A DNA stretch of 64,000 nucleotides from Planctomycetota bacterium. GTDB lineage: Bacteria; Planctomycetota; B15-G4. This document shows, piece after piece, positions 1 to 64,000 of the stretch. The position numbers were made by a program, and so were the translations under genes. Where the stretch lies: NCBI GenBank assembly GCA_029259715.1, contig JAJDEP010000003.1, positions 301,370 through 365,369 on the forward strand. The letters run 5' to 3'. Under the pieces are notes generated by a model. The model ran no database searches, was not told where the DNA came from, and saw only the letters and a list, made by a program, of their open reading frames with translations. Numbering within the stretch: position 1 is the stretch's first letter; each line of letters starts with the position of its first letter.

Positions 1-74
1 TCACGACGGCGCGGGTGCGGCGGGCGAGGCCCGGGGCCATGGTGGGCAGGTAGCCGACGTAGAATTCGTCGCGC

Positions 75-1199
75 TCAGGCACCGTTCGGCTCCTCGGGTG
101 GCGGCGCACCGGGCCGGGACGCCACGGACGTGGTCGCGCCGTCGATGGTCGCGGGCGTCACGGCGGTGCCGGCCGGCAGCGGCGTTGGGTGCACGAGCAC
201 CCGACCGGCGCTCACGCGGGCGCGGAAGGTCGGCACCCGCTCGTTGAAGGGCGGCGGCGAGCGGCCGTCCTCCGGGCGGTACTGGTAGCCGTGCCAGGGA
301 CAGGTGATGCAGCCGTCGATGATGCGGCCCTCGCCCAGGGGCCCGTTCTGGTGCTGGCAGGCATTCGACAGGGCCGCGATGGAGCCCGCGTGCCGGAACA
401 CCGCCACCCGCTCGCCGGAGAGGCAGGCCACGTGGGCCCGGCCCTCGGCGATGTCGTCCACGGCGCAGACGTCGACGAAGCCGTCGGCGGTGTCCGTGCC
501 CACCGCGCCGCGCGCCCCGCCGGGCGCCCGCTCGCGATCGCCGCGTCGCTCGCGCACGGCCGACGCGAGGTGCAGCCCGAAGACCGCCGTCATCCCCACC
601 AGCAGCAGGGCCTCGTTGGCGCCGGCCGTCTCGGCCTGCAGCGTGCCGAGGACCACGTGCATGACCACCAGTCCGTAGGCCACGTACACGAGCATGTGCA
701 GCGCCTTCCAGACCGGCGGCGTGAGGTTCGCCAGCCAGAAGTCGTGGCTCGTGGCCGCCATCAGGAACAGGATCCCCAGCGCGGCCAGGCCCAGGGGCTG
801 GAACGGGAACTGCGCCAGGTCGTCGACGCGCGGGTTGCTCGACAGCAGGCTCACCAGCGGATTCACGTTGCCGCCGGCGTGGAACTGGATCAGCGAGAAG
901 CCGCCGTGCACCAGGGCCAGCGCGAACAGGCTCACGCCCAGGTGGCGCCGGTTGTAGAGCAGCGGCAGGAAGCGCGGGTCGAGCCGGCACAGCGGGCCGA
1001 TGACGAGCACCAGGTGCAACAACACGAACGCGCCCGTGCCGGAGCCGCGGATCAGCACCGTCTCGAAGGTGACGTCGGGCGAGAAGACGAACTGCACCGC
1101 CGCGAACACGACCAGGTAGGCCAGCACGGCCCCCGCCACGAGCTTGTCGTAGCGCTTCTTCTGCGGGTTCCAGCCGACAGCCTGATACGCGTGGGCCAT
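75..1199 (-). CDS. ferric reductase-like (MsrQ/YedZ-type heme-b) transmembrane domain fused to C-terminal Rieske [2Fe-2S] domain
   Basis: 375-aa ORF, ATG at 1199 (MAHAYQAVGW...). About 6 hydrophobic helices carry conserved His (LLHLVLV, LALVHGG, HMLVYVAYGLVVMHVV). The C-terminus has a CxH...CxxH signature (ACQHQ ... CITCPWHGYQY). Stop TGA at 75-77. The real gene is the C-terminal part of the 632-aa track ORF. Confidence 0.75.
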   Translation of the reverse strand: MAHAYQAVGWNPQKKRYDKLVAGAVLAYLVVFAAVQFVFSPDVTFETVLIRGSGTGAFVLLHLVLVIGPLCRLDPRFLPLLYNRRHLGVSLFALALVHGGFSLIQFHAGGNVNPLVSLLSSNPRVDDLAQFPFQPLGLAALGILFLMAATSHDFWLANLTPPVWKALHMLVYVAYGLVVMHVVLGTLQAETAGANEALLLVGMTAVFGLHLASAVRERRGDRERAPGGARGAVGTDTADGFVDVCAVDDIAEGRAHVACLSGERVAVFRHAGSIAALSNACQHQNGPLGEGRIIDGCITCPWHGYQYRPEDGRSPPPFNERVPTFRARVSAGRVLVHPTPLPAGTAVTPATIDGATTSVASRPGAPPPEEPNGA

Positions 1200-1702
1200 C
1201 AGCGCCCCTCCGTCGCCGGGAGGTTGGCGGGGACGTCCACCACGGCCACGACCTGCTGGCGGCTGAGGCTGTAGATCGCGAGTTGCCCCGCCACCACCCA
1301 GGGCATCTCGAAGTCCTGGGGTCCGATCCCGCGCAGCTGTCCGAGCAGGATCGCCCGCTCCGGCAGCGGGCCGCCGACGTGGTCGAGGGTGTCGGCCTCG
1401 ACCCAGTACACGAGCGGATCCGGCAGGCGCAGCGGGTCGGGCGCGGCGAGCGTGACCCACAGCTCTTCGCCGGGCAGGACCCGCGCCGCGCCACTCCAGG
1501 AGGCCACCAGGGCCTCGGCCCCCTCGGAGGCGCGCACGGGCAGAGGCTCTCCGGCGGAGACCGGCAGCGGTTCGGCCGGCGACCACCCGCGGGCCTGCGA
1601 CGTCCAGGGGCGCGCCCCCAGCGCCGCGCCGGCCCCCATGGCCACCGCGAGCATGAGCACGACCTGCATCACGAAGTGTCGACGACGCGCCGCGCGGATC
1701 AT
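1199..1702 (-). CDS. hypothetical secreted protein (signal peptide), translationally coupled to downstream heme-TM/Rieske gene
   Basis: 168 aa from ATG at 1702 (MIRAARRRHFVMQVVLMLAVAMGAGAAL = signal-peptide-like). Its stop TGA overlaps the ATG of the 75..1199 gene (ATGA at 1199-1202, minus strand). No recognisable family. Confidence 0.5.
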   Translation of the reverse strand: MIRAARRRHFVMQVVLMLAVAMGAGAALGARPWTSQARGWSPAEPLPVSAGEPLPVRASEGAEALVASWSGAARVLPGEELWVTLAAPDPLRLPDPLVYWVEADTLDHVGGPLPERAILLGQLRGIGPQDFEMPWVVAGQLAIYSLSRQQVVAVVDVPANLPATEGR

Positions 1703-2040
1703 GGGCCGCGTCCCCCGCTGGATGCATGGGCGCCAGCGCCGTCGGCGAGGTCGTACTCGGCGGCAGCGTCGGTTGCGCTGGCGGCGGCCTGAGCCGCGCG
1801 GCGGTGGGCGTTGTGCTCGACCGGCGGCGCGGTCTGCCCGCCCCACCAGCGCTTGAGCAGCAGGGGCCAAAGGGCCGCCACCCCGGGGAGGATCGCGAGG
1901 CGGAATCCGCGCGTGCCTTCGCGGGCATCGGGATCGATGCGTCCGACACCCTTGCTGACGAAGGCGAGGGCAAAGACCACGCCGATCAGCGCGTACAGGC
2001 CGAGCGCCCTCACCACCCAGACTGCGGTCTGCTCCGACAT
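1699..2040 (-). CDS. small two-TM membrane protein, first gene of coupled operon
   Basis: 113 aa from ATG at 2040 (MSEQTAVWVVRALGLYALIGVVFALAFV...ILPGVAALWPLLLKRWWGG). Its stop TGA overlaps the ATG at 1702 (ATGA). The upstream part of the long 1699..3174 track ORF is antisense to a confidently called gene and was rejected. Confidence 0.45.
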   Translation of the reverse strand: MSEQTAVWVVRALGLYALIGVVFALAFVSKGVGRIDPDAREGTRGFRLAILPGVAALWPLLLKRWWGGQTAPPVEHNAHRRAAQAAASATDAAAEYDLADGAGAHASSGGRGP

Positions 2041-2295
2041 CGCGCTTCCGCCTCTGCTCTGCAGGCTCTGCCCGCTCGCTCCGGTCCGGGCCTCTCGATC
2101 CGGCCCGGCCCGTTCGTTCCCGTGTGCGCCATTCGATGCCATGGCGCGGGAGGAGTCACCAGGAAAACGCCGGGGCCGGAAATGCCGTAATCTCTCGCCC
2201 TGCGCGACATCCCACCGGGGTCGCCGTCGGGAACCGCGGGCGGGCCGTGTCGGCAGACGCGCCTCCGCCAAAGCCATCGAGGGAGGAGTCGAAGC

Positions 2296-3918
2296 ATGCG
2301 TCGCACCGAAGTCGCCCGATCCGCCGATCTGAAGGACCGCACCCCCGCTCACGCCCTCGTGGAAGGCGTCGACCTCGTGGTCGTGCGCTGGGACGACAAG
2401 ATCTCGGTGCTCTACGGGCGCTGCCTGCACCGCGGCGCGCTCATGGCCGACGGGCGCGTCGACGGCCACAACCTGATCTGCGGCGTGCACGACTGGGACT
2501 ACCGCCTCGACACCGGTGTGAGCGAATACAACAACGACGAAGTCCTGCAGACCTTCCCCTGCGGCGAGGACGACGGCGCGGTATGGGTCGACGCCGACGC
2601 CGTGGCGGCCTTTGCGCAGGAACATCCCCAGCCCTACGACCGCGACGCCTACCAGGGCATCTACCAGGACGGCACGGGGACCGGCGACGAACCCCACGTG
2701 AAGCTGATCCAGCAGCTCGCCGAGCATGGCCTGTCGAAGACGGGCCACCACGGCCCGGCCGCCGCCATGGGCGTGCCCCGCGGTGATCTGCCGAGCTGGG
2801 ACGACATCCAGTTCGTCACCAAGCAGCTGCACGAGGTGCCCCTGCTCGACGAGGACCCGGTGGGCACCGAGGTCGTCATCGGCCCCGGCGCGAAGAAGCC
2901 GCTGAAGCTCGAGATCCCGCTGTTCGTCTCGGACATGAGCTTCGGCGCCCTCTCCGAGGAGGCCAAGGTGGCCCTCGCCATGGGCGCCGACCAGGCCGGC
3001 ACGGGCATCTGCTCGGGCGAGGGCGGCATGCTGCCCGACGAGCAGGCCGCCAACGGCCGCTACTTCTACGAGCTGGCCTCGGCTCGCTTCGGCTTCGCCA
3101 TGGAGAAGCTGCGGCTCGTGCAGGCCTTCCACTTCAAGGGCGGCCAGGGCGCAAAGACCGGCACCGGCGGACATCTCCCCGGCAGCAAGGTCAAAGGCCG
3201 CATCGCGCAGGTGCGCGGGTTGCCCGAGGGCGAACCGGCCATCTCACCGGCGCGCTTCCCCGAGTGGACCTCGCCCGAACCCTTCAAGGAGTTCGCCGAG
3301 GTGGTGCGCGAGGAGACCGGCGGCATTCCCATCGGCTTCAAGCTCTCGGCGCAGCACATCGAGCGCGATCTCGACGCGGCCCTCCACATCGGCGTCGACT
3401 ACGTCATCCTCGACGGTCGCGGCGGCGGCACCGGCGCGGCGCCGCTGCTGTTCCGCGACAACATCTCGGTGCCCACCATCCCCGCCCTGGCCCGGGCCCG
3501 CCGTCACCTCGACGCCAGCGGCGCCGACGACGTCACGCTCGTCATCACCGGCGGCCTGCGCACCCCCGCCGACTTCGCCAAGGCCCTGGCCCTCGGCGCC
3601 GACGCCATCGCCGTGTCCAACGCGGCCCTGCAGGCCATCGGCTGCCTCGGGATGCGCGCCTGCCACACCAACAACTGCCCCGTGGGCATCGCCACCCAGA
3701 AGCAGCACCTGCGCGACCGCTTGCCCGTGAAAGAGGCCGCCGACCGCCTCGAGCGCTTCTTCCGCGCCGCCACCGACCTCATGTGCGTCATGGCGCGGGC
3801 TTGCGGCCACGATCACCTCGGGAAGTTCGAGCTCGACGACCTGACCACCTGGAAGAGCGAGATGGCGAAGCTCAGCGGGGTGGAATTCGGCGGGGTGCGG
3901 GAGCCGAGTCAGTACTGA
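2296..3918 (+). CDS. Rieske [2Fe-2S] domain fused to glutamate-synthase-like FMN-binding domain (GltS domain-2 family) protein
   Basis: 540 aa. The N-terminus has CLHRG...CGVHDWDY (CxH/CxxH Rieske). The remainder matches the GltB FMN/Fe-S domain family (SDMSFGALSEEAKVALA, GEGG, ILDGRGGGTGAAP, ITGGLRTPADFAKALALGADA, HTNNCPVGIATQ). Confidence 0.9.
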   Translation: MRRTEVARSADLKDRTPAHALVEGVDLVVVRWDDKISVLYGRCLHRGALMADGRVDGHNLICGVHDWDYRLDTGVSEYNNDEVLQTFPCGEDDGAVWVDADAVAAFAQEHPQPYDRDAYQGIYQDGTGTGDEPHVKLIQQLAEHGLSKTGHHGPAAAMGVPRGDLPSWDDIQFVTKQLHEVPLLDEDPVGTEVVIGPGAKKPLKLEIPLFVSDMSFGALSEEAKVALAMGADQAGTGICSGEGGMLPDEQAANGRYFYELASARFGFAMEKLRLVQAFHFKGGQGAKTGTGGHLPGSKVKGRIAQVRGLPEGEPAISPARFPEWTSPEPFKEFAEVVREETGGIPIGFKLSAQHIERDLDAALHIGVDYVILDGRGGGTGAAPLLFRDNISVPTIPALARARRHLDASGADDVTLVITGGLRTPADFAKALALGADAIAVSNAALQAIGCLGMRACHTNNCPVGIATQKQHLRDRLPVKEAADRLERFFRAATDLMCVMARACGHDHLGKFELDDLTTWKSEMAKLSGVEFGGVREPSQY

Positions 3919-3983
3919 GCGAACGGCGCTTACGGTCGGAACGCCGGACGGGCACTGCACGTCGCCCCGGCGGGAATCGAGGA

Positions 3984-4033
3984 GGAATTCGTCCGACACG
4001 CGCGCTGCGCGCGCTAAGGATCGGCCGAATTCC
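3984..4033. terminator. GC-rich imperfect palindrome downstream of the Rieske-GltS gene (putative intrinsic terminator)
   Basis: GGAATTCGTCCGA (3984-3996) and TCGGCCGAATTCC (4021-4033) are inverted repeats with 1 mismatch. They flank an inner palindrome CGCGCGCTGCGCGCG (3997-4018). No clear U-tract. Confidence 0.35.
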
Positions 4034-4240
4034 CCCTCGATCTCCCTTGGGGCGACTGGCCTGACCGCAGCTTCCGCCAGGTTTCGATTGGGCGCTGGAC
4101 TGACCGCCCCGACGGACTCTTGGCGCATGGGGTGGCATGCATTCCCTCTCGTCAGTGGCCAGGCATTGCAACCGTCAAGCAGACCGGGCCGAGGTTCGGC
4201 TTTGCTCGGGGCAGGTGAATTCATGCAGAGGCAACGAGGA

Positions 4241-6871
4241 ATGGGGCGGATGAAGCGACGCATCAGCTTCGCCATCGTCGGCGCGGTCCTGGGGGTGATT
4301 GTCGCCCCCGGCCTGAACGCGCAAGACAACCCGAACTACGCCCTGCGCCAGTATCCCCTGCGCGTCTTCGTGAGCGCCTCGGCACTCACGGACATCAATG
4401 GAGACTCGATCCCCGACTTCATCGCCGCCGGGAGATCGTCGTTCTCATCGCCCCCAGCCATCGCCGACCAGCTCCAGGTGCACCTCGGTCAGGGCGACGG
4501 GACCTTTGCTCCCAACCACATGCAAGCGGCGCTCGGTCGCACATGGGGCATCGCTTCGGGCGATTTCGATGAAGACGGCATCGGCGACGTCGCCCTGTGC
4601 AACGGCGACTTCGTCAACGAACCGCGGACTCTCCGTGTGCTGCGAGGGACTCGGGCCGGATCACTGCAAGAGACCTGGTCTGACGATCACGGTTCCCAGG
4701 TCTCCGCCATCGCCGCCGGCGACATGAACGGCGATGGACACCTCGACCTGATCCTGGTCCAGCACGGCACGAACCCGTCGCTGCTCGTCGTACACCTCGG
4801 AGCCGGGGACGGGACATTCCCCCTGCGCATCGTAAACCCAGCGCCCTTCGTCAGCTATGACATCGACGTCGCGGACTTCGACGGCGACGGGAAACTCGAT
4901 GTCGTGGCTCCCCAATGGGGCGACGTGGAAAACGTCTCGTTGTTCCGGGGCAATGGAAACGGCCTCCTGCAGGCGGGCACGCCCGTGGCGCCGGACAGCA
5001 GTTTCCTCACCACGCACGTCGAGGTGGGCGACGTCAACGGCGACGCCCGCCCCGACCTGTTGATCCAACTCACCTATCCGAAGCTCCTGCTCAATGCCGG
5101 TGATGGAGAGTTCTCCCCGGTGCCGCCGACAACCGTCGGTCCCGCCGTCCTCGTCTCAGGACTCGTCCGCCTTCACGACTTCGATGGCGACGGCCGGGAC
5201 GACCTGATCGCCAACGCCTCTCCAAACATCTATGTCCCTCCGTATCCGGGGAGCCGCATCTGGCGCGCGAACGAAGGCGGCTCCCTCGTTCCTGACGGCG
5301 CAGCATTCACATCCACGGCCATCGGCCCCGACGCGCACCTCGCCGACCTCGACTGCGACGGGTCCGTCGACGTGGTCGCAGCATTCTCGGGAGGCGGCAC
5401 CTTCTTCGCCGTCGTCATGGGACATCGCGGTGTCGGCCTGCGCCCCGAGACATTCGTCGATGTCACCGAGCCCTCGGGATTCATCGACTCGCCGTTGGCC
5501 CGCATCCAGGACGTCGTTCTCGCCGACATGGACCTCGACGGCACGACCGACATGGTTCTCGCGAACCGCCGCTCAGAACCACACCCACAGGGATCCTTGA
5601 TCACAGTCGTCCAAGGCGGCCCCGACCTCGCCGACACCACGACGAATTGGAGCACCCTCGTCACCGGCAATCCGACGGAGATCGCCGTGGGGCGGCTCAA
5701 CGGTGACCAGTGGCCCGACGTCGTCCTGGTCGACCCCACCCTGGAGAAGCTCAAGCAACTCAACGGTCACGGCGACGGCATCCTGAACTCGCCCATCGTG
5801 CGCGACGTCGACGGAATCCCTCGCGACGTCGCGCTGGCCGACATGGACGCCGACGGCGACAACGACATCGTCCTCCTGACGGTTGCGCCCGACACCATCC
5901 AAGTGATGTCCAATCAAGGCGGGAACGTCTTCGACACGATCGATGTTGAAGTGCTGCCGTCCACCGCGTGGGAGCTCGCCATCGCGGATGCCAATGACGA
6001 CGGTCACCAGGACGTGATCATCCGACGGTCTTCGGAGAGCGATCTCGCCCTCTTCTCCGGATCGCCGACGGGAGAACTCACCGCGTCGGGCAGCGTGGCC
6101 TTTCCGGGCGCAATCAATTCCTTCCTGCTTCGCGATGTCGACCGGGACGGCCACCTCGACGCCTTGGCGACCGACTGGTTCGAGCACGGCCTCTTCATCC
6201 GTTGGGGACGGGGCGGCTGGCACTTCGAGGCTCCCGAGACCGTGTCGTTGGCGTCCCTCGGCGACTCGATCGCCATCGGCGACTTCAACGACGACGGCCG
6301 CACGGACATCGCCGTCAGCCACGGCTTCGTCGGTGCCCATGTGTCCTTTCTCTTGGGCCGTGGAAATCGCGACCTCGCACCGCCCGTTCAATACCAGACC
6401 GCCGGCAACACCCACCCCTTGCGTGCGGGTGACGTCGACGGCGACGGCGTGACCGACCTCGTCAGCGGGGGCGGTGGCAACGTCGGCCTGCTCATCGATC
6501 TCCCCCATGGCTCGTGGAAGAATCTCGGTCATCCGCTCTCCCTCGCGCCCCACGTGCCCCGACTCTGCGGCGCCGCCGCCGACGGCAACTCAAACACCAT
6601 CGGCTACGTACTGGACTTGGCGCCCCCCTTCGCACGCACGGCGCTCTTCCTGAGCCCCCGCCGCGGCGACACCCCCTTCCAAGGCGGCACCCTCGTCCCG
6701 ACGCCGGCCCTCATGCTCGACCTTGGATTCGCCGACTCAGCCGGCCAGCTGACGATCGAGACCGGCATCCCCCCCGGCCTCCCCCAAGGCGTCGACCTCT
6801 ACGCCCAAGCCTGGCTGCAGTCCGGCGGCTCGATCGCCGCCAGCAACGCCCTCGTCACCACGCTGCCGTAA
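4241..6871 (+). CDS. FG-GAP/VCBS-repeat (integrin-alpha-like beta-propeller) secreted protein
   Basis: About 876 aa from ATG 4241 (MGRMKRRISFAIVGAVLGVIVAPGLNAQ, signal peptide; GAGGAA just upstream). Many DxDGDG/DxNGDG Ca-binding FG-GAP repeats (DFDGDGKLDVV, DVNGDARPDLL, DFDGDGRDDLI, DMDLDGTTDMV, DMDADGDNDIV, DVDRDGHLDAL, DFNDDGRTDIA, DVDGDGVTDLV). Confidence 0.85.
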   Translation: MGRMKRRISFAIVGAVLGVIVAPGLNAQDNPNYALRQYPLRVFVSASALTDINGDSIPDFIAAGRSSFSSPPAIADQLQVHLGQGDGTFAPNHMQAALGRTWGIASGDFDEDGIGDVALCNGDFVNEPRTLRVLRGTRAGSLQETWSDDHGSQVSAIAAGDMNGDGHLDLILVQHGTNPSLLVVHLGAGDGTFPLRIVNPAPFVSYDIDVADFDGDGKLDVVAPQWGDVENVSLFRGNGNGLLQAGTPVAPDSSFLTTHVEVGDVNGDARPDLLIQLTYPKLLLNAGDGEFSPVPPTTVGPAVLVSGLVRLHDFDGDGRDDLIANASPNIYVPPYPGSRIWRANEGGSLVPDGAAFTSTAIGPDAHLADLDCDGSVDVVAAFSGGGTFFAVVMGHRGVGLRPETFVDVTEPSGFIDSPLARIQDVVLADMDLDGTTDMVLANRRSEPHPQGSLITVVQGGPDLADTTTNWSTLVTGNPTEIAVGRLNGDQWPDVVLVDPTLEKLKQLNGHGDGILNSPIVRDVDGIPRDVALADMDADGDNDIVLLTVAPDTIQVMSNQGGNVFDTIDVEVLPSTAWELAIADANDDGHQDVIIRRSSESDLALFSGSPTGELTASGSVAFPGAINSFLLRDVDRDGHLDALATDWFEHGLFIRWGRGGWHFEAPETVSLASLGDSIAIGDFNDDGRTDIAVSHGFVGAHVSFLLGRGNRDLAPPVQYQTAGNTHPLRAGDVDGDGVTDLVSGGGGNVGLLIDLPHGSWKNLGHPLSLAPHVPRLCGAAADGNSNTIGYVLDLAPPFARTALFLSPRRGDTPFQGGTLVPTPALMLDLGFADSAGQLTIETGIPPGLPQGVDLYAQAWLQSGGSIAASNALVTTLP

Positions 6872-6961
6872 CCACCGGTCGAGCGGGCCAGGCCCCGCCA
6901 GGTCCCCCGCGACGCCGTCGGCGCGGATGCCCCCGGTGGCCGGAGCAGGTCACGGCGGGAT

Positions 6962-7046
6962 GTCCGAAAAAACGAGGGCAAATCCGTCGGATCCTTAGCG
7001 GGCGCAGCCCGCGTGTCCGACGGATTTCGTCCTCGTTTCTTTCGGA
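6962..7046. terminator. bidirectional intrinsic terminator between convergent genes
   Basis: GTCCGAAAAAACGAGGGCAAATCCGTCGGA (6962-6991) and TCCGACGGATTTCGTCCTCGTTTCTTTCGGAC (7015-7046) form a roughly 30-bp imperfect inverted repeat. The loop carries an inner GCGGGCgcaGCCCGC hairpin. A/T-runs on both sides give U-tracts for either strand. Confidence 0.6.
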
Positions 7047-7069
7047 CACACCTCCGGGAGCCCGCGCTC

Positions 7070-7699
7070 CTACTTCCCCTTCCGCATCAGCTCCGACAAC
7101 GCCACGATCGCCCGCCCGTAGGCCATGCGCGCCGCGTCCGACGAGGGATAGTCGAGAGCGTCGGCCACCTCCGACCAACTCGCGCCGGTGTAGTCGCGCT
7201 GGATGATCACCTCGCGGTAGTCGTTGCGCAGCTCGGCGATGGCGGTCTCCACCGCATCGATGTCTTCGCCCTGCATGGCGGCGTCGATGGGCAGCGGTCC
7301 GCTGGCGGCCGGGTCGAAGCCCAATGACGTGCTCGAGCCGCCCTCGGAGATGACGGGGAACGGCACGTTGCGCTTGCCGTCGCGCTTCTGGGCGCCGTGG
7401 TAGTCGGCGGCGGCGCGGATCTGGTTCTCGGCGATGGCGCTGAGCCAGTTGATCAGGCTCGACTCGGTGCGCACCTCGAAGCGGTCGAAGGCGCGCACGG
7501 CCGCCGTCAGCGTCTCTTGCACGATGTCCACCGACTCCATGTGCGTGCGCAGCTGACGCGACAGGCGCAGGCGCACGATGCGGCGCACCGGCTCGTAGTA
7601 GCGCTGCAACAGGGTGTTGAGGGCGGCCTCCTCGCCGTCCTGAGCCCGGCGCACCAACTCGATCGAGCGGGTGCAGTCGATATCGTCCTGATCGGTCAT
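7070..7699 (-). CDS. ECF-type RNA polymerase sigma-70 family factor (kinase-associated)
   Basis: 209 aa from ATG 7699 (MTDQDDIDCTRSIELVRRAQDGEEAALNTLLQRYYEPVRRIV...). Sigma-70 region 2 and region 4 features are present (IVQETLTAAVRAF...; C-terminal HTH ...EVADALDYPSSDAARMAYGRAIVAL). Divergently paired with the Ser/Thr kinase gene. Confidence 0.8.
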   Translation of the reverse strand: MTDQDDIDCTRSIELVRRAQDGEEAALNTLLQRYYEPVRRIVRLRLSRQLRTHMESVDIVQETLTAAVRAFDRFEVRTESSLINWLSAIAENQIRAAADYHGAQKRDGKRNVPFPVISEGGSSTSLGFDPAASGPLPIDAAMQGEDIDAVETAIAELRNDYREVIIQRDYTGASWSEVADALDYPSSDAARMAYGRAIVALSELMRKGK

Positions 7700-7977
7700 C
7701 TCGCCCCGGAAAGTCCTGCCGCGGACCGCCGCGGCACCACAAGCATCGGCCCCTCGTCGCAAGCCTTCCGGCTGCCCCACGGCGACGGGCTTGTGGTCAT
7801 GATAGCGACGACAGCCCCTGAAGCAGCGGTTACCCTGATCGGCGCACAAGGGGGGCTGTTCCGGGGGAATCTGGGGGGTGCCGTTCGGTCGGGGGCTGCT
7901 TGCCCCTGCGTGGGTGGGCTCCTGCTCCGGTCGGACGGCTCTTCGCTTCCGACCGGGCCCGTGGGCGCCCGGCAGCC

Positions 7978-10623
7978 ATGGCCAGCGCAGCGAACCCGCC
8001 GATGACCGACGACCGACCCGGTCAGCAGCCCAGCTCCGACCCCATCTCGGCCATCGTCGAGGCCTTCGCGGTGAAGGTCGCCGACGACGACTCGGTGGAC
8101 CTCGACGCCTTCTGCGCCGAGCAGCCGGAGGCCATCCGGGACGAGGTGCGCCGGCGCTGCGGCGACGCGCTGAAGATCCAGCGCACGCTGCGCAGCCGGC
8201 TCCGATCGAGCACCCGGCCCCGCACCATGCCCGGCGGCGGGCTCATGCCGGGCACACGCCTCGGCGAGTTCACCATCGAGTCGGAGCTGGGCCGCGGCGG
8301 CATGGGCAGCGTCGTGTATCTGGCCCGGCAGGAGTCGCTGCGACGGCGGGTCGCGCTGAAGGTCTTGAGCCTCGGGCCCGAGGTGAACGAGCGCGCCATC
8401 AAGCGCTTCCACCGGGCCGCCAGCGCCGCCGCCCGCCTCGCACACCCCGGCATCGTGCAGGTGCACTCGGTGGGCGAGACCGACGGCGCGCTCTACCTCG
8501 CCATGGAGTACATCGAGGGCAAGACCCTCGCGCAGCACCAGCGCGCCGACCTCGCCGCGTGGCCCGGCGCCCGGTCCGGCTTCCTGCTGGGCACACGGCA
8601 TCACGCCAGTCGCATCACTCAGGTGGCGGAACTGATGGCGCGCATGGCCGAGGCGCTGAGTTACGCCCACGGCGCCGGCGTGATCCACCGCGACGTCAAG
8701 CCGAGCAACGTGATCATCGATGCCGACGGGCGCCCGCACATCTGCGACTTCGACCTGGCCAAGGACCTGCACGCGGCGAGCATCAGCCAGTCGGGCGATC
8801 TCTCGGGCACGCCGTACTACATGAGCCCCGAGCAGGCCATGGCCAAGCGCGTCGCCATCGACCACCGCACGGACGTCTTCTCGCTGGGTGTGGTGCTGTA
8901 CGAGCTGCTGGCCCGCACCCGCCCCTTCGAGGGCGACACGCTGCAGTCGATCCTGCACGACATCAGCTTCCGCGAACCGACGCCGCTGCGACAGGCCAGC
9001 CCCGACGTCCCGCGGGATCTGGAGACCATTTGTCACAAGGCCCTGGAGAAGCGGCCCGACCACCGCTTCGCCTCGATGGCCGACATGGCCGCCGACCTGC
9101 GCCACTTCCTCAACCACGAGTCCATCACGGCGCGGCCCCCGTCGTTGCCCGAGCGGGCGCGACGGGCCCTCGCCAAGCACCGGGCCGCCGCGGCGCTCAT
9201 CGCGCTGGTGCTCGTGCTGGCGGCGACGCCGTTCATCGCCGACGCCTGGGCCGACCACAAGGCGCGCCGGCAGCAGGTCGAGCAGGTGGCCGACCTGGCC
9301 CATGGCGACCTGTCCGGCCTGCCCAATGCCGAACTCGTGGCCGCGCGGCAACAGGCCCTGCGACTGCTCGGCAGCACCGACCTGTCGGCCGGCGAGCGCC
9401 GGCGGGTGGACGACGCCCTGGCGCTGATCCACCTGCACGCCACCGAGCGCCGCGAGGCCGCGCTGCGAAGCATGCGTGCGGGTCTCGACCCCAGCGCCCG
9501 CATGGATCCCGGCGACCCGTTCGGCGCCTTCCCCAAGGGCTTCGGCGACTACGTGGCCGCCGCCCTGCTCGCCTCCGAGGAGGAGGCCCTCGAGCTCGTC
9601 GCCGCCAACGCCTTGAACCCCACCGTCACCGTGCGGGCCCTCGCCGCCGACGGCACGACGCTCGACGGCGCGCAGATCACCCTGCTCACCCTCGACGCGC
9701 ACACCGGCCTGGTCACCCACGACCAGCGACTCGGCCCGGCCCCCGTGAAGCGGCACTCGCTGTCGCCCGCGCTCTACCGGCTGGTCGCCCGCGGCGAGGT
9801 CGGCGGCATTCCCGTGGCCGGCGAGTCGACCCAGCTGTTCGAGACGCCGCTGGAGGCGCGCAGCGTCACCATCCGCCTGCGGGCCGAGGACGACGTCACG
9901 GCGGACATGGTGCTCATCCCCGGCGGCGCCTTCATCGCCGGGGATCCCGACGAGGCGCCCGGTGTCGCGCCCGGCGCGGGCAACGCCATCCACACCCTGC
10001 CGGCCTTCTGGATCGACCGGCATGAGGTCAGCAACGCCGAGTACAAGGCCTTCGTCGATGCCACCGGACGTCGGCCCCCGAGCCTCTGGCCCGTGCCCTA
10101 CGACGACACCCTCGACGATCTGCCCGTGGTGAGCGTGACCCACGCCGACACCCGCGCGTACGCGGCCTGGGCCGGCAAGCGTCTGCCCACCGGCCTCGAG
10201 TGGGAGCGCGCCGCCCGGGGCACCGGCGGCGCCGCATTCCCCCGCCCCCTCACCGAGGTCCCGCTGGCCGCCTACGTCATCGGGGATCCGCGCGGCGCCG
10301 ACTTCTCGAGCGATCCCGATCAGCAGGACGCCTTCGACCGGGCCCTCTATCGGGAGGCCGTGGTCGCCGTCGACGCGCGACCCGAGACGGCGGGACCCGA
10401 GGGACTCTTCCACACCCTCGACAACGTGCGCGAGTGGACCGAGAGCCCCTTCTGGGACGAGGCCGTCGGGCGCTTCCTGGGCGGGCAACACCTGGTCAAG
10501 GGCGGCGGCTGGTGGTCGATGGTCAACCCCGTCTACACCAACCTGTTTGCGCGCTCGCCGGTGCCCGACAGCGTGTTCACCCGCGGCCTGGGCTTCCGCT
10601 GTGCCCGGAGCGCGACACTCTGA
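7978..10623 (+). CDS. Ser/Thr protein kinase fused to C-terminal formylglycine-generating-enzyme (FGE/SUMF1) domain
   Basis: 881 aa from ATG 7978. Kinase motifs are ELGRGGMGSVYLA, VALK, HRDVKPSNVIID, DFDLAK, SGTPYYMSPEQ. A TM-like segment AAAALIALVLVLAATPFIA follows the kinase domain. The C-terminal approx. 250 aa match FGE-sulfatase/SUMF1 (MVLIPGGAFIAGD, HEVSNAEYKAFVDATG, YAAWAGKRLPTGLEWERAARG, HLVKGGGWWS). Confidence 0.9.
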   Translation: MASAANPPMTDDRPGQQPSSDPISAIVEAFAVKVADDDSVDLDAFCAEQPEAIRDEVRRRCGDALKIQRTLRSRLRSSTRPRTMPGGGLMPGTRLGEFTIESELGRGGMGSVVYLARQESLRRRVALKVLSLGPEVNERAIKRFHRAASAAARLAHPGIVQVHSVGETDGALYLAMEYIEGKTLAQHQRADLAAWPGARSGFLLGTRHHASRITQVAELMARMAEALSYAHGAGVIHRDVKPSNVIIDADGRPHICDFDLAKDLHAASISQSGDLSGTPYYMSPEQAMAKRVAIDHRTDVFSLGVVLYELLARTRPFEGDTLQSILHDISFREPTPLRQASPDVPRDLETICHKALEKRPDHRFASMADMAADLRHFLNHESITARPPSLPERARRALAKHRAAAALIALVLVLAATPFIADAWADHKARRQQVEQVADLAHGDLSGLPNAELVAARQQALRLLGSTDLSAGERRRVDDALALIHLHATERREAALRSMRAGLDPSARMDPGDPFGAFPKGFGDYVAAALLASEEEALELVAANALNPTVTVRALAADGTTLDGAQITLLTLDAHTGLVTHDQRLGPAPVKRHSLSPALYRLVARGEVGGIPVAGESTQLFETPLEARSVTIRLRAEDDVTADMVLIPGGAFIAGDPDEAPGVAPGAGNAIHTLPAFWIDRHEVSNAEYKAFVDATGRRPPSLWPVPYDDTLDDLPVVSVTHADTRAYAAWAGKRLPTGLEWERAARGTGGAAFPRPLTEVPLAAYVIGDPRGADFSSDPDQQDAFDRALYREAVVAVDARPETAGPEGLFHTLDNVREWTESPFWDEAVGRFLGGQHLVKGGGWWSMVNPVYTNLFARSPVPDSVFTRGLGFRCARSATL

Positions 10624-10690
10624 GACGCGCCCGCCGCCATCGCATCGAGGGCCATCAAACCAAGGGAAATCAGCAAGAGGAGCAAGGAAG

Positions 10691-11287
10691 ATGCCAGGAA
10701 CACCCGCAACAGGATCGGTCTACTTCGGATTCCATGTGCCAAGCGACAGTCCCTACAACAAGTGGGATTCGGCCAAGCGCATGAGCGTGAAGCAGAAGGT
10801 CAACACCGAGATCAAGGGCAAGACCTCGATCAACCGCCGCGACGAGCTGAACAGCCTCGCCATCTCGACCCAACCGGGCGGCACCATCGAAGAGACGGAC
10901 GTGCGCAAGATCATGAAGGACGCGCTCGACCGCACCCACAAGGGCATGCCCGGATTCGCGAGCGACAGCCACGCCATCAGTCTTGCCGTGCCGGTGGGCG
11001 GCGGCATCGGGACCGGCGGCGAGGAACCCGACCCCGACCACATCACCTACATCTATGTGGGCACGCGCCGCCTCTGCATCCACGGCTACGGCCTGACGGT
11101 GAAGGCCAACGCCGACGACAACGCCGCGACGGTGCCGTGGACGGTGCAGGAGGACGGCCACGACTTCGCCATCCAGGCCAACCTCCAATGGGGCAGCGCC
11201 GCCGACGCCGGCGGGTCGGCCAACGTCGTCAGCGACGGTGGGTTCACCAGCGCCGACAGCGGTGGTCCCGTCACGCCGGGCGGCTGA
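10691..11287 (+). CDS. hypothetical protein, compositionally atypical (lower GC, A/T-rich third codon positions), no recognisable domain
   Basis: 198 aa, ATG 10691 preceded by AGGAG...AAGGAAG. The first 300 nt are about 55% GC against about 70% in neighbours. No signal peptide. The 3' end overlaps the convergent sixA-like gene by 17 bp. Confidence 0.55.
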   Translation: MPGTPATGSVYFGFHVPSDSPYNKWDSAKRMSVKQKVNTEIKGKTSINRRDELNSLAISTQPGGTIEETDVRKIMKDALDRTHKGMPGFASDSHAISLAVPVGGGIGTGGEEPDPDHITYIYVGTRRLCIHGYGLTVKANADDNAATVPWTVQEDGHDFAIQANLQWGSAADAGGSANVVSDGGFTSADSGGPVTPGG

Positions 11288-11795
11288 GGCCGTCGGTCAG
11301 GTCCTGCGGGCGGACGTGGGCGAGCAACTCCCCGCATCCGCCCGACAGGGCCGACCAGTCGTCCGGCAGGGCGAGGTGCGCGAGGGTCGCCGGCGGAAAG
11401 AAGTCACCCGGTCTCCAGTCCGATCGCCTGGATGCCAGGTGCGCGGCGAGCTCCGCCATGCCCGGGTTGTGGGCCACCAACAGCACCCGGCGGGCCGCGC
11501 GGGGGGCCCCGGCCAGGACGTCGAGGCAGGTCGGCACGTCGGCGAGGTACAGGCGCTCCTCGAGCACCAATTCCGGTCCCCCCTCGAGGGCCGCGCAGAC
11601 GCCGCGCGCGGTCATCACCGCCCGCCGTGCCGCCGAACAGACGGCGTGGTCGGGCTCGGCCGCGTGCGCGCCGAGCCAGGCCCCCACTGCTGCCGCCTGT
11701 TCGAGCCCGCGGTCGTCGAGGACGCGCTCGAAGTCGGAAGCGAAGCCTCCAGCGTCCGCGTGAGCATGGCGCAGGATGATCAGTTCACGAACCAT
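11271..11795 (-). CDS. SixA-like histidine phosphatase family protein (phosphohistidine phosphatase)
   Basis: 174 aa. N-terminal LIILRHAHA (RHG catalytic motif of the histidine phosphatase superfamily) and a conserved second His (LLVAHNPGM). Confidence 0.75.
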   Translation of the reverse strand: MVRELIILRHAHADAGGFASDFERVLDDRGLEQAAAVGAWLGAHAAEPDHAVCSAARRAVMTARGVCAALEGGPELVLEERLYLADVPTCLDVLAGAPRAARRVLLVAHNPGMAELAAHLASRRSDWRPGDFFPPATLAHLALPDDWSALSGGCGELLAHVRPQDLTDGLSRPA

Positions 11796-11928
11796 GACGG
11801 TGCCCCCCCCATGAGCCGCCTCCGCGGCCCCACCCCTTCCCCATCTTGGCCCCCCGCCATTGGAAGAAAACAGCCCCTGCGCTGCATTTCGTATAGATTA
11901 CGGCGCGCCAGACGCCGATGTTTCAGGC

Positions 11929-13434
11929 ATGCAGAGAGGCGACTTGCAGCATGGGCCCGGCCGCCGTCTCGCCGCAGCGGCCCTCATCCTGGCCCTGGCT
12001 CCCGGCCTGTGCCCGACCATCCGCGCGGCGGCCCCCGGCGCCAGCGACCCGAGCACCGACGGGCCCCCAGCGAGTGACCCCGATTCGAGTGCCCCCGGGT
12101 CGAGTGATGTGGTCCCGGCCAAATTCTCGAACCTGCGCTTCGAGGAGGACTGGAGTCACCTCGCCGACCCCGACGTCGTTTCCGACCATCTCTGGCCGAG
12201 CATCAAGCACGTCGAGCTGAGCGACGACTGGACGGCGAGCTTCGGCGGACAGGTCCGCCTGCGCATGCAGAGCGAGGACAACAAGAGTCTGCGCGAGCTG
12301 TCGCCCCAGCGGAACGACTTCAACCTCCTGCGTACACGGGTGCACGGCGACTTCCGTCACCGCAGCGGTCTGCGGGTCTTCATCGAGGGCATCGACGCGC
12401 GCATCCACGGCCACGAGCGCATGCCCCTCGGCATCGACCGCAACAACGCCGACCTGCTCAACGCCTTCGTCGAGGCGCCCCTCACCGACGATGTGCGCCT
12501 GCGCGTCGGCCGCATGGAGTTGCAGGAGGGTGGACAGCGACTCGTCTCGCCCCTCGACTGGGGCAACACCCGGCGCAGCTTCGACGGCGGCCTCGTGCGG
12601 GTGGAGGGCGAGGACGTCAAGACCGACTTCTTCTACGCCAGCCGCGTGGGGGTCGAGCCGCGCTCGTCGGACGATCGCGACGGCAGCCAGGACTTCGGCG
12701 GCGTCTACTCGACCCTCACCACCGATGGCGGCGACACCGTCGACGCCTTCCTGCTCGCCCTCGATGAGGAGAATCCGCTCTTCATGGGCAGCGACGGCGG
12801 CATGGGCGACCAGACCGTCTACACCCTCGGCGGACGCTTCAAGGGCAAGACCGGCCAGACCGACTACGAGCTCTGGGGCGCCGTGCAGCGCGGCGATCGG
12901 GCCGGCGACGACATCGATGCCTACTCGTACGAGGCGCGGGTCGGGCAGACCTTCCCCGACGTGCCGGGCAAGCCGCGGGTGGGCCTCGACTTCATCTATG
13001 CCAGCGGCGACAACGACCCCACCGACGGCGAATTCGAGACGTTCAACCAGCACTTCCCGCTCGGTCACGCCTACCTCGGATACTTCGACCTGGTCGGGCG
13101 CCAGAACATCATCGACCTCTCGCCCAGCGTGGCGGTGAAGCTCGCCGAGCGGACCACCGCCCGGGTGGCCCTGCACAAGTTCAACCTGGCCGAGAGCGAG
13201 GACGCGCTGTTCAACGCCGGCGGCGCGGCCACCTTCGCCGATCCGTCCGGCACCGCCGGGCAGGCCGTGGGCACCGAGCTCGACGTGACCATCGCCCACC
13301 GACCCGAGATGCTCGCCCCCCACGCCCACGTGCTGCTCGGGTGGTCCCACTTCAGCGCCGAGCGCCACATCGACCGCCTGGGCGGGAGCGGCAGCGCCGA
13401 CCTGGTCTACCTGCAGTTCACCGGGACCTTCTGA
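11929..13434 (+). CDS. alginate-export (AlgE-like) family outer-membrane beta-barrel protein
   Basis: 501 aa from ATG 11929 (MQRGDLQHGPGRRLAAAALILALAPGL, signal peptide). Alternating amphipathic beta-strand pattern, aromatic C-terminus (LVYLQFTGTF), family-like motifs (FGGQVRLRMQ, DWGNTRRSFDG). The antisense 481-aa ORF was rejected. Confidence 0.75.
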   Translation: MQRGDLQHGPGRRLAAAALILALAPGLCPTIRAAAPGASDPSTDGPPASDPDSSAPGSSDVVPAKFSNLRFEEDWSHLADPDVVSDHLWPSIKHVELSDDWTASFGGQVRLRMQSEDNKSLRELSPQRNDFNLLRTRVHGDFRHRSGLRVFIEGIDARIHGHERMPLGIDRNNADLLNAFVEAPLTDDVRLRVGRMELQEGGQRLVSPLDWGNTRRSFDGGLVRVEGEDVKTDFFYASRVGVEPRSSDDRDGSQDFGGVYSTLTTDGGDTVDAFLLALDEENPLFMGSDGGMGDQTVYTLGGRFKGKTGQTDYELWGAVQRGDRAGDDIDAYSYEARVGQTFPDVPGKPRVGLDFIYASGDNDPTDGEFETFNQHFPLGHAYLGYFDLVGRQNIIDLSPSVAVKLAERTTARVALHKFNLAESEDALFNAGGAATFADPSGTAGQAVGTELDVTIAHRPEMLAPHAHVLLGWSHFSAERHIDRLGGSGSADLVYLQFTGTF

Positions 13435-13485
13435 TTCCCGACGCCGGTTGACCCAACGTTCGGGCTGATCACCGGCGCCGCCGAG

Positions 13486-13758
13486 TCAGTCGGAGGGTTG
13501 CTCGCCGGCCAGGAATTCCCAGATGGCCTCGGCGTTCTCGGGCAGCAGCCCGCCCTGCACGCCGTCCTCGTGACCGATCATCACGTTGGGCCCAGTGGCA
13601 CAGTGGTCCATGCACGACGTCGAACAGAGCAGCACCCGGGCCCGGCCCGGCTCGGCCTGCTGACGCGCCGCGAGAGCCGCCAGCAGCGCCTCGCCCCCGC
13701 GTTCGCCGCACGACGGTCCGTGACAGATGAAGGCGACGGGACGCGGTGTGGCCGGCAT
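13486..13758 (-). CDS. thioredoxin-like [2Fe-2S] ferredoxin (NuoE-like fold)
   Basis: 90 aa from ATG 13758 (MPATPRPVAFICHGPSCGERGG...LLCSTSCMDHCATGPNVMI). It has four Cys in a Cx4C...Cx3C arrangement. It is the C-terminal real piece of a 1036-aa artefactual ORF. Confidence 0.65.
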   Translation of the reverse strand: MPATPRPVAFICHGPSCGERGGEALLAALAARQQAEPGRARVLLCSTSCMDHCATGPNVMIGHEDGVQGGLLPENAEAIWEFLAGEQPSD

Positions 13759-13844
13759 GTCGCTGGAAGTCGGGGGAGCGACACGCCCGAGGGGCGGCAG
13801 GCGCGCGGGGCCGCGTCCGGCTCCGTCGGGCGCGCCGCCCGCCG

Positions 13845-16304
13845 TCACGTCGCGCGTCTCCGGCCGGCCAACAGCGCCACGGCATAGCTCGCCGCCGCCA
13901 CCAGGAAGGCCGTCGTGAATCCCGCTGCCATGGCGATCAGGATACCAGCGACGGAGGCGATCACCGAGGCGCCACCGTTGATCCCGAAGGCCCACGGCAC
14001 GAGCGCCGACGAGCGACTCGAGAGCAACGCCAGGCCGGACGGGAAGGGCATGCCCATCACGAAGGCCAGCGGCCCGAGGACCCCGATGGAAACCAGGATG
14101 CGCGCCCACAGCGGCAGCAGCAGCGCCGCATCGAACAGGGACGGCAAGCCGAGCATGAGCGCCAGCACGAGCACCACGACGGCGATCAGCGCCCGCGTCA
14201 GCGTGCGGGACGAATCGTTGCTGCGCCCCGCCACCGACGCGCCCAGTCCCGAGAAGACGAGGAACGACACGAGCACCACCGTGATGGCGTAGCCCGGGTG
14301 CCCCAGGAACAGCACGAAGCGCTGCATGACGGCCACCTCGACCAGCATGTAGCCCGCGCCCAGGCCGAAGAAGTAGAGCGTCCAGCGCCCGGCCCCGGTC
14401 ACCTTCAGCCCCTCGCGCCGGAACAACAGCAGCGGCACGAGCACGAGCAGCACCACCAGCACGGCGGACTGCCCCAGCACGGTCAGCAGCATGATCAGGC
14501 CGATGGGCTCGCCGCCGACGATGCCCGCGTAGCGGTCGGAGGTCTCCTCCTCGCCTTCGCCGCCGAACCAATGGCTCCACACCCGCTCCCAGCGGTGGTA
14601 GCGGAAGAAGAACGGATTGTCGTCGCGCACCGGGTCGACGTCGTAGACGTAGGCCGCCCGGAAGTCGCGGTCGGTGCCGTCGCGCACGGCGTCGAAGTAC
14701 GCGGCCACCTCGCCCCCCTGCGGCGCCGGCACCCCGGGGGCGTACAGCATGAACGCCTGGGGATCCGCCGCGGCGAAGCGCTCGTAGAGGTTCACTTGGT
14801 CGGGGCTGAAGGGCTGCTTGCGCAGGAGCAGCATGCCGTAGTCGATGCCCACCTCCGAACCGTCGGGCAGCGGCTGCTTGTGGCCCTTGAAGCCCAGCAT
14901 GACCACGTGGTTCTCGGGCTGCTCGACGCCGTCCTCGCGCAGGGCCTCCACCATGATCGCCGCCAGCCGCAGCGTCTCGCGCGGCGGCTCGAAGCGGAAA
15001 CGCAGCACGCAGATGACGCCGTCGTCGGTGAGGTGGTCGAGGAAGTCGTCGTAGGCCTCGAGCGTGTAGAGGTACGACTCCGACATGACGTAGCTGCCCG
15101 AGGACAGGGCGGTGTAGGTGTCCGTCCCCGTCATCTGGATGATGTCGTACTGCTGGTCGGAGCGGCGCAGCCACGAGCGCCCCTCGCCCACGTGCACGGA
15201 GACGCCCGGCAGGTGGTAGCGGTTCCGGGTGGGCTCGGCGTACTTGCCGCGCATCATCCCGGCCATGGAGGCGTTCAGCTCGACGCCCGTGAAGTCGACC
15301 CGGCTGCCGTCGGGGAACACCCGCTTCTCGGCCGCGCCCTGCAGCACGTCGATGCCGCCGCCGATGCCGATGGCCAGGGCCTTGGGGGCCGTCTCCTGGA
15401 ACATCAGGTAGGCCAGCCCCTCCTTGGCGAGGATGTTGATGTTCTCGTGGGCGGCGCCGAGGGGCAGCACGGAGGGCGCGTCGGCGTCCTGGAAGATGGT
15501 GCGCTGGACGCGGGGCTTGTCGGGCCCGGGCCCCACCACGTCGAGGCGCGCCACCGGATCCCACACGGTGTGCTCGACACGCAGCGACGGGTCCATGCCC
15601 ATGATCACGGCCATGGCCTTGCTCTTGGCCGGCGGCACGGTGAACAGCGCGGTCGGCGCGAGCGCCGCCATGATCAGCGCGCCCGCCGCCGCCAGACCGG
15701 CGAGGCGTCCCAGTCCCCGGCCGGCTGTGCTGCCGCGGCACAGGCTCCACGCGCCACCGAAGGCCAGGGCCGTCGCCACAACGATGGTGCCCTCGCCGCC
15801 GAAGACCCGCAGGATGGGCACGTAGATGGCACAGCCGAGGGCCGACCCGCCCATGTTCCACGCGTACATCTGGCCCACCCGCGGGCCGGCGTCGGTGAGG
15901 GCCAGGGCCACCACCAGGCCGCCGAAGACCATCGGCACCACCAACACGGCGTAGTTCACGGCGGCCATGAAGATGCCCGCCCGCGTGTGCGAGGTGTCGA
16001 GCTCGATGCGCGTGATCAGCGCGTAGCTGCCGAGGGCGGTGAGACCGAAGAGCAGCCCCCACAGGCCGAGGCGTCGGGAGACGTCGCCCCCGATCCAGGC
16101 CCGCCGGCAAGCCAGCGCGGCGCCCCCCGCGGCGAACCCCAGCAGCGTGAAGGTGACCACCAGGTAGGTCAGGTGGTGCCAGAGCATGTAGGAGAACACG
16201 CGCGTCTGCACGAGCTGCAGCAGCAGCACGGCGGCCGAGACGAGGGCGACGCCGACCAGGCGTCCGCGTCCGGGAGCGGCGCGGGAGGGCTCGGGCGTCG
16301 TCAC
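13845..16304 (-). CDS. polytopic membrane protein with embedded spermidine-synthase-like (PABS/aminopropyltransferase) domain
   Basis: About 820 aa. N- and C-terminal blocks of TM helices flank a soluble PABS-like domain (LAIGIGGGIDVL, YDIIQMTGTDTY). Start is uncertain: the GTG at 16304 precedes the first TM, and the R/P-rich upstream extension to 16472 looks non-coding. Confidence 0.75.
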   Translation of the reverse strand: MTTPEPSRAAPGRGRLVGVALVSAAVLLLQLVQTRVFSYMLWHHLTYLVVTFTLLGFAAGGAALACRRAWIGGDVSRRLGLWGLLFGLTALGSYALITRIELDTSHTRAGIFMAAVNYAVLVVPMVFGGLVVALALTDAGPRVGQMYAWNMGGSALGCAIYVPILRVFGGEGTIVVATALAFGGAWSLCRGSTAGRGLGRLAGLAAAGALIMAALAPTALFTVPPAKSKAMAVIMGMDPSLRVEHTVWDPVARLDVVGPGPDKPRVQRTIFQDADAPSVLPLGAAHENINILAKEGLAYLMFQETAPKALAIGIGGGIDVLQGAAEKRVFPDGSRVDFTGVELNASMAGMMRGKYAEPTRNRYHLPGVSVHVGEGRSWLRRSDQQYDIIQMTGTDTYTALSSGSYVMSESYLYTLEAYDDFLDHLTDDGVICVLRFRFEPPRETLRLAAIMVEALREDGVEQPENHVVMLGFKGHKQPLPDGSEVGIDYGMLLLRKQPFSPDQVNLYERFAAADPQAFMLYAPGVPAPQGGEVAAYFDAVRDGTDRDFRAAYVYDVDPVRDDNPFFFRYHRWERVWSHWFGGEGEEETSDRYAGIVGGEPIGLIMLLTVLGQSAVLVVLLVLVPLLLFRREGLKVTGAGRWTLYFFGLGAGYMLVEVAVMQRFVLFLGHPGYAITVVLVSFLVFSGLGASVAGRSNDSSRTLTRALIAVVVLVLALMLGLPSLFDAALLLPLWARILVSIGVLGPLAFVMGMPFPSGLALLSSRSSALVPWAFGINGGASVIASVAGILIAMAAGFTTAFLVAAASYAVALLAGRRRAT

Positions 16305-16534
16305 GGCGGCGGGGCACTCCGGCGGTCGGTTGCGGGCATCCCGTGCAGCGAGGGCACGGGCGGTGTGGGCACGGTCGCGGAGAGCATACCCCGCAGGAGC
16401 GGCGTCCCCGCGACCCCACCGGAAGCCGAGCTCCCGGACCCGGGGAAGGCCGGCCGGCGGACCTGCGTCCAAGCCGACGTCCTGCGCCCGGCCCGGTCCA
16501 CGCGCTAGGATGGCCGACGCCCCGCAGCCACCGG

Positions 16535-17569
16535 ATGACCCCGTTGAGCGCAGAACGCATTCCGAGACTCCTCGTCACCGGCGGTGCCGGCTTCATCGGC
16601 CATCACCTGGTGGCCGAGCGGCTGCTCCGGGGCGCTGCCGTCACGGTCCTCGACGACGGCTCCACCGGGTCCTGGGACGCCCTGCCCGCTCATCCGGCCC
16701 TGCGCCGGGTGGTGGGCTGCGTCACCGATCCGGCCGCGGTGTCCCGGGCCGTCGGGGCGGGCGTCGACCGCGTCTACCACCTCGCCGGCGTGGTCGGGGT
16801 GCGCCTCGCGGTGGCCGAACGTCGCCGCGCCCACGATGTGACCGTGAACGGCACCCGGGCCGTGCTCGCCGCCACGGGCGATGCCCCCGTGGTGCTGTTC
16901 TCGTCGTCGGCCGTCTACGGCCTGCACCGCGCCGACCAGGCGCACGAGCAGCTCACCATCGGGCAGGCCGAGGCCCTCGAGTACGACGGCGGCGAGCCCG
17001 GCTATGCCACCGGCAAGTGGCGCCTCGAGCAGCTCGGCGCCCGCGCCGCGCAGCAGGGACGGGGCGTGCTCGTGGTGCGCCCGTTCAACGTCGTGGGACT
17101 GGGACAGATCGGCGCCTACGGCATGGTGCTCCCGCGCTTCCTCGCCGCGGCCCTCGCCGGCCGCCCCCTCGTGGTCTACGACGACGGCGCCCAGAGCCGA
17201 GCCTTCAGCGGCGTGGCCACCTTCCTGCAGGCGCTGCGGCGGCTTGAAGCCACGCCCCGCGCCTGGGGCTCCGTCGTGAACGTGGGCGCACCGACGGGCA
17301 CGACGATCCTGCAGCTCGCGCACACCGTCGTCGACGCCGTGGCCGAACACTTCGGCATCGCCGCCGAGATCCGCCACCGCCCCTACGGCGAGGTCTTCCC
17401 GGGGCGGGTGGACGTCCGCGCCCGGGTCCCCGATCCGGGCAGCCTCACCGACCTGATCGGTCCCCTCCACTGGCCCGACGTCACCGCACTCGTGGCCGCA
17501 TTGCTCCCGGGGCACGCGCCCGCACCGGCCTCCCGAGCGGCCCTCGTCACGGAGCCGGTGAGCTCCTAG
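16535..17569 (+). CDS. NAD-dependent epimerase/dehydratase (extended SDR) family protein
   Basis: 344 aa from ATG 16535 (MTPLSAERIPRLLVTGGAGFIGHHLV = Rossmann GxxGxxG; YxxxK-like YATGKW). Confidence 0.85.
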   Translation: MTPLSAERIPRLLVTGGAGFIGHHLVAERLLRGAAVTVLDDGSTGSWDALPAHPALRRVVGCVTDPAAVSRAVGAGVDRVYHLAGVVGVRLAVAERRRAHDVTVNGTRAVLAATGDAPVVLFSSSAVYGLHRADQAHEQLTIGQAEALEYDGGEPGYATGKWRLEQLGARAAQQGRGVLVVRPFNVVGLGQIGAYGMVLPRFLAAALAGRPLVVYDDGAQSRAFSGVATFLQALRRLEATPRAWGSVVNVGAPTGTTILQLAHTVVDAVAEHFGIAAEIRHRPYGEVFPGRVDVRARVPDPGSLTDLIGPLHWPDVTALVAALLPGHAPAPASRAALVTEPVSS

Positions 17570-17616
17570 GCCCCTTTCCTGAGCCCCGCTCCGGGGCTCC
17601 GCGCTGCCGGACGGCC

Positions 17617-20091
17617 CTAGCCGATCACGAAGTTGACGATGCGCCCGGGCACCGCCACCACCTTGCGGACCTGAGCCCCCGCGAGCAGTTCGGCGATGCG
17701 TTCGTCGGCCCGGGCGGCCGCCTCGAGCCCCGCGGCGTCGACGTCGGCCGGCACCGTGACGCGCGCCCGCACCTTGCCGTTGACCTGCACCGGCATCTCG
17801 ATGGTGTCCTGCACCAGCAGGCTCGCGTCCACCGCCGGCCACTCGTCCCAGGCCAGCTCCACCTCGTTGCCGAGCACGACCGCGTTGAGTTCCTCGGCCA
17901 GGTGCGGCGCGAAGGGCTCGAGCAGCATCAGGAAATCCCGGGCCAGCGACCGGGGCATGCCGATGGCCTGTCCGGCGGCGGCCTCCCGGGTGACGACGTT
18001 GACGAATTCCATCATGGCCGAGATGGCCGTGTTGAAGGCCAGCTCGTCGAGGTCCGCCGTGACCTTGGCGGCGCAGGCGGCGAAAGCCCGGGCCACCGTC
18101 TCGGTGGGCTCGGCATCGACCACCACGCTGTTCCCCTCCTGGTCGACGAAGGTGCGATGGACCCGCTTGAGGAAGCGCCGCGTCCCCGAGAGCCCGTTGG
18201 TCTGCCAGGGCTTGGTGGCGGTCAGCGGCCCCATGAACATCTCGTAGAGGCGGAAGGCGTCGGCCCCGAATTCGCCCACCACGTCGTCGGGATTGACCAC
18301 GTTGCCCCGGCTCTTGGACATCTTCTCGTTGTCCTCGCCCAGGATCATCCCCTGGCACACGAGCTTGGTGAACGGCTCGGCCACCGAGACCAGACCGGCG
18401 TCGTGCAGCACCATGTGCCAGAAGCGCGCGTACATCAGGTGCAACACGGCGTGCTCGGAGCCGCCGATGTAGAGGTCGACGGGCAGCCAGTAGTCGGCCG
18501 CCTCGCGGGTCAGGAAGGCGTCTTCGTTGTTGGGGTCGACGAAGCGCAGGTAGTACCAGCACGAGCCCGCCCACTGGGGCATGGTGTTGGTCTCGCGCCG
18601 CACGGGTTCGCCGGTCTCCGGATCGGTGGTCGCGACCCAATCCTCTACGGCGGCCAGCGGCGGCTCGCCGTCGCCGGTGGGTTCGAAACGCTCCACGGGC
18701 GGCAGGGTCAGGGGCAGCTGGTCCTCAGGCACGGGCACCACCGTGCCGTCCGCCCGGTGCAGCAGCGGGATCGGCTCGCCCCAGTAGCGCTGGCGGCTGA
18801 AGAGCCAGTCGCGCAGCTTGGTGTGGATGGCCGCCTTGCCCTTCCCGTGCTGCTCGAGCCACGCGATGGTGGCGGCCTTGGCCTCCGTCACGCCCATGCC
18901 GTCGAGGAAGCCGCTGTTCACGGCCGGGCCGTCCCCGGTGTAGGCCCCGCCTTCGAAGTCGTCGGGCGGCTGCACCGTGCGGACGATGGGCAGCTGATAG
19001 GTCTCGGCGAATTCCCAGTCGCGCTCGTCCTGACCCGGCACGGCCATGATGGCCCCGGTGCCGTAGCCGCTGAGCACGTAGTCGGCCACCCAGATGGGGA
19101 TGGGCTGATCGTTCATCGGGTTGATCGCGTAACGCCCGGTGAACACGCCCGTCTTGGTCTTCGACGCGGTGCGGTCGAGTTCGCTCTTGTTCACGGCCTC
19201 GTCGCGATAGGCCGCGCACTCCGCCCGCTGCTCGTCCGTGACGAGGGCGTCGAAGTGGCCGTGCTCGGGCGCGACAACCATGTAGGTCGCGCCGAAGAGG
19301 GTGTCGGGCCGCGTCGTGAACACGGTGAGGGTCTGTTGGGTCCCCTGCACTGTGTCGAGTCCTTGCACGGGGAAGTCCACCTCGGCGCCGAAGCTGCGGC
19401 CGATCCAGTTGCGCTGCAACGCCTTGATGTTCTCGGGCCAGTCGACATCGCTCAGCCCCGCTTCGAGCCGCTCCGCGTACTCGGTGATGCGCAGCATCCA
19501 CTGACGCATGGGCCGACGCTCGACGGGATGCCCGCCCACCTCGCTCTTGCCGTCGATGACCTCCTCGTTGGCGAGCACCGTGCCCAGGGCCTGGCACCAA
19601 TTGACCGGCACCTCGGCCTGGTAGGCCAGTCCCCGCTCGAACAGCTTCAGGAAGATCCACTGGGTCCAGCGGTAGTAGCGCGGATCGGAGGTGGCGATCT
19701 CCCGGCTCCAGTCGTAGCTGAAGCCCAGCGCGCGCAGCTGCCGCCGGAAGTTGTCGATGTTGCGCGCGGTGGTCTCAGCCGGGTGCACGCCGGTCTTGAT
19801 GGCGTACTGCTCCGCCGGCAGGCCGAAGCTGTCCCAGCCCATGGGGTGCAGCACGTTGTGGCCGCGATGGCGCTTGTAGCGCGCCACGATGTCGGTGGCC
19901 GTGTAGCTCAGCGGGTGGCCGACGTGCAGGCCGTCGCCGCTCGGGTACGGGAACATGTCCAGCACGTAGTACTTCGGGCGGGTCCGGTCGTCCCGCGCCG
20001 CGAAGGTGGCCGACTCGATCCAGCGGGCCTGCCAGCGAGCCTCGATGGCACGGTGGTCGTAGACGCCGGCCGTAGGGCGGGTCAGGGTCAT
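17617..20091 (-). CDS. leuS: leucine--tRNA ligase
   Basis: 824 aa from ATG 20091. HIGH-type motif [18 protein letters not shown] motif (EKMSKSRGN), and LeuRS-specific blocks throughout. Confidence 0.95.
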
Positions 20092-20215
20092 GGGGCGAGC
20101 CTCGGAAACCGGGAAGGATAACGGCTCGACGGAGAGGCCAGAAATCCCTTGCGTGGTCCGGGGGCTGTGCCTAGTTTCGCGCCAACGTTGCGCCGCTCCC
20201 GAAGGGCGCACCGAT

Positions 20216-20291
20216 GGGCGCTTAGCTCAGCTGGTAGAGCATCTGGCTGGCAGCCAGAAGGTCAGGGGTTCGACCCCCCTAGCGTCCACCA
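20216..20291 (+). tRNA. tRNA-Ala (anticodon GGC)
   Basis: 76 nt cloverleaf folded by hand. Acceptor GGGCGCT/AGCGTCC with the G3:U70 Ala identity pair. D-stem GCTC/GAGC. Anticodon stem TCTGG/CCAGA with loop CTGGCAG (GGC). T-arm AGGGG-TTCGACC-CCCCT. Encoded CCA. Confidence 0.9.
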
Positions 20292-20409
20292 TGCCTCTCC
20301 GGGCCCTCTCGCCCGACGCGAAGGCCCGCCCGGCGTGATGGCCGACCGCAAGTCACGCCCAAGCGTCGACGATGAAGGGGATCAAGCCCCCTTCCCGGAA
20401 CTCGAAGCG

Positions 20410-21753
20410 ATGATTCGGCACCCTCTCGGTCGCGTGGCCCTCGTGGCCTGCGCGAGCCTGCTGGCCCTCGGGGCCGGCGGCAAGAAGTCCGCACTCCAGG
20501 TCCCCAGGGCCTTCCCCACCATTCAGGCCGCCGTCGACGCCGCCGTTCCGGGCGATGTGATCAAGGTCGGCAAGGGGACCTACGCCGAAGCCGTGGTCAT
20601 CGCCACCGACGGCCTGACCCTGATCGGCCGCCGCTCGGTCGTCGACCCGGCCTACGCGGGGCCCTGCTTCAGCGTGAACGCCGACGACGTGACCATCAAC
20701 GGTTTCACCCTGCGCAACGGCAGCCTCGGCGTGTCCGCCACGGGCGACGGCATCAGCCTGATCAAGAACATCGTCGAGGCCTCGGCCGGGGTCGGCCTCT
20801 CGGTCACCGGCGAAGGCGCCGCGGTGATCTCCAACGCCGTGCGGGCCGCCGGCGGCGACGGCATACGTGTGCGCGGCCCGGTGGGCGCCTTCGGGATCAC
20901 GGGCGAAAACCCCTCCCAGGTCCACACCAACAAGGTCCAGCAGTCCGGCGAGGACGGCATCGACGTGGTCGACGTGAACAGCACGATCCGCCGCAATCTG
21001 TGCACCTCCAACGGCTTCCACGGGATCCGCTCCGAGCTCGGAGGCGTCTTCGTGGCCGGCGGACCGGCCTCCCTCGTCTCGGGCAACCAGGGTCACTTCA
21101 ACGCCTTCGACGGCCTGCAGATCGAGTCGTACTTCGGGACGGGCGTCGACGTGGTCACCAACACCACCCGCTTCAACGGCCAGGACGGACTGCGGGTGCT
21201 GGGGTTCCACTTCACGGTGAACGGCAATCGCTCCGGCAACAACGCCCGCCACGGGCTGTGCCACTCGGGCCAGGCCGCCGTCCTGAGCAGCAACCGCTGC
21301 GAGAGCAACGGCGGCGTGGGCCTCATGTCCGAGGGCTTCGTCAGCGGGGGCGACGGCGGGGTCGCCGGCGACGTGGGCATCACGCTGCAGAGCAACCGTT
21401 GCCAGGGCAACGGGCGTGACGGCATCCACGCGGCCGGCGGACGTTTCGCCATCCTGGGCAACACGTCGTCAGCCAACCTCGGTGACGGCATCGACCTCGA
21501 CCGGCTCGCCCCCGGCCAGGACCCCGGTGACGGTGGCGAACCCACCAACCTCGAGGACAACTCCTGCAAGGACAACGGCCACGACGGCATCGACAACTCG
21601 GCGCTGGGCACCTCCATCCGCTCGAATCAGAGCAGCAACAACGGCGGGGTCGACCTGGCCGGTGCCGGCGACGGATCGGGCACCGTGGCGACCTTCGACA
21701 GCAACAAATTCGGCACCGGCGGCGCCGATGCCGTCCAGTTGCTCGACCTCTGA
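20410..21753 (+). CDS. secreted right-handed parallel beta-helix repeat protein (pectate-lyase-fold / NosD-like)
   Basis: 447 aa from ATG 20410 (MIRHPLGRVALVACASLLALGAGG, signal peptide). Repeated GxDGI/GNxxxxNxxxG beta-helix rungs (GDGISLIKNIV, GDGIRVRG, EDGIDVVD, FDGLQIES, QDGLRVLG, RDGIHAAG, GDGIDLD, HDGIDNS). Confidence 0.8.
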   Translation: MIRHPLGRVALVACASLLALGAGGKKSALQVPRAFPTIQAAVDAAVPGDVIKVGKGTYAEAVVIATDGLTLIGRRSVVDPAYAGPCFSVNADDVTINGFTLRNGSLGVSATGDGISLIKNIVEASAGVGLSVTGEGAAVISNAVRAAGGDGIRVRGPVGAFGITGENPSQVHTNKVQQSGEDGIDVVDVNSTIRRNLCTSNGFHGIRSELGGVFVAGGPASLVSGNQGHFNAFDGLQIESYFGTGVDVVTNTTRFNGQDGLRVLGFHFTVNGNRSGNNARHGLCHSGQAAVLSSNRCESNGGVGLMSEGFVSGGDGGVAGDVGITLQSNRCQGNGRDGIHAAGGRFAILGNTSSANLGDGIDLDRLAPGQDPGDGGEPTNLEDNSCKDNGHDGIDNSALGTSIRSNQSSNNGGVDLAGAGDGSGTVATFDSNKFGTGGADAVQLLDL

Positions 21754-21904
21754 GCGGACCGCGGCTCCTCCCGATCAGGCCCTACGGGTTCAGGAACGAG
21801 CATTCTCAGCGAATTGGGTCCAGGTCATGGCTCACATGCTCCGATAGCCATATTCGATTGCTCACATGTCCCTGTTCCAACGACATCGGATCCCGACAAG
21901 CCCG

Positions 21905-23170
21905 ATGAACACGCTGCACGTCCCCGAACGTCGTGCCCGCTCGGCAGGCTTCACCCTGGTGGAGCTGCTGATCGCGAGCGCTTTGAGCGCCATCGTGCTC
22001 ATGGCCTCGGCCCATGCCGCGGGCATGTTCGCGACGCAGCTGCAGGACCTCACGGATGAAGGCGACAGCGAACTCGAGCGGGCCCTGGCCACCATCATCC
22101 ATGACGTGCGCTACGCCTGGTGGGCCGAGGTCACCGGCACCTCGGCCTCCATCGTGGCCGGGCCGGCGGGCAAGGAAACCACCTACGCCTACGACGACGA
22201 TCGCCTGACCGTCACCGACACCCGCGGCAACACCGACGTGCTGGCCTACGGCCTCGAGTCGGCCACCTTCTCGGCCGCCACGATGACGCGCTACCGCGAG
22301 GACGACCCCGTCTCCGCCAGCGAGGCGTTCTGGTGGAGCAGCGCCCCTGTCACGGCCGCCGTGCCTTTGGTGCTGATGGAGGGCGACACGCTCGGCCTGG
22401 GCTTCACGGTGCGCTCCGCCTCCCCCTGGGACTCCTCGGTGGAGGGCATCGAGGAGCAGTTGCTGAGCGCCACCCTCGATCAACTCGAGCTGCCCCTCGC
22501 GACCCTCGTTTCCAACGGCGCCACGCTGCAGATCGCCTTGCACCGGGCGCGCTCTCCGGGAGACGGTCGGCCCGAGGGCCCGCCCCTTTCGACCAAGCTG
22601 ATCCGGCTCAACACCCTGCCGCTGAAGGCCTTCACCGTCTTTGATGTCGACAAGCTCCTGACCTTGCCCACTCCGCTCCTGCCACCTCTCGGCAGGGCCC
22701 CCTGGTGGGTGGACGACCATGATCTGGTCTTCAAGACCACGGCCCCGACCACCGACGTGCCGCTCTCGCTGTGGGGTGCGGCCCGGGCCATCGAGCCCGG
22801 CGTCAGCTACACGCTGCTGCTGAGCGTGATCGGCGATGGCGCGGTGGTCCTGCGCGTGCACCCGCTACTCACGTCCGTCGGCTCGGGACTGAGCCTCATG
22901 TCAGACCTCGACAAGACCGGCATCCCGGACATGGAACACGACGCTTACACGCCCATCGCCTACGCCGTGCCGTGCCGCCTGCGCGGCGTGGTGACGGCCA
23001 CCAGCACCCTGGCGACCGAGGTGGTCACCCGCATCGACGTGATGCTGCGCGACACCTCGGGACTCACCGCCCGCGGTTCGGCCAACCTGTCCGGGCAGAC
23101 GCTGGCCATGCACCCGTGGCTCGGCGCCATCCCGGGCGAGGCGCCCGTGCTCACGGGGGCCGCGCCGTGA
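21905..23170 (+). CDS. large pilin-like protein, family A copy 1 (prepilin-type N-terminal cleavage/methylation domain)
   Basis: 421 aa. N-terminal RSAG|FTLVELLIASALSAIVL (G-1, E+5). Family motifs DVRYAWW and C-terminal HPWLGAIPGE are shared with the genes at 24823 and 29073. Confidence 0.8.
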   Translation: MNTLHVPERRARSAGFTLVELLIASALSAIVLMASAHAAGMFATQLQDLTDEGDSELERALATIIHDVRYAWWAEVTGTSASIVAGPAGKETTYAYDDDRLTVTDTRGNTDVLAYGLESATFSAATMTRYREDDPVSASEAFWWSSAPVTAAVPLVLMEGDTLGLGFTVRSASPWDSSVEGIEEQLLSATLDQLELPLATLVSNGATLQIALHRARSPGDGRPEGPPLSTKLIRLNTLPLKAFTVFDVDKLLTLPTPLLPPLGRAPWWVDDHDLVFKTTAPTTDVPLSLWGAARAIEPGVSYTLLLSVIGDGAVVLRVHPLLTSVGSGLSLMSDLDKTGIPDMEHDAYTPIAYAVPCRLRGVVTATSTLATEVVTRIDVMLRDTSGLTARGSANLSGQTLAMHPWLGAIPGEAPVLTGAAP

Positions 23171-23673
23171 AGCCGAAGACGTCCCGTCGCCCCCGTTCGG
23201 TCCGCTGCGCCGGCCTGACCCTGCTCGAGGTCATGGGCGCCACCATCGTGCTGAGCATGGCCGTGGTGTCGAGTTCGTACGTGATGTCGCAGGCGACGAC
23301 GACCCGCGCCAGCATGCACGCGGGTCCCATCGACGCGGCGCTGCTGGCGGCCCACATCCATGAGGCGGCCCTGGGCCTCTCGAGGGAACCCAGCGGGCTG
23401 GGCATCGCCACCTCGGGTTCCGACGTGCTGGCCCTCGACACCCTCGACGGCGCCGTGTTCTCGCCGCCCATCGACGCCCAGCTGGAAGTGATCCCCGCTT
23501 CCACGGGCTGGGCCCAGCACGTCGACCTGCGCATCGTCGACCCCGCCGATCCCGAAAACTCGCGCGCCCTCACCACGGCCGACTCCATGGGCGAAGAGGT
23601 CATCGAGCTGGTGGTGACGATCAGCGAGTTCGGCCGTTCCAAGGGTGAATTCACGTGGTGGCTCACGCCGTGA
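23167..23673 (+). CDS. minor pseudopilin-like protein, family B copy 1 (GspI/J-sized)
   Basis: 168 aa. GTG start overlaps the upstream stop (GTGA). CAG|LTLLEVMGATIVL prepilin motif. LDGAVFSPPIDA and C-terminal TWWLTP are shared with the genes at 26971 and 61083. Confidence 0.7.
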   Translation: MKPKTSRRPRSVRCAGLTLLEVMGATIVLSMAVVSSSYVMSQATTTRASMHAGPIDAALLAAHIHEAALGLSREPSGLGIATSGSDVLALDTLDGAVFSPPIDAQLEVIPASTGWAQHVDLRIVDPADPENSRALTTADSMGEEVIELVVTISEFGRSKGEFTWWLTP

Positions 23674-24698
23674 CGACCCTCGACCCGCGACGCACCGGCG
23701 CCGGTCCCCAGGGCGGCTACGTGCTGCTCACCGTGCTGCTGCTGTCGATCCTGATGGTGTCCGGAACGGTGGGCTACGCCCGCTACGCGCTGCAGGCCGA
23801 GCAGCACGACGTGGCCGCGCTCGGCAATCACTCGGCCCGCGAGGCGGCCCTGTCCGGGCTCGCCTATGCCCGCCAGGCCCTGGCCTCGGGAACCCTCGCG
23901 TCGTCCACCACCGTGCAGGTCGGCGGCGCCGCCGTCGACATCCTGCTCACCGACGCCGGCAACGATCGGCACCTGCTCACCATCGAGTCCCTGGACGAAG
24001 GCCTCGGCGCCCGCATCGTAGCCGAGGCCGCTGTGATCCCCTCGGCCAGCGGCGACATGCCCCGCATCGATCCCGTAGCGGCCGCCGCGATCCTGGCGGA
24101 CAGTGCCACCCAGAAGGAGGAGGGCACCAAGGAGGACAAGACCTTCGAGGGCCACCTGGTCGTCAAGAAGGGCAAGACGCTGAACTTGATCAACGTCGTG
24201 GTCAAGGGCTCGATCTTCTCCGAGACGGCGTTGCTCGCGGCCATCGACGGCTTGCCCTACGACGACATCGAGTACACCGGCGACGAGACCGCGCTCGTGA
24301 TCGAGGGCGGCCTGCGCGTGGACGGGGTCGGCGCCATGGCGGGTGTCTCCATCTTCATGCCGGAGGGTTCCGTCTCCGCCGATGACGAGACCCAGATCGA
24401 ATTGAACGGCGCGGTGGTGTCCAACACGCTGCTGCTCGACGGTCACGGCGTCATCGCCGGCCCGCTGCTGACGCAGAACACACCAACTGTGAACTCGCTC
24501 ATCGATCGGCCGGGCGAAGGCCGGGCGCCGCGCCCCTGGCCCACCGCGTTGACTCACGCCTCGTATGAGATCGATTGGATCGCGTTTCCCGATCAGGACG
24601 TGACCGCCGCAGAGAAGGCCGCCCTGGCGGGCTTCCTGTTCCCGGCCAAGCTCGGAGCGGCCGTTGTGGCGCAATCGGTCTCGCCGCCCAACCCGTGA
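23670..24698 (+). CDS. GspK/PilX-like minor pseudopilin, family C copy 1
   Basis: About 342 aa. GTG 23670 overlaps the upstream stop (GTGA). The N-terminal hydrophobic segment QGG|YVLLTVLLLSILMVSG has no Glu at +5 (a GspK hallmark). Shared motif DRPGEGRAPRPWPT. Paralogous to the genes at 27465 and 60021. Confidence 0.7.
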   Translation: MTTLDPRRTGAGPQGGYVLLTVLLLSILMVSGTVGYARYALQAEQHDVAALGNHSAREAALSGLAYARQALASGTLASSTTVQVGGAAVDILLTDAGNDRHLLTIESLDEGLGARIVAEAAVIPSASGDMPRIDPVAAAAILADSATQKEEGTKEDKTFEGHLVVKKGKTLNLINVVVKGSIFSETALLAAIDGLPYDDIEYTGDETALVIEGGLRVDGVGAMAGVSIFMPEGSVSADDETQIELNGAVVSNTLLLDGHGVIAGPLLTQNTPTVNSLIDRPGEGRAPRPWPTALTHASYEIDWIAFPDQDVTAAEKAALAGFLFPAKLGAAVVAQSVSPPNP

Positions 24699-24822
24699 CA
24701 CCCTTGCGCCCTGCGACGGGGCGCCGGGAACCCCTCAACTCGTCACCAGCGCGCCTCCGATAGGGAAAGTACGGGTCCGCGCCCGCTCGCCGGCCCGTGA
24801 TCCCCTACCGGAATCCCCCGGC

Positions 24823-26160
24823 ATGCCGTCCCCGCACCGTCGACTCCGCCCCGCGGCGGCCTTCACCCTGGTCGAACTGCTCGTCGCCAGCACCCTGGGC
24901 GCGCTGCTCATGGTCGCGGCCGCCACCCTGGCCGGCAGCTTCAGCCAGAGCGTCGCGACCCTCATGGAAGACGTGGCGCCCGAGCACGAGACCGCCCTGG
25001 CGCGCATGGCCCGCGACGTGCGCTACGCGTGGTGGACCGACGTGCCGTCCGCCGATCGACTCATCGTGGACGACCACCAGAGCCGGCGGACCGTGTACCG
25101 CATCGACGGCACCGAAATCATCGCGCGCCATCCGGACGGCGAGGAGGGTGTGCTGGCCGAAGGCGTGGGCTCGCTGTCCTTCCAGGCGATCACGATGCAA
25201 CGCCTGCGCGAAGGGCCCCAGGTCACAGAGAACACAATCATCGCCGCGACCTCGCCCGTCTACGCCGACATGAAGGCCGTCGTCATCGGAGACGGCGCCA
25301 GCCAGGCGGTGGGCTTCGTGATCGACAGCGTGGTCGGCGAACGCTCCGTGACCTCGGTGGACGAGCAGGTGGTCGGCGCGACCATCGAGTCCATCGCGCT
25401 GCCCCTGGCTCAGGGCACCGGCAAGGGCACGGTCACCTTCGAGATCTATCCCGCGTGGGCGCCCGGCAACGGACGGCCCCGGCCCGGCGCGAACTCACTG
25501 GGTTCCGTCACCTTCCCGCTCTCCGCCTTCTCGCCGGCCGTCCAAGACCACCCCCATCACCCACACCACGTGACGGACATCCTGAAGGACCAGTACGGCG
25601 TCAAGCTCGAGGTGCCCGATCCCCGGGGTGGTCTGTTCGGATTGCTGCGCCTGAACGTCGACACCCAGGCAGACCTGACCGAAGTCCTCGACAAGTTCGA
25701 CCTGCTCGAGATCGAATCCGGCTTCGACGTCTCCACGACGGACCGCTATGAGGAGACGGGATTCTTCCTGCCCTCGGTGTCCACGGTGAACCTCGACACC
25801 GCCGGAGCCTTTCCGACCCTCGTGCCGGGCGTCGCCTACACCCTCGTCATGAGCATCAGCGGCAACGGCTCGCTGGCGGTGGTCACCACGGACAAGGTCT
25901 CCGCCTCCCAGAGCACCGTGGCGGCGCGCGAAAACGCCACCAAGAGTCTCGTGGCCGAGGACTATCAGTTCGCCGTGACGCTTTCCGGCACGCGCACGAT
26001 CACGAGCACCATCGCCAGCGACGAGGTCGCCCTGGTGCGCATGGACCTGCAGACCAGCGGCGGACAGCGTGCCTCCCGGGCCGCCGGCGTCTTCAGCCAG
26101 GTGGTGGCCGAGGATCCCTGGATGGGCGTGGTCGAAGGGGACCCCCCGCCCGAACCGTAG
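24823..26160 (+). CDS. large pilin-like protein, family A copy 2
   Basis: 445 aa. PAAA|FTLVELLVASTLGALLMV (Ala at -1, E+5). DVRYAWW. C-terminal DPWMGVVEGD. Confidence 0.8.
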   Translation: MPSPHRRLRPAAAFTLVELLVASTLGALLMVAAATLAGSFSQSVATLMEDVAPEHETALARMARDVRYAWWTDVPSADRLIVDDHQSRRTVYRIDGTEIIARHPDGEEGVLAEGVGSLSFQAITMQRLREGPQVTENTIIAATSPVYADMKAVVIGDGASQAVGFVIDSVVGERSVTSVDEQVVGATIESIALPLAQGTGKGTVTFEIYPAWAPGNGRPRPGANSLGSVTFPLSAFSPAVQDHPHHPHHVTDILKDQYGVKLEVPDPRGGLFGLLRLNVDTQADLTEVLDKFDLLEIESGFDVSTTDRYEETGFFLPSVSTVNLDTAGAFPTLVPGVAYTLVMSISGNGSLAVVTTDKVSASQSTVAARENATKSLVAEDYQFAVTLSGTRTITSTIASDEVALVRMDLQTSGGQRASRAAGVFSQVVAEDPWMGVVEGDPPPEP

Positions 26161-26306
26161 GCCCCGCGCCGCGGTCGGGACCACAGGCCGTTCCGGGCCC
26201 GCATGCGGCCGTCCTCGGGGGTCTCGGGGGGGATTGCGCCCTCATCGCCCCGCCCCCCGGTGTGCCCGTCTCGAAAGGGGGACGCGGCGTCTCAAGTCGC
26301 CTTCAA

Positions 26307-26321
26307 GGCGTGCCGAAAGCA
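26307..26321 (+). promoter_or_regulatory. candidate sigma-54 (-24/-12) promoter upstream of major pseudopilin gene
   Basis: aGGCgtgccgaaaGCAat, with GG and GC separated by 10 nt. The GCA lies 60 bp upstream of ATG 26382. Weak match to TGGCAC-N5-TTGCA. Confidence 0.25.
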
Positions 26322-26381
26322 ATCAGGTTGACCGGGCGGCTGTTCGCGCGGTGACGGAACACTTCCGGAGACATCTAGTCA

Positions 26382-26842
26382 TGTCGAAGCAAGATCGAAA
26401 GAACGCCGGCTTCACGCTGGTCGAACTGCTGATCGTCGTGATCATCCTCGGCATCCTCGCCGCGGTGGTCATTCCGCAGTTCAACACGGCGGCCGCCGAA
26501 TCCAAGGAAGCCGCGTTGGCTTCCAACCTCGCGACCATTCGTCAGGCCGTCGAGCTCTACAAGGTTCAGCACAACGACGCATTCCCCGGTTCGGGCATCG
26601 TCGACCAGCTGACGCTTTCCACGGATGTTGATGGTGCGACCACGGGCACCAAGTACGGCCCGTACATCCGCAACGCGTTCCCGAAGAACCCGATCGACGG
26701 TGACTCCACCGTGACGGCCGCAACCTCCATCTCGACTCCCAGCGGTACGTCAGTGGGTTGGGCTTACAACACCGTCAACGGCGAGTTCCGCGCGAACGTG
26801 GACGGTGCTGGCCCGAGCGGCGTGAACTACCACGACCTGTAG
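26382..26842 (+). CDS. GspG-like major pseudopilin / type IV pilin, copy 1
   Basis: 153 aa. MSKQDRKNAG|FTLVELLIVVIILGILAAVVIPQF is a canonical GspG N-terminus. C-terminal motif NGEFRANVDGAGPSGVNYHDL is shared with the genes at 30262 and 30913. Confidence 0.85.
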
Positions 26843-26878
26843 TCTCCAGCCTCTCTGAGCTCCAGCTCCGGAAGCGGG

Positions 26879-26909
26879 CCCGGCGAGAGGGCATACCCCT
26901 CTCGCCGGG
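26879..26909 (+). terminator. perfect 13-bp stem / 5-nt loop hairpin immediately after major pseudopilin gene (terminator/attenuator candidate)
   Basis: CCCGGCGAGAGGG-catac-CCCTCTCGCCGGG, 37 bp after the stop of the 26382..26842 gene. No U-tract (common in high-GC genomes). Confidence 0.45.
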
Positions 26910-26970
26910 TCCACGCCGGCTTCGGGAGAGCGAGAGTGCACCATCCGGGCGCACCCACGGAGCGCCGATC

Positions 26971-27468
26971 ATGACCGCGAGCACGACCAGACACGCCGGC
27001 TTCACGTTCATCGAACTGATGCTGGCCACATTGTTCCTCGGGACCATGCTGGTCGCGGCTTCGTCGGCCATCGGTTCGGCCGCGGTGACGAAGGAACACG
27101 GGCGGACGGTGCCCCAGACCGCTCTCGACTTCGCCCAGGAGATCCACGCGGCCTCCATGCTGCTGCCGCGCGCTCCCGGCGCCGGCGTCGCGGCCACTTC
27201 GGGAGCCGGCGTCTCGATCCTCGAGGACCTGGACGGCGCCGTGTTCTCGCCCCCCATCGACGCGGGCCGGCAGGCCTTTGCCGGCTCGACACGCTGGACC
27301 CAGCGCGTCGCGCTCGAACGGGTGCTCGTGGCGGATCCCTCCACGACGGCCCCGGTGCCCGATGAAGAAGTCGGGGAGGAGGAAGCCCCATGGATCTACG
27401 TCCTGATCGTCACCATGGAACTCGACGGCGCCCCCCAGGGCAGCTACAGCTGGTGGATCCGGCCGTGA
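26971..27468 (+). CDS. minor pseudopilin-like protein, family B copy 2
   Basis: 165 aa. RHAG|FTFIELMLATLFLG. LDGAVFSPPIDA. C-terminal SWWIRP. Confidence 0.75.
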   Translation: MTASTTRHAGFTFIELMLATLFLGTMLVAASSAIGSAAVTKEHGRTVPQTALDFAQEIHAASMLLPRAPGAGVAATSGAGVSILEDLDGAVFSPPIDAGRQAFAGSTRWTQRVALERVLVADPSTTAPVPDEEVGEEEAPWIYVLIVTMELDGAPQGSYSWWIRP

Positions 27469-28496
27469 AGCGCCCGCGGGAGGGTCGACGGCCGTTGCCC
27501 GCCGGAGAGCACGGCTACGTGATGCTGGCGGTGATCCTCATCAGCGCCCTCATCGTGAGCCTCACGCTGGGCTACTCGCGCCACGCCCTCATCGCCGTGG
27601 ACGCCACCGAAGCCGATCAAGCCCATCGGCTCGACCTCGACGCCGTCGGTTCGGGCCTGGCCCTCGCCGCGCGCAACATGCAGATCAGCGGCGCCCTGCC
27701 GGCCTCGCACCAGCTGCCGGACGGCAGCAACGTCAGCATCGACGTGAGCGCTGCGAGTGCCACCACGAAGACCATCAGCGTGACGACCGGCACGGCCGCG
27801 GCCCCGCGGGTCGTCAACGCCGTGGCCGAGGTCTACCCCGACCTGAGCGAATCGCCGCCGTTCCTCACCTTCAACGCCAAGCGTTCGGTGTGGGAGTTTC
27901 CCGGCCTGATCGACATCTCCTCCGACACGACCTACGAGGATGCCGACCTGACGGGCATCCTGCTGATCCGCAAGGGCAGGAAGCTCACGCTCGAGAACTG
28001 CATCGTGCGCGGATCCATCGTGAGCGAAAACGCTCTCTCGGACGAAGTCTGGGAAGACGACGAGACCACCGAGTTGGAGATCAAGGGCGGACTGATCATC
28101 GAGCCCGGCAGCACGCTGGCCGGCTGCGCGATCATCGCGCCGGACTGCGCGATCACGGCCGTCAAGGCAGCCGGCAACCGCGACCCGGCGCTGCAATTCC
28201 ACGGCGTCGTCGTGGCCGATTCGTTCGAACTCGAAGGCCACGCGGTCTTCCACGCGCAACTGGTCACCACCCAGGACCCGATCTTCGTGGGCCCGGTGGA
28301 CCGACCCGGCGCCCACCGGAAGCCCCGGGCCTGGCCCACCAGCCTCGACATCAACGGCCAACGCATCGGGCGCCTGGTGTTCCCGTTCGAACAGCCTGAC
28401 CAGGCCGCCCGCAACGCCATCCAGGGGTTCGACTGGTCGGCACACCCCGCGCCTCAGCGCCAACAGGCTCAGGGCCAGCAAGTTCAAGGAGGCTAG
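27465..28496 (+). CDS. GspK/PilX-like minor pseudopilin, family C copy 2
   Basis: About 343 aa. GTG start overlaps the upstream stop (GTGA). EHG|YVMLAVILISALIVSLTLGY. DRPGAHRKPRAWPT. Confidence 0.7.
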   Translation: MKRPREGRRPLPAGEHGYVMLAVILISALIVSLTLGYSRHALIAVDATEADQAHRLDLDAVGSGLALAARNMQISGALPASHQLPDGSNVSIDVSAASATTKTISVTTGTAAAPRVVNAVAEVYPDLSESPPFLTFNAKRSVWEFPGLIDISSDTTYEDADLTGILLIRKGRKLTLENCIVRGSIVSENALSDEVWEDDETTELEIKGGLIIEPGSTLAGCAIIAPDCAITAVKAAGNRDPALQFHGVVVADSFELEGHAVFHAQLVTTQDPIFVGPVDRPGAHRKPRAWPTSLDINGQRIGRLVFPFEQPDQAARNAIQGFDWSAHPAPQRQQAQGQQVQGG

Positions 28497-28498
28497 AC

Positions 28499-28975
28499 GT
28501 GCGACACCGGGACGGCGGGTTCACATTGATCGAGTTGCTGGTGGTGGTCGCCATCATCGGCATGCTCGGGCTCGCGGCCGTGCCGGCGGCGGGGTCGGGC
28601 GCCGCCCAAAACCTCGACATCGTCGAGCTCCAGATGCGCGACGCCTTCAACCGCGCCATGGCCCTCGCGCGCAGCGGCCGGCAGACCCACGCCGTGGTCT
28701 TCGACCTGACCACCGATCGCTTCGCCGTGGTGGACAAGGACGGCAACGCCGTCATCGATCCCCTGACCAAGCGTGGCTACGTGGTGGCCTTCGACATCCC
28801 TGGCCAGCCTGCGGGCATCGACGTCGTCTCCGCCACCTTCGGGAGCAACGGGACGGCCGCCATCTTCGATGGCCAGGGGCTCCCGCTCGACAGCGGTTCG
28901 GTGACTCTGGACTGTCGCGGCTCGGTGCGGACGTTCGCCCTCAACAAGGCCACGGGCAAGCTGACGGCTCTCTAG
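28499..28975 (+). CDS. GspH-like minor pseudopilin, copy 1
   Basis: 158 aa. GTG start. RDGG|FTLIELLVVVAIIGMLGLAAVP. Two beta-sheet-rich GspH-like halves. Confidence 0.75.
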   Translation: MRHRDGGFTLIELLVVVAIIGMLGLAAVPAAGSGAAQNLDIVELQMRDAFNRAMALARSGRQTHAVVFDLTTDRFAVVDKDGNAVIDPLTKRGYVVAFDIPGQPAGIDVVSATFGSNGTAAIFDGQGLPLDSGSVTLDCRGSVRTFALNKATGKLTAL

Positions 28976-29072
28976 GGGCCGCGGGCACTCGAGGGCCGCG
29001 GGCGCGAGGATTCAAGTCGCCCCCCGGGGGGGCCGATGCCGGAACACTTCTTCCTCCCGCCCGACACACGCC

Positions 29073-30245
29073 ATGATGACGCACAACGATCCTCTCCCCT
29101 CCCGCCCGTCTTCCCGCCGCGCCGCCGCAGGCTTCACCCTCGCCGAGGTCCTGCTGGCCAGCATACTGGGCGCCATGCTGCTCACGGCGCTCACCTTCAG
29201 CACCATGGGCTTCGCCGACGTGCTCACCGACCTCGAAGCCAAGGCCGGCGTCACGAAGGAACTCGACCCGGTGCTGCGCTCCGTGACGCGGGATATCCGC
29301 GAGGCCCACTGGGCCGAGATCGTCGGCTCGTCGCGCATCAAGCTCGCCGACCACACCGGCGCCCTGACCGAGTACTACTGGGACGACCAGGACAAGTTGC
29401 TCCGCGTCCTGCGTCCGAACGGCGATGACGGCCCGGTCTTCGACGCGGCCGAAGCCGCCACCTTCACCGTCCAGTGGCTCGACCGCCATCGCGAGGGTTC
29501 GCCCGTCAACTGGGATGGCACCTGGTACGCCGCCTCGCTGCCCAGCAGCTTCGACATGGCCGTCGAGATCCCCAGCGGTGCTGAACTCGCCATGGGCTTC
29601 ATCGCCCCGGTCGACGACAGCCAGGCCATCGGCGCCGGCAGCAGCGGGGAGCGCTTCCTCGACGTGGGCCTGGGCGTCATGCGCATGCCGGTGGCCTGGG
29701 TCCCCGGATCCGGTGCCCACAACATGACGGTCACCATCTACGAGAGCTGGGCGCCCGGCTCGGCCAAGCCCCTCGACACGTCCCTCGGCTCCGTCACAGT
29801 CGCCGGCTCCGACCTGCCCGCCGCCGTGTGGGACGCTTCCGAGTCCGAGTGGTTGGAGCCCGACATGGTCTCCATCGGCCTGTCGACGCTCAGCCTGACC
29901 CTCGAGCCCGGCGCCAGCTACACGGCCGTCGTGTCCGCCGGCGGTGACGCCCAGCTCGTCGTCACGGCCCACCCGTTCATGAAGACCTATGCCCACGACG
30001 ACGTCGCCATCAAGCCGTTGAGTGGCGCCTTCGTCGACCAGCCCCTGATCGTGCCGCTGGAGATGTCGGGCAACAGCCAGATGTCCTCCACCAGCGTGAT
30101 CCCCGTCATCGAGCTGATCAGCATCAGCGTGACCCCCCTGAACCGGGCCAGCCAGACCCGCTCGGCCGCCCTGCTGAGCCAGGCCGTCTCGTCCGATCCC
30201 TGGCTGGGCGTCGTGCCCGGCGAGATCCTGGTCTCGACTCCCTGA
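29073..30245 (+). CDS. large pilin-like protein, family A copy 3
   Basis: 390 aa. RAAAG|FTLAEVLLASILGAMLL. REAHWAEI (DVRYAWW variant). C-terminal DPWLGVVPGE. Confidence 0.8.
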   Translation: MMTHNDPLPSRPSSRRAAAGFTLAEVLLASILGAMLLTALTFSTMGFADVLTDLEAKAGVTKELDPVLRSVTRDIREAHWAEIVGSSRIKLADHTGALTEYYWDDQDKLLRVLRPNGDDGPVFDAAEAATFTVQWLDRHREGSPVNWDGTWYAASLPSSFDMAVEIPSGAELAMGFIAPVDDSQAIGAGSSGERFLDVGLGVMRMPVAWVPGSGAHNMTVTIYESWAPGSAKPLDTSLGSVTVAGSDLPAAVWDASESEWLEPDMVSIGLSTLSLTLEPGASYTAVVSAGGDAQLVVTAHPFMKTYAHDDVAIKPLSGAFVDQPLIVPLEMSGNSQMSSTSVIPVIELISISVTPLNRASQTRSAALLSQAVSSDPWLGVVPGEILVSTP

Positions 30246-30261
30246 CCGCGCTCACGTCGCC

Positions 30262-30786
30262 ATGACCAGGATGCCGATGAAGTTCAAGCAAACGTCCCCC
30301 GAGCCCACGCCCGTGCCCGTGCCCACCACGCCAAACCGATCGGGATTCACGCTGGTCGAGTTGCTGATCGTCGTGCTGATCCTCGGCATCCTGGCCGCCG
30401 TGGTGATCCCGCGCTTCAGCACGGTCTCGGCGGAAGCTCGCGAGTCCGCCGTCTACAACGACGTCCAGGCCCTGCGCAGCGCCATCGCGCTCTATCGGGT
30501 CCAGCACCTCGAGATCTACCCCGGCGTCTCGGGCTGGGACCAGTTCGTGACGCAACTCACGACCCAGACCGACGCCGCGGGTGCCTCGGGCACCAAGTAC
30601 GGGCCCTACGTAAGGCCGCCCTTCCCGACCAACGCCGTGAGCTCGCTCAACACGGGCAAGAACACGGTCACCATGCCCGGGTCGGCTGACGGCGGCACCG
30701 GCTGGATCTACAGCCCGACGAACGGCGAGCTGCGCATCAACACCGAGGGAGCGGGCCCGAGTGGCTCCGACTACTTCGACCTCTGA
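30262..30786 (+). CDS. GspG-like major pseudopilin, copy 2 (unusually long Pro-rich leader)
   Basis: 174 aa if ATG 30262 (alternative starts 30271 or 30277). Leader ...SPEPTPVPVPTTPNRSG|FTLVELLIVVLILGILAAVVIPRF. C-terminal NGELRINTEGAGPSGSDYFDL. Confidence 0.8.
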   Translation: MTRMPMKFKQTSPEPTPVPVPTTPNRSGFTLVELLIVVLILGILAAVVIPRFSTVSAEARESAVYNDVQALRSAIALYRVQHLEIYPGVSGWDQFVTQLTTQTDAAGASGTKYGPYVRPPFPTNAVSSLNTGKNTVTMPGSADGGTGWIYSPTNGELRINTEGAGPSGSDYFDL

Positions 30787-30912
30787 TCCGCCGGTTTCGC
30801 CGCAAATCCGAGGGGCAGGGCTCGGCCAGAAACCCGCTCAAGACCGGGCGACGCTCCCGCCGATGAGGCTTTCAGTCGTTCCTGCCCTGAGATTTGCTGG
30901 AGAACCCGACCG

Positions 30913-31389
30913 ATGACCACCCGCACTCGCCGTGGCTTCACCATCGTCGAGCTGCTGATCGTGATCGCGATCCTCGCATTGCTCGCGGCGGTGGCCGTCC
31001 CGCAGTTCTCCGATTCCGGCAACGAAGGCAAGACCGCCGCCATGGTCTCGAGCCTGTCCGTGATCCGCACGGCAGTCGACAGCTACTGGTCCCAACACGA
31101 CGCCTTCCCCGGCCAGACCGACGGCGAGCAGTTCGCGCGGCAACTGACCCTCACCACCAACAAGGCGGGCCAGGTCGGCGCGGGCATCGGCTACGGCTAC
31201 GGCCCCTACCTGCGCCGCGGCGTGCTGCCCTCCAATCCGTTCGTCGAACGCGACGACGTGCTCGTCGTGCACGGCATGCCGACCAAGGCCACGGGCACAG
31301 AGGCCTGGATCTACGACGCGTCCACCGGTGAGGTGCGGGCCAATGTCGACGGCGCCACGCCCGACGGCATCAAGCTGTTCGACCTCTGA
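30913..31389 (+). CDS. GspG-like major pseudopilin, copy 3
   Basis: 158 aa. MTTRTRRG|FTIVELLIVIAILALLAAVAVPQF. C-terminal TGEVRANVDGATPDGIKLFDL. Confidence 0.85.
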   Translation: MTTRTRRGFTIVELLIVIAILALLAAVAVPQFSDSGNEGKTAAMVSSLSVIRTAVDSYWSQHDAFPGQTDGEQFARQLTLTTNKAGQVGAGIGYGYGPYLRRGVLPSNPFVERDDVLVVHGMPTKATGTEAWIYDASTGEVRANVDGATPDGIKLFDL

Positions 31390-31428
31390 CCGGACCGGTT
31401 CCCGGCGTCGCGACGCCGCGCTCGACCG

Positions 31429-33181
31429 TCACAGATTCACGTAGGCCGGCCCGCCGCCCTGGGGCACCACCCACTCGATGGCCTGGTACGGGTCCATGAT
31501 GTCGCAGGTCTTGCAGTGCACGCAGTTGCTGAAGTTGATCTGCAGCTTCACCGCATCACCGCCCGCGGCCTCGTCCTCCACCATCTCGTAGACCTTCGCC
31601 GGGCAGAAGTGCTGGCACGGGTTGCCGTACTCCTCCTTGCAGGTCGTCGCGCAGTGGTCCGGCGGCCGCGTGACCACCAGGTGCGAGGGTTGGTCCTCCT
31701 CGTGCTTGGTGCCCGAGTGGAAGACGTTGGTGAGCTTGTCGAAGGTCAGCACACCGTCGGGCTTGAAGGGCTCGGCGTGGCGCGGACGCTTGCGGCCCCG
31801 ACGCTGCATGCGCTCATGGCCGGCCACCGCCGGATAGCGGTCGCGCACACCCCTCCCGCCCGTGAGCATCTGCAGGCCGACGTGGAAGATGGCGCTCGGG
31901 CCGATGCCATGGTCGACCGCCTGGTGGAAGTTGCGGAAGCGCCAGAGCTCCTGCCCGAGCCATGACTCGCGCAGGGCCTGTTCGTAGCCGGCCAGCACCG
32001 TGCCGGTGGTGTCTTCGGCCACCAACGCCGCCAGGGCCGTCTCGGCCGCGAGCATGCCCGACTTCATGGCCGTGTGGACGCCCTTGAGCCGGGCCGTGTT
32101 GAGCGTGCCCAGGCTGTCGCCGGCGAGCAGGCAACCGTCGACCCAGGGCCGCGGCATCGACCACCAGCCGCCGGCGGGCAACGACTTCGCACCGTAGTTC
32201 ACCCGCGTGCCGCCCTTGAGGATCGCGCGCATGTACGGATGCGTCTTGAAGCGCTGGAACTCCTCGTGGATGTCGTAGGTCGGGTCCTCCGTGTCGAGGC
32301 CCACCACCAGTCCGAGGGTGATCAGGTCGCCGCCGATCCAGTAGGCGAAGCTGCCACCGAACACATCCCGCGCGAGGGGCCAGCCCGCCGTGTGCAGCAC
32401 GCGCCCGGCTTGCGCGCTCGCCCCGGGCACTTCCCAGGTCTCCTTCACGCCGGTCTCGTAGGTCTGCGGGTTGGGGCCGTGAGTCCCGAAGGTGTTGACC
32501 AGCTTCTTGGTCAGGTTGCCGCGGCTGCCGTCGCACAGCACCGTCACCTTGGCGCGGATGTCCATGCCCGGCTCGAAGTTGCTGCGCCGGCTGCCGTCGG
32601 CTGCGATGCCCTTGTCGACGGTGGTGACGCCGCAGACCCTGCCGTCCTCGATGATCAGCTCGGCGCCGGGGAATCCCGGGAACAGGTCGAGCCCGGCCGC
32701 CTCCGCCTTGCCTTCGAGCCAGCGCACGAAGCTGTTGAGCGAGCCGGTGACGAAGCCGGCGTTCTTCATCCAGGGCGGATGGGGCATCGACCAGGCCTTG
32801 CCCTTGGTGAAGAACTTCATCTCGTCGCTGGTGACGGGGACGAGCGGGGCGTCCTGTTCGCGCCAGTCGGGGATCAGCTCGTCGAGGCCGCGCGGATCGA
32901 TGACGGCGCCCGAGAGGATGTGGGCCCCCACCGCGTCGGACTTCTCGATGACGGCGACCATGGGCTCCTCGAGCACGCGCCCGCCCGTCTCCTGGGCGAG
33001 GGCGTTGTGCTCGGCGATGCGCCGCGCGAGGTGCATGGCACCGGCGAGTCCCGCCGGGCCGGCGCCCACGAAGAGGACATCAACGTCGAGCACGTCGCGC
33101 TCGATGGCGGGGGCCGAGTCGGCGCTGACCTCGGGGGCTGGCTCCTCGGGGGCTGGGTCCTCGGGGGCTGGGTCGGACATC
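31429..33181 (-). CDS. electron-transfer flavoprotein:ubiquinone oxidoreductase (ETF-QO)
   Basis: 584 aa from ATG 33181. FAD motif VLFVGAGPAGLAGA. C-terminal 4Fe-4S ferredoxin-like CxxC...C cluster (CQHFCPAKVYE...CVHCKTCDI). N-terminal PAPEDPAPEEPAPE low-complexity extension. Confidence 0.9.
33130..33174 (-). repeat. 3 x 15-bp tandem repeat (CTCGGGGGCTGG[C/G]TC) encoding the PAPE-repeat N-terminal tail of ETF-QO
   Basis: Direct reading of positions 33130-33174. Confidence 0.7.
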
Positions 33182-33282
33182 GGACGGTCTCCTCCCGCGC
33201 GGCGCCGAGAGCGGCGCCCGTCACAACGGACCCCCGAGGATAGGCAGGAAGGGTCCCGGGGCAAGCCGGGGCCTGCCGGTCG

Positions 33283-34170
33283 TCAACCCGAGGAAACCTC
33301 GCGCCCCTCGGCGTACTCGACGGTCCGCACCAAGCGGCCCGACTCATCGAAGAAGCGCCAGGGCCCGTCGCGCCGGTCGTCCACGTAGGTCCCCTCCGAG
33401 CGCTTGCGGCCCGAGGCATCCCAGCTCACGTCGCGGCCGTGGCGCAAGCCGGCCCGGGACTCGGTCAGCGAGGCCTGTTGCCCGTTGGGGTGCCACAGGG
33501 TGATCGCGCCGAATTGCACGCCGTCGACGATGCTCACCTTCGATTGCATCGAGATCTGTCCGCCGGGCCGGTAGGCCGTCTCCAGCCAGCCGACCGGCTC
33601 GCCGGCGGCCATCCAATGGTGCTTGACCGACGTGAGCTGGCCCTGCTCGTCGTAGAAGCGCCACTCGCCGGTGGGACGCCCTGCTTCGTGATGCCCCTCC
33701 TGGGCCTTCTGGCCGTTGCGATGCCAGAGCGTCTCGGGGCCGTGCCGCTTGCCGTCCCGGAAGGCGGTCTCGCTGCGCGGCTGGCCGTCCTCGTAGTACT
33801 CGGTGCGCACGCCCTGCCGGTCGCTGCCCGTGATCGTCTCCGTGGTCGAGACGCCGCCGCCCTTGTGGTGCATGACGATGTCGCCGGCGGAGATGCCGTC
33901 GTCGAAGCGCCCCTCGAAGCGCAGCGATCCGTCGGTGTGGAAGCCGCGCACCACGCCGTGGCGCCGGCCGTCGCGGTAGGTGCCTTCCTCCTGCACCAGG
34001 CCGTCGGCCCAGTAGGTGCGGAAAGGACCGGTGTGCCCTTCGGGGACCCGTTGGGGGAACTCCTCGACGACGACGGGCTCCTCATCGGTGCTCGCGCACC
34101 CGACCAGCGTCCCCAGGATTCCGGCCATCGTCGCCATCACGAGCGCCCGGTGCAGACCACGGCCCATCAT
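33283..34170 (-). CDS. MORN-repeat (YwqK-like) lipoprotein
   Basis: 295 aa. Lipobox ILGTLVGCAS. Repeated units (GTYRDGRRHGVVRGFHTDGSL, TAFRDGKRHGPETLWHRNGQ, GHHEAGRPTGEWRFYDEQGQL, GTYVDDRRDGPWRFFDESGRL) are typical MORN variant repeats. Confidence 0.75.
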   Translation of the reverse strand: MMGRGLHRALVMATMAGILGTLVGCASTDEEPVVVEEFPQRVPEGHTGPFRTYWADGLVQEEGTYRDGRRHGVVRGFHTDGSLRFEGRFDDGISAGDIVMHHKGGGVSTTETITGSDRQGVRTEYYEDGQPRSETAFRDGKRHGPETLWHRNGQKAQEGHHEAGRPTGEWRFYDEQGQLTSVKHHWMAAGEPVGWLETAYRPGGQISMQSKVSIVDGVQFGAITLWHPNGQQASLTESRAGLRHGRDVSWDASGRKRSEGTYVDDRRDGPWRFFDESGRLVRTVEYAEGREVSSG

Positions 34171-34255
34171 CTCTCACGTCCTCCCCATGTCCGCGGCCAC
34201 TGCCGTGCGGTGCGCCTGCGCGTCCAGCGGCACTCGCGTCGGCACTCCCACGACT

Positions 34256-35665
34256 TCATCGATTCAGGTAGCCCAACTCCCGCAGGCGCGCTTCGACCTC
34301 CGGGTCGAGGTCGACATCCCACTCGGCCGTCCCGAGATTGTGCTGGCTCTCGAGCCACGCGTCCAAGCCCTGCGACAGCCGCTGCCGGTCCGCCGCCCGG
34401 CTCGCGGAGAGGTCGTTGACCTCGGCCGGGTCGGCCAGCAGATCGAAGAGCCACTCGCGCCCGTCAGGCTGGCGGCGGATGTACTTGAAGCGCCCGTCGA
34501 ACACCGTCACCTGCCGCTGCCCGCTCTTGCTCACCCGCGAGCCGCTGAAGATGGGCCGGGAGGACGACGCCTCTCCCCGCATGAGCCCCTCCAGCGACCG
34601 GCCCGGCAGCGGCGCCGGCGGCGGCGCCAGGCCCATCAGCCCGATCAGCGTGGGCAGGACGTCGATGCTCATGGCCGGCGCGTCCACCACCAGCCCCGGG
34701 GGCAGCGCCGGGTGCTGCAGCAGCAGCGGCACGTGCACGTACTCCTCGTAGCTCAGCCAGTTGTGGCCCAGCATGCCGTGTTGGCCCACGGCCTCGCCGT
34801 GGTCGGAGAGGATCACCACCAGCGTGCGTTGCCGGTCGAGACCGTCGAGCAGGCGCCCGACGGCCGCATCCACATGGCGGATGTTCGCGTGATACAGCGC
34901 GCGGTGATGGGCGAGGTCCGCTTCCGAGTAGGCCGCCGGGTCGCGGTTGAACGCCTCGACGCCCTCGTCGGTGCCGTCCAGCTCGCCGTACGCCTCGGGC
35001 GCCACCAGGCCGCGACGGTGCTCGGGCGCCGCATCGAAGGGCGTGTGCGGCCGACGGAAGTGGACGTAGGCGAACAGGGGCCGCTCGTCGCGCCGCTCGA
35101 GGTCCTCGAGCACGACACCGGCCAGCGACGGCCCGTCGGTGCGCACCTCCCGGAAGACCTCGAAGCCCTGCGACATGCCATAGGCCTTGCCCGTCCACGG
35201 ATTCTGCGTGAAGCAGCGCGTGTCGTAGCCCGCCGCGGCGAAGCGCTCGGCCATGGTCTCGGCCTGATCCCCCAACCGGACCTCGGCCACCCCCGCCGGC
35301 GGGCTGACCCCATGCGTCTCGGGGTACAGGCCGGTGAACAGGCTCACCGTCGACGGCAGGGTCCAGCTCGCCTGCGACCAGACATGCCGGAAGCGCACGC
35401 CCGACGCGGCGAAGCGGTCGAGGTGCGGCGAGACCCCGCGCGGTCCGCCGTAGCAACCCAGCTGATCCGCGTGGAGGGCATCGAGCAGGATGATCACGCA
35501 GTCCTGGCCGGCCAACGGGGCGTCCCCCGCAGCGAGGAAGCGCGCTGCGCCCTCGGCGGCGCCACTCCCCAGCGATGCGTCCTCGGAGGTCGCGGGTCCG
35601 CAGCCCGTCGAGGTCACGCACATCGCGCCGACCACCAGGATCAGCAGGGCCACGGCTCGCCTCAC
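34256..35665 (-). CDS. sulfatase-like hydrolase/transferase (alkaline-phosphatase superfamily) lipoprotein; the Cys-x-P-x-R formylglycine motif is replaced by T-L-P-S-T
   Basis: 469 aa. Lipobox VTSTGC. Block DALHADQLGCYGG ... WTLPSTVSLFTGLYPETHG aligns to the sulfatase signature C-T-P-S-R-xxLLTGRYP. It carries Thr at the nucleophile position and Thr in place of Arg. The second metal-binding block is LSDHGEAVGQHGMLGHNW. Confidence 0.75.
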   Translation of the reverse strand: MRRAVALLILVVGAMCVTSTGCGPATSEDASLGSGAAEGAARFLAAGDAPLAGQDCVIILLDALHADQLGCYGGPRGVSPHLDRFAASGVRFRHVWSQASWTLPSTVSLFTGLYPETHGVSPPAGVAEVRLGDQAETMAERFAAAGYDTRCFTQNPWTGKAYGMSQGFEVFREVRTDGPSLAGVVLEDLERRDERPLFAYVHFRRPHTPFDAAPEHRRGLVAPEAYGELDGTDEGVEAFNRDPAAYSEADLAHHRALYHANIRHVDAAVGRLLDGLDRQRTLVVILSDHGEAVGQHGMLGHNWLSYEEYVHVPLLLQHPALPPGLVVDAPAMSIDVLPTLIGLMGLAPPPAPLPGRSLEGLMRGEASSSRPIFSGSRVSKSGQRQVTVFDGRFKYIRRQPDGREWLFDLLADPAEVNDLSASRAADRQRLSQGLDAWLESQHNLGTAEWDVDLDPEVEARLRELGYLNR

Positions 35666-36426
35666 TCCGCATCCTCGAGGCGACCGTCGTGCATGTGCAG
35701 CGTGCGGTCGGCCCGTGCCGCCAGCAGGGGATCGTGCGTGACCACCACCAGGGCGGCACCGTGTCGGCGCGCCATGCCGAACAGCTGGCTCTCGATGATC
35801 TCGCCGGTCTGTTCGTCGAGGTTCCCGGTGGGCTCGTCACACAGCAGCAGGCTCGGGTGCCCCACCAGAGCCCGGGCGATGGCGATGCGCTGGCGCTCGC
35901 CCCCCGAGAGCTGCGAGGGACGGTGACGCAGCCGGTCGCCGAGACCCAACTCCACCAGCAGCTCCTCGGCGCGCCGACGGCAGTCGCGGCCCACCCGGCT
36001 CCAGTCCGCGATGCCGTGGCTGATCATCAGCGGCATGACTGCGTTCTCGAGGGCGTTCAGCTCACCGAACAGGTGATAGAACTGGAAAACGAATCCCACC
36101 TGCCGGTTGCGCAAGGCGGCGCGCTCGCCCACCGAGAGCCCCACCGTCTCGACGCCGCCGATGGAGAGCGCGCCCGTGTCGGGGCGGTCGAGCAGGCCGA
36201 GCATGTGCAGCAGCGTGGACTTGCCGGCGCCCGAGCGGCCCATCACGGCCACCGCCTCGCCAGCGCGCAGCTCGACGCTCACGCCCCGCACGACATCGAT
36301 GCTCTCGCTGCCCATGCGGTAGCGCTTGGCGATGTCGCGCGCGGCCAGGACCACGTCGCCGTAGCCCGCGTCCGGCGCCGCCGCGACGGGCACCCCCTCC
36401 GGCCGTTCCGTGGAGGCCTCACTCAT
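35662..36426 (-). CDS. ABC transporter ATP-binding protein (LolD/MacB-NBD-like)
   Basis: 254 aa. Walker A GRSGAGKST, signature LSGGERQR, Walker B LLLCDEPT, H-loop VTHD. Confidence 0.9.
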   Translation of the reverse strand: MSEASTERPEGVPVAAAPDAGYGDVVLAARDIAKRYRMGSESIDVVRGVSVELRAGEAVAVMGRSGAGKSTLLHMLGLLDRPDTGALSIGGVETVGLSVGERAALRNRQVGFVFQFYHLFGELNALENAVMPLMISHGIADWSRVGRDCRRRAEELLVELGLGDRLRHRPSQLSGGERQRIAIARALVGHPSLLLCDEPTGNLDEQTGEIIESQLFGMARRHGAALVVVTHDPLLAARADRTLHMHDGRLEDAE

Positions 36427-37780
36427 GGCGCAGCGCGTCCACGGGGTCCATCCGGCCGGCGCGCAGGGCCGGCCAGCTGCAGATGACGATGGAGAAGATC
36501 ACCGTCACGATGGCGACCTTCGCGTTGAGCATCAGGTCGAGCTCCGCCGGGATGTCCGTGAAGGCGTACACGTCCTTGCGGAAGATCTGGATGCCGAAGA
36601 GCGACTCGATACCGTCCTTCACCTGATTGATGTAGATCACCAGCGTGGTGCCCGCGGCCATGCCCAGCAGCCCGCCGAAGCCGGCCACCATGCCCGAGCA
36701 GGCGCCGAAGACGGCCGTGATGCCCCACGGGCTCGCGCCCATCGCCGCGAGGATGCCGATGTCGCGCACCTTCTCCTGCACCATCATGGTGAGCATCGAG
36801 AAGGTGATCGTGCAGGTCAGCAGGACGAAGAAGCCCAGCACGATGGCCAGGATGTTGCGCTCGTTCTCGACCGCGTTGAGGAAGATGCGGTGCCGATCGA
36901 GCCAGGTCTGCGTCACGGCGGGGATGCCGTCCTCGGCGAGCGTGATCGAGATCTGGTCGCGCACCTGGTCCAGCCCGGCAGCGTCCGTCTGCCCGATGTC
37001 GGCGCTGACCCGCACGTAGACCTCGGAGGCCTCCTGCGTCACGCCCGACCAGGCCTTGAAGGCCGCGCGCTCGATGAACACCTGGCGCACGTCGGTGTCG
37101 TAGTGGCCCGTGTTGAACGCGCCCGCGACGATGAACGTCTGGCTCGAGGCGGCGATCTGCGGCTCCGTCGCGAAGGGGTCGCCGTCGGTGGCGGTGACCA
37201 GCTCGAGGGCCATGCCCGGCCGCAGGTCGTGGTTCACCATGATGTCCTCGCCCAGGATCACCCGGCCCAGGCCGGCGTTGCGCAGACGCCGATCGAGGAT
37301 GCGCGAACGCTCGAAGGCGAACGGCGCCTCCGCATCCGCCACCGCGAGGGCCGGGTCGTCCACGTCGTCGAGGTAGGCGCGCAGCTTGGTCACCTCGAGC
37401 TCGTCCTCCGGCTCGATGCCCAGCACGATGAGTTGGTTGCTCGTGGCCATGAGCGAGCTGTTCATGCGGTTCCACACGGTGCCGTGCACCTTGAAGACCG
37501 CCGGCCTTACGAAGCGCGAGCACACCGCCTCGACGCCGTCGACGCCCACGATCAGCGTTTCCAGGCGCTCGCGGCTCCACGGCGAGCGCTGGCTCTCCCG
37601 CGGCGTGACGACGATGTCGGCGGTCGTGCCCCGGATCATCGCCCGGGTCTCGCCGAGGAAGCCGTTCATGATGCTCCACACCGTGATCAGCGCCATCACG
37701 GCCACGCCGATGGCGGCCACGGCCAGGTAGCTCACCGGACGTGAGACCATGTAGCGCACGGCGAGGAACAGCCGGAACAT
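36419..37780 (-). CDS. ABC transporter permease, FtsX/LolC/E-like (MacB-type)
   Basis: 453 aa. N-terminal TM, a large periplasmic domain, and a C-terminal 3-TM FtsX domain. Overlaps the ATPase gene by 8 bp. Confidence 0.85.
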   Translation of the reverse strand: MFRLFLAVRYMVSRPVSYLAVAAIGVAVMALITVWSIMNGFLGETRAMIRGTTADIVVTPRESQRSPWSRERLETLIVGVDGVEAVCSRFVRPAVFKVHGTVWNRMNSSLMATSNQLIVLGIEPEDELEVTKLRAYLDDVDDPALAVADAEAPFAFERSRILDRRLRNAGLGRVILGEDIMVNHDLRPGMALELVTATDGDPFATEPQIAASSQTFIVAGAFNTGHYDTDVRQVFIERAAFKAWSGVTQEASEVYVRVSADIGQTDAAGLDQVRDQISITLAEDGIPAVTQTWLDRHRIFLNAVENERNILAIVLGFFVLLTCTITFSMLTMMVQEKVRDIGILAAMGASPWGITAVFGACSGMVAGFGGLLGMAAGTTLVIYINQVKDGIESLFGIQIFRKDVYAFTDIPAELDLMLNAKVAIVTVIFSIVICSWPALRAGRMDPVDALRHE

Positions 37781-37782
37781 CT

Positions 37783-39399
37783 CTAGTTCCCGCCCGGCGT
37801 CGCGTCGTCCGTCAGCGTCTCTTCCGGTGCGCGTTCCGTCGCCGCCCCGTCCGCCGACTTGTCGTGCGGGCGCAGCAGCGGGAACAGGATCACGTCACGG
37901 ATCGTGGGCGTGCCCGTCAGCAACATCACCAACCGGTCGACGCCGATGCCGATGCCCGCCGCCGGCGGCATGCCGTAGCTCAGCGCCTCGACGTAGTCGT
38001 GATCGACCTCGGCCGGCAGCTCCGGGTCGCGTTGCGACACCTGCTCCTCGAAGCGCGCCAACTGCTCGGCGGGATCGTTGAGTTCCGAGAAGCCGTTGGC
38101 CACCTCCATGCGCCCGATGAACAGCTCGAAGCGCTCGGCGATGCGCCCGTCCTCGGGCGAGGCCTTGGCCAACGGGCTCAGCGCGACGGGGAAGTCCGTG
38201 ACGAAGGTGGGCTGTTCCAGGTGCGGCTCGACGCAGGCGGAGAAGAGGTCGTCGGCGATCTTGGCCGTGCCGCGCCCCTTCGTCTCGATGCCCCGCTTGG
38301 TGGCGGCCGCGGCCACGGCGACGTCGTCGAACACATCGACGCCGGCGTGCTCGAGCAGCAGCTCTCCGTATCCGCGGCGCGCGAAGGGAACGCTCATGTC
38401 GAGGCAGCTCCCTTCCCAGAGCAGCTCGTGGGACTCGGCGGCCTCGCCAACCCCGTCCTCGCCTTCATCCGCATCACCGCCCGCCCCTTCGACCGCACCC
38501 GCATCCGCCGCCGGGGCCCTGCGCCCGAGCTGTCCGTGGTCACGCACGAGCTCGGCGATGATTAACTCGCACAGCGACATCCAGTCGTCACCGCGGGCAT
38601 AGGCCCAGTAGGCCTCGAGCATGGTGAACTCGGGATTGTGGCGCGGCGACAGCCCCTCGTTGCGGAAGTTGCGCCCAATCTCGAACACGCGCTCGAAGCC
38701 GCCGACCAGCAGCCGCTTGAGATAGAGCTCGGGGGCGATGCGCAGGTAGAGGTCGAGGTCGAGGGTGTTGTGGTGGGTCACAAACGGGCGCGCGGCGGCT
38801 CCCCCCGCGATGGGGTGCAACATGGGCGTCTCGACCTCGAGGAAGTGCTCGCCCTCCAGGCGCCGCCGCTGGGCGGCCACGATGGCCGAGCGCTCGGCGA
38901 AACGCCGCAGGCTCTCGGGATTGGCGGCCAGGTCGACGTAGCGCTTGCGCAGCCGGGTCTCGATGTCGGCCAGCCCGTAGTGCTCCTTGGGCATGCCCAG
39001 CATCGACTTGGTGAGCAGCCGGACGCCGTCGGCGAACACCGTGTCCTCACCCTTGCGCGTGCGGCTGAAGTCGCCCTCGATGGAGAGGAAGTCGCCCAGG
39101 TCGAGGTTGTTGCGGAAGAGCTGGTAGCGCTCGGGGCCCACCCGCTTCTTCTGCAGATAGACCTGACAGCGCCCCGTGGCATCGCGCAGGTCCACGAACA
39201 TGCTGTTGCCGTGATCCCGGTGGGCCGTCACCCGCCCGGCGATGACCACCTTGGCCGGCGGCTCGGCCCCCGCGTCCTCCTGCTCGAGGATGTCGGCGAT
39301 CCAGCGGCGCCCCTCGAAGCCGGAGCCGGGGCCGTAGGGCGGCTCTCCTGCCTCCGAGAAGGATGCCAGCTTGGCGAATCGGTCTGCGGAGGCTTCCAT
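37783..39399 (-). CDS. lysS: lysine--tRNA ligase (class II)
   Basis: 538 aa. N-terminal OB anticodon-binding domain and class II motifs (FEIGRNFRNEG motif 2; GIGIDRLVMLLTG motif 3). Carries an acidic Gly/Ala/Asp insertion. Confidence 0.9.
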   Translation of the reverse strand: MEASADRFAKLASFSEAGEPPYGPGSGFEGRRWIADILEQEDAGAEPPAKVVIAGRVTAHRDHGNSMFVDLRDATGRCQVYLQKKRVGPERYQLFRNNLDLGDFLSIEGDFSRTRKGEDTVFADGVRLLTKSMLGMPKEHYGLADIETRLRKRYVDLAANPESLRRFAERSAIVAAQRRRLEGEHFLEVETPMLHPIAGGAAARPFVTHHNTLDLDLYLRIAPELYLKRLLVGGFERVFEIGRNFRNEGLSPRHNPEFTMLEAYWAYARGDDWMSLCELIIAELVRDHGQLGRRAPAADAGAVEGAGGDADEGEDGVGEAAESHELLWEGSCLDMSVPFARRGYGELLLEHAGVDVFDDVAVAAAATKRGIETKGRGTAKIADDLFSACVEPHLEQPTFVTDFPVALSPLAKASPEDGRIAERFELFIGRMEVANGFSELNDPAEQLARFEEQVSQRDPELPAEVDHDYVEALSYGMPPAAGIGIGVDRLVMLLTGTPTIRDVILFPLLRPHDKSADGAATERAPEETLTDDATPGGN

Positions 39400-39518
39400 C
39401 GGCGTGATTCTAGTGAGCGCGCCGCCCCGGCCTCAACGACGAACGGTGCGATAGCGCTTGATACCCTCCCCGCCGCGGTGGACCATGTGCGGCCTTTTCA
39501 CCCGAGCGAAGCAGTGCC

Positions 39519-40862
39519 ATGACAGCCACCCTCAAGGTCGACGGTCCCTGCCGCCGCACACTGTCCTTCAGCATCGAGCGCCAGCAGCTCGACCAACGCA
39601 TCGAGGCGCGCCTGCGCGATGTCGCCAGCCGCACCCCGATCAAGGGCTTCCGCCCGGGCAAGGCGCCCCTCGAGGTGATCCGCCGCTCCCACGGCAAGGA
39701 GATCACGGAGGACGCGCGCCACGGGCTCATCTCCGAGGCCCTCGGTGATGCGGTCAAGGAGCACGATCTGCACCTCGTCGGCGACCCCGAGCTCGACCCG
39801 GCCGACATCGTGGACGACGGCGCCGGCCCCATCTCCTTCGATGTGAAGGTCGAGGTGGCCCCGGACTTCGAGTTGGGCGACCTCTCGACCCTGTCCGTCA
39901 CCGTGCAGGTGCCGGCGGTCGACGACACCATGGTCCAGCGCGAGCTGGACGCCTTCCGCCAGTCCCAGGCGCAGCCCGAGGACGCCCCCGAGGGCGCCGT
40001 CATCGAGGAGTCCGACCTGCTCGAGGCCACCGTGGCCTACACGGTCGACGGCGAGGCCCTCGAGCCCCGCACCGACCGGCGCGTGGTCGTGAAGCAGGAG
40101 GTCGTCGACGGCGTTGTCATCGAAGGGGCCCGGGACGCGCTGCTCGGCAAGGCCGTGGGCGACACCGTCGAGCTCGACGCCACCCTGCCCGAGCACTTCG
40201 AGCCCACCGCGTTGGCCGGCAAGTCCGCCCACCTCGCCGTGACCATCGATCGCCACCGGCGCCTGGCGGACGGCGTGCTCGACGCCGAGACCCTCAAGAA
40301 CGCCGGCGTCAGCAGCGAGGACGAGCTGCGCGAGAAGATCCGCGAGCACCTGGACACGCAGGTCAAGCGCGTCCGCGACCAGCAGGCCGACCGGGCCCTC
40401 GAAGACCGCCTGCGCGAGCTGGTCAGCTTCGAGCTGCCCGAGCGCATGGTCGAGACCAGCATCGAGAAGCGGGTCCACGAGTATGCCCATCGCCTCATGG
40501 AGCAGCAGAAGCTGGGCAGCGAGGAGGGCCACCAGGCCGCCGAGGCCGAGCGTGAGAAGATCGCCGAGATGGTCCGAGCGGGCCTCAAGGCATCCTTCAT
40601 CTTCGCGCGCATCGCCCGCGAGAAGGAGCTGGGAGCCAGCCCGGAAGAGGCTGAGGCCCACATCCGCTCCCTCGGGGCCATGTCCGGCCAGGATGGCGAG
40701 GAGTTGCTCAAGCGGGCCTGGAGCGAGGGCTGGATCCGCGACGTCGTCGCCCAGCTCACCGAAGAGAAGACGCGCAGTTGGCTGCGCGAAAACGCCGATA
40801 TCAAGGAGGAGGAGCTCCCCGCCATGCCGGAGAGCGAATCCGAAGGCCTCGCCGAGGCCTGA
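39519..40862 (+). CDS. tig: trigger factor
   Basis: 447 aa. [12 protein letters not shown] ribosome-binding signature region and conserved tig-clpP-clpX synteny. Confidence 0.9.
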
Positions 40863-40887
40863 GAGCAGACCGGAACGGGATCCACCC

Positions 40888-41514
40888 ATGAGTGCGAAGA
40901 GCGACAAGCAAGCCGCGCAGGCCTTCTACCCCATCCCCTACGTCATCGAGAAGACGGGGCGTGGTGAACGGGCCTATGACATCTACAGCCGGCTGCTCGA
41001 AGACCGGATCATCTTCATCGGCACCGGCATCGACGATCACGTGGCCAATGCCGTGGTCGCCCAACTGCTCTTCCTGGAGACGGAGAACCGCTCCCAGGAC
41101 GTGAACATGTACATCAACTCGCCGGGCGGCGTGGTCACCTCGGGCCTCGCGATCTACGACGCCATGCAGCACGTGCAATGCCCGGTGGCCACCTTCTGCA
41201 TCGGTCAGGCCGCGAGCATGGGCGCGGTGTTGCTCACGGCCGGGACGAAAGGCAAGCGCCACATCCTGCCCCACTCGCGCGTCATGATTCACCAGCCCTG
41301 GGGCGGCGCCGGCGGAACGGCCTCCGACATCCGCATCCAGACGGACGAGATCCTCAAGCTGAAGACCAACCTCAACAAGATCATCGCCCACCACTCGGGC
41401 CAGTCGATCAAGAAGGTCGAGAAGGACACCGACCGCGACCGTTACCTATCAGCCGAAGAGGCGGTGGAGTATGGTCTGGTCGACGAGATCATCCACCCGG
41501 CCAAGGCCAGCTGA
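40888..41514 (+). CDS. clpP: ATP-dependent Clp protease proteolytic subunit
   Basis: 208 aa. Ser active site GQAASMGA, His (MIHQP) and Asp contexts. [13 protein letters not shown]-terminus. Confidence 0.95.
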
Positions 41515-41571
41515 CCACGACGTGGGTCCGGCCGGGCCGACGACAACGAGACGCGACGACCGCAGGACGCC

Positions 41572-42876
41572 ATGAAGGGCACGGACGGCCGACAGAACGA
41601 AGAACGCTGCGCCTTCTGCGCGAAGAGTCGGCGCCAGGTCCAGAACCTCATCGCTGGGCCGCCGGGCGTCTACATCTGCAATGAGTGCGTCGACCTGTGC
41701 AACACCATCCTGGTCGAGCGGCGCACTCCCGAGACCGAGACGCCGACCGGCGGCATCGAGCTCAACGCCGATCAGCTGCCGTTCCCGAGCAAGATCCACG
41801 CCGATCTCGAGCAGTACGTCATCGGCCAGGACCACGCCAAGCGCGTGCTCTCGGTCGCCGTCTACAGCCACTACCGCCGGTTGTTCGCCCGGCAGACCAT
41901 CGATGAGAGCGAGCGCGGCGTCGAGATCGACAAGAGCAACGTGCTGCTCGTCGGCCCCACGGGCTCGGGCAAGACGCTGCTGGCCCGCACCCTGGCGCAG
42001 ATCCTCGACGTGCCCTTCGCCATCGCGGACGCCACGACGCTGACCGAGGCCGGCTACGTCGGCGAGGATGTCGAGAACATCGTCCTCAAGCTGGTCCAGT
42101 CGGCCGACTACAACATCGAGCGCGCGCAGCAGGGCATCATCTTCGTCGACGAGATCGACAAGATCGCCCGGACCACGAGCAACGTCTCAATCACCCGCGA
42201 CGTCTCCGGCGAGGGCGTGCAACAGGCCCTGCTGAAGCTGCTCGAGGGCACGGTGGCCAACGTGCCCCCGCAGGGCGGTCGCAAGCACCCTGAGCAGCAA
42301 TACATCCAGGTGGACACGCGCGACATCCTGTTCATCTGCGGCGGCACCTTCTCGGGCATCGACGAGATCGTCGCCCGGCGCGTCGGCCGCGGCTCGATCG
42401 GCCTGCATAAGAACCGCGACGGTGATCCCGACCTCGTAGCCGCCGAGGACACCAATGCGCTCATCGCCAAGGTCACCACAGAAGACCTGGTCGAGTACGG
42501 CCTGATCCCCGAGTTCGTCGGGCGCCTGCCGATCATCGCGCCGCTCTCGTCGCTGAACACCGAGGAATTGGTCAAGACGCTGACGCAACCCAAGAACGCC
42601 CTCGTGCGCCAGTACCAGTTCCTGTTCGGGCTCGAAGACTGCGAACTCGAGATCACCATGGATGCGCTGAGGTCTGTCGCCGAGCGCGCGCTCAAGCTGA
42701 AGACCGGCGTCCGGGCGGCCCGGTCCATCATCGAGAGCATGATGCTCGACCTGGTCTACGACCTGCCCGAGAAGGGCCCCGGGTTGCGCTACGTCGTCAC
42801 CAAGGAGTTCGTGCAGGACCAGGCTCCCGTGACCATCGTGCCGCTCGAGCCGGGCGCCCAGCCCAAGTCGGCCTGA
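41572..42876 (+). CDS. clpX: ATP-dependent Clp protease ATP-binding subunit ClpX
   Basis: 434 aa. N-terminal C4 zinc finger (CAFC...CNEC), Walker [17 protein letters not shown] Walker B. Confidence 0.95.
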
Positions 42877-42886
42877 CCGCGTCGCG

Positions 42887-43978
42887 GTGGCACAAGCCAC
42901 GACGGAAGGCGCAGGGCGGCGCAAGCCGGCCCTCACCGACCTGAGCGTCGGTGGATTCGCGCTGCTGGCGGACATGCCCGGCGCACGCTCGTTCACGCCC
43001 GGTCAGGTGCGCCGCTGGGTGCTGCAGCGCGGCGCCCGGGACTTCGATGCGATGACGGACCTGGGCAAGGGACTCCGGACCGCTCTCTCCGAGCACTGGA
43101 GCGTGCGGGGAGGCACCCTGCTCCGGCGGCACGAGAGCATCGACGGGACCGTCGGCCTGGTGACCCGCCTGCACGACGGAGAAATCATCGAGTCCGTCGT
43201 CATCCCCGAAGCGGAGCGACGCACGCTGTGCCTCTCGAGTCAGGTCGGCTGCGCGGTCGGATGCGTGTTCTGCGCCAGCGGCATCGGCGGCATGGTGCGC
43301 AACCTGTCGGCCGGCGAGATCGTCGAGCAGGTGCTCACAGCCCGCGACGAGAGCGGCGACGAGCCCATCACCAACTTCGTGTTCATGGGTTCCGGCGAGC
43401 CCACCCACAACCTGTCCGCCGTGGTCTCCGCCATCGAGACGATGAACTCGCCCGATGGCCTGGGGATCGGAGCCCGACGCATCACCGTGTCGACCGTGGG
43501 CCACCCGGCGTCGGTGCGACGTTTGGCCCAGGTGCCGATCCCCTTCAACCTCGCCCTCTCGGTCCACGCCCCCACCGATGCAGCGCGTGAACAGCTCATG
43601 CCCGGGCTCGGCCGCTCCGACCTCGGCGAGACCCTGAAGGCGGCCCGCGATCGCTTCGATGCCAGCGGCCGACGCATCACAGTGGAGGCGGTCGTTCTCG
43701 ACGGCGTCAACGACCGCGATGAGGACGGCCACGCCTTCGCCGACCTGCTGACCGGACTGCCCGTCATGGTCAACCTGATCCCCTGGAATCCGGTCGACGA
43801 CCTCGATCTGCGCGCGCCCCGCGCCGAACGAGTGGAGGCGCTGCGGTCGATCCTGCAGCAGTCCGGCGTGGAGGTCACCGTCCGCCGTCCGCGCGGCCAG
43901 GACGTCGGTGTGGCCTGCGGCCAGCTGCGACGCCGGGCCCTCGATCCGTCCGACGAAGAGGAAGAGCAGCGGCGCTAG
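42887..43978 (+). CDS. rlmN: 23S rRNA (A2503-C2)/tRNA methyltransferase RlmN, radical SAM
   Basis: 363 aa. CxxxCxxC radical-SAM cluster motif (CAVGCVFCASG), FMGSGEP, downstream Cys (VGVACGQL). Confidence 0.85.
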   Translation: MAQATTEGAGRRKPALTDLSVGGFALLADMPGARSFTPGQVRRWVLQRGARDFDAMTDLGKGLRTALSEHWSVRGGTLLRRHESIDGTVGLVTRLHDGEIIESVVIPEAERRTLCLSSQVGCAVGCVFCASGIGGMVRNLSAGEIVEQVLTARDESGDEPITNFVFMGSGEPTHNLSAVVSAIETMNSPDGLGIGARRITVSTVGHPASVRRLAQVPIPFNLALSVHAPTDAAREQLMPGLGRSDLGETLKAARDRFDASGRRITVEAVVLDGVNDRDEDGHAFADLLTGLPVMVNLIPWNPVDDLDLRAPRAERVEALRSILQQSGVEVTVRRPRGQDVGVACGQLRRRALDPSDEEEEQRR

Positions 43979-43985
43979 GGCCCCG

Positions 43986-44831
43986 TCAGCGGCCGTCGGC
44001 ACTCTCGGGAAGGCGCTGGAACTGCGTCCGCAGGAGACCCGACTCGGCCAACTCCTGCAGGCGTCCTTCGGTCAGCAGGAACAGGTGCATCTTCTCGCCC
44101 GGTTGGCTCGGCACTTCGACCTGCTGCACGGCCACCTTCATCTTGCCGTCGAAGTGCAGTCCCAGCATCTCTTCGAGCTGGCCGATGCTCAGCTGGGGCG
44201 TTCCGGTCATGAAGCGGTCGTCGAGGGAGAGACCGCTGGTGTTCATGGGACTGTGGTTCATCGGGCCGATGCGACCCGAGAGGCTTCCGCCGGAAGCGGG
44301 CGTGCCCTGCGCTCCGTCACCGAAGGCCGGCAGACCCGAGCCTCCGACATCCCGGATCGATGGCGCCGGCCAACCGATGGCCTGGCGATCGCCTTCGGCC
44401 CGGGGCGCCTCGACGACATCGTCGGCGACGAGCGGCAGGTCCGAGAGCGTCCGGGGTCCGGAGCCGCTGCTCTCGAGATTGAGCGTCACCGCCAGGCCGG
44501 CCACGGCCAACACGGCGGCCGCCGCCAACACGCGCGGGAGACGCAAGACGGATGCGCGGGGCGGAACGGCCACGGGGCCGACCTCGCCGGAGCGCACGCG
44601 CGCCATGACGTCCTCGGTGAATCCGTCGAGGATCCCCTCGGGGAGCGGCTCTTCGGCCGCCGCGCGCAGCTGGCCTCGCAGTGATGCCAGCTCGCGAAAC
44701 TCGCGGAAGCAGTTGAGGCAAGCGTGCAGGTGCTCGTCCACGGCGGCCTGGTGGCGCGTGTCGAGATCGCCGCCGGCATGCAGGGGGAGCATCCGAGAAA
44801 CAGTCGTGCAGTCGTATCGCCGGAACATCAT
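43986..44831 (-). CDS. anti-sigma factor, zf-HC2 (RseA/ChrR-like) with single TM
   Basis: 281 aa. N-terminal H-x3-C-x2-C motif (HLHACLNCFREF). Central TM VLAAAAVLAVAGLAV. Immediately downstream of, and co-directional with, the ECF sigma gene. Confidence 0.7.
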   Translation of the reverse strand: MMFRRYDCTTVSRMLPLHAGGDLDTRHQAAVDEHLHACLNCFREFRELASLRGQLRAAAEEPLPEGILDGFTEDVMARVRSGEVGPVAVPPRASVLRLPRVLAAAAVLAVAGLAVTLNLESSGSGPRTLSDLPLVADDVVEAPRAEGDRQAIGWPAPSIRDVGGSGLPAFGDGAQGTPASGGSLSGRIGPMNHSPMNTSGLSLDDRFMTGTPQLSIGQLEEMLGLHFDGKMKVAVQQVEVPSQPGEKMHLFLLTEGRLQELAESGLLRTQFQRLPESADGR

Positions 44832-44838
44832 GGTGCCT

Positions 44839-45474
44839 TCAGGAGCTCAAGGGTGTGTCGGTATTTGTATCGGTCGTGCGTTGCAGTCGGGCCCGGGCTT
44901 CGTTCGCGCGGCGGCTCTCGAGCCGGTCCCAGCTCTCGCGGAATTGCTTGCGAGCAACATGCAGACGCCACCGGACGGTGGCGTGTGAGATCCCGCTGAT
45001 GTCGGAGATCTGCTTGCTCGACAAGCCCTCGAGGTCGCGCAGGGCGAGCACGGTGCGGTACTTCTCGTCGAGGGTGGCCAGCACGGCGCGGACCCGCCCG
45101 GAGAGCTCCCGCTGGGACTCGCGGTATTGGGGCGCGATGTCGTGTCCGCCATCGGCGAGTCCTTCGCGCAGCACCTCGATGTCGACGCCCTTGTGCCGCT
45201 TGTTGCGGCGCAGGTGGTCGATGGCCAGGTTCACCGTGATGCGGTAGAGCCACGTGGTGAAGGCCATCGAGAAGTCGAAGCGCTCGAGCGCGCGCCAGAC
45301 CCGGACGAAGGCTTCCTGGGCGACGTCGCGGGCCGCCTCGGCGTTGCCGACCACCCGGTAGGCGGCCCAGAAGGCGCGTTCCTGATGCCGGCCCACCAAG
45401 GCCGCGAAGGCGTCCTCATCGCCCGTCAGGCACTCACGGATGATCTCGTGGTCTTCTTGACGGGATTGGGACAT
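44839..45474 (-). CDS. ECF (RpoE-like) sigma-70 family factor
   Basis: 211 aa from ATG 45474 (MSQSRQEDHEIIRECLTGDEDAFAALVGRHQERAFWAAYRVVGN...). Region 2 is FVRVWRALERFD. Region 4 HTH is LSSKQISDISGISHATVRWRLHVARKQF. Confidence 0.85.
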   Translation of the reverse strand: MSQSRQEDHEIIRECLTGDEDAFAALVGRHQERAFWAAYRVVGNAEAARDVAQEAFVRVWRALERFDFSMAFTTWLYRITVNLAIDHLRRNKRHKGVDIEVLREGLADGGHDIAPQYRESQRELSGRVRAVLATLDEKYRTVLALRDLEGLSSKQISDISGISHATVRWRLHVARKQFRESWDRLESRRANEARARLQRTTDTNTDTPLSS

Positions 45475-45672
45475 CGAGCCCCCGGCGGGTGCCTGTTGGC
45501 GGCGCAGAGCAAGGTCGGAGGCGGGCATCGCCCCCACCTACGGTAGGAGCCTGATCGCTGATGGGCACCGAGACAACTTTCTTGCCCGGAATCGCCCCGG
45601 GTTCGCCCGATCCGCGAGGCTGCGACCGACCCGGAGGGCTCCAGGAGACACTCGAGGGGGCCTGGAGGCCGC

Positions 45673-46815
45673 TCAGACGCCCGTGAAGCGGCCGATGGCC
45701 CGGTAGCGGGCATGCCGACCGGCCACCAACTCCTCGGGCGTGAGCCCCCCCAACTCGTCGAGGTGACGCTCGATGGCGCTGCCCAGGGTCTCCGCCATGG
45801 CATCCGGATCCCGATGCGCCCCTCCTGCGGGCTCGAGCAGCCGTTCGTCGGCCAGTCCGAGCTCCACCAGGAAGGCCGGATCGAGCCGCAGCGCGATGGC
45901 GGCGTCCTCGGCCCGTGAGCCATCCTTCCAGAGGATCGAAGCGCAGCCCTCGGGAGAGATCACCGAGTAGTACGAGTTCTCGAGCACGATCAGGCGGTCA
46001 CAGACCCCGATCCCCAGAGCACCGCCGCTGCCGCCCTCGCCGATGACGGCGCTCACCACCGGCACCTTCAGGCGCGCCATCTCGAAGATGTTCCACGCGA
46101 TGGCCGAGGCCTGGCCCCGTTCCTCCGCCCCGATCCCGGGGTAGGCCCCGGGCGTGTTGATCAGCGTGATGATGGGCAGACCCAACCGCTCGGCCAGCTT
46201 CATGCAGCGCATGGCCTTGCGGTAGCCCTCGGGATGGGCACAACCCCAGTTGCACGCGATGCGCTCCGCGGTCGACTTGCCCTTGCGATGGGCCACCAGC
46301 ATGACCCGCCGGCCGCTCCGCTGAGAGGTGGCGAAGGCCACCAGGATCGCCCGGTCGTCGGCGTAGTGGCGATCGCCGTGAAGCTCGATGACGTCGTTGA
46401 AGAGCCTCTCGACGTAGTCCCCCGTCACCGGGCGCTCGACGTGCCGGCTGAGTTGCACCCGCTGCCAGACCGTGAGCTGCGACTGCATTTCGGCCAGGGC
46501 CTGGTCGCGCTCGCCGATCAAGGCCGCGATCTCCGGCGTGTCGACCAGCTCGGCCACCGGTTCGGGCAGACTTTCGGCCGCGTCCTTCCGGGCGGCACTC
46601 CCCTTGCCCTTGGCCTTGCCTTTGGCCTTGGAACCCTTCTTGGCCTCCTTGCGAGACTCCTCGGCCTGGACCTTGGCCGCCTTGGTGGCGGCCTCCTCGG
46701 CAGCCTCCCGAGCCTCCGCCCGCAGTCCCTCGATCTTGAGATCGAGTTCCCGCACGGGTCGCTCGAACGCCAGGGCGTTCTTGAGCGGGTCGACCTTGGA
46801 GCGCGACAACGCCAT
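45673..46815 (-). CDS. accA: acetyl-CoA carboxylase carboxyltransferase alpha subunit with Lys/Ala-rich N-terminal insertion
   Basis: 380 aa. AccA core is LAERLGLPIITLINTPGAYPGIGAEERGQ...VIGEGGSGGALGIG. About 55-aa insertion (AKVQAEESRKEAKKGSKAKGKAKGKGSAARKDAAE) after the N-terminal helix. Confidence 0.85.
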   Translation of the reverse strand: MALSRSKVDPLKNALAFERPVRELDLKIEGLRAEAREAAEEAATKAAKVQAEESRKEAKKGSKAKGKAKGKGSAARKDAAESLPEPVAELVDTPEIAALIGERDQALAEMQSQLTVWQRVQLSRHVERPVTGDYVERLFNDVIELHGDRHYADDRAILVAFATSQRSGRRVMLVAHRKGKSTAERIACNWGCAHPEGYRKAMRCMKLAERLGLPIITLINTPGAYPGIGAEERGQASAIAWNIFEMARLKVPVVSAVIGEGGSGGALGIGVCDRLIVLENSYYSVISPEGCASILWKDGSRAEDAAIALRLDPAFLVELGLADERLLEPAGGAHRDPDAMAETLGSAIERHLDELGGLTPEELVAGRHARYRAIGRFTGV

Positions 46816-46966
46816 GACGCGGAATCCTACCCTTCGCCGTCCGGCCGGCGCACCCTCCGGCGCGCCCCACTTCTCGCCGCCTCCCCGGGACCCCGAACAC
46901 AGCCCGTGCGCCCTGCCAACGGGACGGGCCGTTCGCTAGCATGGTCGACTTCCTCCAAGGGCCCCG

Positions 46967-49882
46967 ATGACGCACCAGGCTTTCTGCATCGAGGTCGGCA
47001 TTCGTCCCGACCGCTCTGACGTGCGCGCCGCCCGACTGCTCGCACAGGCCGATGAGGCCGGGCTCACCCTCGGGGGAGACCTGAGCACGGCCACCGGCTA
47101 TTCCCTGCGCCTGGCCGGTGGAGAGGACGACGCTCGACGGCTCGCCCGCGAGGTCCTCGCCGATCCGGTCATGAACACCGTGCGGATCTTCCGCCCCGAG
47201 GACGATCCGCGTCCGTCGGAGGGGCGCCGCATCGAGGTGGTCCGGCGCCCGGGCGTGATGGACCCCGTCTCCCAGAGCGTCGTACGCGCGGCGGCCAGCC
47301 TGGGTCTGACCATCACAGACGTGAGGAGCTGGGACGCCTATCTCGTGCCCGCCTCGACGGCCGACGACGTCGTCGACGAACTCGGCCGCACGCTGTTGGC
47401 CAACACGGCCATCGAAGAGGTGCGCGTCGACCCCGAGCAAGGCATCGCCCCCGTCGCCGAGCTCCCGGACGCGCCCTTTGTCCTGCGCCACGTGCCCCTG
47501 CGCGAGGCGCCTGCCGAGGAACTGCGCCGACTGAGCGAACAAGGTTGCCTGGCCCTCGACGGCGAGGAGATGGCCACCATCCAGGGACACTTCGTCGCGC
47601 TGGGTCGTGATCCCACGGACATCGAGCTCGAGACCATCGCGCAGACCTGGTCCGAGCACTGCAAGCACAAGACGCTCACCGGCCTCGTCGAGTACGAGGG
47701 CGAGACACTCGACAACCTGCTGAAGTCGACCATCGCCCGCGCCACCCACGAGCTCGACCGGGAATTCTGCCGCTCGGTCTTCGTCGACAACGCCGGGGTC
47801 GTGGCCTTCGACGACGAGCACCACCTGACCTACAAGGTCGAGACCCACAACCACCCCTCGGCCATCGAGCCCTACGGCGGCGCGGGGACCGGCATGGGCG
47901 GCGTCCTGCGCGACACCATGGGCACAGGACTCGGGGCGCGCCCCATCGTCTCGACGGACGTCTTCTGTTTCGGCCCCCCGGACCTGCCGCTCGACGCGGT
48001 GCCCAAGGGCTGCCTGCATCCGCGGCGCATCATGCGCGGCGTGGTGTCGGGAGTGCGCGATTACGGCAACCGCATGGGAATACCCACCGCAGCAGGAGCC
48101 CTGTGCTTCGACGAACGCTACGTCGGCAACCCGCTCGTGTACTGCGGCAGCGTCGGCCTGCTGCCCGTCGACCGGCTCGAGAAGGTCACGCTCCCGGGCG
48201 ACCTGATCCTGCTCGCGGGCGGACGCACCGGCCGCGACGGCATCCACGGCGCCACGTTCAGCAGCCTCGAGCTCCATGACGAGAGCGAGACGGTCTCATC
48301 CGGGGCGGTGCAGATCGGCAACGCCATCGAGGAAAAGAAGGTCCTCGACGCCATGCTCACCGCGCGCGACCAGGGACTCTACCGCTGCGTGACCGATTGC
48401 GGCGCCGGCGGACTCTCCTCCGCCGTCGGCGAGATGGGCGAGACCACCGGCGCGCACGTCGTGCTCGACACCGTGCCCCTCAAATACCACGGCCTCACCC
48501 ACGACGAGATCTGGATCTCCGAGGCGCAGGAGCGGATGGTCTACGCCGTCCCGCCCGAGCATCGCGAGGCCATTCTCGCGGTGTTCGCCGCCGAGGACGT
48601 CGAAGCCACCATCATCGGGGAGTTCAACGACAGCGGGCAGCTCACCGCCGAGTTCCACGGCGAACCGGTCATGGACCTGTCCATGCAGTTCCTGCACGAC
48701 GGCCTGCCCCGCCAGACCCGCAAGGCCGTGCGTCGCCGCCGCGACCTGCACGACCCGACACCGCTCGCCGCCGACGATGTCGCGGCCATGCTGCCCGCGC
48801 TGCTCGCCCATCCCAACGTCGCCAGCAAGGCCTGGGTCATCCGCCAATACGATCACGAGGTCCAGGCCGGGTCGGTGGTCAAGCCGCTGGTCGGTCCCGG
48901 GCACGACGGCCCGGGCGACGGCGCCGTGATCGCGCCGGTGCTCGGCTCCCGCCGCGGCTTCGCCCTGGGCTGCGGCATCAACCCGAACCTGGGCGACGTC
49001 GACCCCTACCAGATGGCCTTGCACGCCATCGACGAGGCCATGCGCAACGTCGTCGTGCTCGGCGCCGACCCCGACCAGGTCTCCATCCTCGACAACTTCT
49101 CCTGGGGCAACTGCGAGAAGCCGGAGAATCTCGGCGACCTCGTCGAAGCCTGCCGCGCCTGCTACGACGGCGCCATGGCCTTCCGCACGCCGTTCATCTC
49201 GGGCAAGGACAGCCTGAACAACGACTATCGCGTGGGCAACGAGAGCCGCTCCATCCCGCCCACGCTGCTCATCTCGGCACTTGGCATCGTCCCCGACGTC
49301 GGCAACGCCATGACCATGGACCTCAAGGCGCCCGGGCACGCCCTGCTGCTGGTCGGCGCGACCGGGCCGCACCTCGGTGGCAGCCTGCTGGCGCAACACG
49401 GCGGCGCCCTGGGGCGGACGGTGCCGCCCGTCGACCTCACGGCCGCTCCCGCTGTCCTCGTCGCCATCCACGCATTGATCAACGCCGGCCTGCTGCACGC
49501 CTGCCACGACCTCTCCGAGGGCGGGCTGGCTGTCGCGGCGGCCGAGTGCGCCTTCGCCGGCGACGTGGGCGCCGAGATCGACGCCGCCGCCCTGACCCTC
49601 GACGGGGACGACCTTTCCCTCGGGGCCCGGCTCTTCGGCGAGACGCCCACGCGCTTCCTCATGGAAGTGGACGAGGCGGACCTGCCGGCGGTCACCGCGG
49701 CTCTCGGCGCGATCCCCTGGTCGCGCGTCGGCACGACTACGCCCGACTCCGTCTTCGTCATCCGGGACGGCGACACCGAAGTCGCCCGCTGGCCGCTCAC
49801 CGTGCTCAAGGCCGCCTTCACCGCGACCCTCGACCTCGACCATGAACTCGAGGCGAACAACGGCGCGGGAGACGCGGCATGA
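46967..49882 (+). CDS. purL: phosphoribosylformylglycinamidine synthase subunit PurL with two N-terminal PurS-like domains (PurS-PurS-PurL fusion)
   Basis: 971 aa. PurL core runs from about residue 200 (ELETIAQTWSEHCKHKT...; AIR-synthase-related domains). N-terminal 2 x approx. 85-aa PurS-like modules (ARRLAREVLADPVMNTVRIF; TLLANTAIEEVRVD). Confidence 0.85.
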   Translation: MTHQAFCIEVGIRPDRSDVRAARLLAQADEAGLTLGGDLSTATGYSLRLAGGEDDARRLAREVLADPVMNTVRIFRPEDDPRPSEGRRIEVVRRPGVMDPVSQSVVRAAASLGLTITDVRSWDAYLVPASTADDVVDELGRTLLANTAIEEVRVDPEQGIAPVAELPDAPFVLRHVPLREAPAEELRRLSEQGCLALDGEEMATIQGHFVALGRDPTDIELETIAQTWSEHCKHKTLTGLVEYEGETLDNLLKSTIARATHELDREFCRSVFVDNAGVVAFDDEHHLTYKVETHNHPSAIEPYGGAGTGMGGVLRDTMGTGLGARPIVSTDVFCFGPPDLPLDAVPKGCLHPRRIMRGVVSGVRDYGNRMGIPTAAGALCFDERYVGNPLVYCGSVGLLPVDRLEKVTLPGDLILLAGGRTGRDGIHGATFSSLELHDESETVSSGAVQIGNAIEEKKVLDAMLTARDQGLYRCVTDCGAGGLSSAVGEMGETTGAHVVLDTVPLKYHGLTHDEIWISEAQERMVYAVPPEHREAILAVFAAEDVEATIIGEFNDSGQLTAEFHGEPVMDLSMQFLHDGLPRQTRKAVRRRRDLHDPTPLAADDVAAMLPALLAHPNVASKAWVIRQYDHEVQAGSVVKPLVGPGHDGPGDGAVIAPVLGSRRGFALGCGINPNLGDVDPYQMALHAIDEAMRNVVVLGADPDQVSILDNFSWGNCEKPENLGDLVEACRACYDGAMAFRTPFISGKDSLNNDYRVGNESRSIPPTLLISALGIVPDVGNAMTMDLKAPGHALLLVGATGPHLGGSLLAQHGGALGRTVPPVDLTAAPAVLVAIHALINAGLLHACHDLSEGGLAVAAAECAFAGDVGAEIDAAALTLDGDDLSLGARLFGETPTRFLMEVDEADLPAVTAALGAIPWSRVGTTTPDSVFVIRDGDTEVARWPLTVLKAAFTATLDLDHELEANNGAGDAA

Positions 49883-50676
49883 CCACGCCCTCCGTGCTCG
49901 TCCTGCGCGCCGCCGGCACCAACTGCGACCGCGAGACCGGTTACGCGTTCGAGCTGTTCGGCGCCCGCTCCGAGACCTTCCACATCAACCGTCTGCTGGA
50001 CGACCCGGCGCTGCTCGAGCGCCATCACGTCCTGGCGGTGCCGGGAGGGTTCGCCTACGGCGACGACGTCGGGGCCGGCGCCGTGATGGCCTGTGAGATG
50101 CGCGGCCGCCTGGGCGAGCCGCTGGTCCGCTTCGTCGAGCAGGGCGGGCTCGTGCTCGGCATCTGCAACGGCTTCCAGGTGCTCGTGCGGCTCGGCTTGC
50201 TGCCCGGCCTCAGCGCCCCGCTCGGCGCACGGGAGATGAGCCTGACCGACAACCGCTCGCACAAGTACGAGGACCGCTGGGTCGACCTGTCCGTCACCAG
50301 CCGCCGCTCAGTGTTCGTGGGCGACATCGAGTCACTGCACGTGCCGGTGGCCCACGCCGAGGGCCGCTTGGTGTGCCTCGACGACGATGTCCGGCGTCAG
50401 CTGATCGACGACGACCGCGTGGTCTTCCGCTATGCCGACGAGACGGGCGCCCCCACCCAGGACTATCCCGACAACCCCAACGGCAGCGTCGACGCCATCG
50501 CCGGCCTCACCGACGCCAGCGGACGCGTGCTGGGCCTGATGCCCCACCCCGAGCGGGCGCTGTTCGGCTTCCACGTCCCCACCTGGACCCGGAACCGCAA
50601 CGGCTCGGTCCCCGACCTCGGCCCCGGCGCCGCCCTCTTCCGCAACGCTTGCGACTGGGTGCGCGCCAACCGCTGA
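49879..50676 (+). CDS. purQ: phosphoribosylformylglycinamidine synthase I (glutaminase subunit)
   Basis: 265 aa. Class-I GATase (GICNGFQVL Cys nucleophile, HPE). ATGA overlap with purL. Confidence 0.9.
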   Translation: MTTPSVLVLRAAGTNCDRETGYAFELFGARSETFHINRLLDDPALLERHHVLAVPGGFAYGDDVGAGAVMACEMRGRLGEPLVRFVEQGGLVLGICNGFQVLVRLGLLPGLSAPLGAREMSLTDNRSHKYEDRWVDLSVTSRRSVFVGDIESLHVPVAHAEGRLVCLDDDVRRQLIDDDRVVFRYADETGAPTQDYPDNPNGSVDAIAGLTDASGRVLGLMPHPERALFGFHVPTWTRNRNGSVPDLGPGAALFRNACDWVRANR

Positions 50677-50682
50677 CGGCCG

Positions 50683-51822
50683 TCAGCCGCAGCAGTGCTC
50701 GATGGCGTCGGCGTAGAACGCCACGCCCTGCTCGAGTTCATCGAAGCCGATGGACTCGTCGACGGTGTGCGCCTGCTCGATGGCTCCCGGCCCGCAGACG
50801 ATGGTGGGCAACGAGAGCCCGTCCCGATAGAGCTCCGCCTCGGTGTAGAACGACACGAGCCCTCCGGTGAGTCCCGTGCGCGCCGTCGCCCACGTCACGA
50901 ACGCATCGGAGTCGGACTGGTCGAACGCCGGCAGGGCCCGGGGCCAGTCGAGGCGACCCTCCACGCCGTCGCAACCGGCACAGGCCCGCTCGAGACACGC
51001 CTGCACCGCACGGCGCAACGCCTCGTGGTCGGTGCCGGGCACCGGCCGCCACTCGAGGCTGACCCGCGAACGATCGGGCACCATGTTGGTCCCGAGGCCC
51101 GACGTCACCAGTCCCGTGTTGAGCGTCGTGCACGGTGGATCGTGCCGACTCCCCGCCGGGGCCTCGACCCGCAACTGTTCGCGCAGGGCGTGCAGCTCCA
51201 CCAGCAAGCGGCCCAGGGCCACCGAGGTGTCCGCGCCATCCCAGGGGTTGCTGCTGTGGGCCGGGGCCCCGCCCAGGTCGATCCAGGCGACGGCGTAGCC
51301 CTTGTGACCCACGATGGGTCGCAGCCCCGTCGGCTCCCCCACGATGCACACGCCCCCCGTCAGGTCGCCGAGAGCCCGGTTGTCCGCCGTGAGCTGCAGC
51401 GCGCCGTGACAGCCGATCTCCTCGGCGTAGGTAAAGGCCAGCACGAGCGGGCGCTTCAGCGTCTCGCAGCATGCCGCCGCCGCCTCGATCTGGGCGGACA
51501 GCGGCCCCTTCATGTCGCATGCTCCGCGGCCGAAGAGACGCCGCCCGTCGCGCTCGGGCTGCGTGGTGGCGCGAAAGTCCTGCTGCCAGGGGACGGTGTC
51601 GACGTGCCCGGCCAGCAGCAGGCCCGCCGGCCCGGCCCCGCCGAAACGCGCCACGAGATTGTGCTGCGCGAGCCCGTCGAGTTCGGCCGACTGGACGGCC
51701 ACGTCGGCCCCCAGCGCCCGCAGCTCCTCGCGCAGCAGGTCGACGGCCGGCCCGGTCGAGCACCCCGGCGCCGTGTCGACGGCGACCAGTCGCTCGGTGC
51801 GTGTCACGACGTCGCGAGCCAT
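50683..51822 (-). CDS. M20 family metallo-hydrolase (acetylornithine deacetylase ArgE-like)
   Basis: 379 aa. M20 metal ligands (AGHVDTV, GACDMKG, EEIGCHG). Confidence 0.75.
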   Translation of the reverse strand: MARDVVTRTERLVAVDTAPGCSTGPAVDLLREELRALGADVAVQSAELDGLAQHNLVARFGGAGPAGLLLAGHVDTVPWQQDFRATTQPERDGRRLFGRGACDMKGPLSAQIEAAAACCETLKRPLVLAFTYAEEIGCHGALQLTADNRALGDLTGGVCIVGEPTGLRPIVGHKGYAVAWIDLGGAPAHSSNPWDGADTSVALGRLLVELHALREQLRVEAPAGSRHDPPCTTLNTGLVTSGLGTNMVPDRSRVSLEWRPVPGTDHEALRRAVQACLERACAGCDGVEGRLDWPRALPAFDQSDSDAFVTWATARTGLTGGLVSFYTEAELYRDGLSLPTIVCGPGAIEQAHTVDESIGFDELEQGVAFYADAIEHCCG

Positions 51823-51956
51823 GACGGGATCTTATGCCAACCCACGTCCCGTGCACCCGCCCCGAAAAAGGCACGGGCCCGGGCCGCCGTCGCGACCCGG
51901 GCCCGAGCGGCGCGCCCCGGGGGGAAGGGCGCGCTTCGGGGAGGAGGAGAGGGGGA

Positions 51957-53083
51957 CTACTTCATGACCTGGCTGATGGCGAACATCGGCATGATCAGAC
52001 TCGAGACGATCAGCGCGACGACGGCGCCCATCAGGATGGTCATGGTCGGTTCGATGGTCGCGACGAACGCCTTGATGGCCGACTCGACCTTCTTCTCGTG
52101 GTGATGGCTGATCTTGCCCAGCACCTCGGGCAGCGTTCCCGAGCGCTCACCGAGGGACAGCATGGCGGTCTCGGCCGGCGGGACCAGCGGGTTGTCGACC
52201 AGACTCGCCGACAGGTCGCCGCCATTCTGGACGTCCTCGCGCGAACGCGACCACAGCTTGCGGTACTCGTTGTTGCCCGAGACCGCCGACGCGATCTGCA
52301 GCGCCTCGAGGACGTTCAGGCCGGCGTTCAGCATCACGCCGAGCACGTGGAAGGCCCGCGACAGGGCGACCGCCCGGATCAGACCGCCGAAGGCAGGCAC
52401 CTTGAGCACCACGGGGTCGCAGATCTCGCGCCCCTTCTGCGAGCGCAACGTCAGGAAAAGCGTCGCGAACGTGCCGAGCGCCGCGGGCGCCAGCCAGGCA
52501 CCGTGCTCGATCATGAAGTCCGAGAGGGCCATGAAGAATTTGGTCGGGCCGGGCAGCTTGCTCGGGTCCTTCTCGAACAGCACGGCGAACTTCGGGAACA
52601 CGTTGACGAGCAGGAAGATCACCACGCCGACGGCGAGGACGGCCATGAAGGCCGGGTAGGCCATCGCGCCCTTCACCTTCTTGCGGGTGCTGATGTCGCG
52701 CTCCATGAACTCGGCAACCTTGCCGAGCATGTTGCCGAGGTCGCCGGTCATCTCGCCGGCGCGCACGAGCGCCAAGGCCACCGGAGAGAACGCCCAGCTG
52801 TGATAGGACATCGCCACCGAAAGGGGCTTGCCCTCCTCGACGTTGTGCCGGATGTTGCCAACGAATCGCGCCAGGTGCGGCGTGCCCGACTGCTTCTCGA
52901 GCACTTCGAGCGCGGCCGAGAGGTTCAGGCCCGTGTCGAACATGATCGAGAGCTGCGTCACGACCTCGAGGATCTGCTGCGGCGGCACCTGCATCTTCTT
53001 GACCGCCAGGTCCATGCGCTGCTTCAGGTCTGCAAAGGCGGACGCCCGGTGCTCCGGCGCAACGGCTTCTTCGGCTGCCATGT

Positions 53084-53087
<4 letters not shown>
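51957..53087 (-). CDS. type II secretion / type IV pilus inner-membrane platform protein (GspF/PilC family)
   Basis: 376 aa. Two GspF repeats (ALSYPAF/AMAYPAFMAV..., LxxAGxxxGxL motifs VRAGEMTGDLGNML and SLGERSGTLPEVL). ATGA overlap with the ATPase gene. Confidence 0.85.
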
Positions 53088-54792
<1,705 letters not shown>

Positions 54793-54796
<4 letters not shown>

Positions 54797-55197
54797 GCCT
54801 TGTCCTCGCTCGAGGCCGGATCGGTGTCGCCGTCCGCGGCCGGGTCCGTCGGAGCCAGCGCTTCGACCGCGTCCTTGGCGGCACCCGGCTTGGACCCCTT
54901 CGCCGTGGGCATCGGCGCCTGCTCCGCGATCTCGAGGCGCTCCTGGAGACCCGTGATGGAAAGCGCCGTCATCAGCACCTCGGACGGCTCGATGATCAGG
55001 AACGACAGCCCGCGCGTCTTGGCGAGCTCGTTGAACTCGAGCAGCCCTTCGAGGCTCTGGCTGTCGAACTCGACGACCCGCGAGGCATCCATCTGGATGG
55101 ACGTCACACCGCGACTGATTTGTTCGGAGATGGTGGCCGCGAGGTCGGTGATGACACCGTGGGCCAGACTTCTCCCTCCTTCGATGCGTTGAATCAT
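54793..55197 (-). CDS. STAS-domain protein (anti-sigma-factor-antagonist fold) embedded in the secretion operon
   Basis: 134 aa. The approx. 100-aa core (VVEFDSQSLEGLLEFNELAKTRGLSFLIIEPSEVLMTALSITGLQERLEIAE) is STAS-like, with a C-terminal acidic tail. 4-bp overlap with the ATPase start. Confidence 0.65.
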
Positions 55198-55211
55198 GGT
55201 TCCCCCGAAGT

Positions 55212-56840
55212 TCAGCGGCCGCCGTTCATGGCGTCACGTGCGTCGATGGCCGCGTCGATCTCCATCGACAGCTCGATCAGTCCTTCGTGGAGCGGATCGA
55301 GGATCATGGCGCGGTCGGCCAGCAGGCGGGCCTCGCCGGCCTGCCCCGCCGCCAGGGCGGTGACCGCATCGCGCATCAGGTTGGTGGCGTAGACCGTGCG
55401 CGAGAGCGGACCGAAGGTCTCGCGGAACTCGGCCTGGTCGCGCTCGTGTTCATCGACGATCTCGGCACCGGTCTGGCCGTTGCTGTTGGAGTGCATGCGG
55501 CCGTGCTCGAGGATGTGCGGAGTGAGCACGATCACGATCTCGCGCCGCAGGACCGCGGTCTTCTCGGACTTGAACAGGTACTCGAGGCCGGGCAGGTAAC
55601 CGAGGATCGGGACCCGCGACGTCGTGTTCACGTCGGACGTCTCGATCAGACCGCCGATGACCACCGTCTCGCCGTCGCGGACCATGACGTTGGTGGTGAC
55701 CTCCGCCGTGGTCTCCGAGGGCAGGCCGGTGTTGACGTCGACCTTGCCATCGCTGCGCTCGGGGTGGATCTCGAGGCGCACGAAACCGTCATCGCCGATG
55801 AAGGGCCGGAAGCGCAGCTGGGTGCCGGTCTCCAGGAACTCGACCGTCTGCTGGCTGATGCCGTCGCTGACCGTCGTGCCACCGAAGTAGCCCAGGCGAC
55901 CGCCGATGATGATCTCGGCGCGCTGCTTGTTGAGCGCCAGCACCTTGGTGTTGGCCAGGACGTTGGTGTCGACGATGCTCTGCAGCGCCTCGATGAAGAT
56001 CGAGACCTTGCTGCCGATGTAGCCGATGCGCAGGCCGTCACTGGTCGGGTCGGTGAAGCCGGACTGCGATCCCGTGTAGGTCGTGCTCGGCGCCAGGCTG
56101 GTCCCTGAGAAGACGTCCTTGGTGGCGTCCAAGCTCGAGAAGTTCGAGAACTGGGCGTTGGCCAGCAGGTTGAAGTCGACGCCCCACTTGTTGGTCTCGT
56201 CGAGGGTGACCTCGAGGATGGTGGCTTCGACCAGCACCTGCCGCGGCATGACGTCGAAGTCGGCGACCAGGCGGATCATGGTGTCGACCACGTCCTGGTT
56301 GTCGATGATCAGCAGGGTCTCCTGCCCCGTCGAGTTGTCGCCGCCGGCTTCGTCACCGCCACTGGGGATGCCGACGCCGGACTGCTCGGAGATGACGATG
56401 CGGCCGTTGGCCGACAGCATCGGCAACATGAAGGCTTCGAGCTCTCGGGCCGTGCGGTAGTTCGGCCGGAAGATGTGCTCGGTGAGCGGACGCTCGAGCA
56501 GGTCGAGGTCGTCGATGCTGAAGATCATGTAGACCTTCCCATCGAACGTCCAACCGTAGCCCAGCGGGGTCAGGCACCAGTCGAGGGCTTCCTCGAGCGT
56601 GGCGTCGTAGAAGTTCGCCGTCACGGACGAGTTCGTATCGACGCCGGCGACGATATTGACCCGCTCCGAGACGGAGAGCAGTTCAAGCACGTTGCTGAGC
56701 GGCTCGTTCCGGACATTGAGGGTGATCCCTTCGTCACCATCCTGATCGTCGAAGGCGACGGCCGGGACAGCGGTGGAAAGAACCAGCAGTGCGATAAGGC
56801 AAGAGCGAAGCATGGGCTTGGGTCCGGCGGAGGCGGTCAA
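55212..56840 (-). CDS. secretin (GspD/PilQ family) outer-membrane channel
   Basis: 542 aa. Signal peptide, N0/N1-like domains, secretin core (VLANTKVLALNKQRAEIIIGGRLGYFGG...VPILGYLPGLEYLFKSEKTAVLRREIVIVLTPHIL). About 90-aa C-terminal helical extension. Confidence 0.9.
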   Translation of the reverse strand: MTASAGPKPMLRSCLIALLVLSTAVPAVAFDDQDGDEGITLNVRNEPLSNVLELLSVSERVNIVAGVDTNSSVTANFYDATLEEALDWCLTPLGYGWTFDGKVYMIFSIDDLDLLERPLTEHIFRPNYRTARELEAFMLPMLSANGRIVISEQSGVGIPSGGDEAGGDNSTGQETLLIIDNQDVVDTMIRLVADFDVMPRQVLVEATILEVTLDETNKWGVDFNLLANAQFSNFSSLDATKDVFSGTSLAPSTTYTGSQSGFTDPTSDGLRIGYIGSKVSIFIEALQSIVDTNVLANTKVLALNKQRAEIIIGGRLGYFGGTTVSDGISQQTVEFLETGTQLRFRPFIGDDGFVRLEIHPERSDGKVDVNTGLPSETTAEVTTNVMVRDGETVVIGGLIETSDVNTTSRVPILGYLPGLEYLFKSEKTAVLRREIVIVLTPHILEHGRMHSNSNGQTGAEIVDEHERDQAEFRETFGPLSRTVYATNLMRDAVTALAAGQAGEARLLADRAMILDPLHEGLIELSMEIDAAIDARDAMNGGR

Positions 56841-57580
56841 TGGCTATCGACTTCGGCCGTGGGGCCGCTTGAGAGGGTGAACGGATCGGCGAACAGAGCG
56901 TCGGCCTGTAGCGCATCCGGAATCATGGTGTCGGTGTCATGCACGCCGTCCGGGAGGATGTCCCCGACCACGGGCGGTGAGTCGATGCGGCCATACAGGA
57001 CCGGCATCTCTACGGTGTGGATGTCCTGGCTGGGCGAGCGCAGCACGATGGTGCGCTCACGGATCTCCTCCAGGTTCCAGCCCTGGATCGAGTCCCCCAC
57101 GAAGTGCATGCGGCCATCGATGACGGCCACCGGGAGACGCTGGGAAGCGAGCGTGGCCGAGAGGTTGATCGACGGCGGTTGCAGCTTGACGTCGATCTCC
57201 TGCACCTCCGTCGGCGTGCTCCAGAACGCAGAGAACGGGTCGCTCTCGAGCTCGGCTCCGTCTTCGGTCCCTCCTTCGGAGTCGTCGTCGGCTCCGAATT
57301 CGGCGAGGGGGCGACTGAGGACCGGGTTGGCCTCGATGACGACGGGGACGAGGTCCACGCCGCTGCTCTCGGTGGCATCCTCGGTCATGGCCTGGGCGAC
57401 CCCGCTCTTGGGCTGGGCCACGATGGGCGTCTCGTCGCTGCTGAACTGCGAGGAGATCACGAGACCCAGGACGGCGGTGAGGCTGCCCAGCACGATCAGC
57501 TGACGGCGCTGCTTCTTGCCAGCCTTCACCCTCAGCTGTTCGCTGATCGAACCCGGCTTGTCCTTCTCGGCAGTCTTCAA
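56837..57580 (-). CDS. PilP/GspC-like secretin-interacting protein (single TM)
   Basis: About 248 aa. Start uncertain: TTG 57580 overlaps the upstream stop; ATG 57673 would overlap by 97 bp. TM is LIVLGSLTAVLGLVISS, followed by an acidic linker. C-terminal block PVAVIDGRMHFVGDSIQGWNLEEIRERTIVLR resembles the PilP/GspC HR domain. Confidence 0.55.
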   Translation of the reverse strand: MKTAEKDKPGSISEQLRVKAGKKQRRQLIVLGSLTAVLGLVISSQFSSDETPIVAQPKSGVAQAMTEDATESSGVDLVPVVIEANPVLSRPLAEFGADDDSEGGTEDGAELESDPFSAFWSTPTEVQEIDVKLQPPSINLSATLASQRLPVAVIDGRMHFVGDSIQGWNLEEIRERTIVLRSPSQDIHTVEMPVLYGRIDSPPVVGDILPDGVHDTDTMIPDALQADALFADPFTLSSGPTAEVDSH

Positions 57581-58101
57581 GACTCGGCCTCCAACATCAC
57601 GGCGATCTGCAAGTTGATTCGGCGTTGCTCGGCGCCCTGCTCGACCTTGAGCTGGAGCAAGCGCGTGACCCACGGCATGCCTTCCAGCGCCGTGAGGAAC
57701 TCGAGCAAGGACGAGGCGTTGCCTTCCACGACCAGATCGATCGCGCGGAAGGGGAAGCGCCCGCTCCGGTTCGTGGAGCCGCTGTCCATGCGCACACTGA
57801 CCAGGCCGGTGTCGATGACGTGCTCGAGCACGAGCGTCTCGACGCCTTGCAGGGCTTCGGGCGTGTCCGGGCAGAGCCGCTGCGCACGATTCGCGCTCTG
57901 CTCCCGGACCTCGAGGACCTGCTGGTGCAGCTCCTGCACCTGGAGCTGCACAGCCTCGTCGGCGACGCGCTGGCTGTTGAGCAGGTGCACCTCATCCTCG
58001 AGGGAGGTCACGCTCCCCTGGATCGGATAGAGGACGCCGGACGAGGCGATGATCAGACCCACGCCGATGAGGGCGATGGTGGTTGAGGCCTTGGACTTCA
58101 T
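57577..58101 (-). CDS. PilO/GspM-like inner-membrane assembly protein
   Basis: 174 aa. N-terminal TM, then a coiled coil (LEDEVHLLNSQRVADEAVQLQVQELHQQVLE), then a ferredoxin-like C-domain. ATGA overlap with the upstream gene. Confidence 0.6.
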   Translation of the reverse strand: MKSKASTTIALIGVGLIIASSGVLYPIQGSVTSLEDEVHLLNSQRVADEAVQLQVQELHQQVLEVREQSANRAQRLCPDTPEALQGVETLVLEHVIDTGLVSVRMDSGSTNRSGRFPFRAIDLVVEGNASSLLEFLTALEGMPWVTRLLQLKVEQGAEQRRINLQIAVMLEAES

Positions 58102-59477
58102 CAGCGGGTCTCCGCGCGGGCGTAGATGCGGAAGCGTTCGCCCTCGGTGCCCACCCCGATGAGGACGCGCTCACTCGCCTCGACCTGCACGTTCGAGAAC
58201 GCCTGCGTGACCAGCAGGTCGTCGGCGAACTTGCGCACGGCCAGGTTGTCGGCAGCGATGCCGTGGATGCGGACATCGAGGTTGCGCGCGACCGGCTCGT
58301 TCGGGTCGACCACGGCATCCTTGTCGAGGATCGCCTTCTCCTCGTCCGCGATGTGGATCGACTCGATCATGATCGAGCCGGCGGCATGGTTGGCGATGAT
58401 CGAGAACAGCGTCGACATGCGGTGGCCGGGATAGGCGAGGTTGATCACCTTCTCGTTGGCCTTCTCCTTGTCGAGCTCAGCCTGCAGGTTCGCCAGCTCG
58501 ACCTTCGCGACGGCGAGGATGGTGAGCTGGTTCTGGAGGTCGGACTTCTTCGTCTCGAGGTCGCCGGCCTTGCGCGACCCGGTCACGCCGGCGAGGACCA
58601 CGATGAGCGCCGCGGCGGCCGTCATGGTGACGCCGTACTTGCGCACCTTGCGCTTCTGCCGCATGACCCGTTCTTCGGGCGGCGTGAAGTCGACGAGGGC
58701 CCGACCGTCCGTGGCCAGGCCCAGCCCGATGCAGTCGTCGCAGGCCGCCGGGGCGACATCGACGCGGATGCCGATCGACTCGGCATAGACCTTGCGGTCG
58801 TCCTCGTCGACGCTGACGGTCTCGAGCACGTCGAGATCGCTGCCGCCGATGGCGCCGAGCGCCCGCGAGATGGTCGCCTTGAGTTCGGGTCCCGAGACAG
58901 GGGACGGGACGATGCGCGCGAAGAGCAACTTCTCGTCGCGGCCGGCCAGGATCATGTCCCCGTCACCGGAGCGGATCAGCCGTACGTGCAGGCCTTCACC
59001 GGGCCACGCCCGCCAGGCCGACAGCGTGCCGCATTCGACCGCCTCGACGTCGAGCTGCATCTCGCGGCAGACGGCGACGACATCCGTGAGGCGCTGCTTG
59101 TCGATCGCGGCCATGACCACGAGTGAAGGTCCGGGCGTGGCCCGGGTCCCTGATACTGCCGACTCCGCAGAGAACCCCATCGTCGCCTTCTCGGCATTGA
59201 AGACGGGGTCGCCCTTGAGGCGGTCAGTGCAGATGGCGCGGGCCGACTTGGACCCGGGCGGAACCGTGAGTGACTCGATCAGGACCGACTTGCCTTCGAG
59301 GCCGACGCGCACCTGCTTGCCCACGAAGGGAGCGGAGGAGAGCAGCTGCCGGACGCTCTTCTTGAAGTTGTCGTCGATCGAGACCGCCGAGGCGACGACC
59401 TTGCCGTCCACCATCTGCACGGCACGGAGCTGTCCGTCCGCCACTACGAGTCCGATGTTTCCGGATTTCCTCTTCAA
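58101..59477 (-). CDS. PilM-PilN fusion (GspL-like) inner-membrane assembly protein
   Basis: 458 aa. N-terminal approx. 270-aa actin-like PilM/GspL cytoplasmic domain, TM (VTMTAAAALIVVLAGV), coiled coil, and PilN-like periplasmic domain. Confidence 0.65.
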   Translation of the reverse strand: MKRKSGNIGLVVADGQLRAVQMVDGKVVASAVSIDDNFKKSVRQLLSSAPFVGKQVRVGLEGKSVLIESLTVPPGSKSARAICTDRLKGDPVFNAEKATMGFSAESAVSGTRATPGPSLVVMAAIDKQRLTDVVAVCREMQLDVEAVECGTLSAWRAWPGEGLHVRLIRSGDGDMILAGRDEKLLFARIVPSPVSGPELKATISRALGAIGGSDLDVLETVSVDEDDRKVYAESIGIRVDVAPAACDDCIGLGLATDGRALVDFTPPEERVMRQKRKVRKYGVTMTAAAALIVVLAGVTGSRKAGDLETKKSDLQNQLTILAVAKVELANLQAELDKEKANEKVINLAYPGHRMSTLFSIIANHAAGSIMIESIHIADEEKAILDKDAVVDPNEPVARNLDVRIHGIAADNLAVRKFADDLLVTQAFSNVQVEASERVLIGVGTEGERFRIYARAETR

Positions 59478-59520
59478 TTGACTTGCCTCTCCCAGTGGTC
59501 GCGGATGCGGTTGGCGGGGA

Positions 59521-60021
59521 CTACTCGATCCCTATCGGCACTTCCGTGAACCGAGCCGTAGCCGTATCGATGGTCAGCCGACGGAGGTCTCCATTGGCGG
59601 AGACGTCCATGATTCCCCCATTCGTCAGCACCCCCTTCTCGTTGAAGGCGAGGGTGGGGCGGTTGGGGAAGGCGGCCGAGACCAGGTCCAGCCCCGTGGG
59701 CTGGCCCGGGTGCTTGATGCGGATCACGTAGTCGCCGTGGCTGAGCGGGTCCTCGACCGGAGTGCCCGTCTTGTCCACGACGGCGAAGTACTCCTTGGCG
59801 ACGTGCATCTTGACGCCGAAGGGCTCACCCCGGTGGTAGGCCAGGGACTTCGCGTGGTTGACCGCGTCCTGCAGCTGGATCTGGAGCGTGTCGAGCTTGC
59901 GCTTGGTGCTCAGACCCGAGCTCGGCATCGCGATGGCCGTGAGCATGGCCATGATCGCCATGACGACGAGCAGCTCGAGGATCGAGAACCCAGCACGGGA
60001 GTCGCGTCGGGAGACGTTCAT
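59521..60021 (-). CDS. GspH-like minor pseudopilin, copy 2
   Basis: 166 aa from ATG 60021 (MNVSRRDSRAG|FSILELLVVMAIMAML). The start overlaps the stop of the upstream gene by 1 nt (TAATGA). Confidence 0.75.
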   Translation of the reverse strand: MNVSRRDSRAGFSILELLVVMAIMAMLTAIAMPSSGLSTKRKLDTLQIQLQDAVNHAKSLAYHRGEPFGVKMHVAKEYFAVVDKTGTPVEDPLSHGDYVIRIKHPGQPTGLDLVSAAFPNRPTLAFNEKGVLTNGGIMDVSANGDLRRLTIDTATARFTEVPIGIE

Positions 60022-61046
60022 TACTCGCCTCCGCCAACGACGACATCGGCGTCGAACGCATCCATGGCGTCGTACTCGGCGTCCGTCACGTCCTCGAAGG
60101 GGAAGGACAACGTGCGCACCGACTCGGCGCCGCACTCGACCTGTTCACTCCAGGACTGCAGCCCGCGACCGTGGCCGGGGCGACGGATGCCGCTGCCGAA
60201 GACAGGCTCCTCGGTGGACACGGCCAGGCCGCGCACGGCGCCGCGTCCGGGGACCTCGAACTCCTCGGCCATGACCATGCCGCGCACCTCGACCCGTGAA
60301 GACGAGTCGGCGATGAAGCGCAGGTCAGGTGCCGCCACGGCGACGTCCGGGATGTCGGTTCCGGCCAGCAGACGCAGCCCGCCGTACACCTGCACCTTGG
60401 GACGGTTGGCACCAAGCTGCGGCGCGTTGCTGTTGCACAGTCCGGCGCGGGTGATGATGGTGCCGCGCAAGACGACGTCATCGAGGGTCAGCTCAGCGCC
60501 GGCCTCGAGCAGGAACAGTCCGGCCAGCTGGGTGTCCGTGTAGGTCACAGAGCCGCTGATGATCGTCAGGTTGCCGGCGAGGAGCACCGCATCGCCGACG
60601 TCGCAGCGCAGGCGGTTGCGTTGACCCTGGGTGTCGCCGCTGGGATCGACGCGTCCACGGGCGCGGAGGTTGGCTTCATCGGCCACATCCGAGCCGTTGC
60701 CGCGGGCATGGACCCGCAGGCGACGTTCGTCGTGGTCGATGATCTCGCGCTCGCTGGTCACGATCTCACCGGAGGCCGTCTCCACGGTGTCCTCGCCACC
60801 GTCGCTGACGGTTGTGGGGAGGTGTCCCTCGCGCATCCGGTCACGGGTGCGCTCGAGTCCCGAGCGGCTGGCCTCTTCGGCCGGGCTCGCGCCCGATGCG
60901 AACTCGAGGCTGCGCTTGGCGAGGACCGCGTGGCGGGCGTAGGTGACCGTCACGGAGACCACGATCGCGGAGAGGACGAGGGTGGCCATGAGGACCCACC
61001 CGCCTTGTCGGGAGTCGCGGCGTTGCTTGTGTCTTTGAGAGTTCAT
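60021..61046 (-). CDS. GspK/PilX-like minor pseudopilin, family C copy 3
   Basis: 341 aa. QGG|WVLMATLVLSAIVVSVTVTY (no E+5). RRPGHGRGLQSW matches the family-C DRPG..R.W motif. Confidence 0.7.
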   Translation of the reverse strand: MNSQRHKQRRDSRQGGWVLMATLVLSAIVVSVTVTYARHAVLAKRSLEFASGASPAEEASRSGLERTRDRMREGHLPTTVSDGGEDTVETASGEIVTSEREIIDHDERRLRVHARGNGSDVADEANLRARGRVDPSGDTQGQRNRLRCDVGDAVLLAGNLTIISGSVTYTDTQLAGLFLLEAGAELTLDDVVLRGTIITRAGLCNSNAPQLGANRPKVQVYGGLRLLAGTDIPDVAVAAPDLRFIADSSSRVEVRGMVMAEEFEVPGRGAVRGLAVSTEEPVFGSGIRRPGHGRGLQSWSEQVECGAESVRTLSFPFEDVTDAEYDAMDAFDADVVVGGGE

Positions 61047-61082
61047 CGTCTTACATGTCTCGTTTCTGTCAGCGGCTCGCGG

Positions 61083-61613
61083 CTAGCCTTCGGTCTCGGC
61101 GGGGTCGGTCATCCACCACGTGTGGACGCCGACCTCGTTCAGGTCCTTGAAAATCGTCACTTCGAGTTCCACTAGGTAGTTGCCCTCGAACTCGTCGGCG
61201 TCGACCTCGATGCTCGGGTCGGCGGCGTCCACCGTGCGCACGACCACCACCTGCTCCCAGGTGGGATGCGACACGATGACTTCGTACTCGGCCGAACGCG
61301 GAGGCTGGTACTCGGTCTCGTCGAGATCCCAGAGCGTGTGGACGGAGTCGCCGTACTGCGGCTCCGAGTCCTCGGGCGCCGACCACGGCAACAGCACCGC
61401 TGCCTCGTGGATCTCCTGCGCGAGCATCAAGGCCTCATGCGGGCCTTCCGCGAAGAAGTGGTAGACCTCCGTGGAACGCGCCAGCGAGGCCGTTGAAGCG
61501 ACCAAGGTGGAGCCCACGACGAGGGTCGCGAGCATGAGTTCCGCGAAGCTCGCACCCTGGGTGCGACGGCGACGTGCCGTGTTCGCGACGGGCTTGTTGC
61601 TGGAATGGATCAT
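61083..61613 (-). CDS. minor pseudopilin-like protein, family B copy 3
   Basis: 176 aa from ATG 61613 (MIHSSNKPVANTARRRRTQG|ASFAELMLATLVVG). AQEIHEAAVLLP, DLD...PP, C-terminal HTWWMTDP. The upstream 71-codon R/P-rich extension was rejected as non-coding. Confidence 0.7.
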   Translation of the reverse strand: MIHSSNKPVANTARRRRTQGASFAELMLATLVVGSTLVASTASLARSTEVYHFFAEGPHEALMLAQEIHEAAVLLPWSAPEDSEPQYGDSVHTLWDLDETEYQPPRSAEYEVIVSHPTWEQVVVVRTVDAADPSIEVDADEFEGNYLVELEVTIFKDLNEVGVHTWWMTDPAETEG

Positions 61614-62057
61614 GGTGAGTCGTTTCGAATCCGTATGTCGGGCGTCGCTGCTTTCGCGTCGCGGACTCCGCGGCAGCTCCCGGTGTGTCGGGATCAACCG
61701 GGGGTGACTTGAAGCACCGGCGGGGTCCCGCGAGATCGGTGCCCGGGCGCCGCAGCGATTCACCCTTCCGGCCGGCCGGGGCCATCGGCTGCGGGATGGC
61801 AGCTGGCTGAGCGGGCACCGACGCAAGTCCTTCGAATCAGCTGTCCCGGGCCGCCCTGGCGCCCCTTTCCCACCCGTCCAGGCGATTCCTCAGGGTCTGC
61901 CCGTGGATTCCCGACAAGGAAAGGGTCCAATCCGGATGTCGACAGGGGCGTTGCTCGACTATCCACGGGCTATCCACGGCCACGGGCGCTGACGCCAATC
62001 CGTGCCAGAAGTCGCCAGAGCCCCTCGTCCAAGGACGATTACGCCGACCCGAGACAC

Positions 62058-64000
62058 CATGAACCTCAACCTGCCTGCGCCCTTGTCCCCGAGCCGCCTC
62101 CGGCGTGGCCGGCTGTCGTCCCTCGCGGCGGGTCTCGTGCTGACGACGGCTGTTCTGGCCTCCGCCGCGACCGCCCAGACGGTGACGGAGGGCGGCGGAC
62201 TCGCCGGTCCGGGAGCCACCACCGGCTCCGAACCGGCTCTCGGGGGTCACATTTTCCGGCCGCCTCAGATCGGGAATCTGAATCCTCCGCCCCCGTCCGG
62301 AGGCGGCCCCGGCTGGATCCCCCCGGACGCCGGATTCCCGGGCGATGGACCCGGCGGCGATCCGGACGGCGGCAATGACGAACCGAACAGCGGCCCGCGT
62401 TCGCAGACGCGACCGACCACCGGCGCGCGCCCCAACCGGTTGAGCGACGGGGCCCAGGTGCGCGGCGCGCCGAATCGCCCCAGTGCTGCCACTCCCATCA
62501 TCGAGCTGGGCGACGACCGCTGGGAAGTCTGGTGGGAAGCCAACAAGTTCGACTTCATCGAATTGCGACGCGTCCAGGACACACCCATCACAGGGCAGGG
62601 TGTTCAGCAGGAATCGCCGGAGCAGCGCGAGCAGCGTCTTGCCCATGTGCGGCAGACATTGCGCGACGAGATCCTTCCCCTGCTGCGGCGACTCGCCGCC
62701 TCGCCCGACAGCCAGGTGCGCGCCTCCGTCGCCGTGGCCCTCGGCAAGCTGCGGGACGAGGCCGCCATCGACCTGGTGCGCAAGCTACTCGCCGACACGA
62801 GTCTCATCGTCCGCCGGGCCGCCATGATGTCCCTGGGCATCATGCAGTCGGGGCGCGGCAGCTACCTGCTCATGAACATCGCGGACGATACGTCGATGGG
62901 ACGCGATCTCATCGGCAAGTTGAGCCTCTCCAATGACGACCGCGGCACGGCCCTGATCGTGGCCGGCCTCCGCGGCGATCGGACCGCCGAGCACCTCGTC
63001 GCCGAGATGCTCGAGTCCCGCTCCCAGACGCATCCAGAGATGCTGGCCATGGTCTGTGAGGCCGCCGGCCTTATGGGCGGAGACAGGAACATCCGCTCCC
63101 TCATCGACGTCGCCTTCGACGAGGACCAACCCGAGTACGTGCGCTCGTCCGCGACCTCGGCCCTGGGTCGCATCGGCGACCCCTCGGTGACTCCCGCCCT
63201 GGTCGAACTCCTCGACGGACGCCTGCAGCCGCGCCGGGCCGCGGCCGCGGCCTTGGGCTACGTGACTCACCGCGGCGAGGAACGCGTCATCGAGAAGCTG
63301 GGCGACATCCTCGAGGACGAGAGTGACGCCCCCACCCGCCACTTCGCCGCGATCTCCCTCGGGAGGATCGGTGGCGACCTGGCCCGCGGCCGATTGCTGG
63401 AAGCCTTCGAGGACCCCGCCGCGAACATGCGGCCCTGGCTCGCGCTGGCCCTCGGCTTGAACGCCCGCAACGGTCCCGACAGCGGCATCCCCGACCTGCT
63501 CATGCAGCGCATGGACGGGGAGGCAAACGCCAACACGCTCGGTGCCTACTACATCGCCCTCGGCCTGACCGGGTCTGAGCAGGGCCTCGATCGGCTGCAT
63601 GAGGCCGCGCAGGGCGCCCAGCTCGAACTCGCGAGCCACGCCGCGTTGGCCCTCGGGCTCTCGGGCCATTCACGGGCGGCCGCCATGCTGCGCGGCATCC
63701 TGGCCTCGACCGAGTCCCCGTTCCTGATCCGGCAGACGGCACTGGGCCTCGGCATCCTCGCCGACTCGCGCTCGATCCCCGATCTGGTCGAGTTGATCCG
63801 CGTGACCAACAACCCGCTGGTCGCCAGCTACTCCGCTGTGGCCATCGCCTTGATGGGCGACGAGAACGCCGCCGGCCCCCTGCTCTCGGTCCTCGAGCGG
63901 GAGGGCACCCGGGGCATGACCGCGACGTTCGCGGTGCTGGCCGTGGGGCAGTTGTTCGACACCGACCGCCGCCCGGCCCTCTCGCGCCTCGCGGCGGGAG
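62058..64000 (+). CDS. secreted HEAT/PBS-lyase-repeat protein (3' partial, runs off window end)
   Basis: Open frame from ATG 62058 to the window end with no stop; absent from the track because it has no stop. Signal peptide MNLNLPAPLSPSRLRRGRLSSLAAGLVLTTAVLASAATAQ, a Pro/Gly-rich linker, then repeated xVRxxAAxALGxIGD units (PBS-lyase HEAT-like). Confidence 0.75.

Follow-up and report, generated by a model that had tools for sequence, protein, structure and literature searches.

Candidate core and accessory tip sets of a proposed single type IV filament machine from an uncultured Phycisphaerales bacterium

What does a bacterium do with eleven consecutive prepilin-like genes? We addressed this question in a window of 64,000 nucleotides (the whole stretch of DNA analysed) from an uncultured Phycisphaerales (Planctomycetota) bacterium. 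Positions 21905–31389 hold eleven consecutive, intact open reading frames with prepilin-type N-termini, all on the plus strand and separated by short gaps or overlapping, as an earlier note made from the sequence alone had described. Three more pilin-like genes, B3, C3 and H2, head a secretin/ATPase/platform operon at 51.9–61.6 kb and bring the total to 14; a six-frame regex scan of the window returned exactly 14 pilin-type N-termini, each opening a reading frame of the expected length. The genes fall into five families, with three members each of A, B, C and G, matching the earlier count, and two of H. They do not form three tandem A-B-C modules, as had been proposed; the cluster order is A1-B1-C1 / A2 / G1 / B2-C2-H1 / A3-G2 / G3. 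Paralogs share 29–33% identity in A, 36–40% in B, 28–32% in C and 47–49% in G. Seven products exceed the Pfam N_methyl cutoff (A1, A2, G1, G2, G3, H1 and H2), A3, B1 and B2 score below it, and the same scan gave no match in C1, C2, C3 or B3. All five families score below the cutoffs of the curated GspG/H/I/J/K models. The 64-kb window contains no prepilin peptidase, PilT or PilY1 gene. Sulfatase and FGE-sulfatase genes lie nearby.

The G family resembles major pseudopilins. G1 (26381..26842, plus strand; 153 aa), a GspG/PulG-like major subunit, scores 53 bits against TIGR01710 (cutoff 88.85) and belongs to the most conserved G orthogroup, with identity to orthologs of up to 80%. G2 (30262..30786, plus; 174 aa), a GspG-like major-type subunit starting 16 nt past A3, and the GspG-like G3 (30913..31389, plus; 158 aa) reach 51.6 and 41.2 bits, also below the cutoff, and sit in orthogroups of their own. 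Over its full length, the G profile finds its best PDB match in PulG (5wda; 52.7 bits, columns 11–109). A conserved C-terminal NGE(F/L/V)R motif, reported for all three genes, stands except in G3, which reads TGEVRAN. H1 (28499..28975, plus; 158 aa) is a GspH/FimU-like minor pilin (N_methyl 35 bits; TIGR01708 29 bits, below cutoff). The machine-linked, GspH-like H2 (59521..60024, minus; 167 aa) scores 42.6 bits against TIGR01708 and 19.7 bits against Pfam GspH (cutoff 21), covering 103 of 108 profile positions; nine of the 15 H family members match the latter model at E<=0.1.

A proteins are modular minor pilins whose fold matches are T2SS GspJ proteins. A1 (21905..23170, plus; 421 aa), the GspJ/PilW-like member of accessory set 1, carries a C-terminal beta-sandwich module; A2 (24823..26160, plus; 445 aa; N_methyl 23.1 bits) and A3 (29073..30245, plus; 390 aa) are GspJ-like, A2 with a His-rich insert. 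Within the family, the distal beta-sandwich, roughly 240–250 residues long, diverges most and carries the most indels, with 22–30% identity against 36–47% in alpha1. The leader G|FTLxE is near-universal among A members in relatives, with rare variants (Ala at -1, n=2; GATLIE at locus L007). A uniform Gly at -1 had been claimed, and this fails in A2, which reads AAA|FTLVE. Two motifs described as common to the A genes are likewise each broken once: A1 and A2 have DVRYAWW where A3 reads DIREAHW, and the C-terminal DPW(L/M)GVV(P/E)G becomes HPWLGAIPG in A1. Where A-B-C-H forms a stand-alone operon, its A gene falls in the A2 orthogroup. A3, the proposed partner of B3-C3-H2, belongs to the universal A orthogroup: no locus on the LeuRS/ETF-QO side lacks an ortholog, not even L013 and L015, which have the minimal G-A-G(-G) form.

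The small B proteins are GspI/PilV-like minor pilins: B1 (23167..23673, plus; 168 aa; leader G|LTLLE), which shares 4 nt with the stop end of A1, B2 of accessory set 2 (26971..27468, plus; 165 aa; leader G|FTFIE; B2 orthogroup), and the machine-linked B3 (61083..61613, minus; ~176 aa, start uncertain; family HMM 274.8 bits). Most B members, relatives included, carry G|(L/F)T(L/F)xE, from which B3 and one other diverge; B3 and the machine-linked B genes of three relatives (L018-L020) make up a third B orthogroup. In hhalign the B profile matches the A pilin domain with 95.8% probability (E 8e-9), and it matches Thermus PilA2 (5g23) at E 3.8e-4, a close GspI homolog (PMC6561018). By profile comparison, B is homologous to the pilin domain of A, and it is GspI-sized.

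The cap-type C subunits lack Glu5. C1 (23655..24698, plus; 347 aa) begins GYVLLTV and overlaps B1 by 19 nt, C2 (27465..28496, plus; 343 aa) shares 4 nt with B2, and the machine-linked C3 (60021..61046, minus; 341 aa) begins GWVLMAT and represents a third C orthogroup. Counting relatives, 15 of 16 C members fit the pattern G|(Y/F/W)V(L/M)L with no Glu5. Absence of Glu5, size and position agree with the earlier label GspK-like, but no profile or fold search ties C to GspK, and whereas GspK has an alpha-domain, the AF2 model for C has a beta-solenoid, a module predicted for C1 through its paralog C2. The AF2 models rest on shallow alignments (of 12 and 6 sequences; pLDDT 77 and 73). C2 is modelled with a helix at its N-terminus, a small sheet and a beta-solenoid (beta-helix) of about 160 residues. 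The closest architectures are Thermus ComZ, described as helix, sheet and beta-solenoid (PMC6561018), and cyanobacterial PilX, described likewise (bioRxiv 10.64898/2026.02.12.705559); Foldseek matches C to ComZ only at E 0.15. C1 has no Pfam match, the C profile finds nothing in the PDB at E<=10, and hhalign of C against G and against A yields probabilities of only 1–4%. All 14 products are pilin-like or plausibly so, as had been proposed, but C is plausibly a pilin whose homology is not provable by sequence.

Downstream of H2, on the minus strand, the operon encodes a PilM/PilN-like (GspL-like) inner-membrane assembly protein (58101..59477; 458 aa; weak PilN match, E 0.0099), a PilO/GspM-like protein (57577..58101; 174 aa; NCBIfam GspM 18 bits, E 0.0018), a small T2SSB/PilP-like periplasmic component (56837..57673, start uncertain; weak T2SSB match, E 4e-4), a secretin (55212..56840; 542 aa; Pfam Secretin 133 bits, STN 34 bits), a STAS-domain frame (54793..55233, start uncertain; 22.2 bits, cutoff 22.6), an extension ATPase of the PilB/GspE family with an N-terminal MshEN domain (53084..54796; 570 aa; T2SSE 462 bits, MshEN 69 bits) and a PilC/GspF platform protein (51957..53087; 376 aa; T2SSF 195 bits, two repeats). 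The best PDB match of the ATPase is M. xanthus PilB (3jc8; 472 bits), with GspE at 432 bits. A database search returned 67 homologs of the PilM/PilN-like protein; the three with NCBI names are from Planctomycetota MAGs, and some are PilN according to JGI. In relatives the operon positions of this gene and of the T2SSB/PilP-like component (195–216 aa) are conserved, as is the PilO/GspM-like gene (171–172 aa), and four loci (L017-L020) also have a STAS gene of 100–114 aa between secretin and ATPase. Three complete relative loci carry a divergent HEAT-repeat gene upstream of the operon. It is the only machine operon visible within the window, in keeping with the single machine first proposed.

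Wherever both flanks are visible in relatives, the pilin cluster lies between LeuRS and ETF-QO, and its minimal form is G-A-G(-G). B-C-H opens the machine operon of three relatives, and C-H that of a fourth, on a truncated contig; at none of these four loci was an A gene detected in it. In three relatives A-B-C-H forms a compact stand-alone operon, and GCA_038212275.1 (L009 and L018) repeats the 3A/3B/3C/2H/3G layout. Across Phycisphaerales genomes B and C each split into three deep orthogroups, and A and G into three apiece. Because the paralogs form position-specific orthogroups, the duplications are old, not recent or decaying, and the paralogs are intact and maintained, contrary to the possibility of recent pseudogenised duplicates that the earlier note had entertained. 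Its figure of exactly three sets describes the window but is not fixed in the lineage, where relatives have 1 to 4 A genes at the pilin locus. A relative that has at least 3 C genes but only 2 A genes shows that sets need not match strictly one to one. The sets in the window are uneven: only two H genes are available to the three, and none lies in cis with set 1.

A putative promoter motif, TCAAGT-N16-CGA, links part of this repertoire. It occurs three times in the window, exactly before G1 (26292..26316, plus), A3 (29012..29036, plus) and B3 with the machine operon (61688..61712, minus). Against an expectation of 1.04, the DNA of the window and the relatives examined holds 28 matches, of which 26 precede pilin units: the motif is kept upstream of G1 in 9/9 genomes (-89 to -102), before A3 orthologs in 10 loci, and in L018, L019 and L020 ahead of the B gene linked to the machine. 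Directly 3' of the G1 stop lies a GC-rich, terminator/attenuator-like hairpin of 16 bp (26876..26912, plus; MFE z-score -4.75, 0/200 shuffles), which follows G1 in 9/9 genomes and G2 or G3 not consistently. A consensus scan of the cluster detected no sigma-70-type promoter and no plus-strand terminator. B2-C2-H1 is directly downstream of G1, and readthrough from the putative G1 promoter is possible.

We propose, at a probability of about one half, that the 14 genes together make up the complete set of subunits for a single type IV filament machine (T2SS/T4aP type), comprising a core and alternative tip sets. The machine at 51.9–59.5 kb would polymerise GspG-like subunits, mainly G1, with its own promoter-like motif and downstream hairpin. 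Priming would fall to a minor-pilin quartet equivalent to GspH-I-J-K or FimU-PilV-PilW-PilX, in which H would connect filament and tip complex, A would be the GspJ/PilW-like pilin domain bearing a variable beta-sandwich, B would be the GspI/PilV-like member, and C, with its beta-solenoid and no Glu5, would cap the tip. The ancestral core would consist of B3-C3-H2, A3-G2 and G1, the three units that share TCAAGT-N16-CGA. The link between A3 and the distant B3-C3-H2 set, already implied by the earlier note, is independently backed by three points: no A was seen in relatives' machine operons, the A3 orthogroup is universal, and in the window the motif is restricted to G1, A3 and B3. A1-B1-C1 and A2 with B2-C2-H1 would be old paralogous accessory sets added at the pilin locus, most likely giving the same machine alternative tips with other ligand specificity, the ligands probably being glycans. 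Gene content, the pilin-type N-termini, the GspJ-like fold of A, the homology of B and A, the affinities of H and G, the age of the paralogs, synteny, the motif and the hairpin are what the analysis shows; we infer the quartet assembly, the capping by C, the alternative use of sets, the promoter role of the motif and the ligand binding.

It is possible, if doubtful, that the locus instead encodes a classical type II secretion system, with G as a short periplasmic pseudopilus piston and A/B/C/H tips choosing or pushing different exoprotein cargoes, such as sulfatases and polysaccharide-degrading enzymes, and no ligand binding outside the cell. The subunits lean this way in their best curated and structural matches (GspG and PulG for G, GspH for H) and in the GspJ folds of A, but three conserved major-type subunits with three tip sets are unusual for a T2SS. 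On the machine side, GspM is the sole match of the PilO-like protein and PilT was not found in the window, yet neither GspC nor a clear GspL was found, and the full-length ATPase scores slightly higher against PilB. The nearby sulfatase and FGE-sulfatase genes would suit secretion, whereas the tip beta-sandwich of A and beta-solenoid of C resemble adhesin and CBM folds; T4P modular pilins bear comparable adhesin/CBM-like add-on modules (PMC8179133).

Improbable, in our estimate, is a single composite assembly in which all 14 products join one heteromeric tip and filament, the paralogs being structurally subfunctionalised and no tips alternating. The eleven tightly spaced cluster genes on one strand, with nothing found by the consensus scan, would fit such co-assembly, but the promoter-like motif precedes only some units and a conserved hairpin lies between G1 and B2. 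Mismatched numbers of A, B/C and H genes across genomes also fit it; however, whole A-B-C-H quartets are independent operons elsewhere in relatives, minimal genomes do with G-A-G(-G) at the pilin locus, and known priming complexes hold each minor pilin type in one copy (PMC7541494). Quite unlikely is a second type IV filament machine outside the window served by the accessory sets (A1-B1-C1, A2/B2-C2-H1): the window is about 8% of the contig, and relatives' stand-alone A-B-C-H operons lie far from machine genes, which makes linkage uninformative, but a PilM/N-like search gave a single exact match on the 796,649-bp source contig (P0016) and relatives yielded one operon type, neither search being genome-complete.

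By likeness to Myxococcus and cyanobacteria, a single machine may plausibly carry alternative tips. In M. xanthus three minor-pilin sets serve one machine (PMC7541494), and in cyanobacteria two sets prime two different filaments (bioRxiv 2026). The parallel with minor-pilin/PilY1 sets drawn earlier holds for three each of A, B and C but not for H, of which there are only two, nor for PilY1: the Myxococcus sets include it, and the window has none. Multiple tip sets are thus known elsewhere; here they are built from lineage-specific protein families.

Eleven intact open reading frames, all on the plus strand, fill positions 21905–31389 of the window, which we call the pilin locus. Real genes were told apart by their codon-position GC pattern, at a window GC of ~70%, and they fall into five pilin-like families, A, B, C, G and H. 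In order, the locus carries A1 (21905–23170), B1 (23167–23673), C1 (23655–24698), A2 (24823–26160), G1 (26381–26842), B2 (26971–27468), C2 (27465–28496), H1 (28499–28975), A3 (29073–30245), G2 (30262–30786) and G3 (30913–31389); B3, C3 and H2 lie on the minus strand at 59.5–61.6 kb. Genes overlap or nearly abut within A1-B1-C1 (−4 and −19 nt), B2-C2-H1 (−4 and +2 nt) and A3-G2 (+16 nt). A six-frame regular-expression scan of the whole window returned 14 pilin-type N-termini, those of the eleven pilin-locus genes plus B3, C3 and H2, each starting an ORF of the right length. With just 14 matches window-wide, every one at an ORF start, chance motif matches are ruled out. Members of A, B, G and H share the class III signal peptide of type IV pilin-like proteins, with a short basic leader, Gly at −1, Phe or another hydrophobic residue at +1, Glu at +5 and ~20 hydrophobic residues, the exceptions being A2, with Ala at −1, and B3, which reads G-ASFAE (hyphen between −1 and +1). 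The Ala-for-Gly substitution of A2 (AAA-FTLVE) recurs in one member of its ortholog group (locus L002, 7707–9008). A2 also has a His-rich insert, HPHHPHH, within the variable part of its beta-sandwich.

The Pfam N_methyl model (PF07963) clears its cutoff in seven of the 14 genes (A1, A2, G1, G2, G3, H1 and H2) and falls short of it in A3, B1 and B2, with no match in the C genes or B3; among family members at E ≤ 1, it matches 32 of 33 A, 13 of 16 B and 15 of 15 H proteins. Paralogs are 28–49% identical. Together, the N-termini, N_methyl matches, paralog identities and intact ORFs confirm the eleven consecutive prepilin-type genes that the earlier note had read here. Its picture of three paralogous modules stands in part: A, B, C and G are each triplicated, but H is present just twice and A-B-C is not repeated in tandem, and its leader and motif details contained small errors (Ala at −1 in A2; the motifs of A1, A3 and G3). 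No prepilin peptidase (PilD/GspO), PilT or PilY1 was found among the window genes.

Comparison with curated models leads us to read family G as a GspG-like major subunit. GspG (TIGR01710) is the best specific curated model, with G1, G2 and G3 all below its cutoff of 88.85 bits (53, 51.6 and 41.2 bits, respectively); PF08334 gives 12–14 bits (cutoff 21), and PulG (5wda) provides the longest PDB alignment (52.7 bits, columns 11–109). Family H is probably GspH/FimU-like. H2 reaches 19.7 bits against Pfam GspH (PF12019; cutoff 21) with 103 of 108 profile positions covered, 9 of 15 family members match that model at E ≤ 0.1 (best E 1.5e-4), and GspH is again the best specific model for H1 and H2 in TIGR01708 searches (29 and 43 bits, cutoff 80).

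Families A, B and C have no specific family in Pfam or NCBIfam. The fold test assigned family A a GspJ-type pilin fold, in structure models that, like all those used here, were built on shallow alignments. Sequence models of GspJ/PilW (TIGR01711, Pfam T2SSJ and PilW) matched none of 33 A members, the best curated match of A1 is PRK10557 (26 bits, cutoff 120), and short distant relatives of the A pilin domain, sought as a bridge to the GspJ/PilW models, matched N_methyl alone. The B profile aligns with the A pilin domain (hhalign, 95.8%, E 8e-9, 104 columns) and matches Thermus PilA2, a close GspI homolog (PMC6561018), at E 3.8e-4 in a largely N-terminal alignment, and TIGR01707 (GspI) gives E 0.092; these matches hint that B may be GspI/PilV-like. 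The beta-sandwich of A is its most divergent and indel-rich part (22–30% identity and 59–74 gap columns, against 36–47% identity in alpha1), and it bears large insertions in some homologs, which fits a diversified ligand-binding surface. A homologs of up to 520–606 aa exist (P0126, P0132, P0135, P0138 and others), with the profile match split at about position 209, pointing to a putative hot-spot for insertions where the pilin domain meets the beta-sandwich. The grafted modules of the tip subunits are recognised by no Pfam model. Conserved signatures close the A proteins (DPWLGVVPGE, a low-pLDDT region in the model) and the B proteins (WW(L/I/M)xP, with WW invariant) and stand near the C terminus of C (DRPGxGRxPRxWP); they may mediate inter-subunit contacts.

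Family C is the outlier. Its N-terminus reads G-(Y/F/W)V(L/M)L with T, A, S or G at +5 in 15 of 16 members, the sixteenth having Gln at +1, and Glu5 is absent from all 16, as in GspK. C is GspK-like, but in N-terminus, size and position only. The AlphaFold2 model of C2 comprises a pilin-like N-terminal domain and a beta-solenoid, and its missing alpha-domain rules out that C is a true GspK. C reaches 12.6 bits against NF037980 (cutoff 130), has no Pfam match and shows no significant hhalign similarity to G or A. PDB profile searches with A and C gave either nothing or matches to the N-terminal helix alone. Foldseek found no significant PDB match for the C2 model (ComZ 6qvi, E 0.15, probability 0.10), so neither profiles nor Foldseek tie C significantly to GspK, ComZ or other pilins. 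The modelled architecture nonetheless resembles that of ComZ (PMC6561018) and cyanobacterial PilX (bioRxiv 10.64898/2026.02.12.705559). The pseudopilin-like classification holds for the system, except that C is not a GspK homolog.

B3, C3 and H2 head a minus-strand machine operon (51.9–61.6 kb). They are followed by a PilM/N-like protein (458 aa, with a weak PilN match), a PilO/GspM-like protein (174 aa, just 18 bits against GspM), a small periplasmic protein, a secretin, a STAS-domain ORF, a PilB/GspE-type ATPase with an MshEN domain and a PilC/GspF platform protein. Matches of the secretin, ATPase and platform protein are clear; neither GspC nor GspL was recognised in the window. The filament may be either a surface pilus or a periplasmic T2SS pseudopilus. 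The affinities of G, H and A lean towards a T2SS; the ATPase scores marginally higher against PilB (best match, that of M. xanthus) than against GspE. The STAS gene (54793–55233, minus strand) is anti-sigma-antagonist-like and holds the same position between secretin and ATPase in relatives (L017 5938–6270; L018 14375–14677; L019 14242–14553; L020 14270–14614). To our knowledge such a protein does not belong to the standard set of T2SS or T4P components, and it may partner the ATPase in a regulatory role. Within the ATPase (53084–54796, minus strand), the MshEN domain (69 bits) occupies the N-terminal ~70 residues with the sequence KLSERLVRLGIVDEMILLRALAHQ, which, as we read it, looks like the MshE motif for c-di-GMP binding, with K in place of R and S in place of G. 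The interval between the pilin locus and the machine operon encodes ETF-QO, a class II (D/K/N-type) aminoacyl-tRNA synthetase, trigger factor, ClpX, PurL/PurQ, a sulfatase and an ABC transporter, none related to pilus assembly.

We next examined how the arrangement is distributed. Family A is rare: a word-indexed search returned 11 proteins, and an exhaustive profile search across 1.84 billion representatives returned 98 clusters at E ≤ 1e-30. Related loci came from Planctomycetota and Phycisphaerales MAGs, found with a three-sequence A alignment, and from metagenome contigs; every carrier found is an uncultured MAG. Window genes supplied the family HMMs, which were mapped onto these loci, and flanking genes were identified. 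In the five relatives with both flanks visible, the pilin cluster sits between LeuRS and ETF-QO/MORN; at the remaining loci one such flank or neither is visible. The cluster itself varies in extent: G-A-G in L013, G-A-G-G in L015, A-B-C-G-H-A-G-G in L008, A-B-C-G-B-C-H-A-G-G in L003, A-B-C-A-A-G-B-C-H-A-G in L002 and, as in the window, A-B-C-A-G-B-C-H-A-G-G in L009 and L011. At L006, L010 and L016 a compact A-B-C-H operon stands on its own amid housekeeping genes, so A-B-C-H is the apparent functional quartet.

The machine operon is equally recognisable elsewhere. PilM/N-like homologs are common in the protein database, and the few that carry an organism name come from Planctomycetota MAGs. 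In four contexts from relatives the operon recurs in the same order: B-C-H, PilMN, a 172-aa protein, a 195–216-aa protein, secretin, STAS, ATPase and platform. Contig L017 is truncated, and its visible genes begin at C-H. An A gene was detected in none of the four, and each of the three complete loci has a divergent HEAT-repeat gene upstream. L018 and L009 belong to one MAG, GCA_038212275.1, giving a second species with the window's complement of 3A/3B/3C/2H/3G. L017 and L003 come from one sample; if they represent one organism, it would carry 2 A genes alongside three or more C genes.

Neighbour-joining trees resolve position-specific orthogroups across genomes: A1, A2 and A3; G1, G2 and G3; B1, B2 and machine-linked B; C1, C2 and machine-linked C; H1 and machine-linked H. 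In the stand-alone operons L010 and L016, A falls within the A2 clade, C and H are sister to set 2 (A2 with B2-C2-H1), and B groups with the clade of set 1 (A1-B1-C1). A3 is the universal A orthogroup, present even at loci without B or C. By these phylogenies, the duplications are evidently older than the divergence of the sampled species, and the copies have been maintained. Recent, pseudogenised duplication, once named as the case against the module reading, is ruled out by the intact ORFs, the 28–49% identities and the cross-genome orthogroups. The triplication is real and old in the window genome and one other, though not universal in the lineage. A horizontally acquired island is ruled out in turn, given a GC content of 0.68–0.70, as in the flanks, and the same LeuRS/ETF-QO neighbours in relatives.

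Aligning the sequence 5′ of G1 across nine genomes revealed a conserved bipartite motif, generalised as T[CT]AAGT-N16-CGA. It matches 28 times, both strands counted, in 736 kb of retrieved DNA (expected 1.04; maximum 3 in 50 shuffles), and 26 of the 28 matches lie directly upstream of pilin units: before G1 in nine of nine genomes, A3 in ten, machine-linked B in four of four, two A1 genes and a single stand-alone A-B-C-H operon. Exactly three copies occur in the window, before G1 (26292–26316, plus strand), A3 (29012–29036, plus strand) and B3 with the machine operon (61688–61712, minus strand); A1, A2, B2, G2 and G3 have no upstream copy. We infer that the motif is a promoter, with half-sites and spacing that loosely resemble an ECF-sigma promoter. 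Also encoded in the window are an ECF sigma factor, beside a zf-HC2 anti-sigma gene (43989–45537, minus strand), and a second ECF-like ORF (7073–8242, minus strand); these are speculative candidates for readers of TCAAGT-N16-CGA. Directly 3′ of the G1 stop lies a perfect 16-bp GC-rich hairpin (26876–26912, plus strand; z −4.75), with a comparable hairpin after G1 in nine of nine genomes and inconsistent occurrence after G2 and G3. This suggests that G1 is the major subunit made at a high level and that read-through into B2-C2-H1 is attenuated. A consensus scan for sigma-70 promoters and intrinsic terminators gave nothing useful on the plus strand, and an Rfam scan returned one tRNA and no riboswitch. 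Taken together, motif, hairpin and synteny suggest a core of G1, A3-G2 and B3-C3-H2 with the machine, and two accessory sets beside it.

Every function that follows for the A/B/C/G/H system is one we infer. By analogy with GspHIJK and FimU-PilVWX, one quartet would prime polymerisation of G on the platform and then stay at the tip. H would join the quartet to the filament, with A at the J position, B at the I position and C at the K/X position, where C, lacking Glu5 and bearing a bulky solenoid, would cap the tip. Three sets would then give three tips. That one machine uses the sets alternatively is plausible by analogy: M. xanthus has three sets and one machine, with cluster_1 or cluster_3 alone sufficing (PMC7541494), and in cyanobacteria two sets prime two distinct filaments (bioRxiv 10.64898/2026.02.12.705559).

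The surroundings of the pilin locus fit a polysaccharide-degrading lifestyle, with genes for a Ser/Thr kinase fused to an FGE-sulfatase domain (7822–10620, plus strand), a 1008-aa FG-GAP repeat protein (3845–6868, plus strand), an alginate-export-type porin (11815–13431, plus strand) and a sulfatase (34259–35836, minus strand). Directly upstream of A1, a protein with many NGxDGI-type repeats and a probable signal peptide (20338–21753, plus strand; no Pfam match) looks beta-helix-like and could be a cargo or partner; L011 and L013 have homologs of it close to the locus, and a tRNA gene (20216–20288, plus strand) separates it from LeuRS. Planctomycetes have been proposed to use pili as polysaccharide ‘fishing rods’ (cited in PMC12078418), and the CBM-like module of A makes this reading attractive, if speculative, and a candidate on which to pursue the polysaccharide-capture hypothesis. 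At its fullest, the proposal is that these genes encode the long-postulated fishing-rod pili with interchangeable, glycan-specific and separately switched tips, which we regard as a long shot. A single PilB-driven machine would extend GspG-like filaments whose tips pair a CBM-like A beta-sandwich with a C beta-solenoid, every tip capturing its own polysaccharide. The core system would be run by a dedicated regulator or sigma factor that reads TCAAGT-N16-CGA, and the two accessory tip sets would be turned on separately, so that the tip repertoire would serve as a substrate-specificity code for glycan capture in Phycisphaerales.

Multiple priming or tip complexes per type IV filament machine are established in Myxococcus and recent in cyanobacteria, and the window locus would extend the shared-machine, multi-tip idea to Planctomycetota. 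Distinctive here are a GspG/GspH-like system, large grafted modules on both the J- and K-position subunits, and a triplicated major subunit. Families A, B and C escape Pfam and NCBIfam, so current annotation gives no family beyond the generic prepilin N-terminal motif, and the exhaustive profile search found only ~100 clusters of A. The conserved promoter-like motif and the G1 hairpin offer starting points for studies of regulation.

Several known systems share parts of this design. The Verru_Chthon cassette proteins A–D (TIGR02596–TIGR02600) form pilin-like four-gene cassettes of Verrucomicrobiota, in the same PVC superphylum, and are likewise repeated multi-gene cassettes with prepilin-type N-termini. 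H1 and H2 match cassette protein D weakly (24–27 bits), far enough under the cutoff of 70 to rule out membership, and A1, B1 and C1 match no cassette model. A literature search returned no paper on Phycisphaerae pilins and none on ‘Verru_Chthon cassette’. ComZ of Thermus thermophilus, ~550 aa long with PDB chains of ~500–520 residues, is larger than C and binds DNA; nothing at the window locus points to competence. Like C as modelled, it joins a pilin-like N-terminus to a beta-solenoid, and a small GspI-like pilin, PilA2, accompanies the solenoid protein as B accompanies C (PMC6561018; 6qvi, 5g23).

The T2SS, with GspG and a GspH-I-J-K tip (3ci0, 5wda), is matched by the GspG/PulG and GspH affinities of G and H, the GspJ fold of A, a C family without Glu5 like GspK, and the presence of a secretin, ATPase and platform protein. 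In contrast to the T2SS, all scores fall below trusted cutoffs, C is modelled with a beta-solenoid in place of the GspK alpha-domain, A bears an extra module of ~240–250 residues, the I-, J- and K-type subunits and G are triplicated, and the genes run A(J)-B(I)-C(K)-H. In Streptococcus sanguinis, PilB and PilC graft a vWA or lectin module onto a pilin module, as A does with its own, and such modular type IV pilins are expected at the filament tip, widening the ligand range (PMC8179133).

Cyanobacterial Com/EPS sets (bioRxiv 10.64898/2026.02.12.705559) comprise a FimT-PilW-PilV-PilX-type quartet that is repeated within a genome; as in the window, there is no PilY1. As modelled for C, the PilX-position subunit carries a beta-solenoid, proposed to replace PilY1 as tip plug. 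The window system belongs to another phylum, has no detectable sequence relation to these sets, counts three sets and three GspG-like subunits, and carries a large beta-sandwich on the PilW/GspJ-position subunit as well. In the M. xanthus T4aP, each set unites FimU-PilV-PilW-PilX and PilY1 in one cluster, with a single major pilin (PMC7541494). The window, by comparison, lacks PilY1 and counts just two H-type genes, with three G-type subunits; one of its sets has B-C-H in the machine operon and A at the pilin locus, set 1 has no H, and, unlike the M. xanthus sets, the families score under all curated models. The M. xanthus sets differ in abundance, and either cluster_1 or cluster_3 is enough by itself. 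Like the window, M. xanthus combines three paralogous tip/priming sets with apparently one machine.

Follow-up and report, generated by a model that had tools for sequence, protein, structure and literature searches.

The locus raises the question of which kind of filament subunit is encoded by three genes for large pilin-like proteins (A1, A2 and A3), which a preliminary description had proposed as an undescribed class and as candidates for a distal tip or adhesin subunit. The window, i.e. the whole stretch of 64,000 nucleotides that was analyzed, has a GC content of 70%. On its + strand lie A1 (21905-23170, 421 aa), A2 (24823-26160, 445 aa) and A3 (29073-30245, 390 aa), as initially described and as supported by the list of open reading frames, by coding statistics and by an independent gene call on a public contig, in which identical 421- and 445-aa products are annotated. 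Codon-position GC of the three genes is approximately 0.66/0.52/0.90 (GC1/GC2/GC3), as in the real genes of the window. Over their full length A2 and A3 share 33% and 29% identity with A1, and full-length relatives were found in profile searches at E values of 1e-60 to 1e-158. Since full-length relatives exist and the AlphaFold2 model of A3 reached a mean pLDDT of 93.3, the family lies far beyond chance. A1-A3 are real paralogous genes, and coding statistics, homologues and model confidence exclude artefactual open reading frames. Scans of the gene cluster for promoters, terminators and Rfam families yielded nothing informative.

Pilin signals and partner genes of the A cluster

All three A proteins carry the class III signal of the type IV pilin/pseudopilin superfamily, including Glu5. 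The prepilin motif reads GFTLVE in A1 (aa 15-20), GFTLAE in A3 (aa 20-25) and AFTLVE in A2 (aa 13-18), where position -1 is Ala and not Gly, as is also found in some relatives. With the N-terminal methylation model PF07963 (cut-off 21.2 bits), A1 and A2 scored 29.2 and 23.1 bits, and A3 with 19.0 bits fell slightly under. Further along, the family-specific motifs DVRYAWW and DPWxG that had been named at the outset proved to be real and looser than claimed. The first is better written D[VI]R[YE]A[WH]W, being DVRYAWW in A1 (67-73) and A2 and DIREAHW in A3 (74-80); the C-terminal one is [DH]PW[LM]G, with HPWLG in A1 (403-407) and DPWLG in A3 (375-379). RxRE (RYRE 129-132 in A1, RHRE 138-141 in A3) and PG[VA][SA]YT are conserved as well.

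The A genes are interspersed with genes for further pilins, all on the + strand. The stop codon of A1 overlaps the start of B1 (GTGA), which encodes a 168-aa GspI/PilV-like minor pilin (23167-23673) with the class III motif AGLTLLEV, Glu5 and a weak gspI match; its best hhalign match was E. coli GspI, and its relatives match gspI and PilV models. It is followed by C1 (23655-24698), a 347-aa GspK-like minor pilin with the N-terminus GGYVLLTV and without Glu5, for which T2SS_GspK was the sole NCBIfam match, as for three of the five relatives scanned. A second set comprises B2 (26971-27468), a GspI/PilV-like minor pilin of 165 aa, and C2 (27390-28496), a GspK-like one of about 350 aa with an uncertain start codon, again without Glu5 (GYVMLAV; family C HMM 395 bits). 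H1 (28499-28975) encodes a 158-aa GspH-like minor pilin (TIGR01708, E 8e-7). GspG-like proteins are encoded by G1 (26381-26842, 153 aa, a major (pseudo)pilin; TIGR01710, E 3.6e-14), G2 (30262-30786, 174 aa; E 9.3e-14) and G3 (30913-31389, 158 aa; E 1.5e-10). In hhalign comparisons the G family aligned with E. coli GspG at 97.8% over 84 columns and the H family with E. coli GspH at 94% over 78 columns, while B matches only GspI/PilV models and C only GspK, all below the curated cut-offs. Counting A as J, a core set of minor pilins (H, I, J, K) is encoded together with a major pilin. The co-occurrence of A with the B and C families, a question left by the preliminary description, was borne out by a conserved gene order, A-B-C-(A)n-G-B-C-H-A-G-G, in nine independent contigs; with very few exceptions, A genes have B, C, GspH-like and GspG-like genes as neighbours.

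It was also considered that the A proteins are not filament subunits and that their pilin-type signal serves solely to tether a beta-sandwich protein of the periplasm or cell surface to the membrane. The Ala at -1 of A2 and some relatives may be cleaved poorly, and in a few metagenomic relatives the module seems to be preceded by a conventional signal peptide or a different anchor. These odd N-termini may be gene-calling artefacts of short contigs; conservation of Glu5 and of the full pilin module, together with the strictly conserved neighbourhood of G, H, I-like and K-like pilin genes, makes an anchor function highly improbable.

Relation of A to GspJ, PilW and PpdB

Treating the A proteins as pilins, we compared them with the known minor pilin families. 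When A1-A3 were scanned against Pfam and NCBIfam, nothing emerged beyond the methylation motif at the N-terminus and N-terminal matches under the thresholds, so that no model of the family beyond this motif is available in either collection. PF11612 (T2SSJ) gave no match at E ≤ 1, and TIGR01711 (GspJ; cut-off 64.85 bits) matched the N-terminus only, at E 0.12-0.15 and about 12 bits. An hhalign comparison of family A with an enterobacterial GspJ alignment (85% probability) was convincing over the helix only, and in a direct comparison with E. coli PpdB, which corresponds to PilW and GspJ (PMC7248040, Table 1), likewise the N-terminal helix alone was convincingly aligned. Profile searches of the PDB with family A found the N-terminal helix only (best match TTHA1219), as did those with small relatives of about 180 aa. 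A clear full-length homology to GspJ was thus not obtained, in agreement with the preliminary description.

The small relatives provide a link. Family A aligned with these minor pilins of about 180 aa at 99.6-99.7% probability (E ~1e-24) over A3 residues 3-172, and the small proteins in turn aligned with E. coli PpdB at 94% over 96 columns. Moreover, A1 matched the PpdB model NF007848 with 26.2 bits (E 4.3e-6, aa 10-105), which at an equivalog cut-off of 120 bits shows relatedness and not membership. Judged by sequence, the first ~170 residues of A are clearly homologous to minor pilins that resemble PpdB. Because of this homology, the A proteins are best seen as strongly elaborated minor pilins of the J position, which is also the single position left unfilled, since G, H, B and C fit the G, H, I and K roles. 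As no pilin structure was recovered by Foldseek, the assignment draws on this transitive link and on elimination. The idea of a GspJ with insertions, which had been set against a new family at the outset, was not reached for want of a full-length match, and was nearly reached through the PpdB-like N-terminus.

With GspJ, PilW and PpdB the A proteins share the class III signal with Glu5 and a gene neighbourhood that includes I-like, K-like, H-like and G-like pilins. They differ in being two to three times larger, with a beta-structured addition of about 250 residues, in existing as three conserved paralogs and, from GspJ, in matching neither PF11612 nor TIGR01711 past the helix. Two other assignments were rejected. 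A GspK-like identity is at odds with the presence of Glu5 and the lack of an alpha-domain, and the match of A2 to Verru_Chthon cassette protein C (TIGR02599) amounted to 12.8 bits against a cut-off of 256.5, in residues 13-43 and thus in the helix only.

A beta-rich region with two variable loops

The AlphaFold2 model of A3 (pTM 0.76) shows, with confidence, a pilin module joined to a large beta-rich region. A long N-terminal helix (residues 23-57) and a second helix (64-77) are followed by five strands (80-85, 88-92, 98-104, 109-113 and 119-123; pLDDT >90) and then by about 15 further strands. The long helix packed on an antiparallel beta-sheet that characterizes pilins is present in the model, as judged from topology and not from a structural match. 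The layout is thus a pilin module of approximately residues 20-125 and then some 250 residues of beta structure. When residues 259-390 were removed, residues 126-215 of the remaining 1-258 lost all strands. In Foldseek searches against the PDB the full model had no global match (TM ≤ 0.29) and retrieved generic beta-sandwiches and jelly rolls, with a phage baseplate chain as best fold match; residues 1-258 gave nothing significant, no pilins among the matches and no GspJ fold. Against predicted viral structures 40 fold matches were obtained at E ≤ 1e-3. They were to tail fibre, minor tail and end-filament proteins of phages, and aligned about 200-215 columns with an rmsd of 5-7 Å and about 10% identity. 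In its fold the beta module thus most resembles the distal domains of tail fibres and minor tail proteins of phages, which like A, if A is a tip subunit, lie at the outer end of a fibre. The likeness is one of fold alone, is partial (TM score 0.26-0.30 over the whole query) and may reflect convergence towards a widespread beta-sandwich.

The family extends well beyond this genome, to 98 clusters at 50% identity (E<1e-30), in line with its proposal as a family; the sole named relative is a Planctomycetota MAG, and names in public sources are generic only. Its members measure 349-648 aa, and this variation is confined to two loops, which follow A3 residues 210 and 254 and differ by up to 171 residues. 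A2 has about 55 additional residues at the variable loop, and a Pfam scan of the largest members found inserts without a known domain. Three clades were distinguished, each matching a gene position: that of A1 upstream of B-C, that of A2 between C and G, and that of A3 after H and before G. In contrast to the loops, the core of the beta module and the C-terminal tail (SQ...DPWLGxxPGE) are strongly conserved.

Large minor pilins bearing an extra module have already been described as modular pilins, namely CofB, ComZ and the Streptococcus sanguinis proteins PilB and PilC, whose extra modules are a vWA and a lectin module, respectively (PMC8179133), and the authors of that study foresaw many more with modules that no database recognises. 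The proposal of an undescribed class can hence not be upheld, and A is best read as a variant within the modular-pilin concept. It shares with these proteins an N-terminal pilin module that bears an additional, bulky module expected at the filament tip. It differs in that its module contains no recognised domain and does not stand apart behind a short linker, given that residues 126-215 unfold in the 1-258 truncation and that the homology to small pilins runs to residue ~170; moreover, the pilin that carries it appears to be of J type and belongs to a planctomycete, a diderm. The type IVb initiator minor pilins CofB and TcpB, with beta-repeat and beta-sandwich domains, resemble A as large minor pilins (over 400 aa) with beta-sandwich domains at the C-terminus; these pilins are proposed to prime assembly and occupy the tip (PMC8179133). 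There a single minor pilin is found, whereas A is accompanied by a full H/I/J/K-like set, and A neither matched CofB or TcpB in sequence nor retrieved them among its 50 best fold matches.

PilY1 does not belong to the pilins and carries a C-terminal beta-propeller. A propeller was found neither by the Pfam scan, in which N_methyl was the only match, nor in the A3 model, which consists of long-strand sandwiches and a pilin N-terminus; a PilY1-like identity was thus discarded, as in the preliminary description. The role proposed for A would nevertheless be similar to that of PilY1/PilC of type IVa pili, a bulky tip component on core minor pilins, and like A, the minor-pilin/PilY1 clusters of Myxococcus xanthus occur as several alternative sets, three in one genome (PMC7541494). 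The scanned ORFs of the window likewise yielded neither a PilY1 propeller domain nor a PilY1 homologue, which fits a purely structural function of the extra module, enlarging the priming complex as the PilY1 C-terminal domain does and binding no ligand. The conserved core and tail likewise suggest an interface with conserved partners. Neither the two loops, with their large length differences, nor the retention of three distinct paralogs is explained in this way, and we regard a module devoid of ligand binding as quite unlikely.

Filament machinery and a possible role at the tip

The operon for the filament machinery, on the - strand of the window, is headed by further B and C genes, B3 (61083-61613; family HMM 187 bits) and C3 (60021-61046; 330 bits), and by a second GspH-like gene (59521-60021; family H HMM 204 bits and a GspH Pfam match); it holds B, C and H genes and neither an A nor a G gene. 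The assembly machinery proper (51957-59477) lies about 22 kb from the A cluster. It comprises a 458-aa GspL-like (fused PilM/PilN-like) protein (58101-59477), labeled from size and order only, two proteins of 174 aa (57577-58101) and 278 aa (56837-57673) without Pfam match, whose GspL/M/C-type label has the same basis, a secretin (55212-56840; Pfam Secretin, E 8.4e-39), a T2SSE ATPase with MshEN domain (53084-55225; E 2.8e-138) and a T2SSF platform protein (51957-53114; E 4.5e-58). A retraction ATPase was not detected among the Pfam-scanned ORFs of the window.

The lack of a retraction ATPase in the window, together with the GspL-like fused protein, the GspG-like major subunits and the GspH-like adapter, would suit a true type II secretion system (T2SS), in which A would be a J-position minor pseudopilin whose beta module resides in the periplasm or secretin vestibule and there recognises or pushes substrates or gates the secretin. 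Sulfatase genes elsewhere in the window also suggest a lifestyle rich in secreted enzymes. On the other hand, the MshEN domain is that of MSHA-type pilus ATPases, and three conserved paralogs, hypervariable loops and tail-fibre-like folds fit ligand recognition at the surface better. Pseudopilus and pilus are both compatible with the present evidence, and a role confined to the secretion apparatus is considered unlikely.

On balance, we consider it somewhat probable that the A proteins are J-position (PilW/GspJ/PpdB-type) core minor pilins at the tips of T2S or type IV pilus-like filaments of Planctomycetota. We infer the J position, an A-B-C complex, the tip location and ligand binding, and envisage the following sequence. 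A prepilin peptidase would cut the class III signal, and the N-terminal helix with Glu5 would enter the filament core. A would pair with the GspI/PilV-like B and the Glu5-less GspK-like C in a complex that primes assembly and remains at the tip, and the GspH-like adapter would join this complex to the GspG-like major subunits. The ATPase, platform protein and secretin encoded about 22 kb away would build the filament. The beta module with its two hypervariable loops would then bind a ligand, and A1, A2 and A3 would represent three alternative filament tips. Gene context, the tail-fibre-like fold and the variable loops make a tip or adhesin role, as first proposed, plausible. Against it stands that a module of about 27 kDa must get through the secretin; in Myxococcus, PilW fused to GFP, a load of comparable size, jams the machinery (PMC7541494).

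Pili-like fibres of Planctopirus and Gemmata bind dextran (PMC5394234). That A forms the ligand-binding tips of such fibres, with a tail-fibre-like, glycan-capturing module integrated in a core minor pilin and, through its three paralogs, three specificities for the harvest of polysaccharides, is a speculative extension to which we assign a small probability.

Binding at the tip of type IV filaments is mostly determined by a separate adhesin, PilY1, or by the few modular pilins studied. Here a binding module is apparently built into the J-position core subunit, in three versions that each have their own place in the cluster. Family A spans about 100 clusters at 50% identity and, lacking a curated model, would deserve a family entry of its own. 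If confirmed, this arrangement would represent another route to diversify filament tips and would single out a specific gene as a candidate for the surface fibres that Planctomycetota form.

Three family A genes in a conserved pilin cluster

The three large minor pilin paralogs of family A are encoded on the forward strand within 21905-30245: A1 (21905-23170; 421 aa) with the prepilin motif GFTLVE, A2 (24823-26160; 445 aa) with AFTLVE and A3 (29073-30245; 390 aa) with GFTLAE. Their codon-position GC of about 0.66/0.52/0.90 is as in genuine genes of the window (70% GC), and the 421- and 445-aa gene calls recur identically on a public contig. Full-length identity to A1 is 33% for A2 and 29% for A3. 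Glu5 is present in all three prepilin motifs; A1 and A2 score above the cut-off of PF07963 and A3 slightly under it. At position -1, A2 carries Ala instead of Gly (AFTLVE, aa 13-18, window 24859-24876), as does at least one further member, P0008 (...GTRAFTLVE); judging from these residues, the two prepilins may be processed less efficiently. Both motifs by which the preliminary description had characterized the family were recovered, but in a looser form than stated, D[VI]R[YE]A[WH]W and [DH]PW[LM]G, and RxRE and PG[VA][SA]YT are additionally conserved.

The pilin cluster has the order A1-B1-C1-A2-G1-B2-C2-H1-A3-G2-G3, in which the start of B1 overlaps the stop of A1 (GTGA). In hhalign comparisons the G and H families matched GspG (97.8%) and GspH (94%). 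The B proteins possess Glu5 and showed weak matches solely to GspI and PilV, and the C proteins (341-368 aa) are devoid of Glu5, like GspK and PilX, and matched GspK only. With the other core positions occupied by G, H, B and C, J is the single position left vacant. Like A, family C (23655-24698, 27390-28496 and 60021-61046) is without a curated family, its faint GspK matches covering the first ~80 residues, and it represents a second unannotated pilin-like family accompanying A.

When 16 related contigs were scanned with HMMs of the five families, the order was found to be kept in nine (L002, L003, L004, L005, L008, L009, L011, L014 and L015), in line with a co-occurrence of A with B and C. 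The sole exception was the metagenomic contig L019, in which an A3-type gene lies between two G-like genes (7224-9721) and B, C and H are absent within 8 kb. In a neighbour-joining tree the A genes formed three clades that correspond to position in the cluster (members of one precede B, those of another lie between C and G, and those of the third follow H), which indicates that the three paralogs are old and have been maintained separately.

The cluster is directly followed by an electron-transfer flavoprotein-ubiquinone oxidoreductase gene (31429-33264, reverse strand); this gene has the same position in L004, so that synteny reaches past the pilin genes. Upstream, A1 is adjoined by a gene (20122-21753, forward strand) for a ~534-aa protein whose N-terminus resembles that of a lipoprotein (LVACASLL) and whose numerous NGxDGI-type repeats suggest a parallel beta-helix; no Pfam match was found for it at E<=1e-4. 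The region is also present as a public copy, L001, which likewise has a gene upstream of A1, the product of which ends at 502 residues at the contig end. The only RNA family match within the window is a tRNA-Ala (anticodon GGC; 20216-20291, forward strand), with the leucyl-tRNA synthetase gene on one side of it and the pilin cluster on the other.

A complete filament machinery operon is located on the reverse strand (51957-61613). B3, C3 and a second H gene come first, and after them the genes for a GspL-like and two small proteins, the secretin, an MshEN-containing T2SSE ATPase and the platform protein T2SSF. It contains the third B and third C genes and no A or G genes; thus I-, K- and H-like pilin genes are present in the operon, and the J-like A genes and the major pilin genes are found solely in the 21.9-31.4 kb cluster. 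Together the two loci give the window two H genes and three each of A, B, C and G.

Spread and pilin type of family A

Pfam identified a methylation motif and nothing else in A1-A3, and NCBIfam matches were confined to the N-terminus and all sub-threshold. The top one, NF007848, which was checked and represents E. coli PpdB, covered A1 aa 10-105 (E 4.3e-6; 26 bits versus a cut-off of 120). A word-indexed search of 5.8 billion proteins yielded 11 family members, and when 1.84 billion cluster representatives were searched exhaustively with a profile, 98 matched at E<=1e-30, the majority full length (350-650 aa). The family is therefore present beyond this genome. Source labels were 'prepilin-type N-terminal cleavage/methylation domain-containing protein', 'PulG' or 'hypothetical' and nothing more specific. 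Among GTDB species representatives, scanned with a narrow pattern that maps the range in part, the single match was a Planctomycetota MAG. Assignment to this phylum is consistent with other genes of the window, namely sulfatases, a kinase-FGE-sulfatase fusion and a PF07638-type ECF sigma factor. The fusion (7822-10623, forward strand; 934 aa) combines a Ser/Thr protein kinase domain with a C-terminal formylglycine-generating enzyme-like (FGE-sulfatase) domain. In a few metagenomic relatives (P0112, P0098, P0102 and P0097) an apparent ordinary signal peptide or other membrane anchor precedes the beta module and the pilin module is absent; these could be genuine stand-alone modules or gene-calling artefacts from short contigs.

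Profile-profile comparison related family A to small minor pilins of ~180 aa with 99.6-99.7% probability (E about 1e-24), and the alignment (A3 residues 3-172) extends far beyond the helix. The small pilins in turn matched PpdB, the counterpart of PilW, PilJ and GspJ (PMC7248040, Table 1), with 94% over 96 columns. Compared directly with GspJ or PpdB, A aligned confidently in the N-terminal helix only, in agreement with the preliminary description, in which A was not recognised as GspJ, and A falls outside GspJ as delimited by Pfam or NCBIfam. Foldseek with a truncated model (A3 1-258) retrieved no pilin structures. As the chain runs from A via the small pilins to PpdB with no confident direct match past the helix, the N-terminal module is assigned as J-type by transitive inference.

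Predicted structure of A3

AlphaFold2, provided with an alignment of 60 sequences, modelled A3 with a mean pLDDT of 93.3 and a pTM of 0.76. A long helix (23-57) is followed by a helix at 64-77, five strands (80-123) and ~15 more strands up to residue 366. When residues 1-258 were modelled alone, the pilin module was retained and all strands of 126-215 were lost, which argues that the region past ~125 is one interdependent folding unit rather than a linker-hung domain.

Foldseek against the PDB found no global match to the A3 model; the best fold matches were a phage 812 baseplate chain (E 8e-6), Cry toxin domains, PHR domains and viral jelly rolls. Among predicted viral structures there were 40 matches at E<=1e-3 (~200-215 aligned columns, rmsd 5-7 A), and nearly all named ones were tail fibre, minor tail, collagen-repeat fibre or end-filament proteins. 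At ~10% identity this is a likeness of the modelled fold and not evidence of shared ancestry. Lengths across 89 family members range from 349 to 648 aa, with variation concentrated in two loops, one after A3 residue 210 (inserts <=171 aa) and one at 254-255 (inserts to ~50 aa). No known domain was found in the large inserts.

Proposed role of family A

In the best-supported reading, A would take the J position alongside B and C in a tip or priming complex, H would connect this complex to a G filament assembled by the nearby machinery, and the filament tip would expose the beta region of A. A rival reading makes A a non-filament anchor. The filament could be either a pseudopilus serving secretion or a pilus on the cell surface, and a periplasmic or substrate-handling role of A is a further alternative. 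For A as a J-position tip subunit, the tail-fibre-like fold of the model, the conserved scaffold with its two hypervariable loops and the retention of three paralogs suggest that A may recognize a ligand; a purely structural role is a competing explanation.

The family had been proposed as an undescribed class; however, a category of large minor pilins bearing an extra module has already been described, and its authors foresaw many more with modules absent from databases (PMC8179133). New in A are a family without a curated model, a carrier pilin that is J-type by the transitive comparison, a module that in the predicted structure is interwoven with the pilin fold and not linker-joined, and three position-specific paralogs within a conserved cluster. 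For a single genome encoding three alternative sets of minor pilins there is a precedent in Myxococcus xanthus (PMC7541494). Planctomycetes have dextran-binding fibres (PMC5394234), and, speculatively, family A may be linked to these.

Follow-up and report, generated by a model that had tools for sequence, protein, structure and literature searches.

What is known about protein cofactors of the PilB/GspE motor ATPases (PilZ/FimX, CpiA and phage peptides) comes from a few proteobacterial models. According to a review of 2024, in which the terms STAS, anti-sigma and Planctomyc do not occur, PilZ-FimX, CpiA and the phage-encoded inhibitors often act via the N-terminal domain of the ATPase (PMC11656802). 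A small-molecule ligand is also described for this region, as c-di-GMP binds the MshEN domain through an RLG...Q motif, for which a strict and a relaxed pattern have been defined (PMC5013675). Among STAS proteins, MlaB, the minimal STAS subunit of the lipid transporter MlaFEDB, binds the ABC ATPase MlaF, which depends on it for both its stability and its assembly; Thr52 of MlaB sits in the middle of the interface with MlaF, and the phosphomimetic T52E substitution weakens binding (PMC7367683). HsbA, a STAS protein of Pseudomonas aeruginosa, binds the diguanylate cyclase HsbD when phosphorylated (PMC5085249).

Here we describe a STAS gene that is wedged between the secretin and ATPase genes of a T2SS/T4P-like operon in a stretch of 64,000 nucleotides (GCA_029259715.1, contig JAJDEP010000003.1, positions 301,370-365,369; GC content 69%) from a Planctomycetota bacterium of the B15-G4 lineage; this whole stretch is referred to below as the window. 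Full-text searches of the searchable part of the literature turned up no account of a STAS gene within T2SS/T4P-like operons. What is new is thus the conserved and apparently obligatory association of a known domain with a known machine.

The STAS gene and its operon

The STAS gene occupies positions 54793..55197 on the minus strand, which also carries all other features of the operon given below; it starts with ATG, encodes 134 aa, and is identified by its open reading frame, by sub-threshold Pfam matches, by AF2 and Foldseek, and by alignments. The GC content at its three codon positions (0.65/0.47/0.84) follows the coding pattern of real genes in this GC-rich window. At its 3' end, the TGA stop codon overlaps with the ATG start codon of the ATPase gene in a 4-bp ATGA (54793..54796; bases 54796-54793 were read directly), an arrangement indicating, on the evidence of the sequence, that the two genes are translationally coupled. 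At its 5' end, the stop codon of the secretin gene is separated from the STAS ATG by a 14-nt spacer holding a GGGGGA (55201..55206) placed 3 nt 5' of the ATG, which may function as a Shine-Dalgarno motif. A preliminary description of this DNA had placed a 134-aa reading frame between the secretin and ATPase genes with a 4-bp overlap to the latter, and both the coordinates and the ATGA at 54796-54793 agree with it.

Read in the direction of transcription, the genes ahead of the STAS gene are the following. An ORF of 247 aa with a pilin-like hydrophobic N-terminus (61083-61826) is followed by a conserved operon protein of 341 aa and of unknown family (60021..61046), which has an N-terminal hydrophobic segment and no Pfam match, and whose place is taken by a gene of 331-346 aa in four related loci (L001, L003, L008 and L010). 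Next come a GspH-like minor pseudopilin with a prepilin N-methylation motif (59521..60135; Pfam N_methyl 6.8e-07, GspH 0.0019), for which the listed ORF is probably too long, the true start lying inside it, and a GspL-like (fused PilM/PilN-like) platform protein of 458 aa with a weak C-terminal PilN match (58101..59477), which is kept across loci and the equivalent of which bears PilM_2 in two sister operons (L034 and L035). The 174-aa protein encoded at 57577..58101 has no Pfam match and is called GspM/PilO-like for its position and size only; this position is conserved, and PilO/T2SSM_b is annotated at the equivalent place in two further sister operons (L036 and L037). A 278-aa protein with a weak T2SSB segment (56837..57673; 20.3 bits, below cut-off), likewise conserved in position across loci, is a GspB/GspC/PilP-like candidate. 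Directly ahead of the STAS gene lies the secretin gene, whose 542-aa product has an STN domain and is extended at its C-terminus by ~100 aa (55212..56840; Secretin 8.4e-39, STN 2.3e-08). Behind it follow the genes for a GspE/PilB-family ATPase of 570 aa with an N-terminal MshEN-type region (53084..54796; T2SSE 1.6e-138, MshEN 3.2e-19) and for a GspF/PilC platform protein of 376 aa (51957..53087; T2SSF 4.4e-58, NCBIfam GspF 289.2 bits), the start of which overlaps the ATPase stop by 4 bp.

As for the type of this machine, the NCBIfam models for GspE and PilB score 599.8 and 589.1 on the ATPase, below their cut-offs of 630.25 and 675, respectively; GspF (289.2 vs 424) and GspD (181.5 vs 351.35) also stay below their equivalog cut-offs, and the PilB, PilC and PilQ models score much like the Gsp models, likewise below cut-offs. 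Judging from these scores, the most fitting name for the machine is T2SS/T4P-like type IV filament system. The designation T2SS is uncertain, as the ATPase falls below the GspE and the PilB cut-offs alike and the sister operons described below resemble type IVa pilus systems.

At some distance from this operon, the window also encodes a Hanks-type kinase that carries a fused FGE-sulfatase domain (7900-10623), two ECF sigma factors (at 7070-7849 and at 44839-45537) and a zf-HC2 anti-sigma factor (43986-44831). The ECF sigma/zf-HC2 pair at 43986-45537 was considered as a target of the STAS protein and rejected: its anti-sigma factor is not of the kinase type, and the pair is absent near three of the sister operons (L036-L038).

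Fold and conserved residues of the STAS protein

From sequence alone the STAS call is weak to marginal. Pfam STAS_2 (PF13466) scores 24.1 bits against a gathering threshold of 29.2, Pfam STAS (PF01740) 21.9 bits against 22.6, and TIGR00377 (anti-sigma-factor antagonist) 18.2 bits against a cut-off of 53.45, all three being below threshold; a profile of the family meets the solved STAS proteins TM1442 and TM1081 at E = 0.009-0.015 only. The close homologues P0002-P0004 do have precomputed Pfam STAS matches. The assignment is firm once the predicted structure, Foldseek and profile comparison are taken together. Over residues 1-90 the AF2 model reaches a pLDDT of 88-93. When Foldseek compared it with the PDB, every one of the top 50 matches was a STAS domain with a probability of 1.00, among them SulP STAS, RsbV, SpoIIAA, RsbS, TM1442, MlaB and SLC26; the best of them give a TM score (normalised to the target) of up to 0.71 and an rmsd of 2.0-2.9 Å. 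In addition, hhalign matches the profile of the window-type STAS proteins to that of the canonical STAS proteins of the sister operons with a probability of 95.6%.

According to its predicted secondary structure, the protein consists of a STAS core (residues 1-93, 54919..55197; pLDDT ~90) and a disordered Pro/Ala/Asp-rich tail (residues 94-134, 54796..54918; pLDDT 40-52), which is variable and unconserved among homologues. The core comprises strands at residues 2-6, 33-37, 65-69 and 89-91, a two-residue bridge at 10-11, and helices at 13-28 (as 13-21 and 23-28), 46-61 and 73-82, and it has no C-terminal helix; the AF2 model thus shows the "minimalist" STAS topology described for MlaB. That this ORF encodes a STAS fold, as was initially claimed, is borne out by AF2, Foldseek and hhalign.

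The most conspicuous feature of the family is a Phe44-Asp45-Ser46 motif (codons at 55060..55068, minus strand) that aligns with the DS of "MDSAGL" in TM1442. By this alignment Ser46, at the N-terminus of helix 2, falls on the phospho-serine position of SpoIIAA/RsbV-type proteins. Phe-Asp-Ser is invariant in 31/31 distinct in-clade sequences and DS in 5/5 STAS proteins of the sister operons, and the conserved phosphorylatable residue that the preliminary description proposed to look for is hence present in both groups. Also invariant in the 31 sequences are Met1, Arg4, Gly8, Leu11, Leu19, Gly30, Leu49, Arg62, Ala78 and Thr82; an alignment of the 12 full-length STAS proteins (alignment A4) has 15 invariant columns, and the N-terminus MIQRVEAGR is strongly conserved. 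The polar residues Asp45, Ser46, Glu50, Arg62, Ser72 and Thr82 are invariant or nearly so, and are located in the loops which, in known STAS complexes, make up the face that contacts the partner. Classical phospho-regulation, with the kinase encoded elsewhere in the genome, would fit the invariant Asp-Ser motif equally well, a point to which we return below.

Conservation among related loci

Relatives of the window STAS protein are few. A word-index search found only four of them, and a HMMER search of 1.84 billion representatives yielded 13 clusters with E < 1e-10 and a few fragments down to ~5e-10, beyond which a gap opens until generic STAS proteins appear at E 1e-7 and weaker; the family would accordingly appear to be rare and tight. 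We assembled 33 in-clade loci, of which one comes from a Planctomycetota MAG, nine from exact-protein look-ups and 23 from a metagenome scan that used an alignment of 12 full-length STAS sequences as the query. By tblastn, the order secretin-STAS-ATPase, followed by GspF and an M20 peptidase, is found in 33/33 of these loci as far as the contigs reach. Compared with their counterparts in the window, the STAS proteins are 46-70% identical, most secretins 51-64% and the ATPases 48-78%, and since the STAS values are comparable to those of the secretin and the ATPase, the STAS gene is taken to be under purifying selection.

The distance between the STAS stop and the ATPase start is similarly constrained, being -4 nt in 14 loci, -1 in seven, +1 in five and 32-38 in four (n=30), such that in 26 of the 30 loci with both ends present the two are at most 4 nt apart. 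Homologues of the STAS protein measure 96 to 158 aa, a spread that comes from the variable tail beyond residue ~93, of which often almost nothing is left. The recurrence of gene and position in 33 related loci is far more than chance would produce, and together with five distant Planctomycetota operons (5/5, see below) it justifies regarding the STAS gene as a fixed component of the operon and not as a stray insertion, the latter being what would have contradicted the initial suggestion.

We also searched for STAS-ATPase fusions with a chimeric STAS+MshEN profile (a Rosetta-stone search). The one fusion retrieved, P0250, joins a STAS domain to MshEN and the beginning of T2SSE. Known from one metagenomic ORF, whose C-terminus looks frameshifted relative to the window ATPase, it may be an assembly artefact and counts as weak evidence. 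Another candidate, P0295, covers 96% of the query and was rejected, as it contains repeated MshEN-like motifs and DUF4388 with no STAS domain.

Sister operons and the c-di-GMP motif of the ATPase

Homologues of the ATPase fall into three tiers by identity: the window's own clade reaches 60% or more, a second tier lies at 54-55%, and a broad third one, with members from Phycisphaerae, Gimesia, Pirellulales and Schlesneria, at ~50%. Five outgroup loci were taken as a small sample, namely L034 and L035 from the 54-55% tier, L036 (Phycisphaerae), L037 (Gimesia) and L038 (on a 3.5-Mb contig). A STAS gene encoding 111-116 aa lies directly upstream of the orthologous MshEN-T2SSE ATPase gene in all five, bringing the loci in which STAS adjoins the ATPase to 38 altogether (33 in-clade and five outgroup); the association thus reaches back beyond the window's clade. 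The window and L034/L035 also have flanking genes in common (ACCA, ECF sigma, zf-HC2 anti-sigma, RlmN and ClpX), and on account of these the operons are regarded as positionally orthologous. L037 also has a PilT-like ATPase gene after PilB.

The sister operons carry a sensory module between secretin and STAS. It comprises a histidine kinase in 5/5 loci (with PAS domains in 4/5), a receiver-only response regulator in 5/5, and a TPR protein in 4/5 (not in L038); in 3/5, a gene for a c-di-GMP enzyme stands before STAS (GAF-HD-GYP in L036, GGDEF in L037 and GAF-GGDEF in L038), and in L034 and L035 the STAS gene comes directly after the receiver gene. The sister STAS proteins are canonical, with a full N-terminal hairpin, a DSxGL motif (DSKAM in L035) and a C-terminal helix, and they pass the Pfam thresholds. 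The window clade has no TPR, kinase, receiver or GGDEF/HD-GYP genes in its operon, yet STAS is kept, in a trimmed version with a shortened N-terminal hairpin, no C-terminal helix and a variable tail. The two types share 17-23% identity, and their putative orthology is deduced from position and from the profile match (95.6%). The idea that the STAS protein might link secretion to a signalling cascade draws support from the sister operons (kinase and receiver in 5/5, GGDEF/HD-GYP in 3/5, upstream of STAS).

The ATPases of the two groups differ in their MshEN motifs. In the outgroup the first motif is near-canonical, as in L038 ('RLGDLLVNRGYLTHEQLEFALAEQ'), and 3/5 outgroup ATPases pass the relaxed MshEN pattern. 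In contrast, 8/9 window-clade ATPases examined match neither the strict nor the relaxed pattern, the one exception being that of L008, which matches the relaxed pattern at motif II; the window's own ATPase has lost both the RLG and the final Q of motif I. Decay of the putative c-di-GMP site of the ATPase thus goes with the loss of the sensory and c-di-GMP genes from the operon, while STAS stays. In the simplest history, deletion would have removed the TPR, kinase and receiver genes from the window's lineage, leaving a trimmed STAS gene that abuts the ATPase gene.

Discussion

We propose that the window protein is a dedicated accessory regulator with a minimal STAS fold, acting on the GspE/PilB-family ATPase that powers a type IV filament machine of Planctomycetota, a reading whose chances we judge to be about even. 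We arrive at it because the stop/start overlap with the ATPase gene is conserved, because the two genes are neighbours in every Planctomycetota lineage sampled regardless of what else the operon contains, because STAS was retained when the sensory module as a whole disappeared, and because the invariant polar residues sit on the loops of the STAS partner-binding face. The STAS protein would be co-produced with the ATPase via translational coupling and would bind it directly, most likely at the N-terminal MshEN/N1 region, using its conserved face, to which Phe44-Asp45-Ser46 in the strand3-helix2 loop, the N-terminal end of helix 2, and Pro71-Ser72 in the strand4-helix3 loop contribute. This binding could control the stability of the motor, the assembly of its hexamer, or its docking on the GspL/GspF platform. 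Both the binding and an effect on ATPase activity we infer from sequence and by analogy; adjacency and coupling show co-expression, not binding, and the partner could instead be another retained component such as the GspL-like protein or GspF.

The sister operons suggest how such a regulator may have arisen. The ancestral STAS protein would have been the last element of a sensory module encoded in the operon, consisting of a TPR protein, a PAS histidine kinase, a receiver and a diguanylate cyclase or phosphodiesterase, and it would have relayed the input of this module to a c-di-GMP-binding ATPase; in the window's lineage the sensory genes would then have been dropped and the c-di-GMP motif would have decayed with STAS being retained, whereas in the full operons STAS may also still relay kinase, receiver or c-di-GMP input. 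If it was kept after the loss of the sensory module, the partner that the STAS protein cannot do without would belong to the core machine. In its most specific form the proposal is tentative, with chances that fall a little short of even: PilB/GspE of Planctomycetota would have a stoichiometric STAS subunit, possibly phosphorylated on Ser, which once served as a kinase/receiver/c-di-GMP relay and in the window's lineage is now a lone regulator, and which would represent a class of motor regulator not recognised before.

The alternative that survives best, though we consider it unlikely, is classical partner switching, in which the protein would be an anti-sigma antagonist with a Ser46 kinase (RsbW/SpoIIAB) and a PP2C phosphatase encoded elsewhere and with a transcriptional output, its position in the operon merely tying the STAS dose to the expression of the machine. 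Such a role would account for the invariance of Asp-Ser at the canonical phospho-site, for the presence of RsbV, SpoIIAA and TM1442 among the closest solved structures, and for the sister-operon STAS proteins being full-length, of the canonical DSxGL type and above the Pfam thresholds. However, neither a HATPase_c_2 (RsbW/SpoIIAB-type) kinase nor a SpoIIE/PP2C phosphatase domain was found in the ~49 Pfam-scanned proteins of the 64-kb window, and no RsbW-type kinase or PP2C phosphatase is among the genes listed for the 38 loci (4-10 kb of flank each); the RsbW-like kinase and RsbU-like phosphatase for which a search had been proposed at the outset were thus not encountered within these bounds, and in the window and the locus flanks partner switching is without local evidence. 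The protein does not qualify as a member of the anti-sigma-antagonist family, with TIGR00377 far below its cut-off (18.2 vs 53.45) and no cognate kinase or phosphatase nearby, and the nearby anti-sigma factor is of the zf-HC2 type and no kinase. Adjacency to the ATPase gene and a stop/start overlap that persist across deep Planctomycetota lineages are hard to explain for a purely transcriptional regulator.

Quite improbable in our opinion is that the STAS protein acts as a second-messenger adaptor, docking on a cyclase, a phosphodiesterase or a receiver, which in the window clade would be encoded elsewhere or be replaced by the GspL-like protein or GspF. Gene order in the sister operons speaks for this, since STAS directly follows GGDEF (L037, L038), GAF-HD-GYP (L036) or a receiver (L034, L035), and so does the precedent of phosphorylated HsbA binding HsbD (PMC5085249). 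Nevertheless, a cyclase or phosphodiesterase is absent from L034, from L035 and from the whole window clade, and what STAS is always kept beside is the ATPase; moreover, the degenerate c-di-GMP motif of the window-clade ATPases makes a c-di-GMP relay unlikely as the function retained there. Finally, trimming of the window-clade protein (N-terminal hairpin, helix and tail) and its sub-threshold Pfam scores might suggest that the gene is left over from the lost sensory module and is now hitch-hiking or decaying, without any present function in the machine. This is highly improbable in view of a frame that is intact in 31 distinct sequences (46-70% identical to the window protein), the 15 invariant columns (12 full-length proteins) and strongly conserved MIQRVEAGR N-terminus, the preserved stop/start overlap, the confident fold prediction, and the fact that neither a dN/dS near 1 nor frequent loss within the clade was seen.

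Taken together, the conserved STAS-ATPase pairing points to an undescribed protein partner of the motor. If our proposal of an accessory regulator of the motor is true, it would represent a new regulatory principle, with a STAS partner that is conserved across several deep Planctomycetota lineages and coupled in translation to the ATPase, and it would offer a handle on the regulation of surface appendages in a phylum whose cell biology is unusual. Operons of the reduced and of the full kind provide a natural comparison by which the core function of STAS can be separated from sensory input.

Comparison with known systems

Like the known PilB/GspE cofactors, the window STAS protein is a small protein proposed to act on an extension ATPase, and none of those cofactors has a STAS fold. 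With SpoIIAA and RsbV it shares the STAS fold and the Asp-Ser at the N-terminus of helix 2 that aligns with their phosphorylated Ser; unlike them it has no cognate kinase or PP2C nearby and scores below the TIGR00377 cut-off, its N-terminal hairpin is shortened, helix 4 is absent, and its gene is coupled to that of an ATPase. In L037 and L038 the genes for a kinase and a receiver precede a GGDEF gene, after which STAS comes, an order that resembles the HptB-HsbR-HsbA-HsbD pathway with its connection of phosphorelay, STAS and c-di-GMP (PMC5085249). HsbA, however, is controlled by HsbR (receiver-PP2C-kinase), no counterpart of which is found here, and the operon of the window clade has no cyclase.

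As in MlaB, we are dealing with a single-domain STAS protein of ~95 aa with four strands, three helices and no C-terminal helix, which is encoded in the operon of the machine it would serve, here beside the gene for its ATPase, and in which the Ser/Thr of the phospho-site is conserved though no dedicated kinase is known. MlaB chains are among the Foldseek matches of the window STAS protein at 22-26% identity. There are also differences: the neighbour is a hexameric GspE/PilB ATPase (T2SSE/MshEN) and not an ABC ATPase, the partnership is in this case proposed from genes, no Mla genes occur in the operon, and the similarity is at the general level of the STAS superfamily only. Because the class of ATPase differs, the window protein is not a member of the MlaB family, and the comparison concerns mechanism only. 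If the proposed partnership is true, the precedent set by MlaB, a STAS protein that controls an ATPase, would extend from ABC transporters to secretion ATPases.

A conserved STAS N-terminus and possible gene fusions related to the secretion operon

Comparison of sequences across the family of STAS proteins encoded between the secretin and ATPase genes revealed that their extreme N-terminus, MIQRVEAGR (residues 1-9; 55170-55197, reverse strand), is nearly invariant family-wide, with Met1, Arg4 and Gly8 occurring in all 31 distinct sequences. First strands of STAS domains are not usually conserved to this degree, and the segment may mark part of an interface.

A search with a STAS+MshEN chimera profile returned P0250, a 441-aa ENA metagenome protein from a 17-kb contig, in which one ORF unites a STAS domain (residues 36-122) with an MshEN region, whose RLG...Q motifs are good, and with the initial 100 residues of T2SSE. 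P0250 is a candidate natural STAS-ATPase fusion. Its final ~30 residues, however, look frameshifted, so that the ORF could possibly be the product of an assembly error.

The secretin itself is extended at its C-terminus by roughly 100 aa (residues about 441-542; 55212-55520, reverse strand). A 44-residue segment of this extension weakly resembles, in a four-sequence comparison, the TPR protein of the sister operon in Gimesia (L037; 32% identity, E = 1.5e-4). There, the TPR-protein gene directly follows the secretin gene and, judging from this sequence similarity, the extension may be a remnant of such a gene fused onto the secretin.

Other genes of the window

A second cluster on the forward strand (21866-31389) contains five genes whose products, of 434, 498, 158, 174 and 158 aa, bear the prepilin N-methylation motif; proteins without a Pfam match are interspersed among them. 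The five may be pilins or pseudopilins that serve the machine from a site about 25 kb away. Elsewhere in the window, an ECF sigma factor gene (7070-7849, reverse strand) is divergent from a forward-strand gene (7900-10623) for a 907-aa fusion of a Hanks-type Ser/Thr kinase with a C-terminal FGE-sulfatase (formylglycine-generating enzyme-like) domain. Two Rieske fusions are likewise present, both of unusual architecture: one of 540 aa (2296-3918, forward strand), which joins an N-terminal Rieske [2Fe-2S] domain to a glutamate-synthase/FMN-dehydrogenase-like domain, and a 632-aa ORF of uncertain start (75-1973, reverse strand), which combines a ferric-reductase-like membrane domain with a Rieske domain.

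Comparison with the sister operons

The flanking genes ACCA, ECF sigma, zf-HC2 anti-sigma, RlmN and ClpX (39519-46815) are operon neighbours common to the window and the sister clade with 54-55% ATPase identity (L034 and L035, at 13740-19713). In the window, GspF is separated from ACCA by an insertion of PurL, PurQ and an M20 peptidase (46967-51822). Within the N-terminal 70 residues of the ATPase (53084-54796, reverse strand), the window clade has degenerate versions of the MshEN motifs for c-di-GMP binding, motif I having lost both RLG and the terminal Q. In the five sister operons (L034-L038, from 9001 onwards) these motifs are near-canonical, and three of the five encode a GGDEF or HD-GYP protein beside the STAS gene.
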